Shown here: positions 1 to 64,000 of the stretch, in pieces
Layout: each line of letters begins with the position of its first letter
How positions within the stretch are numbered: position 1 is the stretch's first letter
DNA from: a virus
DNA length: 64,000 bases
IMG/VR virus record: IMGVR_UViG_3300038675_001020
Coordinates: 3,944 to 67,943 of that record
Reading direction: 5' to 3' (one strand)
Position numbers and translations under genes: made by a program
The notes under the pieces: model-generated
Told to the model about the DNA's origin: nothing
What the model saw: the letters and a program-made list of their open reading frames with translations, nothing else
Databases searched by the model: none

Positions 1-91
1 GCGTCAGGCGGGGCTGCAATCTGCTGCTCGCCCGGCTGATTACCGGCTGGCGCAGCCTGACGAAGGCGTTGGCGGAGAGGCTGGTGGGCGC

Positions 92-393
92 ATGAGCCGC
101 AAATCAGTCGGGATTAACACTGGCAAAGAGCAACCCTGTCCGCTGGACGATCCGGAGGCGCGCCTGACCTACAAGAACACCGAGGGCTACGCCGATCCTA
201 CCTGCTTCTATGCCCTGTGCAACGTGATGCGCGAGGAAAAGGCGAAGAAGCGCGCTGGCAGGCCGGATCAGAACCACTCAAGAGACGCGCCGAAACCCTG
301 TCATGCCGCAGGCGGCAGTCCAGCGCCGCACAAACCCCAGAAAAGGCGATTCAACACACAGGTCATTCACTACGACGAGCGAGGGGACGAGAT

Positions 394-397
<4 letters not shown>
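92..397 (+). CDS. Phage hypothetical protein (KNxEGYxDPT motif)
   Basis: ATG ORF whose stop overlaps the metK start (ATGA at 394-397). Confidence 0.6.
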
Positions 398-1566
<1,169 letters not shown>

Positions 1567-1657
1567 GGCAAATGGGAATGCGCTTTATCCGCGCGCCCGC
1601 TCAAAAGTTCAGTCCATTGAACACCATTATTGCAGACTAAAGAAACGGAGGGAACAT

Positions 1658-2071
1658 ATGTCGAAGATCAAGATGCTGCTGGACGTGGTGCAGGATATGC
1701 GCAGCCTGACGGACAGTCTGGAGGCGCTGGCCCGCGCCATCGAGGAGCCGGAAGAACAGCAGGGCGATGCGGTCAGGATGGAGCAGGTTGCCATCGTGCC
1801 CGAGCAGACCAACGAGCCTGTGCAGGAGCAGACCGCTGGGAACAAGAAGCCCGCCACGCAGGTGCCGTGCGTTCCTGTAGCCGAAAACCTCGCGCCTGAT
1901 GCGCCCAAGCTGCCTACGCTGGTGGAGCTGCGCGCCTTCGTAGCAGCCCGCTCCACGCCGCAGACCCGCCCCAGGATCCGCGCGCTGTTGGCTGGGCACG
2001 GCGTGGCCAAGCTCACCGACCTGCCGGAAAGCGACTACCTCGACCTGATGCGGGAGGTAGAAGCGCTGTGA
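1658..2071 (+). CDS. Phage replication-module hypothetical protein
   Basis: GGAGGG RBS; MSKIKMLLDVV...KLTDLPESDY type that precedes DUF2800 genes. Confidence 0.75.
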   Translation: MSKIKMLLDVVQDMRSLTDSLEALARAIEEPEEQQGDAVRMEQVAIVPEQTNEPVQEQTAGNKKPATQVPCVPVAENLAPDAPKLPTLVELRAFVAARSTPQTRPRIRALLAGHGVAKLTDLPESDYLDLMREVEAL

Positions 2072-3270
2072 GCGAGATGACCCAAGCCACTGGCAATATA
2101 GACCATGCTGCCCGCGCACACGCCGCATTGAGCGCCTCATCCTCCCACCGCTGGCTCATGTGTCCTCCCAGCGTAAAACTCTCGGAGCAGTTCGCGGACA
2201 AGCCCTCTGTCTACGCGGAGGAGGGAACTTTCCTCCACGAGCTGTCCGAGATGAAACTGCACCGATATCTGGGCGACATGACCCCTGAAGTACTGGAAGC
2301 ACAGTACGTGGAGCATCGCGACAACGACTTCTACAGCGACGAGGCCGAGAACGTAACTGACGAGTACGTAGACTTTTGCATTGAGACGATTGAGGCCGTG
2401 CGCGCCTCCTGCCCGGATCCGCTGATTCTGGTGGAACACCGGCTGGACTTCTCAGAATATGTGCCGGACGGCTTTGGCACGGGTGATCTGGTCATCGTGG
2501 CCGACGGCGTGCTGGAAATTGTTGATTTCAAAGGCGGGCGCGGCGTAAGGGTGGAGGCGGATCACAATAGCCAGCTCATGTTGTACGGTTTGGGTGCGCT
2601 GCTGGAGTTTGAAGCACTGTACGACATCCAAACTGTGCGCATGAGTATCGTGCAGCCGAGGCTGAACAACATCTCGACGTTTGAAATGCCTGCCGGGGAG
2701 CTGCTCCAATGGGCAAAGACGGAGGTGCGTCCCAGAGCGCTGCTGGCGGCGAGGGGCGAAGGCGAGTTCTGCGCGGGCGAGTGGTGCCGCTTTTGCAAGG
2801 CGCGGTACACCTGCCGCAAGCGCAGTGAATACCACATGCGGCTGGCTGAGCGCGACTTTAAGCAACCCGACCTGCTGACCGACGAAGAAATTCTCGACAT
2901 CCTGCCCGTGGCGGAGAGCTTGAACAACTGGGTACAGGATCTTATCGCCTATGCGACACAGCAGGCGGTGAACGGTAGGGACTGGCCGGGTTACAAGCTG
3001 GTGGCGGGGCGCAGCGTGCGTAGGTACACCAGCGAGGCTGAGGTCATCAAGGCTGCGACGGAGGCAGGCTTCACGGACATCTACAAGACCACGCTGCTGG
3101 GCGTAGGCGATCTGGAGAAGCGCATGGGTAGGAAGAAGTTCTCCGAGGTGCTGGGCAAATACGTCGTCAAGCCCGTGGGCGCGCCTCAGCTCGTGCCCGA
3201 AAGCGACCCCCGCAAGCCGTATTCCGACGCGGCGAGCGATTTCAATGACACTTCCAGCGATCAATATTAA
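2068..3270 (+). CDS. DUF2800 PD-(D/E)XK (Cas4-like) nuclease
   Basis: HAALSASSSHRWLMCPPS, FGTGD, IVDFKGG, QLMLYGLG, C-terminal WCRFCK..C cluster. Confidence 0.88.
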   Translation: MSEMTQATGNIDHAARAHAALSASSSHRWLMCPPSVKLSEQFADKPSVYAEEGTFLHELSEMKLHRYLGDMTPEVLEAQYVEHRDNDFYSDEAENVTDEYVDFCIETIEAVRASCPDPLILVEHRLDFSEYVPDGFGTGDLVIVADGVLEIVDFKGGRGVRVEADHNSQLMLYGLGALLEFEALYDIQTVRMSIVQPRLNNISTFEMPAGELLQWAKTEVRPRALLAARGEGEFCAGEWCRFCKARYTCRKRSEYHMRLAERDFKQPDLLTDEEILDILPVAESLNNWVQDLIAYATQQAVNGRDWPGYKLVAGRSVRRYTSEAEVIKAATEAGFTDIYKTTLLGVGDLEKRMGRKKFSEVLGKYVVKPVGAPQLVPESDPRKPYSDAASDFNDTSSDQY

Positions 3271-3303
3271 GGACAGCCCATCAGGGCAGAAAGGGAACCA
3301 ACC

Positions 3304-3843
3304 ATGGCAACGAAAGTCATCACCGGCAAGGTGCGCGCATCCTTCGTCCACATCTTTGAGCCGCAGAGTGTGAACGGCTCGGAACCCAAGTACAGCTGCT
3401 CGTTCATCATCCCCAAGAGCGACGCGGAGACCATCGGCAAGATCAAGGCGGCTATCGAGGAGGCCAAGCAGAACGGCGTGAGCAAGTGGGGCGGGAAGAC
3501 CCCGGCAAACCTGAAGCTGCCGCTGCGCGACGGCGACGTCGAGCGCCCGGACGACCCGGCGTATGCGGACGCCTACTTTGTCAACGCCAACAGCCGCGAG
3601 AAGCCCGGCGTGGTGGACCGCAGGCGCATTCCGATCACCGACCCGCTGATGGTGTACTCCGGCTGCTATGTGCGGGCGTCGATCAGCTTCTATCCCTTCA
3701 ACACCAACGGGAATCGCGGCATTGCCTGCGGCCTGCAGAATATCCAGTTCTGGTGCGACGGCGAGCCGCTGAATGGCCGCGTGCGCGCCGAGGACGAGTT
3801 CGATGCGCTGGACGGCGTGGATGATGAGGACTTTCTGGACTGA
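3304..3843 (+). CDS. DUF2815 single-stranded DNA-binding protein (T7 gp2.5-like)
   Basis: KYSCSFIIPK, PLRDGD, YSGCYVRAS, GIACGLQNIQ, acidic tail DDEDFLD. Confidence 0.9.
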   Translation: MATKVITGKVRASFVHIFEPQSVNGSEPKYSCSFIIPKSDAETIGKIKAAIEEAKQNGVSKWGGKTPANLKLPLRDGDVERPDDPAYADAYFVNANSREKPGVVDRRRIPITDPLMVYSGCYVRASISFYPFNTNGNRGIACGLQNIQFWCDGEPLNGRVRAEDEFDALDGVDDEDFLD

Positions 3844-3873
3844 GATCAGGGGATTGGCCTGATAGAATAAACC

Positions 3874-3905
3874 AAGCCGCCCGTGGCGTTTGCTGCGGGC
3901 GGCGC
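3874..3905. terminator. Hairpin between convergent SSB and HEPN toxin genes
   Basis: gccgcccgtggc...gctgcgggcggc inverted repeat. Confidence 0.5.
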
Positions 3906-3937
3906 ATTCTTGAAAGTGCAGTTTGATAGAGAAACGA

Positions 3938-4288
3938 TCAGGAATTTTCCTCCGGCGGGTGCGCCAGCAGTTCGTTTTTGAGCGCAGGCACATCCTGCGT
4001 AATCGTAAGCCAGATGTTGGCAGGACGAATAATTTCATACTGGTGGGCGGCGATATTGCGCAAGCCACGAATCTCTTTCCAGGGAATGCTGCTCGTTGCA
4101 AGCCGATACTCCTCGGAAAAAGATTTGGACAACTCCGCGATGTTGATCAGCGTCATCATCACGGCTTTTTGGGCAAGACGGGATTGCGCGAAGCTTTCCT
4201 CCGTTTCGTTGGCAATGAACGCTTCGATATCTGCAATTTCCCGCAGTATTTTCTTGCGAATGGTTACATCGCGCCGCTTAGCTTCCAT
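3938..4288 (-). CDS. hepT: HEPN/DUF86 (HepT-like) RNase toxin
   Basis: IPWKEIRGLRNIAAHQY (RX4HXY motif); downstream of an MNT gene. Confidence 0.88.
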   Translation of the reverse strand: MEAKRRDVTIRKKILREIADIEAFIANETEESFAQSRLAQKAVMMTLINIAELSKSFSEEYRLATSSIPWKEIRGLRNIAAHQYEIIRPANIWLTITQDVPALKNELLAHPPEENS

Positions 4289-4565
4289 AGAGCACCACCG
4301 TTTCTCCAATTTCAAGATCGCTGTCCGGCTGAAGTGGAATCTCGATCACGTCAACGTCAATCTTCAGCATTTCGGCAAGCGCTTCCTGAAAGCCAAACAA
4401 CTTCAGGAGGGAAACCGGCGATTCGTTGAATTCAACCAGAAAATCTGCGTCGCTGTGTTCTTGAGCTGTACCGCTGGCGTAGGAACCAAAGAGTTCGACC
4501 TTTTTAATCGGGAAGGCCGGCGCAACGGTTTCTACTGCCTGACGAATGTGGTTCATGCTGACCAT
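4278..4565 (-). CDS. mntA: Minimal nucleotidyltransferase (MNT) antitoxin
   Basis: LFGSYASG...SDADFLVEF...VDVI; GAGGAGG RBS. Confidence 0.88.
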   Translation of the reverse strand: MVSMNHIRQAVETVAPAFPIKKVELFGSYASGTAQEHSDADFLVEFNESPVSLLKLFGFQEALAEMLKIDVDVIEIPLQPDSDLEIGETVVLYGS

Positions 4566-4607
4566 TTGCGCACCTCCTCAGAACAGGTTGGAAACTGCCC
4601 CACTCGT

Positions 4608-4636
4608 ATTATACCCGAAAAATCAAGTGAAATCAA
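4608..4636 (-). promoter_or_regulatory. Sigma70/SigA promoter of the MNT-HEPN operon
   Basis: Minus strand TTGATT-17 bp-TATAAT. Confidence 0.75.
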
Positions 4637-4677
4637 CCGCGGCAACGGAAAGTAACGTGAGATAGAAAAAAACGGAG

Positions 4678-7600
4678 GTGATGCGCTTGCGCGTTTTGCA
4701 TCTGGACATTGAAACCTACTCCTCTGCCCCACTCCCTAAGTGCGGAGTATATCGCTATTGCGACTCGTCGGACTTCGAGATCCTGCTGCTGTCCTACGCC
4801 TTTGACGATGGGCCGGTAATAACCGTAGACCTGGCCTGTGGTGAAACGCTGCCGGACGAATTCCTCAAAGCGCTGGAAGACCCGAACATCCTGAAAATCG
4901 CGCACAATGCCGCGTTTGAGCGCGCGTGCTTTTCCAATCTTATCGGTCATTGGCTCGATCCAGCGCAATGGCGCTGCACAATGGTCATGGCGTGGTATTC
5001 CACATTGCCCGGCAGGCTGGCCGATGTGGCGGTGGTGCTGAACGTGACGGAGAAGAAGATGGAGGAAGGCAAAGACCTGATCCGCTACTTCTCCGCTCCC
5101 TGCAAGCCGACCAGGACCAACGGCGGGCGCACGCGCAACCTGCCGCAGCACGCGCCGGAGAAGTGGGTAATGTACAAGAAATACAACGCGCAGGATGTGG
5201 AAACCGAGCGCGCGGTCTATCATGCGCTACTTAAGCATCCACTGCCTGAGCACGAATGGGAACTGTACGCGCTCGACCAGCGGATCAATGACCGGGGCGT
5301 GCGGGTGGATCGGCTGCTGGTCAAACAGGCGATGGCGGTCGATCTGGCTTTTAGCCGGCAGGCGTTCCAGCGGGCACAGGAGTTGACAGGGCTGGAAAAC
5401 CCCGGCAGCGTAAGCCAGCTCAAGGCGTGGCTAGCCGATATGGACATGCCCATGGAGAGCCTGTCCAAGCGCATCGTGCAGGAGAAGGCTGCTGAGGCGG
5501 AGGGCATCGTCAAAGAACTGCTGGAGCTGCGTTTGGAACTGAGCAAGACATCGATCAAGAAGTACGAGGCCATGGCAAGAACGGTTTGCAGGGACGGACG
5601 GGTACATGGGATGCTGCAGTTTGGCGGCGCGTCGCGCACATTCAGATGGGCCGGACGTCTGGTGCAATTGCAAAACGTGCCCCAGAATCATTTGCCCGAT
5701 CTGCGCCTCGCCAGAGATATCGTGAAGCGCAGCGACGAGGAACAGCTGGAATTGCTGTTCGGGTCTGTGCCGGGCACGCTCTCTGAGCTGATCCGCACAG
5801 CGTTCATCCCCAAAGATGGATGCCGTTTTATCGTGGCGGACTTCTCAGCCATTGAAGCGCGGGTGCTGGCATGGCTGGCCGGGGAGGAATGGGTGCTGGA
5901 TGAGTTCCGGGGCAATGGCAAAATCTACGAGGCGACAGCCAGCCGCATGTTCCACGTCCCGCAGGAGACCATCGTCAAGGGGCATCCAAATTACGAATAC
6001 CGGCAGAAGGGGAAGCAGGCGACTTTGAGCTGTATCGCAGAAGGACAGCTCGTCTTGACAGATCAGGGATTGGTGCCCATCGAGCAGATTCAGCTGCACC
6101 ACAAGGTGTGGGATGGAGAGAATTGGGTACCGCATGAAGGACTTGTGTACCGTGGAAGAAGGGAGGTCATTACCTATGAAGGACTCACAGCAACGGCAGA
6201 CCATCTCGTCTGGGTGAAAGGACAGACACCTCCAATTCCGTTCGAGCAGGCTGCCGCCAACGAACTGCACCTCGCAGGGTGCGGGCAGACAGTACAGCAT
6301 AATCCCAATGAGTTCAATCGGGGCGTAGCCAGAGTGTATGACCTACGAAATGCCGGACCACATCACCGTTTTACCGTATCGGGGCATCTCGTCCATAACT
6401 GCGGCTACGGCGGCGGAGTCGGCGCACTGAAAGCCATGGGAGCGAAAATGGCCGAGGAGGAAATGCAGCCACTGGTGGACGCATGGCGCGCGGCCAATCC
6501 GCACATCGTGCAGTTCTGGTATGCGCTTGGGAATGCCGCCTCGGAGGTGATTGAGAAACACAATAGCGTCCGAGTGGGCAAGGTGAAGGTGTACTGGCAG
6601 GATAATCGGCTGCTGATCCGCCTGCCCAGCGGACGCGATCTGTGTTACCTCTCTCCGCGCTTTGTGACCAATCGCTTTGGTAGCCGGGGCATTGGATATC
6701 TGGCAGCATCCGCCAATGGAAAGATGGAGATGCAGGAGACCTTTGGCGGCAAGATTGTCGAGAACTGTTTGGCTGAAGGAACGCTTGTCATAACCAATTT
6801 CGGTCTTGTGCCAATAGAGCATATTTCTGCTTCACATCTCGTTTGGGATGGTGAAGCTTTTGTTCACCACGGGGGTGTGCTTTCCAAAGGGGTACAGCCA
6901 ACGATCTGTGTTAATGGGATATGGATGACAACAGAACACAAAATCCTTACAGAGAAAGGAATGGCAGCTTGTGGGCAAAGCGAGGGACTTAACTGGGCAT
7001 CAGTACAGCTACCTGACGGTTTTGAAGAGGGAGGGAAGCAACAGACACGGCAAACCGACGTGGAGATGCAGATGCGTTTGCGGCAGAGAGATTGTGGTTC
7101 CGGGATACTATCTCAACAGAAAAGGCAGAAAATATCATCAGCGTTCGTGCGGATGCATGAAAAACAAGCTGATCAGCCAGGCACAGACAAAGCATGGCAT
7201 GAGCCACCATCCCGCATTTGCGGTGTGGCATTCTATGAAGCAGCGGTGCGAAGACCCACAGCATCGGGCGTACCAAAACTATGGGGGACGCGGAATCAAA
7301 GTGTGCGAAGAATGGCAGCGCAGCTTCGAAACGTTCTGGCACGACATGGGACCAACGTACAAGCAGGGTTTGGAACTGGATCGGATAGACAACGACAAGG
7401 GATATTGCGCAGAAAATTGTCGCTGGGTAGAACGCAAAATCAACGCCCGAAACCGCAGGGTAACGAGGTTGATCGACACACCCTATGGCAGAATGTCGGT
7501 GGCGGAGCTGTGCGAACTAACGGGCATTGGAGAAACGACGATTTTGTATCGATTGGATCACAAGTGGCCGACAGAATTTCTATGTGCAAAACCCGACTAC

Positions 7601-7911
7601 CGAAATGTGTATACGACATCAGGAATTGTGGTCCGAGGCACAGATTCGCAGTGTGGGCAAATGGACATGCACGAGTAGTAAGCAACTGTACCCAAGCCAT
7701 CGCCCGCGATCTGCTGGCGCACGCCATGCAGAATCTCGAAGTGGCGGGCTACCCCATCGTGTTCCACGTCCACGATGAAGCGGTCATGGAGGTACCCATC
7801 GGTCAGGGAAGCGTGGAGGAAGCCTGCCGCATCATGGCCATTCCGCCGGACTGGGCGCAGGACTTGCCGCTTCGGGCGGACGGCGAGGAGATGGAGTTCT
7901 ACCGGAAATAA
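4678..7911 (+). CDS. polA: Phage family A DNA polymerase precursor containing two inteins
   Basis: Exo motifs LDIETYS and AHNAAFER; motif A DFSAIEARVLAW; motif B RQKGKQATLS/CGYG split by intein 1; motif C FHVHDEAV. Confidence 0.95.
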   Translation: MMRLRVLHLDIETYSSAPLPKCGVYRYCDSSDFEILLLSYAFDDGPVITVDLACGETLPDEFLKALEDPNILKIAHNAAFERACFSNLIGHWLDPAQWRCTMVMAWYSTLPGRLADVAVVLNVTEKKMEEGKDLIRYFSAPCKPTRTNGGRTRNLPQHAPEKWVMYKKYNAQDVETERAVYHALLKHPLPEHEWELYALDQRINDRGVRVDRLLVKQAMAVDLAFSRQAFQRAQELTGLENPGSVSQLKAWLADMDMPMESLSKRIVQEKAAEAEGIVKELLELRLELSKTSIKKYEAMARTVCRDGRVHGMLQFGGASRTFRWAGRLVQLQNVPQNHLPDLRLARDIVKRSDEEQLELLFGSVPGTLSELIRTAFIPKDGCRFIVADFSAIEARVLAWLAGEEWVLDEFRGNGKIYEATASRMFHVPQETIVKGHPNYEYRQKGKQATLSCIAEGQLVLTDQGLVPIEQIQLHHKVWDGENWVPHEGLVYRGRREVITYEGLTATADHLVWVKGQTPPIPFEQAAANELHLAGCGQTVQHNPNEFNRGVARVYDLRNAGPHHRFTVSGHLVHNCGYGGGVGALKAMGAKMAEEEMQPLVDAWRAANPHIVQFWYALGNAASEVIEKHNSVRVGKVKVYWQDNRLLIRLPSGRDLCYLSPRFVTNRFGSRGIGYLAASANGKMEMQETFGGKIVENCLAEGTLVITNFGLVPIEHISASHLVWDGEAFVHHGGVLSKGVQPTICVNGIWMTTEHKILTEKGMAACGQSEGLNWASVQLPDGFEEGGKQQTRQTDVEMQMRLRQRDCGSGILSQQKRQKISSAFVRMHEKQADQPGTDKAWHEPPSRICGVAFYEAAVRRPTASGVPKLWGTRNQSVRRMAAQLRNVLARHGTNVQAGFGTGSDRQRQGILRRKLSLGRTQNQRPKPQGNEVDRHTLWQNVGGGAVRTNGHWRNDDFVSIGSQVADRISMCKTRLPKCVYDIRNCGPRHRFAVWANGHARVVSNCTQAIARDLLAHAMQNLEVAGYPIVFHVHDEAVMEVPIGQGSVEEACRIMAIPPDWAQDLPLRADGEEMEFYRK
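6031..6399 (+). mobile_element. Mini-intein 1 (123 aa) in polymerase motif B
   Basis: Starts CIAEGQLVLT, block B TADH, ends VYDL...HLVHN followed by extein Cys; removal restores QATLS-CGYGGG. Confidence 0.93.
6766..7686 (+). mobile_element. Intein 2 (307 aa) with out-of-frame endonuclease cargo
   Basis: Starts CLAEGTLVIT, block B TTEH, ends VYDIRNCGPRHRF...VVSN followed by Cys; removal restores GKIVEN-CTQAIARD. Confidence 0.92.
6971..7678 (+). CDS. HNH-type homing endonuclease nested in the +1 frame inside intein 2
   Basis: DLTG..Y..LTV..WRCRCVCG..SCGC, WHSMKQRC, YGGRGIKVCEEW, LDRIDNDKGYCAENCRW..NARN, C-terminal HTH-like segment; GTG start 10 nt after GAAAGGA. Confidence 0.9.
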   Translation: MGKARDLTGHQYSYLTVLKREGSNRHGKPTWRCRCVCGREIVVPGYYLNRKGRKYHQRSCGCMKNKLISQAQTKHGMSHHPAFAVWHSMKQRCEDPQHRAYQNYGGRGIKVCEEWQRSFETFWHDMGPTYKQGLELDRIDNDKGYCAENCRWVERKINARNRRVTRLIDTPYGRMSVAELCELTGIGETTILYRLDHKWPTEFLCAKPDYRNVYTTSGIVVRGTDSQCGQMDMHE

Positions 7912-7938
7912 CTTCATTGCCCGTATCAAACTGTTCAC

Positions 7939-7970
7939 TTGACTTTTCATCGGGATAGAGTGAGTAATAT
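7939..7970 (+). promoter_or_regulatory. Accessory-gene promoter-like motif, copy 1
   Basis: TTGACT-N13-GAGTGAGTAATA; one of six copies with identical spacing. Confidence 0.65.
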
Positions 7971-7998
7971 GCTACCGCGAGAAAGGAGGGCTCGAAAT

Positions 7999-8286
7999 AT
8001 GCCCGTACAAGAGAATCTCAGCCATTCCGACCTGCCCAATCTGACCTACGACGCCGTGCTCAAGTTGCCCGAGGGTGCACACATTGCGCACGTCAATTCC
8101 GAAAAGTGCATGGTGATCCGATTGCGGCAGGGCTACACGCTGACCACTGTTACTCCGGATAAACGCCTGCGCGTCCAGTATTACAGCGAACGCGCGCACC
8201 TGTTCTGGGAGGACATCGTGGAGAACGCATTCAGAGACAGAACCAAACGAGCGAGGAGGGACACAAATGAGAATCCTGATCGTTGA
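7999..8286 (+). CDS. Hypothetical protein
   Basis: AAAGGAGG RBS before ATG 7999. Confidence 0.7.
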   Translation: MPVQENLSHSDLPNLTYDAVLKLPEGAHIAHVNSEKCMVIRLRQGYTLTTVTPDKRLRVQYYSERAHLFWEDIVENAFRDRTKRARRDTNENPDR

Positions 8287-8617
8287 ACCCGGTAAGCGTC
8301 CTCGCGCGGCGGACATCCCGTACACGCTCAAGGCCATGCAGAGCGTTGTCGGCGGACTGATTACGGCCATTTATCCGTGGGGTGACCCCGTCGCGCTGGT
8401 CTGCGATGACGAGGGATTGCTCAAGGGCTATGAGCTCAACCGTCAGGTATCCAGGGACGTGATCATTGCAGGCACATTTTTCATCTGCGGACTGGCAGAA
8501 GACAATTTCACCAGCCTGCCGGACGAATCCATGGAGAAGTATGAGCGCCTGTTCCGCTATCCTGAGATATTTGTGCGCACGGAGGCGGGCGTGATGGCCA
8601 TACCGCTGAAGGAGTAA
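8267..8617 (+). CDS. DUF3846 family protein
   Basis: LIVEPGK, LKAMQSVVGG, LVCDDEG, LNR, IAGTFFICG. Confidence 0.8.
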   Translation: MRILIVEPGKRPRAADIPYTLKAMQSVVGGLITAIYPWGDPVALVCDDEGLLKGYELNRQVSRDVIIAGTFFICGLAEDNFTSLPDESMEKYERLFRYPEIFVRTEAGVMAIPLKE

Positions 8618-8694
8618 ACACCGATGTGCAACCGCGAGGCTCGCTGGAAGGCGCGCCTCTTTTTTGTGCCGAGAAACAGTTGGGAGGTTTATGT

Positions 8695-18650: not shown

Positions 18651-18864
18651 TCAGGTTGCCTGCGACGGAAGGTCACCTGCCCGTGCTGCGCCCACGTTGC
18701 CGCCACGCGGCGCGTAACCACCGCCCTTCGACTGCGTGCCGCACCTCGATTTCAAAGCCCGACACGAGCCGGCGTGCGGCCACGTCGCGCAAAGCAAAGG
18801 GAGACGAGAAAAGCCGCCCGCTGGCGGCAATCTCGATTGCATAGGCGTTTTGGTTCACGGTATC

Positions 18865-19455
18865 TCACCGCATCCGCCAGGGCAGGTAGCTGGCGTTGCT
18901 GAACAGCAGCCCGCGGTCGTTCACGAACTCGCCAACCGTGGCGACATATCCGCCCCCGTCCATGATGGCGAACTTGGACTGCGCGATTTGGAAGATTTCG
19001 TCCAGCAGGCGCTGGTCGCGCAGGTCGGCGCGGCTGCGGATGAGGCGGGAGAGGTAGTCGGTGATGAATATGGCGGTGTCGCTGTAGCGCTCGTTGCTTG
19101 GATCACTAGTCAGGCGGATGACGCCGTTGTGTGCCACGCCGACGCGGCAGCTCAGGTCGAGCTGGCGCATACGCTCCGGCCTGGTGGACAGCGGAAACGG
19201 ATGCGTCATTTCAGGGCCTACACCCGCCTGCGTGCTGATTCGGAAGTGATACACCACGCTGTCCTGCGGGGTGAAGCACTCTGCGCGGATGGCACGCAGG
19301 TATTCGTCCAGCCGCATGAAGCCTTTGTGGATTTCGACGCGCCCGCCTCTGGCGACCATGTACCCCGCGCCGTGGGGATTGTTCAGGAACATGGCGCGGA
19401 TGGCAGCCTCGCCGGGCTGGCGGACGCCGGATTTGGATACGCAGATGATGCACAT
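18865..19455 (-). CDS. Class II (Ntn) glutamine amidotransferase-like protein
   Basis: N-terminal MCII, NPHGAG, HFRIST, HPF, AHNG, SDT. Confidence 0.85.
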   Translation of the reverse strand: MCIICVSKSGVRQPGEAAIRAMFLNNPHGAGYMVARGGRVEIHKGFMRLDEYLRAIRAECFTPQDSVVYHFRISTQAGVGPEMTHPFPLSTRPERMRQLDLSCRVGVAHNGVIRLTSDPSNERYSDTAIFITDYLSRLIRSRADLRDQRLLDEIFQIAQSKFAIMDGGGYVATVGEFVNDRGLLFSNASYLPWRMR

Positions 19456-19502
19456 GTGAAATTGCCTCCTTGCTGGATGTTCTGGTGTATTTGGAAGCGG
19501 TG

Positions 19503-19566
19503 CGGCTCCCGTGACGCTCCCAATTTGAGAGCGTTTCGGCCTGTGCCAAAGGCCATCCGGGAGCCG
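19503..19566 (-). pseudogene. Degenerate hammerhead unit E (CUGAN core missing)
   Basis: Minus: ggctcccg-GAT-ggcct/aggcc-GAAA-cgctctc/gggagcg-TC-a-cgggagcc; stems II and III retained. Confidence 0.7.
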
Positions 19567-19584
19567 GCCTTCGCTCCGTGCGGG

Positions 19585-20025
19585 TCAATCGTTGATGATG
19601 GAGGTGATTTCAAAGCGCTCGCTGAACGCCTCGGGCGAGAGGACGGCGTCGTCGCTGCCGTCGGGGCTGCCGTAGAACACGGCGACGCATCCGTCCTGTG
19701 TGCTGTTCGCCACGCCGGTCTTGCCGGTGGCTCGCTCGCGGATTTCTATCGTTTCGGCAATGGTCTCGGCGGCGATGAGCCGCTGGTATTCCGTTTCGGG
19801 CGCGGCGGCTTCCTCGCTGCTATATGCGTGGGTGAAGTCACGAACAATGTCGTAGACCATCTGCGAATTGCATTCGATGGGCGGCAAGTTGTGCTCCATT
19901 TCGTAGCGGCGCTGGTCGCGCAGCCAGTTTTCGGCGTCGGTCATGGACCATGCTTCGCGCTCACTGCCGTCCATCTCGTCGTACACCTGTAGGAGTAATT
20001 CCATGAGGGTATCGCTGGGGGTCAT
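19585..20025 (-). CDS. Acidic hypothetical protein
   Basis: AAGGAGG RBS; lies between hammerhead units D and E. Confidence 0.75.
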   Translation of the reverse strand: MTPSDTLMELLLQVYDEMDGSEREAWSMTDAENWLRDQRRYEMEHNLPPIECNSQMVYDIVRDFTHAYSSEEAAAPETEYQRLIAAETIAETIEIRERATGKTGVANSTQDGCVAVFYGSPDGSDDAVLSPEAFSERFEITSIIND

Positions 20026-20065
20026 TGTGTGTCCTCCTTCTTGCGGATTTGGAAGCTGTGTGGCT

Positions 20066-20125
20066 CCCGCGACGCTCCCGATTTGAGAGCGTTTCGGCCT
20101 GTGCCGGAGGCCATCGTCAGGCGGG
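20066..20125 (-). ncRNA. Type I hammerhead ribozyme D (intact)
   Basis: Minus: cccgc CTGACGA t ggcct-ccggcac-aggcc GAAA cgctctc-aaatc-gggagcg TC gcggg. Confidence 0.88.
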
Positions 20126-20335
20126 TGGATTGAGCAGTCCTTCAGGGTAGGCGCAATCCGTGCCCCGGTGGGCGGCGACCAGCGAGCGCGCGTATTTGCG
20201 CAGCTCAGGCATGGCGCGGCGGATGCGCGCTTCGCCGTCGAGTTTGGTCAAAAGGATGTGATTGAGGTAGTCGTACAGCCCGTCGTCGAACCAGTCGAGG
20301 ATGTCCATGAGGGTTTCGATGTTCATGTGCTTCAT
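20117..20335 (-). CDS. Small hypothetical protein
   Basis: GGGAGG RBS before ATG 20335; its TGA stop is the UGA of the ribozyme D core. Confidence 0.65.
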   Translation of the reverse strand: MKHMNIETLMDILDWFDDGLYDYLNHILLTKLDGEARIRRAMPELRKYARSLVAAHRGTDCAYPEGLLNPPA

Positions 20336-20378
20336 GCGCGTTCCTCCCTGCTCCATTTCAAAGCGCTTTCGCGTATGC

Positions 20379-20409
20379 TATTCATCACTCTTTCGGGGCG
20401 AAATAGCAA
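20379..20409 (-). promoter_or_regulatory. Accessory-gene promoter-like motif, copy 3
   Basis: Minus TTGCTA-N13-GAGTGATGAATA. Confidence 0.6.
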
Positions 20410-20472
20410 CCCGACCGATGCACCAGGGTTTCTGAAGACGGTCTTGTTCATATCCACCCGGTGGATGTTGAT

Positions 20473-20763
20473 TCAAAAGCTGTGCCCGTGGGCTCGGACA
20501 TATCGCAGATGCCGGCCAGGAATGCGAAAAAGGCGTGCGGCTTTGCCGAAGGGGTAGTCCTCGACCTCAATGGCGTACCAGCCAGGCTTGCAATTTGCAA
20601 GCTGTGCGGCCAGCTCTTTGAATGCCTTCAGGTCGACCTGTTCAGGGTGTGCGGGGTCGAATGGTGCGACATCCATACTGTCCCAGTAATCATCGTAGAT
20701 TCGAGCGAGTGTGCGCCCGTCCCGGCAGGAGCTCAGCTTGATTTCAAAGCGCACTTTATTCAC
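20473..20763 (-). CDS. Hypothetical protein
   Basis: AAGGAGG RBS before GTG 20763 (MNKVRFEIK...). Confidence 0.7.
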   Translation of the reverse strand: MNKVRFEIKLSSCRDGRTLARIYDDYWDSMDVAPFDPAHPEQVDLKAFKELAAQLANCKPGWYAIEVEDYPFGKAARLFRIPGRHLRYVRAHGHSF

Positions 20764-20803
20764 AGTATGTACCTCCTTGCTGTATTCAGGAACTATGCGG
20801 CTT

Positions 20804-20861
20804 CCCGCGACCGGCTGTGCGCCGGTTTTGGCTGGCGGCCAGCCAGCCATCGTCAGGCGGG
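20804..20861 (-). ncRNA. Type I hammerhead unit C with G12A core substitution (predicted inactive)
   Basis: Minus: cccgc CTGACGA t ggctggc-tggcc-gccagcc AAAA ccggc-gcaca-gccgg TC gcggg. Confidence 0.8.
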
Positions 20862-20863
20862 GA

Positions 20864-21424
20864 CTATGCATGAAGGATGAAGGTCTTGCCCTTGGCAGTA
20901 ATTTCGTAGAACATCCTGCCGCTTTCCGGCGTGTGCTTCTCCAGCCGTGTGATGTCTTCGACCCGGCAGGATTTCATGCGGGGCTGCCGCCGTATCCAGC
21001 GAAGGGCTGCGGATTTGTAAGCTGCGCCCAGCTCCGCCGGAGCTGTGTGTCCGCGCCTGCGCCAGCGCTCCAGCCTGACGGCAGCCATCCGAGCGCCTTC
21101 TTCACGCGTGGTGTAGTAGCTGCCGCTGATTTGGTCCCACTCGATTTCAAAGAGTGTGTCGAGACGTTCGTTCCAGATGGTGTGTGTGCGGGAGAGGTCC
21201 TCGTTGCAGCGGCCGACCCGCAGGCGGACGATGCTGCCATAGCTGCCGCCATAGTTGCCCTCCCGCTCCAGAAGAACCCGGAGGATTTCGTTGCCGTCGG
21301 AAAGGTCGATGTGTGCCAGCTCGCCCTGCGAGCCGCTCATGGTCTCGTAGTGGATTTGGTAGCCCTTGGCCAGCAGCTCGCTGACCTTCTGCGTGTACGC
21401 GCGGCGGATGTCGTTGTTGGTCAT
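20864..21424 (-). CDS. Hypothetical protein
   Basis: AAGGAGG RBS; TMSGSQGE..HIDL motif. Confidence 0.75.
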   Translation of the reverse strand: MTNNDIRRAYTQKVSELLAKGYQIHYETMSGSQGELAHIDLSDGNEILRVLLEREGNYGGSYGSIVRLRVGRCNEDLSRTHTIWNERLDTLFEIEWDQISGSYYTTREEGARMAAVRLERWRRRGHTAPAELGAAYKSAALRWIRRQPRMKSCRVEDITRLEKHTPESGRMFYEITAKGKTFILHA

Positions 21425-21463
21425 GAAATGTACCTCCTTACTCGATTCGAAAGTGTGCGGCTT

Positions 21464-21523
21464 CCCGCGACGCTCCCGGCTGGGGAGCGTTTCGGCCTGT
21501 GCCGGAGGCCATCGTCAGGCGGG
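21464..21523 (-). ncRNA. Type I hammerhead ribozyme B (intact)
   Basis: Minus: cccgc CTGACGA t ggcct-ccggcac-aggcc GAAA cgctccc-cagcc-gggagcg TC gcggg. Confidence 0.88.
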
Positions 21524-21727
21524 TCATTGATTCAAAAGGATGCACATCTTGCTGGAAAGGGCGCTGAGTTGGGTGGCAAGGCTTTGCGCCTCGTCGGTGG
21601 CAAGCCCCATTGCGACCATTTCGTTCGTCAAATTTCCAAGCTTGGCCCGGTACTCCGTAAGTGCACTGTGCAGGACGGACAATTCCGTCTGGGTGAGTGT
21701 GAGTTGGATTTTCTGTGTGTCTTTCAT
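21524..21727 (-). CDS. Small helical hypothetical protein (67 aa)
   Basis: AAGGAGG RBS; flanked by ribozymes A and B. Confidence 0.7.
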   Translation of the reverse strand: MKDTQKIQLTLTQTELSVLHSALTEYRAKLGNLTNEMVAMGLATDEAQSLATQLSALSSKMCILLNQ

Positions 21728-21764
21728 GAGAATTTCCTCCTTGCTTGATTTGAAAGTGCGGCTT

Positions 21765-21821
21765 CCCGCGACCGGCGCGTGCCGGTTTCGGCTGGCGGCC
21801 AGCCAGCCATCATCAGGCGGG
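21765..21821 (-). ncRNA. Type I hammerhead ribozyme A (intact)
   Basis: Minus: cccgc CTGATGA t ggctggc-tggcc-gccagcc GAAA ccggc-acgc-gccgg TC gcggg. Confidence 0.88.
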
Positions 21822-21838
21822 CGGATTTGGGAGCTGTA

Positions 21839-22723
21839 TCAGGATGCCTGCCGCCAGGCGGCGTTGCCGGGCAGGCGCTTGGTGAGGTGTTCCCGCGCGG
21901 TTTCAAATTCCCCGCCGATGAAGCCCAGGCGCAGGAGCCAGCAGCGGAAGGTGTATTTGGGATTGTCGGTAATGGGGCGCGTCGGGCTGGCGGCCTTGGT
22001 GGTGAGCGCCTGATGGGAAATTGCGAGGCAAAGCTGGATGTAGGCTTTGACTTCGCCCGCGTGGAGTGTGCCGTTGAAGGCGCGGAACTCAATGGTGTGC
22101 GCGGGGCGTTCGGTGGAAAAGGCGGCGTGCAGATTCAGGAGGTGGTAGCGGCTGTGGTCGTAGTGGCTGGACGCGCAGTCGCGCCAGTCAGATGTGGTGG
22201 GATTATTGGTTTTGTACCAAAGCTGTGCCAGAGCGTCCATGGTGGCGGGTTTGCGGCGGTTGAGCTCGGCGAGGAACGCCGGGTCAACGGGCTTGCACCA
22301 CTGCCTGCGGCGGCTCGGGCTTATGCCCAGCGCCTGTGTCAGCAGGTCTTCCTTGGCGTTGACAATATTGGTTAGACGGCGCAGGCTTTGCGGGGTGTGT
22401 TCGCCGAGGCCGACGTGGATGTGAATGCCGCAGGACGCGTCGGCCTTTGCGCCCGCCTGCCGCAGGGCGCGAACCACTTCCTGCACCATGGGGATGTCGT
22501 CCCAGCGGCACACCGGGCTTACGACTTCGGCGCTTGGGTCGGTGACCGAACCGTCGCGTTCGACCACCCACTTGCGCCCGTCGGGCATGGGAATGTGCCA
22601 GTCGCCAAGGTGGCGACCGACGTAGCGGGCGGTCGTGCCGAATAGCTCGGCAATGACCTGCGCTGTGCGTTCGCGACCGAGACCGGTGGTTTCAATCTCG
22701 ACCCCAAAAGTCTGGTTTTTCAT
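21839..22723 (-). CDS. Amidoligase-2 (COOH-NH2 ligase) family protein
   Basis: FGVEIE, DGSV, EVVSP, SCGIHIHVG, RYHLLNL, TIEFRAFNGTLHAG. Confidence 0.88.
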   Translation of the reverse strand: MKNQTFGVEIETTGLGRERTAQVIAELFGTTARYVGRHLGDWHIPMPDGRKWVVERDGSVTDPSAEVVSPVCRWDDIPMVQEVVRALRQAGAKADASCGIHIHVGLGEHTPQSLRRLTNIVNAKEDLLTQALGISPSRRRQWCKPVDPAFLAELNRRKPATMDALAQLWYKTNNPTTSDWRDCASSHYDHSRYHLLNLHAAFSTERPAHTIEFRAFNGTLHAGEVKAYIQLCLAISHQALTTKAASPTRPITDNPKYTFRCWLLRLGFIGGEFETAREHLTKRLPGNAAWRQAS

Positions 22724-22781
22724 GGGCTGTGCTCCTTTCGTTTTTGCGCGGGGCTTTTTGCCCGCCCCGCGCGGCGTGATG

Positions 22782-22812
22782 TATTAATCACTCGGCGGGG
22801 CACAAAAAGCAA
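22782..22812 (-). promoter_or_regulatory. Accessory-gene promoter-like motif, copy 4 (amidoligase/ribozyme operon)
   Basis: Minus TTGCTT-N13-GAGTGATTAATA. Confidence 0.65.
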
Positions 22813-22899
22813 GTCGATGAAAAGCACAAGGTTTTCGGGCAGAAACAGCGCTTATGAGACAAATAAGGCGGGCCGGGAAACGCGCTTCCTTATAAGCGA

Positions 22900-23500
22900 A
22901 AACGGCCCCGGCGCGCCCGGCGGATTTCCCTGCGGGCGGAAACCCTACACAAGCCGGAAGCTTTGATGCGGCTTTTCGCCGCCGGCCCGCCCCACGCCGC
23001 CGTCGCGCCCGCCCCGCGCGTGCCCGGCCCCGCCCGTCGCGCCCGCCCCGGCCCCGCGCCCGGCGGCCCGTTTTCCCGCGCCCTGCGCCGCCCACCCCGC
23101 GAAATTTGGCCCCGCCCGCGCGTCGTCCGCCCCGCCCGCGCCCGGCGGCCCGTTTTCCCCGCGCCCCGCCGCCTCGCCCGCCACGCGGCCCGTGTGCGCC
23201 CGACGCGGGCTTTGGCGCGCCGCCCCGCCGCCGCGCGCCCGGCTGTGCCTCCCGGCGGCCCGGCCCCGCGCCCGTGTGCCCGGCGCGCCCCGCCGCCCGC
23301 CCGGCCTTGCGCCGCCCGCTCCGCGCCGCGCCTCGGGCGCCCCCCCTGTGCCCGCGCCGCCCCCCCGGCCCGCCGCCGCGGCTGTGCCCGCGCGCCCTCC
23401 GCCCCGACTCCCCAGGGGGGGGCGAATCTTTGCGAACGGTTCCTAAGAGACCGCCGCGCTCTCACGCATAATACTCCGCGTAATTCGGGGCCCGGGGGTC
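22900..23500. other. Extremely GC-rich, A-depleted non-coding tract; candidate packaging (cos) region at its right end
   Basis: Only 7 A in 22981-23400; repeat gcccggcggcccgttttccc near 23058 and 23140; G-run plus GACCGCCGCGC at 23411-23460; lies at the divergence point before the packaging genes. Confidence 0.55.
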
Positions 23501-23557
23501 ACCGAAAGAAAACGAGTGCCATGTGCAAATTTGCTTTGTTTGGAGGAGTGTGTTTTC

Positions 23558-24541
23558 ATGCCTAATATTGAAAAGAAGCTCATCATTGGCCAGAAATATG
23601 GTCACCTCACAGCAATTTGTGAAGCGCCTCGAGGGAAACATGGTGAGCGCCGGTATATGTGCCGCTGTGATTGTGGGCATGTTGGAAACTATATTGTTTA
23701 TCCAATACTAAAAGGAGTTACGAAGAATTGCAGAAAATGTGTTCCTCATTCAGGCGGCATGCCGCCACCGGATCTGGCGGGGAAAACCCTTAATGGGTGG
23801 AAAGTCATTGCAAAAGAAAAAGTGGTTAGGAAAGAAAGCGGCAATTTGTACTTTTTTCGCTGTCAGTGCTCTCGCTGCGGAAACGAATCTGTGTTGACTG
23901 CAGGGCAGATATATAACAGCAAGTCAAGCCGATGCCATAAATGTGGGCCGATGTATCATTTTCATATCGAGGGTGGATCGGCATACGGCGCCTTGTCGGA
24001 TGGTGCTGAATTCATCATTGATACTGAGGACATTGCAAAGGTCGATCAGCATTATTGGTTTCGTGAAAGAAAGGATAAATATATAGTATCCCGCGATGGA
24101 AATCGCATGCATCGCCTGGTTCTCGGTATCACAGATCCAAGTATCATGATTGATCATATCAATCGGAATCGGTCAGATAATCGAAAGGCGAATCTTCGCG
24201 TTGCCACTACAGCCCAAAATTGTTTCAATCATAGCAAATTATCTACAAACAGGACTGGATATATCGGCGTGTATTTTAGCCAAGTAAGCCAACGCTATGA
24301 GGTAAAGGTTGGATACAATCAAAAGAGAATATATCTGGGTTCGTCGAAAGATGATTTGATATATCTCGCACAAATGTACAATATAGCCGCAAGTTATCTA
24401 TTTGATGAATATGTTGGCGAATTGAACGATGTACCAGATCCTTCTCCAGAACTGGTCAAGCGTGTAATTCAAAAATGCGAAAAATATAAAAAAGCATCTG
24501 TCCAGGCGGCAGGTGCTTTTTCAATGGAGGGCGCCGTATGA
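23558..24541 (+). CDS. Free-standing HNH/AP2 homing endonuclease
   Basis: Two CxCxxCG repeats, MHRLVL, IDHINRNRSDNRKANLR, AP2-like NRTGYIGV...IYLG; low GC; GGAGGAG RBS. Confidence 0.88.
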   Translation: MPNIEKKLIIGQKYGHLTAICEAPRGKHGERRYMCRCDCGHVGNYIVYPILKGVTKNCRKCVPHSGGMPPPDLAGKTLNGWKVIAKEKVVRKESGNLYFFRCQCSRCGNESVLTAGQIYNSKSSRCHKCGPMYHFHIEGGSAYGALSDGAEFIIDTEDIAKVDQHYWFRERKDKYIVSRDGNRMHRLVLGITDPSIMIDHINRNRSDNRKANLRVATTAQNCFNHSKLSTNRTGYIGVYFSQVSQRYEVKVGYNQKRIYLGSSKDDLIYLAQMYNIAASYLFDEYVGELNDVPDPSPELVKRVIQKCEKYKKASVQAAGAFSMEGAV

Positions 24542-25788
24542 ATACTGACATGATTATCAGAAAACTGCCGATTTCTTCGATGAAACCCGCCAGATACAAT
24601 CCCAGAAAAGATCTGAAGCCGGGTGATCCTGCCTATGAAAAGATCCGGCGCAGCCTGCACGACTTCGGCTATGTCGATCCTGTCATCTGGAATGAGGTCA
24701 CGGGCAACATCGTCGGTGGGCATCAGCGCTACAAGGTGCTGGTCAGCGAGGGCGCAACGGAGATCGACTGCGTAGTTGTACATATCGAAAACCCGCAGGA
24801 TGAAAAGGCGCTCAACATTGCCTTGAACAAGGCGGTCGGCGAATGGGAGCCGGTGGCGCTGGCTGACCTGCTGGCTGACCTGCAATCCTCGGGCTATGAC
24901 CTCGGCGCGACCGGCTTCGACGCCGCCGAGGTGGACGAGCTGTTCTCCAAGGTGCACGATAAGGACGTCAAGGACGATGACTGCGACATCGACCCGGAGG
25001 AGATCGTGCCTTTCGTGGAGCCGGGTGATATCTGGACGCTGGGCAGGCACCGCATGGTCTGCGGCGACGCTACCAACGCGGGCGATGTCGCTCTGCTCAT
25101 GGACGGCCTCAAGGCCAACCTCATCGTCACCGACCCGCCCTACAACGTTGCCTACCAGAGCGCTGACGGCAAGTCCATCCAGAACGACAGCATGGCGGAT
25201 GGCAAGTTCTATGAATTCCTGCTGGCGGCCTTCCGCAACATGGCTGCACATCTAGCCGAAGGCGGCAGCGCCTACATCTTCCACGCGGATACCGAGGGGC
25301 TCAACTTCCGCCGCGCGTTCAAGGAGGCGGGCTTCCACATCAGCGGCGTGTGCATCTGGGTGAAGAACAGCCTCGTGCTGGGGCGCTCGCCCTACCAGTG
25401 GCAGCATGAGCCGGTGTTGTTCGGCTGGCTGCCCAACGGCAAGCACAAGTGGTTTGCCGACCGGAAGCAGTCCACCATATGGAACTTCGACAAGCCGAAA
25501 AGGTCCGCCCAGCACCCGACGATGAAGCCCATCCCGCTGCTGGCGTATCCCATCAAGAACAGCTCCGCGCCCAACGGCGTGGTCATGGATCTGTTCGGCG
25601 GCAGCGGCTCCACGCTCATCGCCTGCGAACAGACCGACCGCATCTGCCGGACGATGGAGCTTGACCCCAAATATGCCAGCGTCATCGTACAGCGGTTCAT
25701 CGAACTGACTGGCAGCGATGAAGAAGTGTGCGTGGAGCGGGCCGGCGTGGTCAAAAAGTACAGTCAACTTGACCTGAGAGGCAAGTAA
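24538..25788 (+). CDS. ParB-fused N6-adenine/N4-cytosine DNA methyltransferase
   Basis: YNPRK, IVGGHQR, TDPPYN, HPTMKP, DLFGGSGST. Confidence 0.92.
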   Translation: MNTDMIIRKLPISSMKPARYNPRKDLKPGDPAYEKIRRSLHDFGYVDPVIWNEVTGNIVGGHQRYKVLVSEGATEIDCVVVHIENPQDEKALNIALNKAVGEWEPVALADLLADLQSSGYDLGATGFDAAEVDELFSKVHDKDVKDDDCDIDPEEIVPFVEPGDIWTLGRHRMVCGDATNAGDVALLMDGLKANLIVTDPPYNVAYQSADGKSIQNDSMADGKFYEFLLAAFRNMAAHLAEGGSAYIFHADTEGLNFRRAFKEAGFHISGVCIWVKNSLVLGRSPYQWQHEPVLFGWLPNGKHKWFADRKQSTIWNFDKPKRSAQHPTMKPIPLLAYPIKNSSAPNGVVMDLFGGSGSTLIACEQTDRICRTMELDPKYASVIVQRFIELTGSDEEVCVERAGVVKKYSQLDLRGK

Positions 25789-25822
25789 TGCGCAGAAAAA
25801 CACAGAAGGGAGGTGTGTACCC

Positions 25823-26311
25823 ATGGCTGCACGAGGCAGGAAGCCCAAGCCCACGGCGCTGAAGGTGCTGGAGGGCAATCCGGGCAAACGTCCGCTCAAC
25901 GACCACGAGCCGATCCCGCCGAAGGGAGAACTGAAGTGCCCGTCGTGGCTCCTGCCCGAGGCCAAAAAGGAATGGAAGCGTCTGGCGTCCTCGCTGGAGG
26001 CGATGGGTGTGCTGACCATGGCAGACTTGACGGCTTTTGCGGGGTACTGTCAGGCGTATGCCCGCTGGAGGGAAGCCGAGGAATTCATCACCCAGCATGG
26101 CAGCATCTTCAAGACGCCCTCCGGGTATGTGCAGCAGGTGCCGCAGGTCAGCATCGCCCAGCAGAACCTGAAGATCATGCAGTCTTTCTGCTCGGATTTC
26201 GGCCTGACGCCCGCTACCCGCGCGCGCATCATCGCCGGCGGCAGCGGCACGGAGGACGTCTCGGAAGACCCCATGGAAAAGCTGCTCAAAGGGGGCTGGC
26301 AGGATGATTGA
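25823..26311 (+). CDS. terS: Terminase small subunit (P27 family)
   Basis: GRKPKPTALKVLEGNPGKR, YCQAY, FGLTPATR. Confidence 0.92.
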   Translation: MAARGRKPKPTALKVLEGNPGKRPLNDHEPIPPKGELKCPSWLLPEAKKEWKRLASSLEAMGVLTMADLTAFAGYCQAYARWREAEEFITQHGSIFKTPSGYVQQVPQVSIAQQNLKIMQSFCSDFGLTPATRARIIAGGSGTEDVSEDPMEKLLKGGWQDD

Positions 26312-27857
26312 CGAGAAGAAAGCCCGCCGGGTGATCGACTTCATCCAGTGCCTCAGGCACACCAAGGGCGAGTTCCACGGCAAGCCTTTTCGCTTGCTGC
26401 CTTGGCAGGAGAAGATCATCCGGGACGTGTTCGGCACCGTGCGCGAGGACGACCCCACCATGCGCCAGTACACCACGGCATACATCGAAATACCGAAGAA
26501 GCAAGGGAAATCTGAGCTGGGCGCAGCCATTGCACTCAATATGCTGGTCAACGACGATGAATGGAAGGCGGAGGTCTACTCCTGCGCCTCCGACCGGCAA
26601 CAAGCGGCCATCGTGTTCGACGTGGCTGTGGACATGGTCAAGCAGTCCCCGGCGCTCATGAAGCGCATCAAGATCATCCCCTCCATGAAGCGCATGGTCT
26701 ACCAGCCTACGGGCAGCATCTATCAGGTGCTGTCCAGCGAGGTGGCGACCAAACACGGCCTCAATGTGTCCGCCTGTATCTTCGACGAGCTGCACACCCA
26801 GCCCACGCGCGCCCTCTACGACGTCATGACGCAGGGCAGCGGCGACGCGCGCAAACAACCGCTGTGGTTTTTCCTGACCACAGCGGGCACCGACCGCAAT
26901 TCCATCTGCTGGGAAGTCCATCAGAAGGCGCTGGACATCCTCGAAGGGCGCAAGCATGATCCGCGATTCTATCCCGTGATTTTCGGCCTTCCTGACGACG
27001 CCGACTGGCAGGATGAGAAGAACTGGTACAAAGCCAACCCTTCGCTGGGGCACACGATCACCATCGACAAGGTGCGCGACGCCTATCATAAGGCGCTGGA
27101 AACGCCCGCCGACGAGAACATGTTCCGGCAACTGCGATTGAACCAGTGGGTGAAACAGTCCGTGCGTTGGATGCCCATGGACAAGTGGGACGAATGCGGC
27201 GGCGTAGTCGATTCGTATGCGCTGGAAGGAAGACCATGTTACGCGGGTCTCGACCTTTCCTCAACCAGTGACCTGACGGCACTGGTGTTGGTATTCCCGC
27301 CGGTTTCAGAGGATGAGCCGTATAAAGCGCTGCCGTTTTTCTGGCTGCCGGAGGACACGCTTTCCCTGCGTGTGCGGCGCGACCATGTGCCCTATGATCA
27401 ATGGGTGAAGCAGGGCTTTATCCAGACCACGGAGGGAAACGTCGTACACTATGGGTTCATCGAGAAATTCATTTGTCAACTTGGTGAGCGCTACAACATC
27501 CGGGAGATTGCGCATGACCGCTGGAATGCGACGATGATGGTGCAGACGCTGCAAGAAGACGGTTTCACCATGGTGCCCTTTGGACAGGGCTTTCGAGACA
27601 TGTCTCCGCCAACCAAGGAACTGATGCGCATCGTTTTAGAACATAAGCTAGCACATGGCGGACATCCGGTATTGCGTTGGAACATGGACAACGCCTATGT
27701 GCGCACCGACCCGGCGGGGAATCTGAAGCTTGACAAGGAGAAGTCCACGGAGAAGGTGGACGGGGCGGTAGCGCTGGTCATGGCGCTGGACAGGGCTATG
27801 AAGAACCTGAACGGCGGAGACTCGGTGTACAACCATCGCGGACTGCTCATTCTGTAG
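26304..27857 (+). CDS. terL: Terminase large subunit
   Basis: LLPWQ, IPKKQGKS, IFDELH, TTAG, GLDLSSTSD, KVDGAVA. Confidence 0.95.
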   Translation: MIDEKKARRVIDFIQCLRHTKGEFHGKPFRLLPWQEKIIRDVFGTVREDDPTMRQYTTAYIEIPKKQGKSELGAAIALNMLVNDDEWKAEVYSCASDRQQAAIVFDVAVDMVKQSPALMKRIKIIPSMKRMVYQPTGSIYQVLSSEVATKHGLNVSACIFDELHTQPTRALYDVMTQGSGDARKQPLWFFLTTAGTDRNSICWEVHQKALDILEGRKHDPRFYPVIFGLPDDADWQDEKNWYKANPSLGHTITIDKVRDAYHKALETPADENMFRQLRLNQWVKQSVRWMPMDKWDECGGVVDSYALEGRPCYAGLDLSSTSDLTALVLVFPPVSEDEPYKALPFFWLPEDTLSLRVRRDHVPYDQWVKQGFIQTTEGNVVHYGFIEKFICQLGERYNIREIAHDRWNATMMVQTLQEDGFTMVPFGQGFRDMSPPTKELMRIVLEHKLAHGGHPVLRWNMDNAYVRTDPAGNLKLDKEKSTEKVDGAVALVMALDRAMKNLNGGDSVYNHRGLLIL

Positions 27858-27907
27858 GCGGTGAGAGCACCCCAAAAGGGAGAAGGAAAGAACCGAGGTG
27901 AAAAGCA

Positions 27908-28246
27908 ATGCCCAAAAGTCCAAAGCGGCCCTGCCGGTACCCCGGCTGTCCCAATCTGTGCGAGAAAGGGACGTATTGCGCAGACCACCAGAGCGAAGCT
28001 CCGGAACGCTGGCGGGGCAGTGCCGCGGAGCGCGGATATGGCGCGGACTGGCGGAAAGCCCGCAGGCGTTTTCTGGCGAGTAATCCCCTATGCGCCGCCT
28101 GCTTGAAGCGCGGTGTGCTGACGCCCGCGACGGTGGTTGACCATATCCTGCCGCATCGGGGCAATCCGCGGCTCTTCTGGGACGAAAGGAACTGGCAGCC
28201 GTTGTGCAAACAGTGTCATGACCGGAAGACGGGCAGAGGAATGTAA
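27908..28246 (+). CDS. Packaging-type HNH endonuclease (HK97 gp74-like)
   Basis: RGYG..W...R, PLCAAC, VVDHILPHRG, NWQPLCKQCHDRKT. Confidence 0.88.
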   Translation: MPKSPKRPCRYPGCPNLCEKGTYCADHQSEAPERWRGSAAERGYGADWRKARRRFLASNPLCAACLKRGVLTPATVVDHILPHRGNPRLFWDERNWQPLCKQCHDRKTGRGM

Positions 28247-28265
28247 AATGTAATCAGAGAAGGAT

Positions 28266-29615
28266 GTGCATATTGTGAAAAACCCATTTTCCCGCCTATT
28301 CCGCGCGAGAGACAAGCCGAATACCCCCTTTCCCCAGGATGCTGTTTCCGCCGCACCTACATTTTCCTTCGGCTCCAGCATGTCCGGCAAGTCGGTCACG
28401 CCGTCCAGCGCTATACAGGTATCGGCGGTCTACGCCTGCGTGCGGGTCATTGCGGAAACCATCGCCAGCCTGCCGCTGCACGTGTATGAATCGACCGCCG
28501 CGGGCAGCCGCAAGGCCAACGAGCATCCGCTTTACCGCCTGCTGCACGACGAGCCGAACACGGAGATGACCAGCTTCATCTGGCGAGAGGTCATGCTCTC
28601 GCACCTACTCTTGTGGGGGAATTCGTACTGCCAGATTCTCCGCAGCGGGCGAAGCAAGATCGTGGGACTTTACCCGCTACTGCCCGACCACATGGCGGTG
28701 GATCGGGACAGCAAGGGCAAACTGACCTACACCTACACGACCAGCGAGGGCCGCATGGAGCAGCTGAATCCGGAGGATGTGCTGCACATCCCCGGTCTCG
28801 GCTTTGACGGCGTCATGGGCTACAGCCCCATCGCGCTGGAGAAGGCGGCCATTGGGCTGGGCATCGCCGCGGAGGAGTACGGCAGCAAGTTCTTCCAGAA
28901 CGGCGCGCGGCCCAGCGGCATCCTGACGCACCCGAATACGGTCAAGGATCCCGCCGCCCTTCGGGCCAGCTGGAACGCGGCCTATGGCGGCTCCGGCAAT
29001 GCCAGCCGCGTGGCGGTTTTAGAGGAGGGCATGACCTTCGTGCCCCTGTCGATGCCGAATAATGAGGCACAATTCCTCGAAACCCGCAAGTTTCAGGTGA
29101 CGGAGATATGCCGCATCTTTCGCGTGCCGCCGCACATGATCGGCGATTTGGAGCGGGCGACGTTCAGCAATATTGAGAGCCAGAACATCTCGTTTGCAGT
29201 ACACACCATCCGGCCATGGCTGGTGCGCATTGAGCAGGCGATCAATAAGACGCTCATCCCGGAGAACGAGAAGGGCCGGTATTATGCGCAGTTTAACATC
29301 GACGGGTTAATGCGAGGCGACTACAAGAGCCGAATGGAGGGCTATGCCATCGCGCGGCAGAACGGCTGGATGAGCGCCAACGACATCCGCGCGCTGGAGA
29401 ACCTCAATCCCATCTCCGAGGAAGAGGGTGGAAACGCGTATCTGGTCAACGGCAACATGATTCCTATCAGCCTCGCGGGGCTGGGCGTGCTGCTGGGGCT
29501 GGCGGCGCAGGGCGAGACAGAGCCAGCGGAGGAAGAACCAGCGGAGGGAACAACTTCAGCGGAGGAAGAAGGTGAAGAAAACGGCGAAACCACTGACGCT
29601 GGGCAGTCTGTTTGA
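28266..29615 (+). CDS. Portal protein, HK97 family
   Basis: VYACVRVIAETIASLPL, LLLWGN, FFQNGARPSG, EICRIFRVPP. Confidence 0.95.
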   Translation: MHIVKNPFSRLFRARDKPNTPFPQDAVSAAPTFSFGSSMSGKSVTPSSAIQVSAVYACVRVIAETIASLPLHVYESTAAGSRKANEHPLYRLLHDEPNTEMTSFIWREVMLSHLLLWGNSYCQILRSGRSKIVGLYPLLPDHMAVDRDSKGKLTYTYTTSEGRMEQLNPEDVLHIPGLGFDGVMGYSPIALEKAAIGLGIAAEEYGSKFFQNGARPSGILTHPNTVKDPAALRASWNAAYGGSGNASRVAVLEEGMTFVPLSMPNNEAQFLETRKFQVTEICRIFRVPPHMIGDLERATFSNIESQNISFAVHTIRPWLVRIEQAINKTLIPENEKGRYYAQFNIDGLMRGDYKSRMEGYAIARQNGWMSANDIRALENLNPISEEEGGNAYLVNGNMIPISLAGLGVLLGLAAQGETEPAEEEPAEGTTSAEEEGEENGETTDAGQSV

Positions 29616-31317
29616 CGGCATCGGGGGCTTCCCTCTTGCGGGGAAGTATGCGGGCATACGCCCCGTGTGGGCGTCGGAGATCGAGCCGTTCCCGATACGG
29701 GTGACAGAAAAGCGGCTGCCGGAGATGAAGCACTACGGAGATATTCATGGCCTGCACGGCGCGAAACTTGAACCCGTGGACGTGATCACCTTTGGCTCGC
29801 CCTGTCAGGACGTTTCCATAGCAGGCAAGCGGGAAGGATTGTCCGGCGGACGATCCGGCCTGTTTTTCGAGGCAATCCGCGTCATCCGGGAAATGAGGGA
29901 GGCAACGAATGGAGAATATCCCAAATGGGCTGTGTGGGAGAACGTGCCGGGCGCGCTGTCCTCTCACAATGGGGAGGACTTCCGGCAAGTCCTCGAAAGC
30001 CTCATCCGCGTCCAGGAACCCGAAGCAGATGTTCCTCTGCCTGCGGGAGGACGCTGGCTGCCGGCCGGGGAGATCATGGGCGACGGTTATTCTCTCGCCT
30101 GGCGCATCCTCGACGCCGCGCAGGGTTGGGGCGTCGCACAAAGACGGAAACGTGTATTTGTTGTCCTCGATCTTGCAGGCGGACGCGCCGGAGAAGTACT
30201 GTTTGAGTCCGAAGGCTTGTCAGGGTATACTCCGCCGGGCGCAAAAGCGCGGCAAGGAGCTGCCGGAGGTGCTGAGGATAGCGCTGGAGCGGCAGGCCGC
30301 GCGGAACGAAGCGCAGGAGGCTTCTGTACAGGTCAGAGCGGCGGAAGCCGAAGCGACGGGTACGGTGAAGAGCGCACGCCCACAATACGCGGAGGCAAAC
30401 CGCCCGGTGTTGCCATAGAATTCAACCCCACAGCCAGCCGCATCGGCTTGCGCAAAGACGGCGTATGCCAGACACTCTGCTCACGCATGGGAACGGGCGG
30501 AAACAATGTTCCCCTGACCCTGAAGATCCGCGCAGGCTGTGATGGCGGCGGTAAAGGCGCGCTTATTCAGCACGACCTGCCGGCGACGCTGGGCTGCCAC
30601 AACGACCAGACGCTGTTCGCGCCGAAAGCCTTCGGCATAGGCTCCGCGGAAAGTAAAGGACTGCTTTCCCCAAACCCGAAGAGCGGGTTTTACGAAGCGG
30701 CGACCAGCCGGACGCTCGACCGGAGCGGCGGCAACGCCTGCTGCAATCAGGGCGGCATGGTGGTGGTATCGCCCGCTTACAGCATCCGCCCGATGGTCAA
30801 TACCCAGACGCAGCAGGAACAAACGCCCTCGCTCATGGCGCGCGACAGCAAGGATCCGCTGCTGGTCAGCCTGCCATCCTACTGCCTTGACCGCGCCTGT
30901 TTCACATCCGGCGAGAACGCTCAGTACCGCCTGAGCGTGCGGGCAGAAGTTGCCGCCACGCTGGTCGCCGAGGGGCCGGGCGCGATCTCCGCGCCGCCGG
31001 AAGAATACCTCGTGCGCCGGCTGACGCCGCTGGAGTGCTGCCGGCTGCAAGGATTCCCCGACGGCTGGACGGAGCATCTGGAGACAGAGGAACCCGGTGA
31101 GCAGGAGATCGCCAGGTGGGTTGGGGTGTTTGAGGATTGGTACCGCGCACAGGGAAAGACGGCGCGGGCCAGCCTGGGGAAAATTGCAAAATGGCTGAAG
31201 AACCCGCGCACGGATTCAGCGGAGTACAAGGCATACGGCAACAGCGTGGCTGTGCCGTGTGTCTTTTTTGTGCTTGCCGGCATTGCGTGGGCGGAGAATC
31301 GAGGTGATGAGACTTGA
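29572..31317 (+). CDS. C5 cytosine DNA methyltransferase
   Basis: Motif I LFDGIGG, IV GSPCQD, VI ENV, VIII QRRKRVF, IX RRLTPLECCRLQGFP, X YGNSV. Confidence 0.93.
   Translation: MKKTAKPLTLGSLFDGIGGFPLAGKYAGIRPVWASEIEPFPIRVTEKRLPEMKHYGDIHGLHGAKLEPVDVITFGSPCQDVSIAGKREGLSGGRSGLFFEAIRVIREMREATNGEYPKWAVWENVPGALSSHNGEDFRQVLESLIRVQEPEADVPLPAGGRWLPAGEIMGDGYSLAWRILDAAQGWGVAQRRKRVFVVLDLAGGRAGEVLFESEGLSGYTPPGAKARQGAAGGAEDSAGAAGRAERSAGGFCTGQSGGSRSDGYGEERTPTIRGGKPPGVAIEFNPTASRIGLRKDGVCQTLCSRMGTGGNNVPLTLKIRAGCDGGGKGALIQHDLPATLGCHNDQTLFAPKAFGIGSAESKGLLSPNPKSGFYEAATSRTLDRSGGNACCNQGGMVVVSPAYSIRPMVNTQTQQEQTPSLMARDSKDPLLVSLPSYCLDRACFTSGENAQYRLSVRAEVAATLVAEGPGAISAPPEEYLVRRLTPLECCRLQGFPDGWTEHLETEEPGEQEIARWVGVFEDWYRAQGKTARASLGKIAKWLKNPRTDSAEYKAYGNSVAVPCVFFVLAGIAWAENRGDET
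29909..30418 (+). CDS. Nested +1-frame ORF in the C5 methyltransferase (putative second subunit)
   Basis: GGAGG 6 nt before ATG; C-terminus LSSILQADAPEKYCLSPKACQGILRRAQKRGKELP resembles the L.DILE....EKY.LS segment of C5 MTases. Confidence 0.7.
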   Translation: MENIPNGLCGRTCRARCPLTMGRTSGKSSKASSASRNPKQMFLCLREDAGCRPGRSWATVILSPGASSTPRRVGASHKDGNVYLLSSILQADAPEKYCLSPKACQGILRRAQKRGKELPEVLRIALERQAARNEAQEASVQVRAAEAEATGTVKSARPQYAEANRPVLP

Positions 31318-32156
31318 GAGAAATCCACCTGAACGGCTATATCGACGACGAGGAGTGGTTTGGGGACGAGATTACGCCGGATGCGCTTCATGAGCTGCTC
31401 TACCCGCCGGATGCAGAAGACCCGGATTCGTATGACGACCTGCGCATCGTGCTCAACAGCTACGGCGGATCGTGCAACGCGGCGGTGCGGATGTTTGACG
31501 ATCTTCGCGCCTATCCGGGCAATGTTCACATCATCGTCTCCGGGACGGCGGCTTCGGCGGCGACGGTGCTGGCCACGGCGGCGGACCGGCTGGAGATGAC
31601 GCAGGGTTCGCTTTGGATGATCCACGATCCGTCCGTGGCGGCCTGGGGAGACGAGCGGGATCTGGCGGAAGCGATCCGACTTCTTCGGGCGTGCAAGGAG
31701 AGCATTCTCAACGTGTATGGCAGGCGCTGCCGTAAGCCCCGCGAGGAAATTGGCGCCATGATGCGCGACACAACATGGATGGACGCGAGCGCGGCATTGC
31801 AGGACGGGTTTATCGACGGAATTGTGGACATGGGCAGCGGGGTTGTAAACGCCGCCTTTTGTCATGAAACAAATCTGGCGGAGGCCAAGGAAAAGGTGGC
31901 GGCATGGCTGGAGCGCAGTCGCCCAAAGTGCCTCCGCGCTGTGGCGAGGCAAAAGGACACGTCTGAGCCGGAAGAACCTGCAGCGGAACAGCCTGAAGCC
32001 ACCAAACCACAGACCGAGCCCATTGCAGCCAAAGAAGCACCCCAACAGGCTGCGCCGGAGCGGGAAGTTCCCCCGGAACCGCAGCCTGTAAAGCCCGGTG
32101 TTCCCGCCGTTCAGCTCATGAAGCGGCTGGAACTCATTACACCAAGCAGACGATAA
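31314..32156 (+). CDS. ClpP-like (S14) prohead protease
   Basis: LNSYGG, AASAA, MIHDP, TWM..A...GFID; TTG start. Confidence 0.9.
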   Translation: MREIHLNGYIDDEEWFGDEITPDALHELLYPPDAEDPDSYDDLRIVLNSYGGSCNAAVRMFDDLRAYPGNVHIIVSGTAASAATVLATAADRLEMTQGSLWMIHDPSVAAWGDERDLAEAIRLLRACKESILNVYGRRCRKPREEIGAMMRDTTWMDASAALQDGFIDGIVDMGSGVVNAAFCHETNLAEAKEKVAAWLERSRPKCLRAVARQKDTSEPEEPAAEQPEATKPQTEPIAAKEAPQQAAPEREVPPEPQPVKPGVPAVQLMKRLELITPSRR

Positions 32157-32177
32157 GACCCAAAGAGGAGGAAATGT

Positions 32178-33377
32178 ATGAACGGGATTCTCGAAATGCG
32201 CGAAAAGCGCGGGCAGATCTGGGACAGGGCCAAGGCGTTCCTCAAGGAGCATCAGGATGAGAATGGGATGCTCTCCGCCGAGGACGCGGCGGAGTACGAG
32301 CGCATGGAGCAGGAGGTGGTTGAGCTGGGCCGCGTTATCGACCGCGAGGAGCGCGCCGCGCAGATGGAGCGCGAGCTGAACGCACCGACGATGACGCCGC
32401 TGGCCTCCCGACCGGAAACGCGCCCCGATAGCCGCCCCGGCCGCAGCTCGGACGAGTATAAGGCCGCGTTCTGGACGGCCATGCGCAATCGCGGCGGACA
32501 TTTTTCCGTGCAGAACGCGCTGCAGATCGGCGACGATGCAGAAGGCGGCTATCTTGTGCCGGACGAATACGAGCGCACCCTCGTGGACGCGCTGCAGGAG
32601 GAAAACCGCCTGCGCGGTCTGTGCAAGATCATCCGCACCAGCTCCGGCGACCGCAAGATCCCGCTGGTGGCCTCCCATGGCACGGCGAGCTGGGTCGAGG
32701 AGGAAGGCACGATTCCCGAGTCCGACGACGCCTTCGGACAGATCACCATCGGGGCGCACAAGATCGCGTCCATGATCAAGGTGTCGGACGAACTGCTGCA
32801 GGACAGCGTATTCGACGTCGCCAGCTACATCGCTACGGAGTTTGCGCGCCGGGTGGGCGACGCGGAGGAAGCCGCGTTCATCAGCGGCGACGGCTCGGGC
32901 AAGCCCTACGGTATGCTGCATGCCACCAACGGCGCGGCGGCGGGCGTAACCGCGGCCAGCGCCACAGCCATTACGGCAGACGAACTGCTCGACCTGATCT
33001 ATTCGCTACGCGCGCCCTACCGCAAGCGTGCGGTGTTCCTGATGCACGATTCGACCATCAAGGCCATCCGCAAATTGAAGGACGGAAACGGACAATACCT
33101 CTGGCAGCCGGGCATGAAGGAAGGCGCGCCGGATATGCTGCTGGGCTACCGGCTGGTGACCTCGACGCACATGCCGGTGATCGCGGCGGCGGCAAAGCCG
33201 ATCCTCTTCGGCGACCTGACGAGCTACTGGATCGCGGATCGCGAGGGCCGCTCCATGCAGCGGTTGAACGAACTGTACGCGGCGACTGGTCAGGTGGGCT
33301 TTCGCGTGACGCAGCGCGTGGACGGACGGCTGGTGCAGACCGAGGGTCTCAAGTGTCTGGCCATGAAGAGCGCGTAA
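32178..33377 (+). CDS. Major capsid protein, HK97 family
   Basis: Coiled-coil delta domain, GGYLVP, WVEE, VSDELLQDS, LKDGNGQYLW. Confidence 0.95.
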   Translation: MNGILEMREKRGQIWDRAKAFLKEHQDENGMLSAEDAAEYERMEQEVVELGRVIDREERAAQMERELNAPTMTPLASRPETRPDSRPGRSSDEYKAAFWTAMRNRGGHFSVQNALQIGDDAEGGYLVPDEYERTLVDALQEENRLRGLCKIIRTSSGDRKIPLVASHGTASWVEEEGTIPESDDAFGQITIGAHKIASMIKVSDELLQDSVFDVASYIATEFARRVGDAEEAAFISGDGSGKPYGMLHATNGAAAGVTAASATAITADELLDLIYSLRAPYRKRAVFLMHDSTIKAIRKLKDGNGQYLWQPGMKEGAPDMLLGYRLVTSTHMPVIAAAAKPILFGDLTSYWIADREGRSMQRLNELYAATGQVGFRVTQRVDGRLVQTEGLKCLAMKSA

Positions 33378-33437
33378 GGGAAACACGCGTTGACCAGCAC
33401 CCCAAAACCGAACAGTAAGGGGATTGGAGGATGAAAT

Positions 33438-33692
33438 ATGGAACACACGGCACGAAACTTTCACGCGCACGGCGGCGCAGAATGGGTGATCGGCGGAAAG
33501 CTGACATTTCTGCCCGGCGCGACCGTCGAGGGCGCGGAGGGGCTGTTCGATTTGCCCCATGGCGGCGAATCCAGTTTGCCCTACATCGCGGACAGCGAAG
33601 CGGGCACGGTGGCGGCGCTCAGGGAGGACTTCAACGCGCTGCTCGCCGCCCTGCGGGAAGCCGGCCTCATGGCGGGCGCGCCGGTCGAGTGA
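33438..33692 (+). CDS. Head fibre/decoration-like small protein
   Basis: GG..WVIGGKL, FNALLAALREAGLM; follows capsid gene. Confidence 0.7.
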   Translation: MEHTARNFHAHGGAEWVIGGKLTFLPGATVEGAEGLFDLPHGGESSLPYIADSEAGTVAALREDFNALLAALREAGLMAGAPVE

Positions 33693-33703
33693 GGTGAGGA
33701 TAG

Positions 33704-33988
33704 ATGCTCGTCTCGGTGGATGAGGTAAAGGCCCATCTGCGCATCGATCAGGATGAGGAGGATCTGTATCTGGAAAGCCTGATCCGGCAGGCGCAGGCCG
33801 CGGCGGAGGATTACTGCCGCGTGTCCTTTGAGGATGACGCGCCGGAGCCCGTCCGGCTAGCGATCCTGCTCTTCGTGGGCTTTTACTACGAGAACCGCGA
33901 CCTGCCCGACCGCACGACCTATGGCACGATGCGCATCGCCTTTCAGCACCTGCTCTATCCCTACCGCGACCCGGAGAAGATGTTCTGA
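33704..33988 (+). CDS. Head-tail connector (gp6-like)
   Basis: EVKAHLRID, AILL....YENR. Confidence 0.88.
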   Translation: MLVSVDEVKAHLRIDQDEEDLYLESLIRQAQAAAEDYCRVSFEDDAPEPVRLAILLFVGFYYENRDLPDRTTYGTMRIAFQHLLYPYRDPEKMF

Positions 33989-34021
33989 AGCAAGATGAAC
34001 CCGAGGAGGAGGTGAAGCCGC

Positions 34022-34381
34022 TTGCGAGGTTATAAAAACTTTGAATCCGACCCGCATCCCGGCGACCTGCGGCACTTGGTGGAGATCGGGTATACGGAGA
34101 ATGCCGTCAATGACAACGGCTACCCCGAGCCCAAGGATGTGGTTGTCTGCAAAGCGTGGGCGAGCGTCGTGGACGCGGGCAACCAGCACTACCGCGCCGC
34201 CGACGTGATGAACACCGAGCAGGTGATCAACTTCACCATTCGCTATCGGTCGGACATCAAGCCCGGCATGTGGGTGCGCTTCCGGGGTGAAAAGTGGGAC
34301 ATCTCCACGCTGGGCGAGTATTCGTTCAAGTGTACCTACCTTGGCCTGAAGGCGTCGCTGTCGAAGGGAGTGAGCGGTTAA
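34022..34381 (+). CDS. Head closure/adaptor protein
   Basis: GDLRHLV, FTIRYR.DI...M.V; synteny. Confidence 0.82.
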   Translation: MRGYKNFESDPHPGDLRHLVEIGYTENAVNDNGYPEPKDVVVCKAWASVVDAGNQHYRAADVMNTEQVINFTIRYRSDIKPGMWVRFRGEKWDISTLGEYSFKCTYLGLKASLSKGVSG

Positions 34382-34750
34382 ATGCGTCAGGTGCAGGAGG
34401 CGCTCAAGGATATTGGCATCCCGGTCATGGCGGGCGTGTGGCGCGCGACTTCGCCGAACCAAAATCCGCCCACCCAGTATGTTGTGTACTCCTCTACGAC
34501 TACCGAGGCGTCCCATCAGGATGACCATGTCACATCCTATCGCACTTTCGTCTACCTCAACCTCTGGAGCGATATCGACCCGACAGACATGGCGAACCGC
34601 ATCCGCGAGGCGATGTACGCATACGGCTTTTTCATGGTGGAAGAGTCGGATAAAGGCTACAATCAGCCCGCCTACGACACCGCCACCACGCAGTACACGG
34701 TGCAGTGGACGTGGTGCTGGCGGGAGGAGGTGGCGCCTCATGCCCCTTGA
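34382..34750 (+). CDS. Putative tail completion protein
   Basis: Size, synteny, YVVY....E / LWS pattern. Confidence 0.65.
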   Translation: MRQVQEALKDIGIPVMAGVWRATSPNQNPPTQYVVYSSTTTEASHQDDHVTSYRTFVYLNLWSDIDPTDMANRIREAMYAYGFFMVEESDKGYNQPAYDTATTQYTVQWTWCWREEVAPHAP

Positions 34751-35168
34751 AACGGACGGCTTTGACGGCCTCATGACCGACATTGCGGGCATGGCCCGGC
34801 GCATGGACGCAGACGGCGAGGGCGCGGGAACGGCAAAGCGCATTCTGGAAGCCGCCGCCGTGCCCATCCATCAGCAGATGAAAGCCAACGCCACGAGGGA
34901 TCCACGCAGGCGTTCGGGCGATCTGCACGCGGCGCTGAACATCGGCAAGGTCAAGCGCAGCAAAAAGCGCGGCACGCGCATCACCATAGGCGTCCATCGA
35001 AAGGACTGGAACCACGAGGACTACTATCCCTCATTCGTCGAGTACGGCCATGCAGGACCGGCTCCCGCGCCCGCGCATCCCTACATCCGTCCCGCATATG
35101 ACACCCGAGCGGATGAGTCCTATGAGATCATCCGCGAGGGCCTGCGGGACGCGATTGATAAAACTTGA
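34740..35168 (+). CDS. HK97 gp10-like tail component
   Basis: SGDL, FVEYG, PAHPYIRPA. Confidence 0.85.
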   Translation: MPLETDGFDGLMTDIAGMARRMDADGEGAGTAKRILEAAAVPIHQQMKANATRDPRRRSGDLHAALNIGKVKRSKKRGTRITIGVHRKDWNHEDYYPSFVEYGHAGPAPAPAHPYIRPAYDTRADESYEIIREGLRDAIDKT

Positions 35169-35183
35169 TTGGAGGAATAAACC

Positions 35184-35798
35184 ATGCCTACACCCACTGC
35201 ATCCCCGCAGGTCGCCTCGACTGTGGGTCTCAAAAACGTGGTCATCGCGCCGCTGACGTCGGACACCGAGACCGAGCACACCTACGGCGAACTGCAGCTC
35301 ATGGCGGGCGCGATTGAGGCGTCCATCACCCCGGAGAACGCCGATCCGGATGTCCAATATGCGGATGACATCGAATTCGACACCTTGTATCCCGACCCGG
35401 AGCTGACCTTCTCGACCTCCATGGCGGACATTCCGCTGAGCATACAGGAGCAGATCTTTGGCAACCAGATCGATGACAACGGCGTGCTGGTGCGCACGGC
35501 GTCGGACCGGCCGCCCTATTTCGCCGTGGGCTTCAAGTCGGAGAAATCGGACGGCACTTACCGCTTCGTCTGGCTGTACAAGGTGCGCGCCAAGCCCATG
35601 ACCGAGAACTACAAGACGAAAGAGGGGCAAACCATTACCCGCCAGAACGGCTCGGTCGAATGGACGGCCATCAAGCGAACCCATGACGGGCGCTATCAGG
35701 CCGTGGCGGACGAGGGCCAGAATGGATTTGATGCCACAAAGGCATCGACTTTCCTGGAGACCGTCTACGAGCCGGCGTTCACAGGAGATGGACCGTAA
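35184..35798 (+). CDS. Major tail protein (phi13 family)
   Basis: GLKNV..A, YADD, PPYFAVGFKS, WLYK. Confidence 0.9.
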   Translation: MPTPTASPQVASTVGLKNVVIAPLTSDTETEHTYGELQLMAGAIEASITPENADPDVQYADDIEFDTLYPDPELTFSTSMADIPLSIQEQIFGNQIDDNGVLVRTASDRPPYFAVGFKSEKSDGTYRFVWLYKVRAKPMTENYKTKEGQTITRQNGSVEWTAIKRTHDGRYQAVADEGQNGFDATKASTFLETVYEPAFTGDGP

Positions 35799-35842
35799 CA
35801 GAAGGACGGCGAAGGAGAATCTTCCTTTATATATGAACATTT

Positions 35843-35890
35843 GGAGCACACCGCGGCCGGGCAGACCGGCTCGCGGTGTGCTCCTGTTTT
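35843..35890 (+). terminator. Long hairpin/terminator after the major tail protein gene
   Basis: ggagcacaccgcg...cgcggtgtgctcc followed by tgtttt. Confidence 0.6.
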
Positions 35891-35908
35891 GGACGGGAGG
35901 TGAGAAAC

Positions 35909-36544
35909 ATGGCTCTGGAAGCGCTCAAGCGAAACGGACACAATCTGCACATTGGGGAGTTTGAGACGGATGGCCGCTATAACATCCCTGTGCTGAAGCC
36001 GATCCTGCTGGAACACAGACTTCACTGGCTGCCGTTCAACTGCGCCCGGACGGACAAGGGCCGCAGCGCCCACGGCATCCACTTCTTCGTGGACGATTAC
36101 CTCTTCGAGCGGGTGTGGAACGACCCGGCGCGCTATGCGCTCTTGCTTTCCGACTTCCACGCGGTCATGACGCCGGACTTCAGCCTGTTTACCGACTATC
36201 CCCTGCCGGTGCAGATCTACAATCACTGGCGCAAACACCTGCTGGGCGCGTACTGGCAGAGCAGAGGCATAACGGTGATCCCCTCTGTCTGCTGGAGCGA
36301 CGAAGCCAGCTTTGACTGGTGCTTCGACGGCGAACCGGTGGGAGGCACGGTGTCTGTGTCCTCCGTGGGCACGCAGAAGAACCCGGAGGCCAAAAGACTG
36401 TTTCTCGCCGGATATCGGGAGATGATGGAGCGACTGAAGCCTTCAAAGGTCATTTTCTTCGGCGACATGCCGGAGGGCTGCGAAGGGAACCTCGAGCGGC
36501 ACAGCGCCTATCATGCCGCCCTCCCACATGCGCGGCAGAGGTGA
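35909..36544 (+). CDS. DUF4417 family protein
   Basis: IHFFVDDYLFERVWNDP, TPDFSLF.D.P, QIYNHWR, VIPSV.W, FDG. Confidence 0.82.
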   Translation: MALEALKRNGHNLHIGEFETDGRYNIPVLKPILLEHRLHWLPFNCARTDKGRSAHGIHFFVDDYLFERVWNDPARYALLLSDFHAVMTPDFSLFTDYPLPVQIYNHWRKHLLGAYWQSRGITVIPSVCWSDEASFDWCFDGEPVGGTVSVSSVGTQKNPEAKRLFLAGYREMMERLKPSKVIFFGDMPEGCEGNLERHSAYHAALPHARQR

Positions 36545-36547
36545 TCC

Positions 36548-37186
36548 ATGGGCGGAAGAGGCGGATCGTCCCATCGCGGCGGTGGAGGCGGCTTTGGCCG
36601 GGATCATCTGGCAGAGTGGACGGACAACGAATCGGCGCTGCGGCAGATTATGCGGGATACAGGGCTGCCGGAAGCAGCTGCGCGACGGGTTCAGCAGGAC
36701 ATGATCCGCTACTTCGGCGCGGACTATGCATCCTTTACCAACGGCTCGCTGCCGGTGGAAACGCAAAGGATCACCGATGCGCTGCTGAAAATGCCTTACT
36801 ACAACGCCGGGCCAATCTATCGCGGAATCCACGTGCCCAACGCGGTGGCGGATCGTTTTTTGCAGGACTATCAGGTGGGAACCCGGCACAGCTTTGGCAT
36901 CCTGCAGTCGTTCTCCAGCCGGGAGGACGTTGCCGAGAGCTTTGGCGTGTGGAACGCCGTGTACGGCCACACAACGAGCATCAAGTTTGTCCTGCAGGGC
37001 AATAAAACCGCGCCCAGCACAGTGCACATTTCCCACTTTGGATATTCGGAATCGGAAGTGCTTTCGCCGCACATCCAGGAATTTGAGGTGCTGCGGGCCG
37101 AGGTGGAAGCCGGCGCACAGGGGCACAGGCGGATCACATTTTATCTGGAGGACAGGACGAGGCGGAAAGGACGGAAATCAAAATGA
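36548..37186 (+). CDS. MGGRGG-leader protein with putative R-S-E ADP-ribosyltransferase domain
   Basis: IYRG, QSFSS and ESEVL in ART order and spacing. Confidence 0.7.
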   Translation: MGGRGGSSHRGGGGGFGRDHLAEWTDNESALRQIMRDTGLPEAAARRVQQDMIRYFGADYASFTNGSLPVETQRITDALLKMPYYNAGPIYRGIHVPNAVADRFLQDYQVGTRHSFGILQSFSSREDVAESFGVWNAVYGHTTSIKFVLQGNKTAPSTVHISHFGYSESEVLSPHIQEFEVLRAEVEAGAQGHRRITFYLEDRTRRKGRKSK

Positions 37187-37500
37187 GAGAAGCAATCCGG
37201 GATTGCCTGACGCTGTTGGAGAGCGGATATGAAGCGGAGTGGGAAGGGTATTTTCCCCGATACGATCCGCGCCTGCAGGCGCTGCGGCAGAAGGTGTTGG
37301 AGCGTGAAGGCGCGCAGGAGACGGCAGCCTGTCAGACGAAGCCGGCTGACGAACTGAATGTTGAGGAACTCCTTGTGCATCTGGCGTGGATCTTCCTCGC
37401 CGAGCGCATGAGCGCGGGCTTTCTGGACACGCAGATCCGAAGCGGCGAGTTGGAAAAACTGCTGCGCCGGTATCTTGATCTGACGGAGGTGGAAGGATGA
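37183..37500 (+). CDS. Small helical protein (DUF6508-like), possible immunity protein
   Basis: ERMSAG.L....SG.L..LL.R; ATGA-coupled to the ART gene. Confidence 0.5.
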   Translation: MREAIRDCLTLLESGYEAEWEGYFPRYDPRLQALRQKVLEREGAQETAACQTKPADELNVEELLVHLAWIFLAERMSAGFLDTQIRSGELEKLLRRYLDLTEVEG

Positions 37501-37886
37501 TCACCTGCACGCTGAACGGCAAGAAGTACGCGGTGGACTACATCACCGGGCGCGCGCTGCGGGAGATGGAGCCCGCGGCAAAGATGTACGGGCGCATCGT
37601 TTCGCTGTCCAACGCGGCGCTCAAGGGCGAGCTGCCGGAGGAGGCGAAGGAGCTGTCCATTCCGGAGGCCATGGATGAGATGATCCGCTGGTTCTGCATC
37701 CTGTTCGGCAACCAGTTCACGCCGGACGACGTGCTGGACTACTATCCCGTAGACCGGCTGATGCACGACATCGCGCTGGCGCTCATGGCGGTGCAGACGC
37801 AGACGACCAGCATCCTGGACGAGTTCCCTACGAAGGCGGCGCAGGCGGAGAAGGGAGCGGAGCAGCCGCAGACACAGACCGCCTGA
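37497..37886 (+). CDS. Tail assembly chaperone (gpG-like)
   Basis: LFGNQFT.DD motif; position before tape measure. Confidence 0.8.
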   Translation: MITCTLNGKKYAVDYITGRALREMEPAAKMYGRIVSLSNAALKGELPEEAKELSIPEAMDEMIRWFCILFGNQFTPDDVLDYYPVDRLMHDIALALMAVQTQTTSILDEFPTKAAQAEKGAEQPQTQTA

Positions 37887-38074
37887 CGCTGCCGGACTTC
37901 ATCTACTCGACGTACAACAGCCTGCTGGAGAGCGGCTGGCGGATGGACGAGATCGACCGAATGGACATGCCGGGGTTCCTGCGCGTGCGGGCGTGGCACG
38001 CAAGGCGGGAGCAGGACAAAAAGAAACCTCGTCGGCGGTATATCGACGAGGTGTGGCCTGAGGTGAAGCCGTGA
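37826..38074 (+). CDS. gpT-like -1 frame extension of the tail chaperone
   Basis: Open -1 frame LTLPDFIYSTYNSLLESGWRMDEIDRMD...YIDEVW with no RBS/start ahead of it; candidate slip TTC CCT ACG at 37824-37832. Confidence 0.65.
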   Translation, partial: PYEGGAGGEGSGAAADTDRLTLPDFIYSTYNSLLESGWRMDEIDRMDMPGFLRVRAWHARREQDKKKPRRRYIDEVWPEVKP

Positions 38075-38077
38075 AAA

Positions 38078-38971
38078 CTATTCCCAATCGAGCGTTTGAT
38101 GCTTCCATACGCCGAAAAATTCGTTATCTGTGAGAATTGACTGGTAAATGGGAGTAAGCATTTTGCGCAGGACAGCCAGAACGCTATCAAAAGCAAGTTC
38201 ATCGTGGTGGATTCGTTTACAAAATGCATTCCATTGAGCGATCTTTTCTGGCATGCTGCTAAATGCGGCGTCGAGGACAATCGGGTTTGTTTCAATGAGC
38301 GTAGCGCGCTTTGCAACGGTCTGTTGAACGGCTTCGAACAGGACTCTTCCATCAAAGTCATATGTGCTGGCCATCATATAAATGTCAAAGAAGTCCTTCA
38401 TCCGGCTGTTTGCTTGAGCCAGATACAGCATGGCCTGGAATTTTTCCGCGATGATGGATTCTCTAGAATACGCCCACAGATTGATCTCGTCCATGCCGAG
38501 CAGAGAAGGATAGACCATGCGCTCTGGATGAGGCACGATGACATCGCCGAAGCCCAGATCGAACTGAAGGACGCTGCGAGAGCGTTCAAGAAAGCCGGTC
38601 AGCTTCATGCGAACCCCGTGATAGTCTGCACCTTCTGTAATGGCCTCCGCGGTCAGCGTGTTGGGATCAAAAACAACTGCGTCATCAGCTTTGATTGCGC
38701 ATACATTGGTAAAGATAGCCTTGAGGTTTTCCGGTGAGTTGGACGTAAAACGGGCCAAAAAGTCAATATCCCGCGTTGCACGAGCCTTTTCGGCAAAGAG
38801 AACGTGCAAAAGCAGTCCGCCCTTGAGCACAAAATCATCTGCATACTTTGATATGGACAGCCGGTAGAGAAGCCTTTCAATCATGTAGTGCGTTTGAACA
38901 TAGTCATAGGGTTTGTGCTCTTTTGCGGCGAGATTGCGAAGCCTGGCTTTGATGCTGGCGGCGTTATTCAT
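38078..38971 (-). CDS. abiEii: AbiEii nucleotidyltransferase toxin (type IV TA)
   Basis: ERLLYRLS, FVLKGG, RATRDIDF, AEKFQA, SRMKDFFD. Confidence 0.92.
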   Translation of the reverse strand: MNNAASIKARLRNLAAKEHKPYDYVQTHYMIERLLYRLSISKYADDFVLKGGLLLHVLFAEKARATRDIDFLARFTSNSPENLKAIFTNVCAIKADDAVVFDPNTLTAEAITEGADYHGVRMKLTGFLERSRSVLQFDLGFGDVIVPHPERMVYPSLLGMDEINLWAYSRESIIAEKFQAMLYLAQANSRMKDFFDIYMMASTYDFDGRVLFEAVQQTVAKRATLIETNPIVLDAAFSSMPEKIAQWNAFCKRIHHDELAFDSVLAVLRKMLTPIYQSILTDNEFFGVWKHQTLDWE

Positions 38972-39579
38972 AGCAAAACCTCCACATATGGCGTGAGTCG
39001 TTTCCTGACGCGAAGTCTTTCGGCAGTGGCATATAACTTTTGCAGATTCTTCGGGCCGCGCATATAGCTGCGAATGATTTCAGCGACAACATCCATTCCC
39101 AGCTCATTCTGTCGTTTGAAGCAGTCGCAGACGGTTCTTTCGCGGTCATACATAGGCAGAATGCCATATTCTGTCTGGACTTTCTGCCGCCCGCATTCGT
39201 AGAGAGGTGTTTTGTGTTGAACAATGTCCACTGGTGGGTAATCCGGGGCTTGCGGCTTTTTTCCACGATTGGGTACTGCTACGTGGATAACATCTGGAAT
39301 GACTGTGGTAAGTCCATACAGCGCCGCAGCAGAGATGAAACAAATAATGGCGTCGGGCAATAGCTGAACGACAATTTGGTAATCCGACACATGCTCAAGC
39401 CGTTTTGGATCGATATAGAAGCCAGTCTTGAGCCTGATCAAATGACCGGCGTTGGTGAATGCGTCAAGCTCCCGAGCGCCAATGCCAGCCTGACGGAAGG
39501 CGGATGTGCGAATAATACCGGGTTGAGATGCGATAAACTCCTGGACCATTTGCATGCGCCGCGCCAAGTATTGCACCAC
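38968..39579 (-). CDS. abiEi: AbiEi antitoxin (start uncertain)
   Basis: wHTH N-terminus with RLKTGFY, SAAALYGLT, YDRERTVCD. Confidence 0.9.
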   Translation of the reverse strand: MVQYLARRMQMVQEFIASQPGIIRTSAFRQAGIGARELDAFTNAGHLIRLKTGFYIDPKRLEHVSDYQIVVQLLPDAIICFISAAALYGLTTVIPDVIHVAVPNRGKKPQAPDYPPVDIVQHKTPLYECGRQKVQTEYGILPMYDRERTVCDCFKRQNELGMDVVAEIIRSYMRGPKNLQKLYATAERLRVRKRLTPYVEVLL

Positions 39580-39622
39580 CTTTCAGTTTTGGAGAAAGCA
39601 AAAGCTGACATTTGATGCAACG

Positions 39623-39651
39623 ATTTTACCAGCAACTTCGTGTTTAGTCAA
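39623..39651 (-). promoter_or_regulatory. Sigma70/SigA promoter of the abiE operon
   Basis: Minus TTGACT-17 bp-TAAAAT. Confidence 0.7.
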
Positions 39652-39697
39652 GTAAAAAGATCAAACGAAGCAAGAAATCAAAGGCAGGTGAGAGCAC

Positions 39698-42600
39698 ATG
39701 AGCGAAACGCTGCGGGACCTGGTGGTATCGCTGTCGCTGCAGACGGACAACTTCACACGAAACATCCGCTCGGTGAACAAGCAGATCGCAGAGGCGGAGA
39801 GCAAGTTCAAGCTGGCCGCCGCGGGGGTTGAGGGCTTTGAGAAGACCGCCGCCGGCCTGAGCACCCAGCTCTCCACGCTGGAGCGCAGGCTGTCCCTACA
39901 GAAAGATGCCGTCACGCAGTACGAGCGCGCGCTCACCGCTGCCAACAGCAAGCTGCAGGAGTGCTTCACCCGCCAGACGGATTACGCCCAGCGCCTTACG
40001 GACGCCCGGACGGCGCAGCAGGCGCTCAAGGAACAGGTTGCCGCGGCGGCGCAGCAGGTGCGCGTGTTTTCCTCCACGCTGGGCGAGAACGATTCCGCGA
40101 CCCTCGCCGCCAAGGCCAATCTGGACGCGCTCAAGACCGAGTACCGCGCCTCGGTACAGGAGGTCAAAAAGCTCGCCGGGCAGAACACGGCGTTGAGCAA
40201 ATCCACCCAGAACGCCGCCGACGCGGTGAGCACGGCCAGCACCAACCTCAACAAAGCCCGTGCCGCCGTCAAGACCACGCAGGCGGAGATCGACAAGTGC
40301 AATCAGGCGCTGCGGTTGGCGCAGACGAATTGGGAAGCAGCAGGCGAGGCCATCGAGGACAGCCGCGCGGCCATCGCCACTTTCGGCAAGCAGATCGGAC
40401 TTGCTGAGAGCAAATTCAAGCTGGCCACGGCGGGCATCAAGGATCTGGATACCAGCGTCACAGGGCTCTCTGCCAAGCTGACGCTGCTGGGTGAGAAGCT
40501 GGCGCTCCAGCAGCAGTCCGTAGCGCAGTACGAAAATGCCCTGCGCGGCGCGCGGGAACAGCTCATCGCCGCCCAGCAGGCCAGCGATCCGGAGAAGATC
40601 CGTCAGGCAAGCGACGCGGTTATTGATGCCGAGGCCGCGCTCAACCGAGCCAAAGCCGCTGTAGCTTCCACGAGAGCGGAGATCGACAAGACCAACAAGC
40701 AGCTTGCCACCGCAAAATCCGCATGGACAGCGGCGGGCAAGGAGCTGGAGGCCTTTGGCAAGAAGTGCGAGACGGTCTCCAGGACGCTGACGGCAGCCGG
40801 ACGCACGCTGTCCACTGCCATGACCGCGCCCATTCTCTCGCTGGGCGCGGCGGCGATCAAGGCGTCGGTGTCCTACGAGAGCGCATTTACCTCCGTCAGG
40901 AAAACTGTAGACGCAACGGAAGAACAGTACGATTCCCTCTCCAGCGAGATCAAGCAGATGTCCACGGAAATAGCGACCTCTGCTGATGACATCGCCGAGG
41001 TCGTGGCCATCGCCGGACAGCTGGGCATCGAGACGGACTATCTCACGGAGTTTGCCCGCACCATGATCAACCTGGGCAATTCCACGGACATCGTGGCGGA
41101 CGAAGCCGCCAGCGTGCTGGCGAAGTTCGCGAACATCACGGGCATGAACCAGAGCGAGTTCGACAATCTCGGCGCGTCGCTGGTCGACCTGGGCAACAAC
41201 TGCGCCACTACGGAATCGGCCATCATGAACATGGCCATGCGCCTCGCTGCGGCGGGCACGCAGGTGGGTCTTTCGGAGGCGCAGATTCTGGGCTTTGCGG
41301 CGGCGCTGTCGTCGGTAGGCATCGAGGCGGAGATGGGCGGTTCGGCCTTTTCCAAGGCGCTGGTCAACATGGAGGTGGCCGCGGCCACGGGCGGAGAATC
41401 TCTGGAGGATTTCGCCCGCGTGTCCGGCATGACGGCGGAGGGGTTCAAGGCGCTGTGGGACAGCGATCCGGCATCGGCGTTTCAGGCGTTCATCGTGGGT
41501 TTGTCCAAAATGGACGAGGAAGGCGCGTCGGCCATCGCCACGCTGAATGAGATCGGGATCAATGAAATCAGGCTGCGCGACACGCTGCTGCGCGCGACGA
41601 ACGCCACGGAGCTGTTCGCCGGGACGCAGGCCATGGCCAACGCCGCGTGGGAAGAAAACGCTGCCCTGACGGAAGAAGCCGGGAAGCGGTACGCGACCAC
41701 GGAAAGCCGGCTGGTCAACCTCAAGAACAAGGCTGTGCTGTTCGGCCAGCAGATCGGGGACGACCTCAATCCTATGATCCAGAACCTCATTGACGGCACA
41801 GGCGAGCTGATAGACAAGTTCCTCGAAATGGACGAAGCCCAGCGGATGCAGGTCATCCGCTATGCGGCCATCGCGGCGTCGATCGGACCGGTGCTGCTGC
41901 TCATGGGCAAGGTGAGCAAGGGCGTGGGCGCGCTGTCCGCGGGCATCGGGAAGTTTGCCACGGCGGTGGGCAAGGCGGGCGGCGGCTGGTCGGGATTTCT
42001 TTCGGTACTCACCAAGTCTCCTGCCGTGTGGCTGGCGGTCGCCGCGGCAGTGGTGGCGGGTACGGTCGCCTTGGTGGACTATGTTTCCGGCGCGAAGCAG
42101 GCGCGGGAAGCGCTGGAAGGCATGAATGAGACCGCGAAGAAGTGGAAGGACACCGCCGCCGAAACCTTCTATGGCAAGAGCGAAGGGCTGTCCTTCTTCG
42201 GCATGGGTAAGGAGGACTTCGCCCGCGATCAACAATCCGCCGTGGACTGGCTGGACGGGCTTCTCAAGGTCTGGACGGACGGGGAGAAGGAATCGGATGA
42301 AATCGTTTCGCACTGGACGGAATCGTTTAAGAGCCTGACGGCTTCCACCCGCGAGGAATTGCAGGCGTTGAAGGACACCGCAGATCAAGCGGGCTATACC
42401 GGTGTGTCCGAGCAGCTTGCGGCGGACATAGAAACGCTGGATTCGCTGGACGCGGAGATCGAAGCGCTGCTCAAGAAGCGCCAGAACGGATACTTCTCGG
42501 AGGCGGATCAGATCCGCCTGCAGGAACTCATCGACACGCGGGAAGCCATCGAGATCAAGTATAACCTCGTGCCCGCTGACGTGGACGGCTTCGATACCAT

Positions 42601-45433
42601 CCGCCAGAAGCTGGAAGCAGAAGTGGCGAGAGCACAGGCGCGCGGCAAGGGAGACGCGGACGTAAAAGTCTACGAAAACGCCATGGTCGCCGCGGCGGAA
42701 GGGCTGGCGGCGGTGAACGCGCAGATCGACGAACAGTATGACAAGGAATATGCGCTCATTCAGCTCATCGAGGACAGCACAGAGCGGCAAAGTGCCATGG
42801 AGGAACTCAATGCGCGGTACAACGAGAATCGCCGGAATGCCGCCATGGAATATGCCGCGCTGCTGGCGGACATCGTGCCGCAGGTCTGGGCGCAGGCCGA
42901 CATTCAGCAGGCAGCTTCGGACGTGGACGCGCTGACGCAGAAGCTGCGCGAGTACAGCGCGGCGGGCGAAAGCGAAAAGCCCGCCCTGCTGGAAGACCTG
43001 AACGCCATCACCGCCGCCATGGACGAAGGCGCCATGACCGAGTACATCGCCATGCTGACGCAGATCCAGTCGCTGCTGGATCAGGGCATGACGGAGGACG
43101 AGATTCAGGCGATGTTCCCGGAGATCGACTTTACCACGGCGCTGGAGCAGATCGCGTCCATTCAGGCGTTCCTCAACAACCGCGAACTGGAGCTGCCGGG
43201 CCTGACGGAGATGTTCGGGGAAGCGCTGCCGGAGGAAGTGCTGACCATCGCCACCGACCTGGATATGACCGGCGCGCAGGAGCGGTGGGACACATTCGCC
43301 GCAGACCCCGGCGCGATTACGACGGACGCCATCATTGCCCAGCTGAAGGAAGACGAGAACACGAAGCGCGTGCAGCCGCAGGTGGACGCGTTCATCGCCA
43401 AGTATACGGAGATTGCAGAAGGCGCGGACACCGCTTCTCTCACGCCGGAGGGCATCATCGCGCTGGTCAATGCCTATGCCGAAGCGACCAACGGCGCGGA
43501 TGTGTCCGGCCTGACGCCTCAGAACGTGACCGCCATGGTCGCAGCGTATGAGGAACTCGCCAGCGGCGTGGACATCTCCACGCTGAAACCCGACGAGATC
43601 ACGGCCTATATTTCAAATTATCTGGAAGAGCACAATGTGGATACCAGCGGTCTGACCCCGGATGGTCTGACCGCTTTTGTGTTGGCGTATCAGGAGGTCA
43701 CGGGCGGCGCGCTGACCACGGCGCTCACGCCGGACGGCATCACGGCCATGGTGGCAAAATACCTCGAAGCGGAGGATGTGGACATATCCGCCCTCTCGCC
43801 GGATCAGGTGGAGGCCATCGTCAGCGCGTTTGCGGAAGCCACGGGCTGCGACAAATCCCAGCTGCTTCAGGACTTCACGGCCTACATCGCAAGATACGAT
43901 GACACCAACGCCCAAAAGCCCACGCTCAGCGTCAGCGTGGGCATCTACGGCTACGACCTCATGGCCTACCGCAAATTCATCGCGGAAAACCCGGTCGAGG
44001 TGCAGGGCATTGTCAAGCTGGGCGAGGTGTACGAGAACCCAGAAGAGGCGTTGCTGGATCCGCAGACAAAGTTCTGGCAGGATGGGCAGCAGATCCCCGT
44101 GGAAGCCGTGCCTACCGAACTGCTCACCGCCGACAAAGTGGCGGTATTGGACGAAGACGGCACGCTGCATGTGCTCATCGCCCCGGATGTGACCGGCGCG
44201 CAGGAAGCCATTGACAGCCTGCGCACGGAAGTGGCGGAGGTCGATCAGCTGGGCGTGACCGCGCTGGGCAAGGCTACCGGCCTTTTGCCCGAGACGAGCC
44301 TGGACATGATTGAGTCCGCGCTCTCCCGGTTGCAATCCTATCAGGAAACGCTGGATTACAACTGGTGGGACAAGTTCTGGGCAGGCGTGTTCGGCGCATC
44401 CACCGACAAGGGCACGTTGGACACCAGCATGAAGCTGGACTTCCCAGCCGAACGCGTGGCGGAGTTGTCCACCTATGTGGGCGAGATCGTGGCGGCGATC
44501 CAGCAGGGGCAGGAAGTCAAGCAGGAAGACCTCGACAATTTGCAGACCATCCTGACATTTTTGCAGGAACTGGATACCAGCGAGGTCGGCACACACATCC
44601 TGGAAGGCGTGGGCGAAGGCATGACGGCGGCGGGCTGGGACAGCGACGCGGAGACGGTGGCCAGCAATCTGGAGGCGGCATTGAACCTGGCGCTGGGCAT
44701 CCAGAGTCCGTCCACCCGTGTAAAGCCCGTGGGCGCGAACGTCTCGGCGGGCGTGGGTGAAGGCATGAAGACCTACGACTTCAGCTCGGACGCTTCCCTG
44801 CTTGCCGCTGCGCTGGAAGCGGCGGTCGGAATGGCCCTGCCGCAAAGCGCGCTTGCGCCTTATGGTACAGTGGCGATTCAAGGCATGGCAAACGCCATGA
44901 CCAGCTACAGCATGAGCGGCACGGGCAGCGCCATTGCCGCCAGCGTGCGCAGCTCAGTGAACAACAGTCTCAACAGCGGCACGCTGCGCTCGGCGGGCGT
45001 AAACGCCATGGCGGGACTGAAGGCGGGCATCAACGCGGGCCGCAGCGGTGTGATTTCAGCCATGCGGTCGGCTGCGCGCGCGGCGATCAGCGCGGCGAAG
45101 AGCGAACTGAAAATCAAATCCCCCTCAAAGGTCTTTGAGGAAGAGGTCGGCGTCATGGTCATGCGCGGTCTGGGCCAGGGCGTGCTCAAGGAGAGCCGCG
45201 AACAGGCGAGGGTCATCCGCAACGCTGCGCGCTACCTGACCGGCGAAGCCAAAGCCGGGAGCATCCAGACCACCAGCAACGACAACCGGCGCACGTACAA
45301 CAATAGCGTCAATTCTACCATTCAGGTGCAGCAGATGGTGGTGCGCGACGAGCAGGACATCCGCGCGCTGGCGGTGGAGATCGCTACACTGACGCGACGG
45401 CAGCAGCGCGGGAAAGGGCTACGGATGGCGTAA
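39698..45433 (+). CDS. Tape measure protein (TP901-type core)
   Basis: 1911 aa, Ala-rich helical, ESAFTSVRKT..AGQLGI core, SPS motifs. Confidence 0.93.
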   Translation: MSETLRDLVVSLSLQTDNFTRNIRSVNKQIAEAESKFKLAAAGVEGFEKTAAGLSTQLSTLERRLSLQKDAVTQYERALTAANSKLQECFTRQTDYAQRLTDARTAQQALKEQVAAAAQQVRVFSSTLGENDSATLAAKANLDALKTEYRASVQEVKKLAGQNTALSKSTQNAADAVSTASTNLNKARAAVKTTQAEIDKCNQALRLAQTNWEAAGEAIEDSRAAIATFGKQIGLAESKFKLATAGIKDLDTSVTGLSAKLTLLGEKLALQQQSVAQYENALRGAREQLIAAQQASDPEKIRQASDAVIDAEAALNRAKAAVASTRAEIDKTNKQLATAKSAWTAAGKELEAFGKKCETVSRTLTAAGRTLSTAMTAPILSLGAAAIKASVSYESAFTSVRKTVDATEEQYDSLSSEIKQMSTEIATSADDIAEVVAIAGQLGIETDYLTEFARTMINLGNSTDIVADEAASVLAKFANITGMNQSEFDNLGASLVDLGNNCATTESAIMNMAMRLAAAGTQVGLSEAQILGFAAALSSVGIEAEMGGSAFSKALVNMEVAAATGGESLEDFARVSGMTAEGFKALWDSDPASAFQAFIVGLSKMDEEGASAIATLNEIGINEIRLRDTLLRATNATELFAGTQAMANAAWEENAALTEEAGKRYATTESRLVNLKNKAVLFGQQIGDDLNPMIQNLIDGTGELIDKFLEMDEAQRMQVIRYAAIAASIGPVLLLMGKVSKGVGALSAGIGKFATAVGKAGGGWSGFLSVLTKSPAVWLAVAAAVVAGTVALVDYVSGAKQAREALEGMNETAKKWKDTAAETFYGKSEGLSFFGMGKEDFARDQQSAVDWLDGLLKVWTDGEKESDEIVSHWTESFKSLTASTREELQALKDTADQAGYTGVSEQLAADIETLDSLDAEIEALLKKRQNGYFSEADQIRLQELIDTREAIEIKYNLVPADVDGFDTIRQKLEAEVARAQARGKGDADVKVYENAMVAAAEGLAAVNAQIDEQYDKEYALIQLIEDSTERQSAMEELNARYNENRRNAAMEYAALLADIVPQVWAQADIQQAASDVDALTQKLREYSAAGESEKPALLEDLNAITAAMDEGAMTEYIAMLTQIQSLLDQGMTEDEIQAMFPEIDFTTALEQIASIQAFLNNRELELPGLTEMFGEALPEEVLTIATDLDMTGAQERWDTFAADPGAITTDAIIAQLKEDENTKRVQPQVDAFIAKYTEIAEGADTASLTPEGIIALVNAYAEATNGADVSGLTPQNVTAMVAAYEELASGVDISTLKPDEITAYISNYLEEHNVDTSGLTPDGLTAFVLAYQEVTGGALTTALTPDGITAMVAKYLEAEDVDISALSPDQVEAIVSAFAEATGCDKSQLLQDFTAYIARYDDTNAQKPTLSVSVGIYGYDLMAYRKFIAENPVEVQGIVKLGEVYENPEEALLDPQTKFWQDGQQIPVEAVPTELLTADKVAVLDEDGTLHVLIAPDVTGAQEAIDSLRTEVAEVDQLGVTALGKATGLLPETSLDMIESALSRLQSYQETLDYNWWDKFWAGVFGASTDKGTLDTSMKLDFPAERVAELSTYVGEIVAAIQQGQEVKQEDLDNLQTILTFLQELDTSEVGTHILEGVGEGMTAAGWDSDAETVASNLEAALNLALGIQSPSTRVKPVGANVSAGVGEGMKTYDFSSDASLLAAALEAAVGMALPQSALAPYGTVAIQGMANAMTSYSMSGTGSAIAASVRSSVNNSLNSGTLRSAGVNAMAGLKAGINAGRSGVISAMRSAARAAISAAKSELKIKSPSKVFEEEVGVMVMRGLGQGVLKESREQARVIRNAARYLTGEAKAGSIQTTSNDNRRTYNNSVNSTIQVQQMVVRDEQDIRALAVEIATLTRRQQRGKGLRMA

Positions 45434-45441
45434 AACTTATC

Positions 45442-45472
45442 TTGACTTTCCGGCGGATGAGAGCGATAGATA
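45442..45472 (+). promoter_or_regulatory. Accessory-gene promoter-like motif, copy 5
   Basis: TTGACT-N13-GAGCGATAGATA, then tacccaaagcgaa as in copy 2. Confidence 0.65.
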
Positions 45473-45501
45473 CGATACCCAAAGCGAAGGAGGACGAGGA
45501 T

Positions 45502-46179
45502 ATGTCACATTTTTCGGTCGCGGTATTCTCCAGAACGCCCGGCGACGTCGAAGCGCTGCTGGCGCCATTTGACGAGCAGGTGGAAGCGGGTTCACCGTAT
45601 GCGGAGTTTGTCCGGAACGAGGAGTACGATTGGGACAAGACTGTGGGCGCAAAAGGCTACTGGCGCAACCCCAACGCCCGGTGGGACTGGTGGGAGATCG
45701 GCGGGCGCTGGCGCGGCCTGCTTCGGCTGCGTCCGGGCAAGAGCGGCTATACAGCGACGCTGGATTGCTGGCACAGTGATTTCGTCTATCCGCCCCATTG
45801 CTGCGACGCGGCGCTGGTCGCAGACTGCGATTTTTCACCGCAAGAGGCGCAGATCCGGCAGGCGGCGCGCATGTGGGAAGTGATCGTGGAAGGAGATAAG
45901 CCCCACGAGAACGAGAACTTCTTCAACCTATGGAAGCCGGAGTACTATCTGGAGCGCTACGGCGACAAGGAGACCTTCATCCGCCGTGAGTCGGCGTTCA
46001 GCACGTATGCCTTCATCACGGCGGAGGGTAAATGGCATGGACAGGGGCGCATGGGCTGGTTTGCCCTGGACGACGCCACCCACGAGAGCATAGCCAGCTA
46101 CGAGGAAGCGTTTCAGGCGTATCTGGAAAAGGCGCGCCGGGAAGGACTCGCGATTACCATTGTGGACTGCCATATCTGA
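45502..46179 (+). CDS. Moron hypothetical protein (MSHF...NPNARWDWWEIGGRW...VDCHI)
   Basis: Own promoter motif, AAGGAGG RBS and terminator between tape measure and Dit. Confidence 0.8.
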   Translation: MSHFSVAVFSRTPGDVEALLAPFDEQVEAGSPYAEFVRNEEYDWDKTVGAKGYWRNPNARWDWWEIGGRWRGLLRLRPGKSGYTATLDCWHSDFVYPPHCCDAALVADCDFSPQEAQIRQAARMWEVIVEGDKPHENENFFNLWKPEYYLERYGDKETFIRRESAFSTYAFITAEGKWHGQGRMGWFALDDATHESIASYEEAFQAYLEKARREGLAITIVDCHI

Positions 46180-46191
46180 GGAAAGGAACCG

Positions 46192-46216
46192 AAAAGCCGC
46201 CTTCGGGCGGTTTTTC
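46192..46216 (+). terminator. Intrinsic terminator
   Basis: aaaagccgcc-ttcg-ggcggttttt. Confidence 0.8.
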
Positions 46217-46251
46217 TTATGAGGAAATCGCAGGACGGAGGGAGATCAGCC

Positions 46252-46950
46252 GTGAACGACTGGTTTGAGTGGAACGACGTGCGCTGCACAGAATACGGCA
46301 TCCATGTGCTGGAGCAGCCGGTGCTGACGCTGCCCAACGAGCGTGCCACGTTCGTGGATGTGCCCGGGCGCAGCGGGAGTCTTACGGTGTTGGAGGGCGA
46401 CGCCGTCTACGACGATCTGGTGCTCACCGCGCAGTGCATGGTGGAGAATATGGAACGATACGAGGAGATTGCTTCTTACCTCAAGGGCAGCGGGAGAGTG
46501 ACCTTTGCCAACCGTCCGGAGGGGTACTACGAGGCGCGCATCGTCAACCAGATTCCGTTCGAGAAGATCCTCCGCGGCAATCCACACCGTTCGTTTGCGG
46601 TGAATTTCCGCTGCAAGCCCTTCTGGTATGTGGACACCGTGCCCGCGATCACCGTGACGCAAAGCGGTTCGTTCGTCACCAATCCGGGAAATGTGTATGC
46701 GGAGCCGGTCATAACGGTTTATGGTTCCGGGACAATTACGCTCATGGTGGGCCTGACGATCATCGAGCTGGAAGGCATATCGGGGAGCATTACGCTGAAT
46801 TCGTCGCTGCAGGAAGCCTATTCAGGCACGACGGGCATGAACAACGCCATGAGCGGCGACTTCCCTATCCTTCTGCCCGGCGCAAATGCGATCTCATGGG
46901 CGGGGAACGTGAGCAGGGTGGTCGTGGAGCCGCATTGGCGGTATTTGTAG
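46252..46950 (+). CDS. Distal tail protein (Dit)
   Basis: VPGRSG, FRCKPF, NPG....P.I, L.PG.N; synteny. Confidence 0.85.
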   Translation: MNDWFEWNDVRCTEYGIHVLEQPVLTLPNERATFVDVPGRSGSLTVLEGDAVYDDLVLTAQCMVENMERYEEIASYLKGSGRVTFANRPEGYYEARIVNQIPFEKILRGNPHRSFAVNFRCKPFWYVDTVPAITVTQSGSFVTNPGNVYAEPVITVYGSGTITLMVGLTIIELEGISGSITLNSSLQEAYSGTTGMNNAMSGDFPILLPGANAISWAGNVSRVVVEPHWRYL

Positions 46951-46958
46951 AAAGAAAC

Positions 46959-46990
46959 GTATTGCAATTCGCAATACAAAGTGGTATAAT
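46959..46990 (+). promoter_or_regulatory. Promoter and palindromic operator of the RelB/RelE-type operon
   Basis: TTGCAA-17 bp-TATAAT with TG; gtattgc-aattc-gcaatac palindrome over the -35. Confidence 0.8.
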
Positions 46991-47012
46991 GCTTTTGAAA
47001 GGTGGTGCTGAT

Positions 47013-47318
47013 ATGGCCAGCAAGAGCGCAAACGTGATGGCGAGAGTGGAGCCCGAGATCAAAGCACAGGCGGAAGCGGTGCTGGATCAACTGGGATTGC
47101 CGGTTTCAGTGGTGATTAACTCGCTCTACCGACAAATCATCATGAACAACGGACTCCCCTTTTCGCTGACAATTCCCTCGAAACTTCCGGTGCGAGATCA
47201 GATGAGCGCTGCGCAGTTTGACGCCATAATGGAAAAGGGACTGACCCAGGCGCAGGCTGGAAACGGCATGGATTTGGATGAGGCCTTTGAGCGGATCATG
47301 ACGAGGACAGCGAAATGA
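47013..47318 (+). CDS. relB: RelB/DinJ antitoxin
   Basis: ARVEPEIKAQAEAVLDQLGL..S..I......I.....GLPF. Confidence 0.88.
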   Translation: MASKSANVMARVEPEIKAQAEAVLDQLGLPVSVVINSLYRQIIMNNGLPFSLTIPSKLPVRDQMSAAQFDAIMEKGLTQAQAGNGMDLDEAFERIMTRTAK

Positions 47319-47644
47319 GCTATCGGGTAAAGCTGACGCAAAGCACCGTGGAACAGGCGCAGGAAATCGTCCAATACATTTCCGAAACGCTGTTGGTTCC
47401 GGATGTGGCACAGGCATGGATGTCTCGCCTGAAAGCGGAAATCGGAAAGCTGTCCTTCATGCCCGGACGCTTTCCTCTGACGGAAGAAGCGCCCTGGCGG
47501 AGCAAGGGCATTCGCCGCGCAGTTGTCGAGAACTTTTTGGTGTATTTCTGGATAGACGAACCACAGGACATTGTGTGGGTGACGGCGATTGTGTACGGGC
47601 GAAGGGATCGCATAGCAGCTCTAATGGATATGCCACGGCAATAA
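47315..47644 (+). CDS. RelE/ParE family toxin
   Basis: YRVKLT..., L..MP.R, GIRR..V.N.LVYF, V.V.AIVYGRRD. Confidence 0.85.
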   Translation: MSYRVKLTQSTVEQAQEIVQYISETLLVPDVAQAWMSRLKAEIGKLSFMPGRFPLTEEAPWRSKGIRRAVVENFLVYFWIDEPQDIVWVTAIVYGRRDRIAALMDMPRQ

Positions 47645-47705
47645 ACAGAGAAATGGCGTCCTCCTGCGGGAAGGGCGCTTTTCTTATGCCCTGAAGGGAG
47701 GTTGA

Positions 47706-50700
47706 GTGCCCATGCTCTGCATCTACCCCGCTGACTGCACGGATTTTTCCGGCAACGGTCTGGGCGTCGTTTCGCCACAGACCTGCACGGTGACGGAAAC
47801 GCTCAACGGCGAGTGGGAGCTGACGCTTGAGCATCCCATCGACGAATACGGAAAATGGACGCGGCTTGCGGAGGGCAACATCCTGCGCGCGCCCGTGCCC
47901 GCCGCCATGACCCCGCAGGTGAATCTGGTCATCCAACAGCACCAGACAGCCACACATGAAGTGCTGATCTATAAAGTATCCACCAGCCGCGACCCGCTGC
48001 GCCTGAGAAGCGGCACGGGCACAAATTACAAGATTCTCAGCAAGTATAAGAAGGGCACGGAGGTCATCGTGCTCAACAAGACCACGTCGAGTTGGTACGA
48101 GGTCACCTGTCCGGACGGCAAGCACGGCTACATGGCCTCGGAATACCTGATCTATGTGCGCACGGAGACTCAGACCACGCAGACCAACGTGGGCTTCCGC
48201 AACGAGACCATCGAGGCCCGGCAGCTGCGCGACCAGCCGTTTCGCATCTATCGCGTGGTGCCCGAGCTTACCAAGGTCACGGTCTGCGCTCGCCATATCT
48301 TCTACGACCTGCTGGACAACATGGTCAAGTCCCTGAAGCCCTCGCCTTCCGCGGTGGGGGCTTCCGTCGTGCAGAGCCTCGCTTCTGCGTGCCTGTCTGA
48401 GCATGGGTTTACGTTTTATTCTGACCTGACATCTACCGCAGAGGAGGTGGAATGGGAGAACGTCAACCCGGTGGAGGCCATGTTGGGAGAAGACGGCCTG
48501 GTCGAGAAGTACAAGGCAGAGTTGGCGCGCGACTGGTTCGACGTGTTTCTGGTCAGGCGCGTGGGCGTGGACAGCGGCGTGCAGATCCGCGAGAAGAAGA
48601 ACCTGCTGGGCATCTCCTACGACGTGGACGCGACGGATGTGGTCACGCGCATCATGCCCACCGGCGAGGACGCGGACGGGAACATCCTGTATTTGCCAGA
48701 ACTGTACATCGACAGCCCGAACATCGGCGCGTACATACATCCCAAGTGGGTGCATCTGCCGGTATCGGAGGCGAAGGAGGTTTTGCCGGACGAGAACTCC
48801 ACCGGGGAGAAGGAGGCACGAACCAGGGACCAGTGCTATGTCGAAATGCGCAAAGCGGCGCAGGCGGAGTTTGACAGGGGCTGCGACCTGCCTACGGTGA
48901 CGCTCAAAGTGGACTTTGTGAACTGTGCGGACACAGAGGAGTACCGACAGTACGGTTTTTTGCAGAACATCTTCCTGGGCGACAGCGTGCGCGTGGTCGC
49001 GCCGCGCGTCGGTGTGGAAGTATCCATGCGCATGACGCAGTATACCTACGACTGCCTGACGAAGAAATACACCGCCTTGACGCTGGGCACGGCGGCGGAC
49101 ACGCTGGAGGGTAGTCTGATCTCCGCCCGGCAGCTGGCGTCCGGCTCCATCACCGGCATGAAGCTGGCCATGGGCTCCGTGGGCAGCGGACAGCTGCAGT
49201 CCGGTTCGGTCGGATCGCTGCAGGTGCGCATGGCGGCCATCGCGACGGCGCACATCCAGGACGCCTGCATCACCAGAGCCAAGATTGCCGAAGCGACGGT
49301 CGGCGAGCTGAACGCCGAAGCCATTACCGCCATCACGGCGCGCATCGAAGAGCTGGCGGCTGGCCATGTGGTAACGGACGAGCTGTACGCCTCGCTGGCG
49401 ACCATTGCGTTGGCGCAGATCACCACGGCGAACATCGACACCGCCAACATCTCCTGGGCGGACATCGGCGGACTGGCGGCGGAGATCGCCAATATCGCCG
49501 TGGCGCAGATCACCACAGCCAATATCAATCAGGCCAGCATCGACTGGGCGAACATCGCCAACCTGAACGCGCAGATCGCCGAGATCGCGCTGGCACAGAT
49601 CACGTCCGCCAACATCGAGGCGGCGCACATCGACTGGGCGAATATTGCCGAGCTGAACGCAGCCATCGCCCGCATTGCCGTCGCGCAATTGACCACGGCA
49701 AACATCAACAACGCCGAGATTGACTGGGCCAGCATCGGAGAATTGCAGGCCGCCATTGCCGAGCTGACCCACGCAAGCATAGGAACGGCGGACATCGACT
49801 GGGCGCAGATCAAGGATCTGACCACGGGCACGGCCATCATCGAGAAGGGCGTGAACGGCAAGCTGTACGTAGCCGACCTCGCGGTTACCGAGGCGAACAT
49901 GGCGTCGCTCTCCGTCGGTGAGCTGCTGATCCGGGGTGAGGACGGTTGCTTTTACGCCATCAGCATTGCGCCGGATGGTTCGGTGACAACGGAGAAAAAG
50001 ATGGTTTCCAATGCGGATGTCGCTGACGCGTCCCTCGCAGGAAGCAAGCTGTTGGAACAGACGATCACGGCCCGGGAACTCAACGTAGCGTCCATTTTCG
50101 CAGATGAAGCACTGATTGGAGCCATCAAAGCCGCCAACATTGACGTGAGCAGCCTGTTTGCAGCGGAAGCGTTCATCTCCCAGCTCAACGCCGTGGATAT
50201 TTCGGGCAACGAGTCCCTGCGCCTGACCGTGGAGGCCGCGCGGGACGAGGCGTTGGACGCCGCGGGTGAGACGCTGGCTCAGATTGCCATAACCGCCGAC
50301 GAGATCCGCAGCGAGGTGCGGCGGGACTACGCCAGCGCGGACGCGGTGGAGCAGCTGCAAACCACGGTGTCTACACTGGCGGAACAGACGGAGACCGATT
50401 TCACATGGGCAGTCACGAAGATCAACGAGGTCATCGAGGACGCCGCCGCCAGCCAGGCGCTGACCGAGGAACAGCTTGCTCTCATCCGCACCTACATGAG
50501 CTTCGGCGAGGACGGGCTGACCATTGGCAAGAGCGGCAATCCGCTGACCTTCCGCGTGGTCAACGACCGGCTGGCGTTCTACATGAACAACACCGAGGTG
50601 GCGTACCTGTCCGACAACAAGCTGTACGTGACGCAGGCCGAGATTCTGGCAAAGCTGCAGATCGGCAAGTTTGCCTTTGAACCCCAGAGCAACGGCAACC

Positions 50701-50723
50701 TGTCGCTCATCTATACAGGATAA
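47706..50723 (+). CDS. Tail hub/spike (Tal-like) protein with SH3b insertion and repeat stalk
   Basis: E.LNGEWEL.LEHP, QPFRIY, KNL..I, VVTRI.P.G; SH3b LRLRSGTGTNY..W; IA.AQITTANI repeats. Confidence 0.85.
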   Translation: MPMLCIYPADCTDFSGNGLGVVSPQTCTVTETLNGEWELTLEHPIDEYGKWTRLAEGNILRAPVPAAMTPQVNLVIQQHQTATHEVLIYKVSTSRDPLRLRSGTGTNYKILSKYKKGTEVIVLNKTTSSWYEVTCPDGKHGYMASEYLIYVRTETQTTQTNVGFRNETIEARQLRDQPFRIYRVVPELTKVTVCARHIFYDLLDNMVKSLKPSPSAVGASVVQSLASACLSEHGFTFYSDLTSTAEEVEWENVNPVEAMLGEDGLVEKYKAELARDWFDVFLVRRVGVDSGVQIREKKNLLGISYDVDATDVVTRIMPTGEDADGNILYLPELYIDSPNIGAYIHPKWVHLPVSEAKEVLPDENSTGEKEARTRDQCYVEMRKAAQAEFDRGCDLPTVTLKVDFVNCADTEEYRQYGFLQNIFLGDSVRVVAPRVGVEVSMRMTQYTYDCLTKKYTALTLGTAADTLEGSLISARQLASGSITGMKLAMGSVGSGQLQSGSVGSLQVRMAAIATAHIQDACITRAKIAEATVGELNAEAITAITARIEELAAGHVVTDELYASLATIALAQITTANIDTANISWADIGGLAAEIANIAVAQITTANINQASIDWANIANLNAQIAEIALAQITSANIEAAHIDWANIAELNAAIARIAVAQLTTANINNAEIDWASIGELQAAIAELTHASIGTADIDWAQIKDLTTGTAIIEKGVNGKLYVADLAVTEANMASLSVGELLIRGEDGCFYAISIAPDGSVTTEKKMVSNADVADASLAGSKLLEQTITARELNVASIFADEALIGAIKAANIDVSSLFAAEAFISQLNAVDISGNESLRLTVEAARDEALDAAGETLAQIAITADEIRSEVRRDYASADAVEQLQTTVSTLAEQTETDFTWAVTKINEVIEDAAASQALTEEQLALIRTYMSFGEDGLTIGKSGNPLTFRVVNDRLAFYMNNTEVAYLSDNKLYVTQAEILAKLQIGKFAFEPQSNGNLSLIYTG

Positions 50724-50790
50724 AGGAGACAACAGAGAATGCCCGCATGGGCAATACGACACATAACAGAATGCGGCGGAGGGAGGTTTC

Positions 50791-53046
50791 ATGGCGGCAA
50801 CTGCAACTTACAGCGCGTCCATGCGCACGCGCAAGACGTCCTCGTCCGGCAATGCCAAGTCCGCGGTCGCCTGTCAGGAGTACTACGACGATTCCTATAA
50901 CTATGTGGGTATCGTCCATTTCTCCGGCATGGCGCTTTCGGGCAAGGTGATCACGGGCATATCGCTGCGGGTGAAGGCAGATCAGGCGGGGTATGGCGGC
51001 GGGCACACCAAGACGGTCTATGTGCGCAAGTCGAAGTATCAGGCGGTGTCCCAGTCCGGCGTGACCGGCGGCAGCTACTACGGCGACGCTCTGGGCACGT
51101 TCACCGGCAGCTTCTACGGCAACACGACCACCTACACCCTGAGCGGTTCGCTGCTGACCAACATGGCGGCCTATCTGGCAGAGGGGAACAACACCATCTG
51201 CCTGTTCAATCCCAGCCCGGTGAAGAGCTCGCAGGGTTACTCCACCAACTACCTGCAATGGTCGGCGTGCAGCATCGCGGTCACCTATGAGGAAGCTGCG
51301 TCCCAGCCGGGCATGTCATCCTACGCGCTGGACATGGGCAGCAGCGTGACACTCTATACCAACCGCCAGAGCAGCGCCGCCACACATACCCTGCGGTACA
51401 GTTTCTTTTCGGTAAACGAAACCATCGCCACAGGAGTGGCGGATTCCTGCACATGGACGCCACCCATATCGCTGGCGGCGCAGATTCCCAACGCGGCGTC
51501 GGGCTGGGGCACGCTGTTGTGCGATACCTACGTGAACGGGAAGCTGGTCTCCACCAAAAGCTGCACGTTTACATTGCGGGTACCCGCATCGGTTGCGCCA
51601 ACCATCTCGGGAGTTTCCATCGCGGAGGCCACGACCGGGATTGCCGCCCGGTTCGGCGCGTATGTGCGCACGCGCAGCACGCTGGCGGTCAGCATTGCGG
51701 CGTCCGGCGCGCAGGGAAGTACGATTACCGCCTATCGCACCACGCTGGGCGGGGCGACGTATACCAGCGCGTCGTTTACCTCTGGAGTACTGAGTGCAGC
51801 GGGCAATATGGCATTGACGGTCACGGTGACGGACTCCCGGGGACGAACCGCCAGCACCACGCGCACGATAGCCGTTCTGGACTATTCGCCGCCCTCGCTG
51901 ACCAAATTCACGGCGGAGCGCTGCAACAGCGCGGGCACGGCGGCGCAGATGGACGGCACGCGGGTGCGCGTGTCGGTGGGCGGGTCGGTATCCCCTGTGG
52001 GCACGAAGAACACCATTGCCTGCACGGTGTACTACAAGACTTCTTCTGCCAGCGCGTGGACGCAGGCGGCGTCCATTTCCCCATCCAGCTACAGCGTGAA
52101 CACCACCAACCTGCTGCTCCCCCAGACCTTCAACGCCCTGAGCAGCTACGACCTCAAGGTACGGCTGCAGGACTACTTTTATTACATCGAGCAGACGGTC
52201 TCCATCGGCACCAAGCAGGTGATGATGGACTTCTATAAGGATGGCAGCGGGGTGGCCTTTGGCAAGGTGGCGGAGACGCCGGGCGCGGTGGAGTTCGGCT
52301 GGCCGGTAAAGCTGACGGAGCCGCTGGGCGTGGATCAGGGCGGCACGGACGCGAGCAACGCGGCAAGCGCCTGTGCCAATCTCGGCGCGGTGAAGAAGAG
52401 CGGGGATACCATGACCGGGAATCTCAGCATCTCGGGGTATCTGTATCCATCGCTTTACCTGCTGCCCACCTACAACGGCGCCACGAACCGTGTGGTGTTC
52501 GAAGGCAGCTATGCGGGCGCGGCGTCCTTTTCCGCGTGGCAGGATTCCACGGGCAACAACCGGCGGATGCTGGAAGTGCGCAACGCGGGCGCGGAGGCCA
52601 GCCGGGACAACGCCGTGGTGCTGCGGGATGTGGTGAGCGGAACCTACTACACGTTCCGCGTATTTCACGCAGGCATGGCCACCCCGGTGCCCATTGCCAA
52701 CGGCGGAACGGGGGCCAACAATGCCGCGACTGCCAGAAGCAATCTCGGGGCCAACAACGCCTCCAACCTGAATGCGGGAACCGTGGCCATGGCACGGCTG
52801 CCGTTCAAGGTGGCCTATGGATCTACGACCGTCAACGGCAATTCGGCAACATCCATCTACTATGGCGGTGCGGGGTTCACGTCCATACCGCAGGTCATCG
52901 TCACGTATGCCACCACCGGCTCCAACTGGTCGGGGGACAACGGCGCGATCAAGGTGTACAACAAGACCACAACGCAGGCAAACCTCATCGTGGGCGGCAG
53001 CTTTTCCTCCACCCGCAATGTGGACTGGCTGGCCATCGGCACATAA
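50791..53046 (+). CDS. DUF859-like minor tail structural protein
   Basis: THTLRY, VTDSRGRT, YSPP, GVAFGKVAE; gp53/H-lectin-like end WLAIG. Confidence 0.75.
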   Translation: MAATATYSASMRTRKTSSSGNAKSAVACQEYYDDSYNYVGIVHFSGMALSGKVITGISLRVKADQAGYGGGHTKTVYVRKSKYQAVSQSGVTGGSYYGDALGTFTGSFYGNTTTYTLSGSLLTNMAAYLAEGNNTICLFNPSPVKSSQGYSTNYLQWSACSIAVTYEEAASQPGMSSYALDMGSSVTLYTNRQSSAATHTLRYSFFSVNETIATGVADSCTWTPPISLAAQIPNAASGWGTLLCDTYVNGKLVSTKSCTFTLRVPASVAPTISGVSIAEATTGIAARFGAYVRTRSTLAVSIAASGAQGSTITAYRTTLGGATYTSASFTSGVLSAAGNMALTVTVTDSRGRTASTTRTIAVLDYSPPSLTKFTAERCNSAGTAAQMDGTRVRVSVGGSVSPVGTKNTIACTVYYKTSSASAWTQAASISPSSYSVNTTNLLLPQTFNALSSYDLKVRLQDYFYYIEQTVSIGTKQVMMDFYKDGSGVAFGKVAETPGAVEFGWPVKLTEPLGVDQGGTDASNAASACANLGAVKKSGDTMTGNLSISGYLYPSLYLLPTYNGATNRVVFEGSYAGAASFSAWQDSTGNNRRMLEVRNAGAEASRDNAVVLRDVVSGTYYTFRVFHAGMATPVPIANGGTGANNAATARSNLGANNASNLNAGTVAMARLPFKVAYGSTTVNGNSATSIYYGGAGFTSIPQVIVTYATTGSNWSGDNGAIKVYNKTTTQANLIVGGSFSSTRNVDWLAIGT

Positions 53047-53061
53047 CAGGGGGATAAAAGC

Positions 53062-53460
53062 ATGAAGGAGCTCATTGAGCAGGTTATTTGGTTGGGCAAT
53101 TACGACCTTGCGCAGCTGCTGGAAACCATAGACCGGTATCATGTTGAGGGGCGGCTGACAAACGAAGAGCGGCAGGAACTGTACATGGCGGCACGCAAGG
53201 GGGCGGAGCCGGACTATGACTACAAGGGGGAGATCGACGCGCTGTGGGCGGCTGTGCGGGAACTGCAAAAGGAAGTCAGCCCGCCCGCACCTGATGAGGA
53301 GTGGCCAGAGTTTGTGCAGCCCACGCACGCGGGCACGGCGTATCAGGTAGGCGATAAAATTACCTTCCTGGGCGAGAAGTACATCTGCATCATGGCGCAC
53401 TGCGTGTGGAGCCCGGCAGACTACCCCATGGCGTGGGAGAAGCAGGAGGAGGCCTCGTAA
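53062..53460 (+). CDS. Small tail-associated protein with CBM5/12-like domain (paralogue 1)
   Basis: WPEFVQPT..AYQVGDKITF.G..YIC....VWSP..YP.AW. Confidence 0.75.
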   Translation: MKELIEQVIWLGNYDLAQLLETIDRYHVEGRLTNEERQELYMAARKGAEPDYDYKGEIDALWAAVRELQKEVSPPAPDEEWPEFVQPTHAGTAYQVGDKITFLGEKYICIMAHCVWSPADYPMAWEKQEEAS

Positions 53461-56400
53461 TGTACAACGCGGAGAAACTGACATCCATAGACCTGGGCAG
53501 GCAGGGCGAGAACCTGGCGCGGACGGTGGAAATCGACGTGAGCAGTATGCTGGCGCAGTGGCCGGATGCGGTGATTACGCTATTGGTCAAGCGCAAGCAC
53601 GACGCGGAACCATATATCGCCGATACCACGGTAAAGGATGGCGTGCTCTTCTGGCCGATAACCACGGTGGAGACGGCGGATGCCGGGGACGGCAAGCTGG
53701 AGATTCGCGCTACCTGCGGCGAGGTGATCGCCAAGAGCGCCACGGGGACGTTCCGCGTGACGGCCAGCCTGACGGGCAGCGGAACCGAGCCGCCTGCGAG
53801 TGAGCAGGGCTGGGTGGATAAAGTCATCGCGGCGGGCGCGGGCGTGGAACAGAGCGCCAGTCAGGCCAGCAAAGCGGCGGACAGAGCAGAGTTGGCGGCT
53901 GAAACCGCGGAAAACAGCATCGCACAGATACAGTCAGCCGCGCAGACGGTAACCGAAAAGGCCAAAGAAGCACAGTCCAGCGCAGAAGCGGCAAGTGCAG
54001 CAAGCATCGACGCCGTTGGCAGCGCGCAGGCGGCACGGGAAGCACAGGCGGGCGCGGAAGAGGCCCAAACGTCTGCGGCTGGTAGCGCGTCTCTTGCGGA
54101 ACAAGCCAAGGCCGCCGCGGAAGCCGCACAAAAGGCCGCTGCGGAGCAGGCGGCGTCTGCCGAAGAATCTGCTCAGGCTGCTGGTACAAGCGCGCAAGCG
54201 GCCCAAACGAGTGCTGACGCTGCCGCTGCAAGTGAACAAGCCGCTCAGACCGCTGCCACGCAGGCCACACAGGAAGCGCAGGCGGCAAGCACTGCACAGA
54301 GTGGAGCAGAAAAGGCAAGCGACAATGCCAAGGCCAGTGAGGAAGCTGCTTCGGGGAGCGCCGCCGCAGCCAGGGCCAGCGCGGATGCCGCTACTGAGAG
54401 CAGGCAGGCTGCGAGCGATGCCAGCACCGAAGCTTTGGAGCGCCTCAATGGTGCGGAGGCGGCAAGGGACGCCGCAGAAGCTGCGCAGGAGGCGGCGGAG
54501 GTTAGCGCTGCTCAAGCGGCGCAGAGCGCAGTCGAGGCCGGGGAAGCCGCGCAGGCGGCGCTTGGCATACTGGATGACGCCGTTACTGCCACGGACAGCA
54601 CGTGGAGCAGCCAGCGGATTATGGATGTGCTTTGCGCTCCGTTTGAGGTGTCCGGCAACCCGATCACCTGCCATCCGGTGGAAGGATCTCCGCTGGGCGT
54701 AACGGCATCGTGGGAACCAAAGCAGCATTTTGACTGGGTACGGAGGGAAGCAGAGAGCACGCAGATCACCACGACGGGTGCGCAGATGCTTCAGCCCACA
54801 AGCACTCTTGGTGGAGCTGCCGATCTTGTGATCACAGCCAATGACGATGGCGGCTATACATACGTTTCCACCGATGCGGTTTATCAGTCTGCGCGTTTTT
54901 ATAACATCGTTCCTATTACTCTCAAGGTGGGCGTGAGCTATACGCTGTCCATTGATAAAGAGCTGGATGTGGATATCCGGGTTGCTGGCGGAGGCCGAAT
55001 TGTGGCGGGCGAAACATCGGTCACATTTACGCCGTCCGCCGATACGCTGGTTGATCATGTGGCCATAGACCGTCCCACGGGACACAGCGGGACGAACACA
55101 GTCAAGGTCATGCTCTGTGAGGGAACTACTGCAAAGCCGTGGGAGCCGTACACCGGCGGTCAGGCCGTGCCTTGTCCGGTCTACCCACAGGAAATCGCGG
55201 ACAGCCTGCCTGCCGGAGACTACTACGTTCCCTGCAGCATGGGCGGATACTGGAAGGTGCCGCTGGACGCTGCCATGGGCGGCGTGCCGGGGTATGCTGA
55301 TGCTGTGGAGATCGACGCCTACACGGGGCGATACCGGTTGGTGCGCAGGACGGCTGTGACTGTGCTGGATGGGTCGGAATCATGGTCCATTGGCGGGAAG
55401 TACCTGGAAGATGGATCAGACTGGTACTATAATAACGCGGCTAAACTGCCTGACGCTCAGGACAGCGCTGGGACACCGCTGATCTGCGATCACTATCCGA
55501 TGGGAAATATCAGCAATAACACTACGGGGAACGGCATCGCGATTGTCTGGCGAAATGTACGCGTCCGCTGGGGCGAGGAAGGCACGGTTGAGGACTGGAA
55601 GGCACGGCTGGCGGCATCACCGGTGACCGTCCGATATGCGCTGGCAGCACCGGTGGTGGTGACGGGGCAGGCGGAGAAGGTGACTGATACCAGTGGGCTT
55701 GCAGAACTGGGTGCGAAAAGTATGGGGCTTTCTGTGCCAGACCCGGATCATCCCTGTATGATCACGGGGATGGAGGCCGTGGAGCTGAGGCGGATCGGAA
55801 AGAATTTTATGCCTTACAGCCCGATTCACAACATGACAAAGAATGGGATTACATTCACTGAAAAAGCGGACGGAATTATCCACATAAGCGGTACAGCATC
55901 CGCAAATACCGACGGTCCACTCCTATCAATGGCGGGGCAGAGCCTGCCGTCAGGGGCTTATAGAGGAATCGATGCACCTGGCGCCAGCGCGCACCTGGTG
56001 GTATGGAAAAAGGCAACTGGCGAGAATTTTTGGTACGCAGTTTCTCAAATACAGATCGATGAGGGAGATGTACCACAATATTGGTATATTACAGTGCAAC
56101 GCGGAGTGACAACAGATACGGACGTTTACGTCTACCTGCAATATGGGAAGGATAGCCCATCTGCAGGAGATTGGGAGCCCTATCGTGGCAATACATATTT
56201 GCTACGGTTACCGCAATTGATATATGGCGGCGAAATGGACGCCGCAACGGGAAACGGAAGTGCAACGGTGTATGGTCTTATGTTGGACGGCTCAGAAGGA
56301 TGGAGTGAATTGACCATAGAGGACCGTGTCTATTTCCAGTGCGCTTTGTCCAGCGATTCCAATCGACAGCCCAGCACGACCAGCAGCGTGGATGCGGCGA

Positions 56401-56798
56401 AACGGGTACAGCGCAGCTCGCACTTCACCGTGGGCAATCCATGGGCGCAGGATATCGACGACTGCTTTTGGGTTTTCAGCACACCTACGCTCCAATATCC
56501 ATCTTTGCGCATGCGCAGCACATCGAATTTCTCCAGCGTGGAAGAACTGCAGAGCTATCTGGCCGCAGAAAAGGCGGCGGGAACACCGGTCACGATTGTG
56601 TATGAGACGATTGCAAGAGAGGCATTTTCCGCTGAAGGAGCGTCTCCCATACCGGCTTTAATTGGAATCAATACGCTCTACACGGACGCAGACCGTTTGA
56701 CTGTATCCGGTCGTGCTGATCTCATCCACACATTATCGACTATCACTGACAGACTGGCCGCGCTTGAAACTGTTGCGGCAGAGGGAGGTCTCCCATGA
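53460..56798 (+). CDS. BppU-like tail fibre/receptor-binding protein
   Basis: LGRQGEN N-terminus, Ala-rich coiled stalk, STWSS, duplicated WEPY.G / LDGSE.W / PVT..Y modules. Confidence 0.75.
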   Translation: MYNAEKLTSIDLGRQGENLARTVEIDVSSMLAQWPDAVITLLVKRKHDAEPYIADTTVKDGVLFWPITTVETADAGDGKLEIRATCGEVIAKSATGTFRVTASLTGSGTEPPASEQGWVDKVIAAGAGVEQSASQASKAADRAELAAETAENSIAQIQSAAQTVTEKAKEAQSSAEAASAASIDAVGSAQAAREAQAGAEEAQTSAAGSASLAEQAKAAAEAAQKAAAEQAASAEESAQAAGTSAQAAQTSADAAAASEQAAQTAATQATQEAQAASTAQSGAEKASDNAKASEEAASGSAAAARASADAATESRQAASDASTEALERLNGAEAARDAAEAAQEAAEVSAAQAAQSAVEAGEAAQAALGILDDAVTATDSTWSSQRIMDVLCAPFEVSGNPITCHPVEGSPLGVTASWEPKQHFDWVRREAESTQITTTGAQMLQPTSTLGGAADLVITANDDGGYTYVSTDAVYQSARFYNIVPITLKVGVSYTLSIDKELDVDIRVAGGGRIVAGETSVTFTPSADTLVDHVAIDRPTGHSGTNTVKVMLCEGTTAKPWEPYTGGQAVPCPVYPQEIADSLPAGDYYVPCSMGGYWKVPLDAAMGGVPGYADAVEIDAYTGRYRLVRRTAVTVLDGSESWSIGGKYLEDGSDWYYNNAAKLPDAQDSAGTPLICDHYPMGNISNNTTGNGIAIVWRNVRVRWGEEGTVEDWKARLAASPVTVRYALAAPVVVTGQAEKVTDTSGLAELGAKSMGLSVPDPDHPCMITGMEAVELRRIGKNFMPYSPIHNMTKNGITFTEKADGIIHISGTASANTDGPLLSMAGQSLPSGAYRGIDAPGASAHLVVWKKATGENFWYAVSQIQIDEGDVPQYWYITVQRGVTTDTDVYVYLQYGKDSPSAGDWEPYRGNTYLLRLPQLIYGGEMDAATGNGSATVYGLMLDGSEGWSELTIEDRVYFQCALSSDSNRQPSTTSSVDAAKRVQRSSHFTVGNPWAQDIDDCFWVFSTPTLQYPSLRMRSTSNFSSVEELQSYLAAEKAAGTPVTIVYETIAREAFSAEGASPIPALIGINTLYTDADRLTVSGRADLIHTLSTITDRLAALETVAAEGGLP

Positions 56799-57247
56799 AA
56801 GCTATTTTTGAAAACGTCATCCGCCGGGGCGGATATGATTTGACCGGGCTGATCAGGAATATCGACCGCTATCATGTGGAGGGTAAACTCACAGACGCGG
56901 ATCGCGAGGAGTTGTACAGCGAAGCGCGGAGTGAAGCGGCTCCACAATATGATTACAACACTGAGATCGAAACGATCTGGGCGGAACTCAGGCAGCTGCG
57001 CGCTATGGTTGAGGCGCTTGCTGGAGCGGAGGAACCGGACGAGCCCTCTCCGCCCGAGGACGAGTGGCCCGAATACATCCAGCCCAGCGGCGCGCACGAC
57101 GCCTATCAGGCAGGTGATAGGATTACCTTCCATGGCGTTCATTATATCTGCCTGATGGACAACTGCGTGTGGTCGCCTCTTACCTACCCCGCCGCATGGC
57201 AGGAACAGACCGAGCCGGATATTTCAACCGAAGAAACCACGGAATAA
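56795..57247 (+). CDS. Small tail-associated protein with CBM5/12-like domain (paralogue 2)
   Basis: IDRYHVEG and WPEYIQPSGAHDAYQAGDRITF, as in 53062-53460. Confidence 0.75.
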   Translation: MKAIFENVIRRGGYDLTGLIRNIDRYHVEGKLTDADREELYSEARSEAAPQYDYNTEIETIWAELRQLRAMVEALAGAEEPDEPSPPEDEWPEYIQPSGAHDAYQAGDRITFHGVHYICLMDNCVWSPLTYPAAWQEQTEPDISTEETTE

Positions 57248-57315
57248 GAGCCGCTTTTCTCATGGATGAGAAGCGGCTTTTATGATACCACGAGCGAGGA
57301 TGGAGGTGAAAGGAA

Positions 57316-57663
57316 GTGCCGGACTGGATCACGCGGTATTGGGTGGAATGGCTGTTTGGCATTGTAGCGGCTTTAGCGGCGGCGAGCTACCGGCGGGTCA
57401 GCAAGCACATGCGTCATGCCCGCAGGCAGGACAAGGCGCTGGACGACGGGATGCGGGCGCTGCTGCGGGACCGGATCATCAGCGCGTGCGATCACTATTT
57501 TGAGAAGGGCTACGCGCCGGTGTACGCCCGGGAGAATATCTCCAGCATGTACGAGGCCTATCATAGCCTGGGCGGGGATGGGATCGTGACCGACATGGTC
57601 AGGCAGGCCATGGAGCTGCCCTACAAGAAGGGCGGAGAGGAACACACGGAGCCATCGCGGTAA
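57316..57663 (+). CDS. Lysis-module membrane protein
   Basis: N-terminal TM, ALLRDRI, YEAYHSLGGDG. Confidence 0.75.
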   Translation: MPDWITRYWVEWLFGIVAALAAASYRRVSKHMRHARRQDKALDDGMRALLRDRIISACDHYFEKGYAPVYARENISSMYEAYHSLGGDGIVTDMVRQAMELPYKKGGEEHTEPSR

Positions 57664-57701
57664 TCTCGCGTTGCAATCGACACATCGAGGAGGAAGAAAT
57701 T

Positions 57702-57956
57702 ATGCAAATCAACTGGAAAGTCCGCTTTCAGAACAAGACCTTTTTGGCCGGCCTGATTTCGCTGGTGGTGGTGTTCATTTACGACCTGCTGCAGCTGCTG
57801 GAGATCGCGCCCGCCGTGACGCAGAGCGCGGTGATGCAGGTGGCCGAAGGCATCCTCACCATCCTGGGCATGGTGGGCGTGATCGCGGATCCCACCACCG
57901 CGGGCCTGTCGGATAGCAAGCAGGCCATGACCTATGACGCGCCCAAGCAGGACTGA
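57702..57956 (+). CDS. Holin (phiLC3 family)
   Basis: INWKVRFQNKTF, two TMs, DPTT.GLSDS. Confidence 0.9.
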   Translation: MQINWKVRFQNKTFLAGLISLVVVFIYDLLQLLEIAPAVTQSAVMQVAEGILTILGMVGVIADPTTAGLSDSKQAMTYDAPKQD

Positions 57957-58027
57957 ATTCAACATAAGAACGACTATTTAGGGCGGCAGAGATCCTGCCG
58001 TCCTCATTTTTACAGGAGGGAAGAACC

Positions 58028-59149
58028 ATGCCGGATCGCAACAACACCCCGTTCACCAACGAACATTTCGCCGCCTTCTGCCAGTCCATGCTGGGCCAGC
58101 CCTACTGGTACGGCACGGTCGTCTACAAATGCACCGAATCCCTGCGCGCCCGCAAGGCCAAGCAGTATCCCAGCCACTACGGCTCCAGCCGCACCTCCCG
58201 ATACAGGGACGATATCGCCAAAAAGAAGGTCTGCGCGGACTGCGTGGGGCTGATCAAGGGATACATGTGGACGGATGGAGGACAGGGTGTCATGGAATCC
58301 ATTGGCACGGACAGGGAATTCTCCAGCAAGTACGGCGGCAATGGCTGCCCGGACAAATCCGCCAACGGCATGTTCACTTACGCCAAGAGCAAGGGCTGCG
58401 ACTGGGGCACGATGGACAGCCTGCCGGAACTGCCCGGCGTCGCGCTGCGCTCGGATGGACATGTGGGCGTGTACATCGGCGACGGCTATGTCGTCGAGGA
58501 GCGCGGGTTCAACTACGGCTGTGTCAAGACCCGCGTGTCCTCGCGCAATTGGACGCACTGGTACAAGCTGCCATTTATCGACTACGGCGAAGGCGCAGTG
58601 AACGTTCCCGCAACAGAGCACACGCTTGGCTCCCGCCTGCTCAAGAAGGGTATGGAAGGCAGCGATGTAAAGGCGCTGCAGGAACTGCTCCTGCAGCTGG
58701 GCTATGACCTGCCCCGGTACGGAGCAGATGGCGAATTTGGCTCCGAGACGCTGGAAGCGGTCAAAGCGTTTCAGAAGGATGAAGGTCTGGAAGTGGACGG
58801 CAAGTATGGCGAAAAGAGCCACGCTGCGCTGATGGACGCCGTGGCGGACGCCGACGCGGACGGCAGCGAGGAGGAAGGCGGAGATACAGGCGCGCCTGTG
58901 GAGCCGGAAGAACCGGACGCGCCCGATGAGCCGGAATCTCCCAAGCCGCTGGGTGAAACGGTGGTCATCGTCTCGAACGGCGGCAAGGTCAACATCCGCT
59001 ATGGCAACGGCACGAACTATGCCCGCATCACCTCTGTGAAGCCCGGCAGCACCTACGCCTATGTCGCCACCGCTGCCAACGGCTGGAACGCCGTCGCAGT
59101 CAACGGCAAGGTCGGCTGGGTGTCCGGGGAGTATTCCAAGCGAATCTGA
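58028..59149 (+). CDS. Endolysin: NlpC/P60-like peptidase + PG-binding-1 + SH3b
   Basis: DCVGLIKG, GHVGVYIG; G.DVKALQ..L..LGY...DG.FG..T..AVKAFQ; NIRYG.GTNY. Confidence 0.88.
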   Translation: MPDRNNTPFTNEHFAAFCQSMLGQPYWYGTVVYKCTESLRARKAKQYPSHYGSSRTSRYRDDIAKKKVCADCVGLIKGYMWTDGGQGVMESIGTDREFSSKYGGNGCPDKSANGMFTYAKSKGCDWGTMDSLPELPGVALRSDGHVGVYIGDGYVVEERGFNYGCVKTRVSSRNWTHWYKLPFIDYGEGAVNVPATEHTLGSRLLKKGMEGSDVKALQELLLQLGYDLPRYGADGEFGSETLEAVKAFQKDEGLEVDGKYGEKSHAALMDAVADADADGSEEEGGDTGAPVEPEEPDAPDEPESPKPLGETVVIVSNGGKVNIRYGNGTNYARITSVKPGSTYAYVATAANGWNAVAVNGKVGWVSGEYSKRI

Positions 59150-59184
59150 CGCTGCATCCATACCGGCCCATAAAGCCATCCAAC

Positions 59185-59223
59185 CAGGGCAGAACCGTGT
59201 GACGGTCTGCCCTATTCTTTTTT
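59185..59223 (+). terminator. Intrinsic terminator after endolysin
   Basis: agggcagaaccgt-gtg-acggtctgccct followed by a T-run. Confidence 0.75.
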
Positions 59224-59310
59224 ATCTTTTCACCGGCAATCGTCTCAATAGCACCGGCTTTTGTAAAAGTTTGTTATCTGTTTGTTATCCGTTCCATGGC
59301 CACAAATGGC

Positions 59311-59341
59311 TTGATAAAAGTGTCGTTCTGAGTGATAGATA
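59311..59341 (+). promoter_or_regulatory. Accessory-gene promoter-like motif, copy 6
   Basis: TTGATA-N13-GAGTGATAGATA. Confidence 0.6.
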
Positions 59342-59381
59342 GACCACCAGAACGGCGGATAAGCCGCACCTTGGAATCATC

Positions 59382-60233
59382 ATGAAAGAAGGATATGGAA
59401 TGGGAATCATCAGAGCAACGGCCTATCCTTCCCGATATGCGGAAACCCCAAATCGGGAATGGGAAGAAAATGCCATGGAACAGGAGCGGATACAGCGGGA
59501 ATGTGCAGGCAAGCTCTATGCGGCCTTTCGAGTGGACTGCCCGCACCAGCGAGATGCAGACGTGCAGCGGGAGATCGCGCGGACGCTGGGTCTGGCCATG
59601 AATGTCAAGCCGGTCTATGTGCGCAACCGCGAGGGAAGCGCCTACGACCGCGGCTGGTATGATGCGGGCGGTTGGCACATCAGCGGGAAGTACGTCGTGA
59701 CAGAGACCTTCACGCTGGACACCATGCCCTGCGCGCTGAAGGCGCTGGAGACACTCGGCAGGCGAGGGTTTGCGCCGGACGGCGAGCTGGCGCTCTACTT
59801 TGTCCCAGAGCGCTGTGACATGGAGATGGTGATGAACGCCTACACCATTCTGGACGCACGGCGTGAGCTGGTGGAGATGGCGCTGGGGCTTCGGGAGGAA
59901 GTCCAGTTGGTCGTAGGCCAGGATCTGGCATTCAGCCTTCCGCTGGATGCCTTTTCTATCCCTGCCATCGAAGCCTGTGCCTGCCTGCTGGTGCAGGTCT
60001 GCGCCATGGCCGCCAGCACGCGGAAAGCGCGGATGAAGCCCTGCGACATGAGCAATCCCAAGTACCAGATGCGCTCGTGGCTCCTGCGGCTGGGCTTCAT
60101 TGGCGAGCAGTTTGCGCGGCCCCGTCAGACGCTGCTGGAGCATTTGGACGGCAACGCGGCGTTCTTCGATGACGTGGGCAGGCAGAAGGCAAAGGAAAAG
60201 CGTCAGCGGCAAAAAGCCATGGCGCTGGCGTAA
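59382..60233 (+). CDS. Hypothetical protein with amidoligase-like C-terminal domain (start uncertain)
   Basis: [20 protein letters not shown]...R..LL..L.GNAAF. Confidence 0.7.
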   Translation: [283 protein letters not shown]

Positions 60234-60246
60234 AGGAGGGAAACGC

Positions 60247-61185
60247 ATGGAGCCGAAGCGCGTAGCGGTATACTGCCGGGTGAGCACCCTTTATGAGGTG
60301 CAGGACAGCTCGTTTGAGACGCAGCGCGACGCCTATATCCAGATGATTGGCAGTAGGGATGACCTTGTGCTGGCGGGCGTATATGGCGACCACGGTAAAT
60401 CAGGCACATCGATCAAGCGCCGCTCGGAATTCCAGCGGATGCTCCGCGACTGCGAAGACGGGAAGATCGATATCGTGATGACCAAGTCCATCTCTCGCTT
60501 TGCGCGCAACCTGCGCGACTGCCTGACCACCATCGACCACCTCAAGCAGCTGGGCATACCGGTTCTCTTTGAAAAAGAGGGAATCAACACCATGGACAAC
60601 AAGTCGGAACTGCTGCTGAACATACTGGCGATTATTGCAGAAGAAGAAAGCATCAGCATCGGGCAGAACATGCGCTGGGCGTATGAACGGAGAAATGCGG
60701 CAGGCGACCCCTTCCACAAAGCGCCCTACGGGTACAGGCGGGACAAAAAGGCCAACCGCTGGTACATCCACGAGAGCGAAGCCAGACGTGTGCGGTTTGC
60801 GTTCCAGTCCGCTGGGCGAGGCGTTTGTTACCAGGAGATCATAGAGGGACTGAACAAGATGGAGCGCGAGGAGGAAACGGGGCTGGTGTGGGACAATTAC
60901 CGGCTTACAAAGCTGCTCAAACATGAAGCCTATATCGGAGATGTGCTGACCAACAAGTCCTATCGTCCCTCGCGCAACCGTCAGGTGCCCAACAGGGGCG
61001 AGCGGGATCAGTATTATATCGAATCGCATCACGAGCCGATCATCGACCGGGAGACATACGACAAGGTGCAGGAGCTGGTGAAACGCAAGCTGCTCTGGAC
61101 GGTGAGAAAGAGATTCACTCAGGAAGAACGGGAGCTGCTGAACAGCGCGCGCAATGGAAGCGCACAGGAACAGAGAAAGGAGTGA
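60247..61185 (+). CDS. Large serine recombinase 1 (short, no Zn ribbon)
   Basis: YCRVST, D.GKSGT, TKSISRFARN; AAGGAGG RBS. Confidence 0.92.
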   Translation: MEPKRVAVYCRVSTLYEVQDSSFETQRDAYIQMIGSRDDLVLAGVYGDHGKSGTSIKRRSEFQRMLRDCEDGKIDIVMTKSISRFARNLRDCLTTIDHLKQLGIPVLFEKEGINTMDNKSELLLNILAIIAEEESISIGQNMRWAYERRNAAGDPFHKAPYGYRRDKKANRWYIHESEARRVRFAFQSAGRGVCYQEIIEGLNKMEREEETGLVWDNYRLTKLLKHEAYIGDVLTNKSYRPSRNRQVPNRGERDQYYIESHHEPIIDRETYDKVQELVKRKLLWTVRKRFTQEERELLNSARNGSAQEQRKE

Positions 61186-61191
61186 ACCCGC

Positions 61192-62694
61192 ATGGCCCGG
61201 GTAGAGAGACTTTACAACGAGCAGGCTGTCGCGCAGCGCATGGATGGCAGCGCAGGTAGGCGCAAGCGGGTGGCTGCCTATTGCCGCGTGAGCACGGACA
61301 ACGAGGGGCAGATGTCCAGCCTTGAGCTGCAGATGGCTGCCTTCCGCACACAGATCGAGTTGCGCCCCGATTGGGAGCTGGTGGACATCTATTCGGATGA
61401 GGGCATCTCCGGAACAAGGGTAGAAAAGCGGCCGGAGTTCCAGCGAATGATTCGCGACTGTGAGGCGGGCAAGATCGATTACATCATCACGAAGAGCATA
61501 TCGCGTTTCGCCCGCAATACGCTGGAATGCCTGCAGCATATCCGCTACTTGCAGAGCCTAGGCGTACAACTGCTCTTTGAGAAGGAGAACATCGACACGG
61601 GCACGGCCTTTTCGGAGATGTTGTTGACCATACTGGCGGCGTTTGCGCAGGAAGAGAGCCGGTCGCTGTCGGAGAACGCCAAGTGGGGCATCCGCAAGCG
61701 CTTTGAAGCAGGTATCCCCAAGCGCACCTATATTTTCGGCTACACCTATGACAAACAGGGGAATTACGTCATCGTACCGGAACAGGCCGAGACGGTTCGC
61801 TACATTTTCGACCTGTATGAAACGGGACGGTATTCCATGCATCAGATTGCGCAGAAGCTGATGGCTGAGAAGCGCCCGTCGGCATATGTGAACAACTGGG
61901 ACGCCTCGCATGTGCATTGCATCCTTACCAACGAAAAATACGTTGGGGATGTGCTGATGCAGAAGAAGTATACGGTGGATCACCTGACGCACAGGGAGGT
62001 CAAGAACAGAGACCATGTGCTGCCCAGCTATTATGTACGGGATCATCACACGCCCATTGTGAGCCGGAAGCAGTATGACCGCGTTCATAGAATTGCTGAG
62101 CTGAAGAGCACGCATAAGCGTCCAGTCCAGTATCCCTATGGCGATTTGTTGGTCTGCCCGGTGTGCGGGGAACGGTTGATGCAGCACAAGATGGATGTGC
62201 AGGATACCCACGCGGCGTGGCATTGCGACCGGAACGAAAGCTCTTGCGGGCAGTACGTGCTCAAGCCCAAGCTGTTGGACGCGGCCATGCTGGAAGCATA
62301 CCGGCTCGTGGATGTGGAGCAGGTAAAGCAGAAGCAGAGTGAGGCCGCGCAGATCATGGTGGCTATGAAGCAGAAGCATCCGAGCTTCAAGACGGTGGAA
62401 TATTTCTGGCTGGACGACTTGGTGGAGAAGATCACCTTTGGACGAAACCACGCGATGACGGTGCATTGGAAATACGGCGGCAAGACGGATGTTACGCTGC
62501 AAATCGCCAACATGAAGGATGATCCGGTTTATGTGGCGGGTTTGTCCCGGAGGAAGCGGGAGCGTGGCGAAGCTCAGAATGCGCTGCTCGAAAAGGCCAG
62601 TGACCTGATGGCATCGGACATGCCGCAGGAAGAAGTGATGGCGGCCCTTGCCAGAGAGGCGAAGAAGTACGCAAGGTGGGCCGCAGCGTTTTAA
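61192..62694 (+). CDS. Large serine recombinase 2
   Basis: YCRVSTD, DEGISGT, KSISRFARN, AQEESRS.SEN, CPVCG. Confidence 0.93.
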   Translation: MARVERLYNEQAVAQRMDGSAGRRKRVAAYCRVSTDNEGQMSSLELQMAAFRTQIELRPDWELVDIYSDEGISGTRVEKRPEFQRMIRDCEAGKIDYIITKSISRFARNTLECLQHIRYLQSLGVQLLFEKENIDTGTAFSEMLLTILAAFAQEESRSLSENAKWGIRKRFEAGIPKRTYIFGYTYDKQGNYVIVPEQAETVRYIFDLYETGRYSMHQIAQKLMAEKRPSAYVNNWDASHVHCILTNEKYVGDVLMQKKYTVDHLTHREVKNRDHVLPSYYVRDHHTPIVSRKQYDRVHRIAELKSTHKRPVQYPYGDLLVCPVCGERLMQHKMDVQDTHAAWHCDRNESSCGQYVLKPKLLDAAMLEAYRLVDVEQVKQKQSEAAQIMVAMKQKHPSFKTVEYFWLDDLVEKITFGRNHAMTVHWKYGGKTDVTLQIANMKDDPVYVAGLSRRKRERGEAQNALLEKASDLMASDMPQEEVMAALAREAKKYARWAAAF

Positions 62695-62767
62695 TCATGG
62701 AAGGGGGAAGGATCACATACCTTCCCCTTTGGCTTTTGATACGCGGTTGACGGGAGGAAAGAGCATT

Positions 62768-64000
62768 ATGATCGTGCGCCATATCCGCCGCAAAGATTAT
62801 GACAGAAAGAAAAGGGTCTCCGCATACTGCCGCGTCAGTACGGACAAGGCGAGTCAGGAGGAGAGCTTTGAGACGCAGATCGCCGCCTATGAGCGTCTGA
62901 TTCGCAGCAATCCTGAATGGGAGTATGCGGGCATCTATTCGGACGAAGGCAAAAGCGCGACCAGCGCCAGACATCGCGCAGGATTCCAACGGATGATTGC
63001 GGACGCACTGGAGGGGAAGATTGACATCATCCTGGTGAAGTCCATTTCCCGCTTTTCACGTAACATCGTGGACTGCCAGACATACGTTGAGAAGCTGCGG
63101 GAGCAGGGCGTTTCTGTGCGGTTTGAGCGTGAGAACATCGACTCTCTGAACCCTGCCTGCTCGATGATGTTCTCTCTGCTGTCGGCCATAGCGCAGGATG
63201 AAAGCCGGTCGATCAGCGAAAACGTAAAGTGGAGCATAGCACGGCGGCATGAACGGGGAGAATACAAGATCAGCAACAATCAGGTGCTGGGCTATGACGC
63301 AGATGAGCAGGGCAAGCCTGTTCCCAATGGTGACGCGTGGATCGTGCAGATGATCTTCCGGCTTTATACGGAAGGAAAGAGCGTCCGCGAAGTGACGGAG
63401 ATGGTGGCGGCGGCGGGCGGGCACAGCCTGCGAAGCAGCAAGCCGCTGAGCTGTCAGGCAGTACGGTATATCTTAAAAAACGAGATCTATGCGGGAGACC
63501 GTATTCTACAAAAGCGCGCGCCGGTAAATTATCTGACCAAGAAGCCCGACTTACAGGCGGAGTACAAGACCTATTTCCTTCAGGATGTTCACGAGCCGCT
63601 GATCGATAGAGATACGTGGGAAAAGGCTCAAGGTATCCTCCGCCGGCGTGAACTTGCGAAAGAGGCAGGCGTTGAGCGGATACGGGCCAATGCACATTTC
63701 CTCTACGGAAAGCTCTTCTGCGCGCAATGCGGAGCCCCTTACAGGCGGCGGACGTTCAAGGAAAGGGATGCCAAAGGTGGTGAGAGCTACAAGGCCTGGT
63801 GCTGCAAGGAACGCAGCAAGGGAAAAGCCGGAAATGGTTGTGCAAATCCGATCCTGCGCGAAGTCGCGCTACTGGAAGCCATCGCCCAGAAGCTCGGAAT
63901 GAAGAGTTTCGACGAACAGACTTTTATGAGAACTGTTGAAAAGGTTCTGGTACAGAAAGATGGAGAAATCACGATAGAGCTTATCTCGAATGCCGCCTGA
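62768..64000 (+). CDS. Large serine recombinase 3
   Basis: YCRVSTD, KSISRFSRN, AQDESRSISEN, CAQCG; stop at window end. Confidence 0.92.
   Translation: MIVRHIRRKDYDRKKRVSAYCRVSTDKASQEESFETQIAAYERLIRSNPEWEYAGIYSDEGKSATSARHRAGFQRMIADALEGKIDIILVKSISRFSRNIVDCQTYVEKLREQGVSVRFERENIDSLNPACSMMFSLLSAIAQDESRSISENVKWSIARRHERGEYKISNNQVLGYDADEQGKPVPNGDAWIVQMIFRLYTEGKSVREVTEMVAAAGGHSLRSSKPLSCQAVRYILKNEIYAGDRILQKRAPVNYLTKKPDLQAEYKTYFLQDVHEPLIDRDTWEKAQGILRRRELAKEAGVERIRANAHFLYGKLFCAQCGAPYRRRTFKERDAKGGESYKAWCCKERSKGKAGNGCANPILREVALLEAIAQKLGMKSFDEQTFMRTVEKVLVQKDGEITIELISNAA

Follow-up and report, generated by a model that had tools for sequence, protein, structure and literature searches.

A prophage DNA polymerase intein with a nuclease-family gene one base out of step with its host frame

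Results

The window analysed here, a 64,000-nt stretch of a viral record (IMG/VR IMGVR_UViG_3300038675_001020, positions 3,944 to 67,943), holds a prophage polymerase gene with a match to Pfam DNA_pol_A (E 9.5e-19), whose coding sequence is occupied by two inteins. The exteins sum to about 647 aa, and the polymerase match in L040, an intein-less polA allele that is 82% identical, spans 1941 nt (about 647 codons). L040 lacks both inteins precisely and has a native Cys at site 2. The first intein contains no nested gene, and besides its absence from L040 it is skipped by contigs in runs X2, X6 and X17. The second carries a presumed mobility gene one base out of step with the host frame, and the analysis confirms that this layout is real and under selection. 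The features, all on the + strand, are as follows.

4678-7911 (+): polA-like ORF, family A DNA polymerase precursor of 1077 aa with two inteins (ORF list)
6031-6399 (+): intein 1, a mini-intein of 123 aa at site 1 (KQATLS/CGYGGG), polymerase motif B region
6766-7686 (+): intein 2, 307 aa, CLAEG...RVVSN then Cys, at site 2 (GKIVEN/CTQAIA)
6766-7029 (+): N-terminal splicing domain of intein 2, residues 1-88, pLDDT 92-97, constrained in the intein frame
6954-6960 (+): Shine-Dalgarno-like GAAAGGA, 10 nt upstream of GTG 6971 (read from the sequence)
6971-7678 (+): nested +1-frame gene, 235 aa, GTG start (ORF list and phrog_374 match)
7030-7575 (+): intein-frame linker, residues 89-270, pLDDT 38-60, stop-free, otherwise unconstrained and without a confident fold
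7576-7686 (+): C-terminal splicing domain of intein 2, VYDIRNCGPRHRF...VVSN, pLDDT 92-96

An earlier, sequence-only reading had placed a +1-frame gene at 6971-7678 inside an intein at 6766-7686, with GAAAGGA 10 nt before a GTG; both ORFs are in the ORF list, the boundaries are exact and the motif is where it was said to be. The +1 frame is closed by a TGA at 6926-6928 and open from 6929, 14 codons ahead of the GTG, so that GTG 6971 is the first ATG, GTG or TTG in it. The nested ORF ends in tandem stops (TAG 7676-7678 and TAA 7679-7681), 8 nt short of the intein end, and its unaligned tail overlaps the C-terminal splicing domain. Across the whole of this ORF the intein frame has 0 stops. The GC content is 0.50 in intein 2 vs 0.59 in the exteins. 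Two other kinds of insertion were rejected. A self-splicing group I or II intron, which would have meant splicing at the RNA level, finds no match to any intron family at E <= 1 in 4000-9000, and the host frame is open across the insertion. A fractured gene with a split intein is ruled out by the single continuous ORF 4678-7911.

Intein 2 looks like a class-1, Hint-fold intein with intact splicing machinery, as judged from its motifs and a structure model. Its splicing motifs are Cys1 (CLAEG), TTEH in block B, VVSN at the C terminus and, from the extein, a Cys at +1, in agreement with the normal splicing blocks described earlier. C1, T55 and H58 are invariant in an alignment of 18 inteins, as are D284, G289, R293 and F294 of the C-terminal splicing domain in the intein alignment, and at least 90% of the aligned sequences share the terminal Asn; intein 2 ends Ser-Asn, with a penultimate Ser rather than the commoner His. 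The two ends of intein 2 are together modelled as one Hint fold that matches the NpuDnaE intein with Z 16.5 and rmsd 1.7 over 117 of 140 residues. Z was at least 8 in 76 of 101 chains for this splicing-domain model, and the 50 matches listed are all inteins or other Hint domains. Between the splicing blocks, as had been claimed, no domain is recognisable: the intein-frame product matches no Pfam family, and pLDDT is 38-60.

A profile search of both frames places the nuclease in the +1 frame, where residues 1-194 of the product match phrog_374, 'HNH endonuclease', at E 6.3e-62. In the 235-aa protein a Cys-rich (zinc-ribbon-like) N-terminal part is followed by a His-Me-finger-like core (LDR138IDNDKGY145CAEN149CRW) and a helix-turn-helix-like C-terminal part; the structure model has a pLDDT of 85.2. 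The family profile matches the HNH core of I-HmuI (1u3e) at E 0.0058. In that alignment an invariant Arg138 stands against His75 of I-HmuI (a number counted from the alignment), the D-H histidine that we take to be the HNH general base, a residue that closes the first beta strand in canonical members. None of the 26 family members matches a Pfam HNH model at E <= 0.01, and a Foldseek search of the PDB with the model gave nothing at E <= 0.001. The earlier label of a complete HNH endonuclease agrees with the phrog_374 annotation but is overstated, because Arg replaces the canonical His; the name 'HNH' appears to rest on the family annotation only. Arg138, being invariant family-wide, thus characterises the family and does not reflect decay. 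In fold the protein comes closest to PacI (3m7k_A), at a middling Z of 6.4 (rmsd 2.6, 77 residues, model residues 74-165), and Tyr145, which lies in the loop equivalent to PacI's, is invariant across the family. PacI is described, in the available text of PMC5714182, as having no catalytic His and using a loop Tyr instead; Tyr145 may have a similar role. With a similarity of only Z 6.4 and the canonical His absent, catalytic activity of the nested protein is not assured. The window also has a free-standing paralogue of the nested gene, at 23447-24538.

Chance does not account for the open intein frame, which is kept so by selection. When the codons of the +1 gene were shuffled synonymously, the intein frame acquired a mean of 9.85 stops and stayed open in 0 of 20000 shuffles; in 19 free-standing homologues the equivalent frame contains 3-33 stops. 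The proposed tuning of codon choice against stops also held: T-ending +1 codons ahead of AA, AG or GA codons are wholly absent (0/65, vs 34/169 elsewhere; Fisher p 6.6e-6), and a T-ending synonym is available for the residues of 54 of these 65 codons. Comparison with L053, an ortholog at the same site, indicates that purifying selection in the overlap acts on the nuclease frame and that the intein frame there is relaxed, as had been predicted: 111 of 195 residues are identical in the nuclease frame (57%) vs 51 of 194 in the intein frame (26%). The third frame has 61 of 193 identical residues and 11 stops in each sequence. Counted by intein codon position, the differences from L053 are 110, 63 and 59 in the overlap, with the peak at nuclease third positions, vs 31, 17 and 48 in the N-splicing domain, with the peak at intein third positions. 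The same pattern is seen between L033 and L034 (58.7% in the nuclease frame vs 29.9% in the intein frame).

The layout recurs in relatives, where both frames are open as the earlier reading had asked. The L053 intein at site 2 has a +1 ORF. All 55 large inteins of this family in viral contigs have a homologous, sense-strand, out-of-frame gene (35 in +1, 20 in +2, 0 in frame), and a nested out-of-frame gene is present in 22/22 large inteins of bacterial genomes, including complete Gardnerella, Allobaculum and Eubacterium chromosomes. An in-frame nuclease, also looked for, was found in none of these 77 large inteins of the intein family. The three nested clades each have one fixed frame, and nuclease clades track the insertion site. 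The nested genes of site 2, five in all, group together (support 94/91); their sister is a free-standing gene directly downstream of polA in L032, and a 100/100 clade takes in both along with 13 free-standing genes. Other relatives, such as L047, L095, L098, L100 and L123, have a broken polA with split-intein halves.

The intein 2 element appears to be mobile, judging from the assembled contigs. One contig in X17 joins 6762 to 7684, an exact 921-nt skip. An X2 contig that covers 6615-7900 differs from the window at 13 positions in total, all at 7776-7872 in the C-extein, with no intein differences listed, and contigs that diverge by about 6% in the C-extein have an identical intein 2. Among seven related alleles the density of variable sites is 0.004-0.023 in the intein vs 0.08-0.11 in the exteins; these alleles are relatives at site 1, and the window's own signal of spread is that of the contigs.

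These observations bear on the view that the nested gene of this particular copy is a recently stranded relic, the intein being inherited vertically and the nuclease unmade or inactive. The missing catalytic His would fit such a view, as would the gene-less mini-inteins that persist at site 1 of the same polA and the site-1 intein of L053, in which only a linker remnant is left. We consider it improbable, given that the +1 ORF is intact in every one of the 55 viral and 22 genomic large inteins and under purifying selection, that the Arg belongs to the whole family, and that intein 2 is unchanged where its C-extein is not. We likewise give little credence to a second alternative, in which the nested protein is some other phage DNA-binding or nuclease factor (for replication, packaging or competition) that is merely housed in the intein. 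It would accommodate a family without the HNH His, a paralogue that stands free in the window and the several roles known for phage HNH-like genes (in the available text of PMC11855218), but it sits poorly with nuclease clades that follow insertion sites, with intein diversity far below extein diversity and with presence or absence that is polymorphic at the exact intein boundaries; a beneficial gene would also have no reason to reside solely within inteins.

The nested gene is most likely translated separately from GTG 6971, given a conserved start and Shine-Dalgarno-like motif. L053 has the same AAGGA, 10-nt spacing and GTG as the window, and in four of the five site-2 relatives a Shine-Dalgarno-like motif precedes, by 8-10 nt, a start that is itself 8-9 codons ahead of the first conserved block; in the +2-frame clade such motifs are mostly missing. 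Among the listed runs that contain the stretch, none is recorded as RNA. No internal promoter-like site was found for the nested gene, so the nuclease would be read from the polA mRNA under either translation model. The other model, programmed +1 ribosomal frameshifting from the polA or intein frame to give a fusion, is in our judgement highly improbable: the +1 frame is indeed open ahead of the GTG and the polA mRNA would be read anyway, but the start and its motif are conserved, the GTG-initiated product is homologous to free-standing genes from residue 1 on, and RNA structure around the start is unremarkable (z 0.98). The record is a metagenome-derived provirus, yet an assembly artefact in which two compensating indels displaced a normally in-frame HNH domain is scarcely credible, given that intein 2 is covered with 0 gaps and no listed indels by contigs from three further studies, that complete isolate chromosomes and a GenBank phage genome have the same layout, and that in-frame homologues number 0 of 77.

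Discussion

We think it very probable that a class-1 intein at the second polA site carries a complete, separately translated nuclease-family gene in the +1 frame that serves in homing. Ribosomes on polA would read through the overlap and place a linker of about 180 aa, not conserved and probably disordered, between the halves of the splicing domain in the precursor; intein 2 would then excise itself and restore the polymerase. The nuclease would most likely arise by internal initiation on the polA mRNA at GTG 6971, behind GAAAGGA, and would most likely cut intein-less polA at or near GKIVEN/CTQA, after which repair may copy in the intein and the nested gene together. Selection thus acts in two ways on one DNA: in the +1 frame the amino-acid sequence is constrained, and in the polA frame only stops and frameshifts are excluded. 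The likely origin is a mini-intein invaded by a free-standing endonuclease gene. The earlier proposal of a dual-coding selfish element is supported, each sequence-level test that it put forward having come out in its favour.

A more speculative idea, which we hold to be possible but unlikely, is that the out-of-frame layout, far from a transient by-product of insertion, is a stable, selected design for a His-less, possibly PacI-like nuclease family that is made as a free protein. Such a nuclease may need to be free because embedding it in frame would impair splicing or nuclease assembly, and this need would explain both the lack of in-frame cases among the 77 inteins and the fixed frame of each nested clade. 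If so, internal initiation on the polA mRNA would tie the dose of the nuclease to replication-gene expression.

The homing element favoured here is not the first of its kind: out-of-frame intein endonucleases are already in print in preprints of 2025-26, so the novelty of layout implied by the earlier reading does not stand, as far as the available texts describe these systems. Among the nearest are the 'non-canonical' inteins of actinobacteriophages, in which the homing endonuclease occupies a frame of its own (Gosselin, Arsenault, Gogarten, bioRxiv 10.1101/2025.01.02.630785). In the text available they share an intact splicing domain with an endonuclease ORF in another frame between the splicing blocks, an in-frame middle without a recognisable fold, an endonuclease akin to free-standing phage genes, signs of ongoing transfer and the same proposed origin, a free-standing gene invading an intein. 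Their sense-strand case, as described there, has an endonuclease VII-like gene in 'frame 3', the others carry LAGLIDADG or VSR-like genes in antisense, and their HNH inteins are in frame, whereas the window has a phrog_374-type, His-less, His-Me-finger-like protein in frame +1, in a family A polymerase gene; the elements described here are prophages of Bacillota and Gardnerella.

A dnaX intein of cyanobacteria whose LAGLIDADG endonuclease is out of frame (Phillips, DeSimone, Gogarten, bioRxiv 10.64898/2026.09.14.751524) is similar: the part of the preprint available describes purifying selection on the overlapping ORF, relaxed constraint on the overlap in the extein frame, the coexistence of mini-intein alleles with empty ones, and a proposed secondary invasion of a mini-intein. 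It differs in having the LAGLIDADG gene in a '+2ORF' and a cellular dnaX host, with no phage. The ShiLan domain, which interrupts a mycobacteriophage methylase with an HNH gene out of frame (Arsenault et al., Genes 2025, PMC11855218), is described in the available text as hiding an HNH-type gene that starts with GTG close to the insertion's 5' end and stops in the insertion's last bases, the host frame being kept open. That insertion is reported there to be without a splicing domain and thought to be retained in the protein, with no ribosome-binding site detected, whereas in the window the nested gene is flanked by a complete Hint domain and preceded by a Shine-Dalgarno-like motif. Fractured genes (Dassa et al., NAR 2009, PMC2677866), as far as the available text goes, have a free-standing-type endonuclease gene between the N and C parts of a split intein, an arrangement that some polA relatives match exactly. 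The window's intein frame runs on without interruption, so that splicing would be in cis and the polymerase gene stays whole.

The locus offers a clean, sequence-verified case of two-frame coding, in which one frame is selected merely to stay open and the other for its protein. The earlier expectation that standard annotation would miss such a gene holds in part: a protein collection lists the exact 235-aa product for 22 contigs, but the GenBank record of Gardnerella phage vB_Gva_AB1, which has the same layout, annotates the polymerase alone, and nested genes of this kind can thus escape annotation. This cultured phage is a possible bench system, and the nuclease family, with Arg for the canonical His, is uncharacterised. 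Within one gene family the stages grade from an empty site (L040) through a mini-intein with a neighbouring free-standing nuclease (L032) and the nested gene of the window to split inteins such as those of L047 and L095, a series that supports a 'splicing first, endonuclease invades later' course for intein evolution.

Results

The window comes from a 67,943-base IMG/VR provirus and contains a family A DNA polymerase gene (polA) with two insertions, which we located by alignment with five relatives and by motif positions.

Features of the polymerase gene and its insertions
4678-7911, + strand: family A DNA polymerase precursor, 1077 aa (ORF; Pfam DNA_pol_A, E 9.5e-19)
6031-6399, + strand: intein 1, a 123-aa mini-intein between KQATLS and CGYGGG (alignment, motif location)
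6766-7686, + strand: intein 2, 307 aa, between GKIVEN and CTQAIA (alignment, motif location)
6971-7678, + strand: nested gene in intein 2, 235-aa product (phrog_374 'HNH endonuclease', E 6.3e-62 from residue 1)

The polymerase of another viral contig (L040) is 82% identical; it lacks both insertions with exact junctions and has the Cys of the second site natively. Intein 2 carries Cys1 and TTEH in block B and ends in Asn, with Cys as the next residue. In a structure model built from 18 aligned inteins, residues 1-88 and 271-307 have pLDDT above 90 and residues 90-270 only 38-60. The folded part matches NpuDnaE (Z 16.5, rmsd 1.7, 117 residues aligned) and reaches a Z of at least 8 with 76 of the 101 chains compared. 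The splicing residues and the modeled Hint fold are intact. The intein-frame product of intein 2 matches no Pfam family, and an Rfam search over 4000-9000 gave no intron, its sole match being a sub-threshold sRNA on the opposite strand. Searches with intein and nuclease profiles found no further intein in the window. Downstream of polA lies a large primase-helicase gene without an intein (8626-11145, + strand), matching phrog_256 DNA helicase (reported E of 0) and phrog_9765 DNA primase. The sole match in a host lookup was a Clostridia MAG (L156), 78% identical over 86 residues.

Intein 2 contains two overlapping ORFs. After a TGA at 6926 the +1 frame is open as far as a TAG at 7676-7678, directly followed by TAA, and its earliest possible start is GTG 6971, with GAAAGGA 10 nt upstream. 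A Shine-Dalgarno-like motif and a start are found at the equivalent place in four of five relatives at the same insertion site (site 2). A promoter and terminator scan of 6300-8000 gave no promoter-like site and one minus-strand terminator-like site, no more than shuffles yield, and RNA structure around the start (6930-7010) is not more stable than in shuffles (z 0.98).

The open intein frame is not due to chance. Synonymous-codon shuffles of the nested gene have on average 9.85 intein-frame stops and none of 20,000 was open, with the same outcome for two related inteins. Relatives of the 235-aa product occur at 30 loci in viral contigs, and the 19 free-standing relatives examined have 3-33 stops in the frame equivalent to the intein frame. 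A T-ending nuclease codon before a codon starting with AA, AG or GA creates a stop in the intein frame; such codons are absent from these positions (0/65 versus 34/169 elsewhere, p 6.6e-6), even though a T-ending synonym was possible for 54 of the 65. Hence, the codon choice that the sequence-only reading took as selected against intein-frame stops is real.

To separate the two frames we compared the window with a same-site intein from another locus (L053), whose +1 gene is 55-58% identical to that of the window and from which intein 2 differs by indels in multiples of three only. Counted by intein codon position, differences in the N-terminal splicing domain number [31,17,48], with the third position freest, which indicates that the intein frame is constrained there. 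The counts for the overlap are [110,63,59], and the greatest freedom is at intein position 1, equivalent to nuclease position 3. Over the overlap, the two sequences share 111/195 residues in the nuclease frame and 51/194 in that of the intein; the third frame has 61/193 identical residues and 11 stops in each sequence. A pair of site-1 inteins (L033 and L034) gives a similar pattern (58.7% versus 29.9%, differences [101,58,49]). These more distant pairs were used given that seven close site-1 alleles have only 11 variable sites in the overlap ([5,4,2] by polA codon position), too few to separate the frames. Taken with the position counts, the identities indicate that within the overlap the intein frame evolves like non-coding sequence from which stops are purged. 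The comparisons show frame-specific constraint on each of the two frames, and bear out the expectation that purifying selection in the overlap is confined to the nuclease frame.

An assembly artefact is rejected, as three other studies yielded contigs that cover intein 2 gap-free, with no insertion or deletion listed; compensating indels, named beforehand as contrary evidence, are thus not seen in them. The X2 contig over 6615-7900 has 13 differences listed at its depth, which is the contig's total, all at 7776-7872 in the C-extein and none in the intein, and X3 and X6 contigs lying within intein 2 show no difference from the window. One contig, from run X17, joins 6762 to 7684 and skips the 921 nt of intein 2. 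None of the listed runs with this stretch is recorded as RNA; X17 is labelled RNA-Seq and was rated probably DNA. RNA splicing was rejected as the source of the skip because the flanks do not equal those of the window (7 of 100 letters differ in record 8), and we read it as an intein-less allele. Intein 1 is skipped in contigs from X2, X6 and X17, allowing 9-12 diverged letters at the joint. The presence of the inteins is polymorphic at exact boundaries. GC content is 0.50 in intein 2 versus 0.59 in the exteins; along the window it is 0.48-0.53 over intein 2 (6700-7600), approximately 0.54 in intein 1 and 0.58-0.62 in the polymerase exteins, which would fit acquisition from a source of lower GC. 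Across seven related site-1 alleles, the density of variable sites is 0.113 and 0.080 in the exteins and 0.004-0.023 in the intein. Together, contig patterns, GC and allele diversity are the usual marks of an element moving between alleles, which intein 2 appears to be.

The nested product had been called a complete HNH endonuclease. Its relation to the HNH-annotated phrog_374 stands, but completeness does not: Pfam HNH matches none of 26 family members, and Arg138, invariant in the family, occupies the position of the His in the D-H motif of I-HmuI. The family profile matches the I-HmuI HNH core with E 0.0058, and in Pfam the nuclease falls in no family, with sub-threshold HTH_24 as the sole match. 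The structure model is confident (pLDDT 85.2). A Foldseek search of it against the PDB gave nothing at E <= 0.001, with I-HmuI fifth (E 0.32), and the closest fold match is the restriction enzyme PacI (Z 6.4, rmsd 2.6, 77 residues aligned). PacI is described as having no catalytic His and using a loop Tyr instead (PMC5714182). Tyr145 is invariant in the nuclease family and lies in the corresponding loop, and PacI-like use of this residue may be considered a lead rather than a demonstration.

A scan of viral contigs with the mini-intein alignment gave 80 loci, ten of which are the same contigs as L032-L042. Profile analysis identified 55 inteins with a middle of more than 100 aa, and in all 55 a sense-strand ORF in an alternative frame spans the whole middle (35 in +1, 20 in +2). 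An in-frame nuclease was found in none of the 55, a lack that is not significant given that the nuclease tree needs only about three nesting lineages ((2/3)^3 = 0.30). The 55 products and that of the window form one homology component, which splits into 23 clusters at 60% identity. Applied to bacterial genomes, the scan gave 22 such inteins in 21 loci, all +1, including complete chromosomes of Gardnerella spp., Allobaculum mucilyticum and Eubacterium sp. F2. Both frames are thus open in every large homologue (55/55 and 22/22), as had been anticipated. Two loci, L088 (3001-3861, 4240-5160) and L132 (3001-3930, 4297-5184), have a single polymerase gene in which two large inteins each contain a nested nuclease. 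The nucleases of L088 occupy different frames (+2 and +1), and its second intein lies 2-3 residues from site 2 of the window. The suggestion that annotation would miss the nested gene holds in part: Gardnerella phage vB_Gva_AB1 also shows the layout, and its GenBank genome lists only 'DNA polymerase', but the exact nested product of the window is on record from 22 contigs, and the nested ORF is at times picked up by gene callers.

The nested genes form three clades in a maximum-likelihood tree of 36 nuclease cores, with one fixed frame per clade, and insertion sites correspond to nuclease sub-clades. The window's clade consists of five site-2 genes (support 94/91) and lies within a 100/100 clade with 13 free-standing genes, a biased sample in that the free-standing genes were gathered by similarity to the window's protein. 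Its sister is a free-standing gene directly downstream of polA (L032:5459-6028), 36% identical to the window's nuclease; the polA upstream of it has a mini-intein at site 1 only. This gene is possibly a 'collaborating' free-standing endonuclease stage.

Several relatives have polymerase genes split in two ORFs (L047:1417-2628, L095:3001-4192, L098, L102, L113, L123, L131 and L151), which end and start with an intein half, and a 297-317-aa ORF overlaps both halves. The overlapping gene is GIY-YIG-like or HNH-like. Of the gap ORFs, five were tested (L047, L095, L098, L123 and L151); all have matches to homing-endonuclease PHROGs (314 or 7168), and 5123, named for a GIY-YIG motif, is a further match for three. 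At the gap position, L100 has a phrog_374 gene and L154 an anti-repressor-like gene.

Site-1 inteins without a nuclease include the clean 123-aa mini-intein of the window (6031-6399) and a 157-aa intein at L053:333-803. The latter retains GDGRRAIRLG..., resembling the beginning of the unconstrained linker in 309-aa site-1 inteins, a remnant which suggests that mini-inteins may arise through deletion of the nested gene. The mini-inteins of L125 and L126 retain short +1-frame matches to the nuclease profile.

Elsewhere in the window, a free-standing ORF of 364 aa (23447-24538, + strand) is related to the nested nuclease, which gives the prophage another superfamily member that is not inside an intein. 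Its two N-terminal repeats match the Cys-rich (zinc-ribbon-like) part of the nuclease profile, and its HNH-like C-terminus matches phrog_99 (E 1.9e-29) and phrog_374 (E 3.8e-23).

Discussion

The layout described by the sequence-only reading is confirmed, and its interpretation as a dual-coding selfish element is supported at the sequence level. In the proposed mechanism, the precursor would be translated through the overlap and intein 2 would splice in cis, internal initiation at GTG 6971 on the precursor's mRNA would yield the nuclease, and the putative nuclease would cut empty alleles, the repair of which would copy the intein in.

Inteins with an endonuclease in a separate frame have been described in actinobacteriophages by Gosselin, Arsenault and Gogarten (bioRxiv 10.1101/2025.01.02.630785), comprising antisense LAGLIDADG, antisense VSR-like and sense 'frame 3' endonuclease VII-like cases. 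The HNH inteins they describe are in frame, whereas the HNH-annotated gene of the window is in +1. Phillips et al. (bioRxiv 10.64898/2026.09.14.751524) report an out-of-frame LAGLIDADG gene in a cyanobacterial dnaX intein, which has frame-specific selection in common with the window, and Arsenault et al. (Genes 2025, PMC11855218) an HNH insertion that is out of frame and lacks a splicing domain. Hence, the window's element is a further example of a kind already in print; its nuclease family, its frame, its host gene and its phage group set it apart from the out-of-frame inteins described in these sources. Our literature search found no out-of-frame HNH-type gene in an intein of a phage family A polymerase, although such cases could appear in the supplementary tables of Gosselin et al., and we regard the novelty as modest.

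An origin of such inteins through invasion of mini-inteins by free-standing endonuclease genes has been proposed by Dassa et al. (PMC2677866) and by Gosselin et al. The graded series among the relatives, which includes the split polymerase genes, fits free-standing endonuclease genes having invaded mini-inteins.

Follow-up and report, generated by a model that had tools for sequence, protein, structure and literature searches.

A minus-strand array of hammerhead ribozyme repeats at the gene junctions of an amidoligase-headed accessory operon in a gut phage

Five hammerhead units, designated A to E, occupy five of the six junctions that lead from an amidoligase gene (21839-22723) to a 196-aa gene (18865-19455) on the minus strand of a gut Caudoviricetes phage, all within a span of 2.3 kb. 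The phage is represented by a provirus record of 67,943 bases, and coordinates throughout are those of the window, the stretch of 64,000 nucleotides of this record that was analysed. An earlier note, made from the sequence alone, had described units in five of the six junctions, three of them exact and two damaged, and this layout is borne out, with every unit on the minus strand. The array is real, but it is a kind of feature that was already described for prophages in 2011. Its elements, from the first gene to the end of the last, are as follows.

21839-22723, minus strand: first gene, encoding a 294-aa amidoligase (PF12224, E 5e-61; phrog_2443)
21765-21821, minus strand: unit A, full core; helices I, II and III of 5, 7 and 6 bp; extra U after A9; 78.8 bits; predicted cut 21770/21769 (descriptor scan)
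21728-21769, minus strand: leader after cut A, with the 3′ strand of helix I, GCC, a pyrimidine tract, AAAUC and AAGGAGG in that order
21524-21727, minus strand: 67-aa gene flanked by units A and B; assigned to no family; no DNA relative in 73 related loci
21464-21523, minus strand: unit B, full core; 70.9 bits; predicted cut 21469/21468
21425-21468, minus strand: leader B, laid out like leader A
20864-21424, minus strand: 186-aa gene flanked by units B and C; phrog_38037, of unknown function
20804-20861, minus strand: unit C, three helices kept; A for G12 (window position 20829); 69.8 bits
20764-20808, minus strand: leader C, laid out like leader A
20473-20763, minus strand: 96-aa gene after unit C; GTG start behind AAGGAGG
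20336-20472, minus strand: junction after the 96-aa gene, the sole one without a hammerhead
20117-20335, minus strand: 72-aa gene before unit D; family of 12 in relatives, in varying places
20066-20125, minus strand: unit D, full core; 70.2 bits; predicted cut 20071/20070
20026-20070, minus strand: leader D, laid out like leader A
19585-20025, minus strand: 146-aa gene flanked by units D and E; without relatives among the 73 loci
19508-19584, minus strand: unit E, remnant that retains helices II and III and GAAA; 41.5 bits
19456-19512, minus strand: leader E, laid out like leader A
18865-19455, minus strand: 196-aa last gene; starts MCIIC; class II amidotransferase-like motifs by eye only
18813-18828, minus strand: terminator-like hairpin and T run past the last gene, of a hit class not enriched over shuffles

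The assignment of these repeats to the type I hammerheads is supported by their core sequence, their topology, the covariation of their helices and a conserved, predicted pseudoknot between loop II and the 3′ tail. The 5′ core strand (C3 U4 G5 A6 N7 G8 A9) is present in units A, B, C and D and lost in E, where about 22 other bases replace the CUGA stretch and A rather than G is the first base in the 3′ strand of helix I. The 3′ core strand (G12 A13 A14) is found in units A, B, D and E, and the core of unit C departs from the consensus at position 12 alone, which is an A. All five units carry GUC, that is, the A15.1-U16.1 pair followed by a non-G residue at H17. G10.1-C11.1, A15.1-U16.1 and C17 occur together in units A, B and D. 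When the whole window was scanned on both strands with a descriptor, A, B and D were the only complete hammerheads, and their cuts fall at the sites that had been predicted earlier. Because G12 acts as the general base in hammerhead catalysis, as described in PMC11300833, unit C is probably inactive. Helix I is open and helices II and III are closed by loops in each unit, which is the type I topology; the body of the ribozyme would thus remain on the upstream cleavage product.

One feature departs from the textbook consensus, namely an additional U between A9 and G10.1 of helix II, which is present in all five units. Among the canonical units of the wider family, U occupies this position in 41 of 53, in eight a 1-nt bulge comes after a G-C pair, and three have no extra base. 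Precedents exist elsewhere: the plus-strand hammerhead of chrysanthemum chlorotic mottle viroid is active with an extra nucleotide after A9, a U there being 3-4 times faster than an A (PMC3705267), and an extra nucleotide after A9 is conserved in the hammerheads of Penelope elements (PMC4209133). These hammerheads share with the phage units the same unpaired position between A9 and G10.1 within an otherwise canonical core, but they differ in host (a viroid and a eukaryotic retroelement) and in their helix contacts, and in the phage family the U is the rule.

The earlier proposal that the repeats match the type I hammerhead consensus is supported by core, topology, covariation and the predicted pseudoknot, and by no Rfam model. 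The search with hammerhead models that the note had put forward as a check gave no Rfam match, even at E <= 10. No ribozyme family was reported in the whole window at the gathering score, in window positions 18500-23000 at E <= 10, or in relatives (five scanned at E <= 10, ten at the gathering score); the scans of window and relatives yielded just two tRNAs and chance-level matches. Relatives that have no extra U are missed by Rfam as well, and in the junctions without a hammerhead Rfam detected no twister, pistol or hatchet. We read this failure as a limit of the Rfam models and not as an argument against the fold; membership in the family consequently stands on a purpose-built descriptor and a purpose-built model, R1. 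Annotation pipelines, for their part, report nothing at these junctions, and the entire family falls into a blind spot. Across the whole 67,943-base record, R1 gives five matches at E <= 1, units A to E and no others, and units C and E, which lay outside its training alignment, still score 69.8 and 41.5 bits. Two further R1 matches were rejected: a partial one at window positions 15-1 is not a unit and vanished once the full record was scanned, and one at 30613-30662 (11.5 bits, E 0.8) is at chance level.

Covariation was assessed over 44 distinct units. In these, 92.4% of cells are paired, compared with 30.9-45.3% when the partners are slid, although the rows had been pre-selected by a scanner that needs at least three pairs per helix, which inflates the percentage paired at the inner pairs. 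Twelve of the 18 pairs change on both sides, against a shuffle mean of 6.7, and none of 500 shuffles reaches 12. The covarying helices are II and III, whereas helix I is almost invariant and hence poorly tested. Within the window, the two stem variants that had been distinguished by eye reappear as two repeat families, one comprising A and C and the other B, D and E. A perfect core together with three helices is found in 53 of 71 full-length distinct units (a set that includes the window's own 5), and the remaining 18 depart from the canonical pattern. Of the 53 canonical units, 52 have C at H17 and one has A.

The putative loop II pseudoknot would provide a tertiary contact. The GCC that can pair with the GGC of loop II sits 1-2 nt past helix I, and the pairing is available in almost all units. 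Over 65 units, the best helix between loop II and the tail has a mean of 4.14 bp, compared with 3.15 +/- 0.09 for shuffled tails, and none of 300 shuffles attained the observed mean. Compensating changes occur as GGU/ACC in two units of locus L039 and as a shifted GCGG/CCGC in L062, while the central GGC/GCC scarcely varies across units and is hence poorly tested. A hammerhead in which a pseudoknot replaces helix II was crystallised in 2024, and its structure assigns the general base to G12 and the general acid to G8 (PMC11300833). That hammerhead shares its catalytic core with the phage units but differs from them in architecture, since the phage units keep helix II as a regular hairpin, with a loop that is predicted to pair with the 3′ tail.

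The units hold a fixed position relative to the surrounding reading frames. Unit B begins immediately past the 67-aa gene, whose stop codon is at 21526-21524, and, as previously noticed, the UGA of the CUGA core in unit D is itself the stop codon (20119-20117) of the 72-aa gene. Among 78 distinct unit contexts, 5 of them the window's own, the core UGA serves as the upstream stop in 17, and a further 13 have the upstream stop within 0-4 nt of the start of helix I, on its 5′ side. In this set the majority of cuts fall 40-65 nt ahead of the next start codon. For the three complete units in the window, the predicted cuts were expected about 40-45 nt before the next start, upstream of an AAGGAGG, and the distances found are 42, 44 and 45 nt, with AAGGAGG downstream of each cut. 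The GCGG-GAAG-CCGC hairpin suggested for the new 5′ ends of A and B is indeed the minimum-energy fold there. Compared with shuffles, the 5′ hairpin is modestly favoured (mean z = -1.34). All 65 of the 65 products have nucleotides 1-4 paired, yet so do 91% of shuffles, since the start is GC-rich, which makes this a weak test. Across 71 units, the mean unpaired probability of the ribosome-binding site is 0.53 in the product and 0.42 in the ribozyme-folded precursor, so that any freeing of this site by cleavage is predicted to be a small effect.

On balance, it seems probable that the RNA of this operon is cut into single-gene mRNAs and that the conserved ribozyme-plus-leader linker also marks the sites at which cassettes are exchanged. 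From the sequence, fold, covariation, strand, position and distribution of the units we infer cleavage, the chemistry of the RNA ends and effects on stability and translation in the following form. A single transcript would begin ahead of the amidoligase gene and end with the hairpin near 18813. While it is being made, units A, B and D would fold, each with a helix I of 5 bp and with helices II and III as hairpins, loop II would pair with GCC, and the RNA would be cut after C17. The upstream piece would then carry its own stop codon and the folded ribozyme and end in a 2′,3′-cyclic phosphate, and the downstream piece would begin with a 5′-OH and a short GC hairpin, followed by a 40-45-nt leader with a strong ribosome-binding site. 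The outcome would be one- or two-gene mRNAs whose stability and translation are independent of their neighbours, much as with a ribozyme insulator. Units C, in which G12 has changed to A, and E, which has lost its core, would no longer cut, so that one RNA would carry the 186-aa, 96-aa and 72-aa genes together and another the 146-aa and 196-aa genes. Given the damage to units C and E, and the deviation of 18 among the 71 full-length distinct units, cutting at all junctions does not appear to be required. Self-processing into 5′-OH cistrons, as the note had envisaged, would be a natural consequence of such an array, and by analogy it fits the in-vitro cleavage of other prophage arrays (PMC3088659).

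A more elaborate version, tentative and on present evidence somewhat doubtful, would view the linker as a "gene socket" of gut phages, composed of a stop codon at or in the core, the hammerhead, the 5′ hairpin and the leader with its ribosome-binding site. Such a socket would supply each accessory gene with an insulated mRNA, couple the cut to upstream translation and act as a joint for gene trade; the coupling is suggested because a terminating ribosome would cover helix I and the core.

A probable exchange of genes at the linkers is supported by comparison with relatives. Gene content between the units, which the note had proposed to compare, is variable while the linkers are kept: the order of genes from the amidoligase to the last gene changes in nearly every relative. 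Blastn blocks shared with the 73 loci consist of single genes, and their limits fall at gene ends or inside the ribozyme/leader linkers; for three small genes of the window, these loci contain no DNA relative whatsoever. In other metagenomes there is a form without the 186-aa gene, in which 21475 is joined to 20811 and unit B runs directly into unit C; it occurs in contigs from three runs, of which two are filed as RNA and one is probably DNA. Several contigs cease to resemble the window precisely at 21523, where unit B has its 5′ edge. The cassette-shuffling alternative raised in the note thereby gains comparative support, both from the single-gene blocks that end at linkers and from the B/C-joined form. 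The contigs were placed at 88% likeness and represent mixed relatives, and the joints may belong to separate lineages rather than to recombinants. Contig breaks in four runs (three filed as RNA, one probably DNA) fall at repeat edges, such as 21514/21521, and not at the predicted cut sites, and contigs of this kind cannot show the ends, strand or level of an RNA. In sequence terms, the linker of about 110 bp is a conserved joint between otherwise unrelated small genes, and recombination there probably swaps cassettes; the shuffling and self-processing readings are compatible with each other.

This same evidence is the strength of the rival view that the role at the DNA level is the main one, the repeats being recombination joints for inserting, deleting and reshuffling accessory genes and RNA cleavage a side property. 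Varying gene order between like linkers, the bounded blastn blocks, the 21475-20811 joint, the loss of likeness at 21523 and the sharing of stem variants by units of one genome (A/C and B/D/E) all speak for this view. Nevertheless, a plain joint has no need of a catalytic core, yet the core is kept while the helices covary, and a role confined to DNA does not demand that every unit lie on the coding strand; with the mixed origin of the 88%-likeness contigs also weighing against it, we consider this view unlikely.

The distribution of the family bears on a second rival, that the units are decaying selfish or relic repeats of no more use to the phage. At E <= 0.01, R1 finds 85 units in 39 of the 73 related phage loci, and all 85 are on the coding strand, the one that carries the genes next to them. 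A further 75 loci add 108 units, including three six-unit arrays on a single strand. Christensenellales and Faecalibacterium are the assignments given to relatives. The family extends widely through phage and bacterial contigs in arrays of up to six, and a looser core pattern is matched in bacteria of several phyla. The two broken units in the window and the 18 deviating members of the 71 speak for decay, but in 53 of 71 the core is perfect and all three helices are retained, with changes that compensate one another, strand and stop/start position are kept over hundreds of units, and the family is widespread in phages and bacteria, all of which renders the relic view quite improbable. Still less credible is a third possibility, that paired active units free gene-sized RNAs, such as the 301-nt A-B piece, which are then ligated into circles, a route for which hammerhead product ends are suited, whether by self-ligation or by RtcB-type ligation. 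No sequence feature brings the ends of a piece together, the B/C joint, which is present in one run of probable DNA as well, deletes a gene rather than circularising it, and in comparable prophage arrays spliced or circular products were sought and none found (PMC3088659).

Returning to self-processing as the favoured reading, its closest precedents are the triple arrays described by Perreault et al. in 2011 in prophages of Clostridium scindens, Azorhizobium caulinodans and Agrobacterium tumefaciens, all three of which cleaved when fragments of about 2 kb were transcribed in vitro (PMC3088659). As in those arrays, several hammerheads on one strand here flank single genes or short blocks of variable gene content, a pseudoknot would form the contact between helices I and II, and some copies have changed cores; there, too, the proposed role was the conversion of long phage transcripts into gene-length mRNAs (PMC3088659). 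Unlike them, the present array packs five units into 2.3 kb of an accessory operon headed by an amidoligase, and has a conserved extra U after A9 and a conserved leader, the comparison being with the text of PMC3088659. In the library searched, no paper combines hammerhead and amidoligase, nor, from 2012 on, any related work on self-cleaving prophage hammerheads in polycistronic RNA. Fifteen years after hammerheads were discovered in phage operons, the family described here could serve as a test bed for their role there, as it offers hundreds of units in gut phages, natural and putatively dead copies (G12 to A, core deletion) beside intact ones in the same operon, a fixed stop/start geometry, and close relatives with and without a given unit.

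Should the linker prove to be an insulator of genes, the ribozyme insulators of synthetic biology would have a counterpart in nature, and the linker would be a source of parts functional in Clostridia. Among engineered ribozymes, RiboJ carries an added hairpin. In E. coli it raises transcript about 2-fold and protein 2- to 10-fold (PMC6206723). The phage units resemble RiboJ in placing a ribozyme ahead of a ribosome-binding site, where cleavage would strip the upstream context and leave a short structured leader. They differ in that RiboJ is engineered and follows a promoter, whereas the phage units are natural and lie between cistrons, and their effect on expression is putative.

The proteins of the operon have few database matches. 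Those of 67, 96, 72, 146 and 196 aa have no match in Pfam, PHROG-function, NCBIfam or PDB-sequence searches, and phrog_38037 is the sole match of the 186-aa protein in Pfam, PHROG, NCBIfam and PDB-sequence. The label "glutamine amidotransferase", previously given to the 196-aa protein, finds no match in any of these searches and goes back to motifs recognised by eye. The promoter motif that had been placed in the sixth junction (20336-20472) was likewise not recovered by a consensus scan, and this junction folds no better than shuffles (z = 0.21). Promoter-like and terminator-like matches in 18300-24600 are overall not above shuffles. The hairpin at 18813-18828, to judge from the sequence, likely marks the end of the operon.

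The provirus record that is the source of the window comprises 67,943 bases, most of which the window covers, and is rated complete by CheckV. Among named phages, the closest to it come from the human gut and are classified under Ca. Heliusvirales, with Christensenellales as the listed host; phages of Faecalibacterium are related more distantly. The window has a G+C content of about 60%, and genes for phage replication, packaging, heads and tails lie on its plus strand. One opposite-strand island, running from 22723 to about 18813, is an operon with the following elements:

First gene, minus strand: amidoligase (PF12224, E 5e-61)
Five small genes between the amidoligase and the 196-aa gene, minus strand: 67, 186, 96, 72 and 146 aa
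Last gene, minus strand: 196 aa
About 18813, minus strand: hairpin with a T run at the likely operon end

In the minus-strand reading, one copy of a repeat sits in five of this operon's six junctions. From its 5′ end, the repeat consists of a 5-bp helix I (CCCGC/GCGGG), CUGAYGA, one extra U and a helix II hairpin of 5–7 bp, followed by GAAA, a helix III hairpin of 6–8 bp closed by A-U, a C, and the 3′ strand of helix I. Scanned over the full 64 kb on both strands, a descriptor of the hammerhead layout that tolerates at most one extra base after A9 returned three matches only (A, B and D), each with the extra base. The five units are:

21821–21765, minus strand: unit A, descriptor match
21523–21464, minus strand: unit B, descriptor match
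20861–20804, minus strand: unit C, failing the descriptor solely through an A at position 12 (window 20829)
20125–20066, minus strand: unit D, descriptor match
19584–19508, minus strand: unit E, with CUGAC replaced by about 22 unrelated bases and the 3′ strand of helix I beginning with A

These results agree with the three exact and two damaged units counted in an earlier note on this DNA, and a repeat finder returns the same two stem variants that the note distinguished, as groups D7 (A and C) and D3 (B, D and E). The hammerhead uses G12 as its general base (PMC11300833), so unit C, with A12, is very probably inactive; unit E, judged from its sequence, is certainly so.

A search with hammerhead models, which the earlier note had named as a check, came back empty: Rfam gave no ribozyme match in the window at the gathering score and, at E ≤ 10, no match in 18500–23000 or in five relatives, some with units that lack the extra U. 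The defining features of the hammerhead were therefore tested directly, using 73 comparison loci (70 IMG/VR loci fetched via the amidoligase protein and three GenBank phage loci). Descriptor matches from these loci, together with A, B and D, gave an alignment of 44 distinct unit sequences, in which 92.4% of cells are paired, compared with 30.9–45.3% when partners are slid by 1–3 columns; this percentage, unlike the count of two-sided changes, is partly built in, because the scanner that chose the rows required at least three pairs per helix. Two-sided changes occur in 12 of the 18 pairs (shuffle mean 6.7; 12 reached in 0 of 500 shuffles), and the covariation score is 0.309 versus 0.099. Nearly all of the covariation lies in helices II and III, helix I being nearly constant (C-G to U-A in 3 and 1 rows). 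A covariance model built from this alignment, R1, has no match in the 67,943-base record beyond the five units, which include C (69.8 bits) and E (41.5 bits), both outside its training set. The five-unit feature is real, and its match to the type I hammerhead consensus, to which Rfam is silent, is upheld by core and topology, by covariation in helices II and III and by the R1 scores.

At E ≤ 0.01, R1 yields 85 matches in 39 of the 73 related loci, all 85 on the same strand as the genes around them; the 26 loci in which amidoligase identity is 48% or lower have no unit by R1. Together with the window's five, these matches reduce to 72 distinct units, 71 of them full-length. A canonical core with three helices is present in 53 of the 71, and the deviations in the other 18, some of which fail solely on the rigidity of the classifier, include U4 to C, G5 to A, G12 to A and lost cores. 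After A9, the canonical units carry an extra U (41), an extra G (one), a G-C pair and then a 1-nt bulge (8), or neither (3). The plus hammerhead of chrysanthemum chlorotic mottle viroid has an extra nucleotide at the same place, and U acts 3–4 times faster there than the natural A (PMC3705267); in Penelope-element hammerheads such a nucleotide is conserved (PMC4209133). The extra U is thus no argument against activity. Three loci (L027, L031 and L040), with an amidoligase 58–63% identical, have similar small genes downstream of it and neither a unit (R1, E ≤ 0.01) nor an Rfam ribozyme there, and offer natural ribozyme-free versions of the operon for comparison.

Nearly all units have GGC in loop II and GCC in the tail 1–2 nt 3′ of helix I, which the earlier note had proposed to pair as a pseudoknot. 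Over 65 parsed distinct units, the best helix between loop II and the tail averages 4.14 bp, versus 3.15 ± 0.09 bp with shuffled tails (4.14 reached in 0 of 300 shuffles). On either side of its centre, the pairing covaries (UGGCU with AGCCG or AGCCA), and compensating pairs occur as GGU/ACC in two units of one related locus (L039) and as a shifted GCGG/CCGC in one unit of another (L062). Because the centre of the pairing is invariant across units, the pseudoknot is considered likely rather than proven; pseudoknots of this general kind have been reported in all three hammerhead types (PMC3088659).

The distances from the upstream stop codon to the start of units A to E are 17, 0, 2, −9 and 0 nt, respectively (23 nt for E if counted from the R1 model start). 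In unit D, on the minus-strand reading, the UGA of the core doubles as the stop codon of the upstream gene, and the predicted cuts of A, B and D lie 42, 44 and 45 nt upstream of the next start codon; both had been noted beforehand, the latter as about 40–45 nt. Among 78 distinct unit contexts, the window's five included, the stop codon lies within the core in 17 and 0–4 nt upstream of helix I in 13 more, and the distance from cut to start is mostly 40–65 nt. The leader behind the cut is conserved too: one or two A residues and GCC follow the 3′ strand of helix I, and a short spacer separates them from a pyrimidine tract, after which come AAAUC and finally AAGGAGG. Given the type I topology, the folded ribozyme would remain at the 3′ end of the upstream piece, and the downstream mRNA is predicted to keep only five ribozyme bases.

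Cyclic phosphate and 5′-OH ends result generally from the cleavage chemistry of the hammerhead class. Cleavage here would leave upstream pieces with a compactly folded 3′ end that bears a cyclic phosphate and downstream pieces starting with a 5′-OH, ends that may slow exonucleases and 5′-end-dependent decay. In minimum-energy folds of the 3′ products, the first bases lie in a GCGG-GAAG-CCGC hairpin in A and B, as anticipated, and also in C, and GGGAGC is paired with GCUUCC in D and E; a 5′-terminal hairpin forms in 65 of 65 products and also in 91% of shuffled sequences in which the first five bases are left in place, with an energy z-score of only −1.34. Release of the ribosome-binding site from the pyrimidine tract by cleavage is not relied on, the effect being small (over 71 units, the site has a mean unpaired probability of 0.38 in the free precursor, of 0.42 in the precursor with the ribozyme folded and of 0.53 in the product). 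Published precedent for the mechanism is stronger than these folding tests: triple prophage arrays were cleaved at all sites during in-vitro transcription, one prophage array was also cleaved in E. coli (PMC3088659), and the synthetic insulator RiboJ raises both the transcript and the protein level of a downstream gene (PMC6206723). Production of circular RNAs from the array has low odds; Perreault et al. found no spliced or circular products (PMC3088659).

The genes from the amidoligase to the last gene are arranged differently in nearly all of the relatives (73 loci): small-gene families of 72, 70, 69, 101, 95 and ~190–230 aa occur in shifting order, the last gene belongs to a 196-aa or a ~147-aa family, and units separate blocks of one to three genes. 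When the window operon is compared with these loci by blastn, the blocks are single genes. The amidoligase block stops between the stop codon and the next ribosome-binding site, those of the 186-, 72- and 196-aa genes start or stop in the linkers (the ~110 bp of ribozyme and leader between neighbouring small genes), and blastn finds no DNA relative in the 73 loci for the 67-, 96- and 146-aa genes. Contigs from three runs on other gut samples join 21475 to 20811, fusing unit B to unit C without the 186-aa gene, and in several contigs likeness ends exactly at 21523, the 5′ edge of unit B. Because one of the three runs is probably DNA, the joint is read as a genomic variant rather than as RNA splicing; the joints and breaks at 20811/21475 and 21523 are strain-level cassette differences at ribozyme linkers. 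Since blastn blocks and contig joints and breaks fall there, gene content, by these sequence comparisons, changes at the linkers. To this extent the cassette-shuffling reading of the earlier note has comparative support; the contigs, matched at 88% likeness, do not tell recombination at the repeats from descent.

An exact pattern for the extra-U form matched more than 114 IMG/VR stretches among the matches listed, and in 75 of these loci R1 finds 108 units, on one strand per locus throughout. A looser pattern matched more than 120 genome stretches, among them Clostridia assemblies, which hold as many as six exact matches, and cyanobacteria, Paenibacillus and others, which hold one apiece. Six-unit arrays were found in three matched loci:

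L098, 202–3675: six units on one strand
L125, 682–3345: six units on one strand
L133, 8733–12056: six units on one strand

The family being widespread and six-unit arrays known, an array of five is not exceptional. Two further loci (L211 and L212) also hold six-unit one-strand arrays, and the arrays in phage contigs and Clostridia assemblies span 3–6 kb.

As in the window operon, the genes between hammerheads in the prophage arrays of Perreault et al. are not constant, and long phage transcripts were proposed to be cut to gene-length mRNAs (PMC3088659). That 2011 report already covers in outline the observation in the earlier note and both its interpretations, self-processing into 5′-OH cistrons or cassette shuffling (PMC3088659). 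The papers searched show no hammerhead linked to an amidoligase-headed operon (none has both words), and no mention of a fixed leader, of a core that contains the stop codon or of the blindness of Rfam to this unit family. The family provides a test bed for what phage hammerheads are for.

Faecalibacterium phage FP_Brigit has one intact unit among small genes, near lysis genes (L003 3007–3061; record 52973–53034), and, as a cultured, named phage, is a possible experimental system.

Several other features were observed in the window. A second, distant amidoligase-like gene (16637–17677, plus strand; phrog_2443, E 5.8e-26; no Pfam match) converges on the hammerhead operon. Directly downstream of the operon's terminator-like hairpin is a 55-nt direct repeat (18500–18554 and 18596–18650; 95% alike, 96 nt apart), for which Rfam has no match. 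Between the leftward operon start and the rightward ParB/methyltransferase and terminase genes lies a highly G+C-rich tract (23015–23403) with five copies of a ~46-nt repeat and no convincing gene. Four tandem 90-nt (30-aa) repeats, 68–72% alike, occur at 49404–49763 within a 1005-aa ORF (47706–50723) that probably encodes a tail fibre or similar protein. In the DNA polymerase ORF (4678–7911, plus strand), three separate segments match polymerase families and an endonuclease-family match (phrog_93, residues 718–759) lies between them, a pattern compatible with intein or homing-endonuclease insertions.
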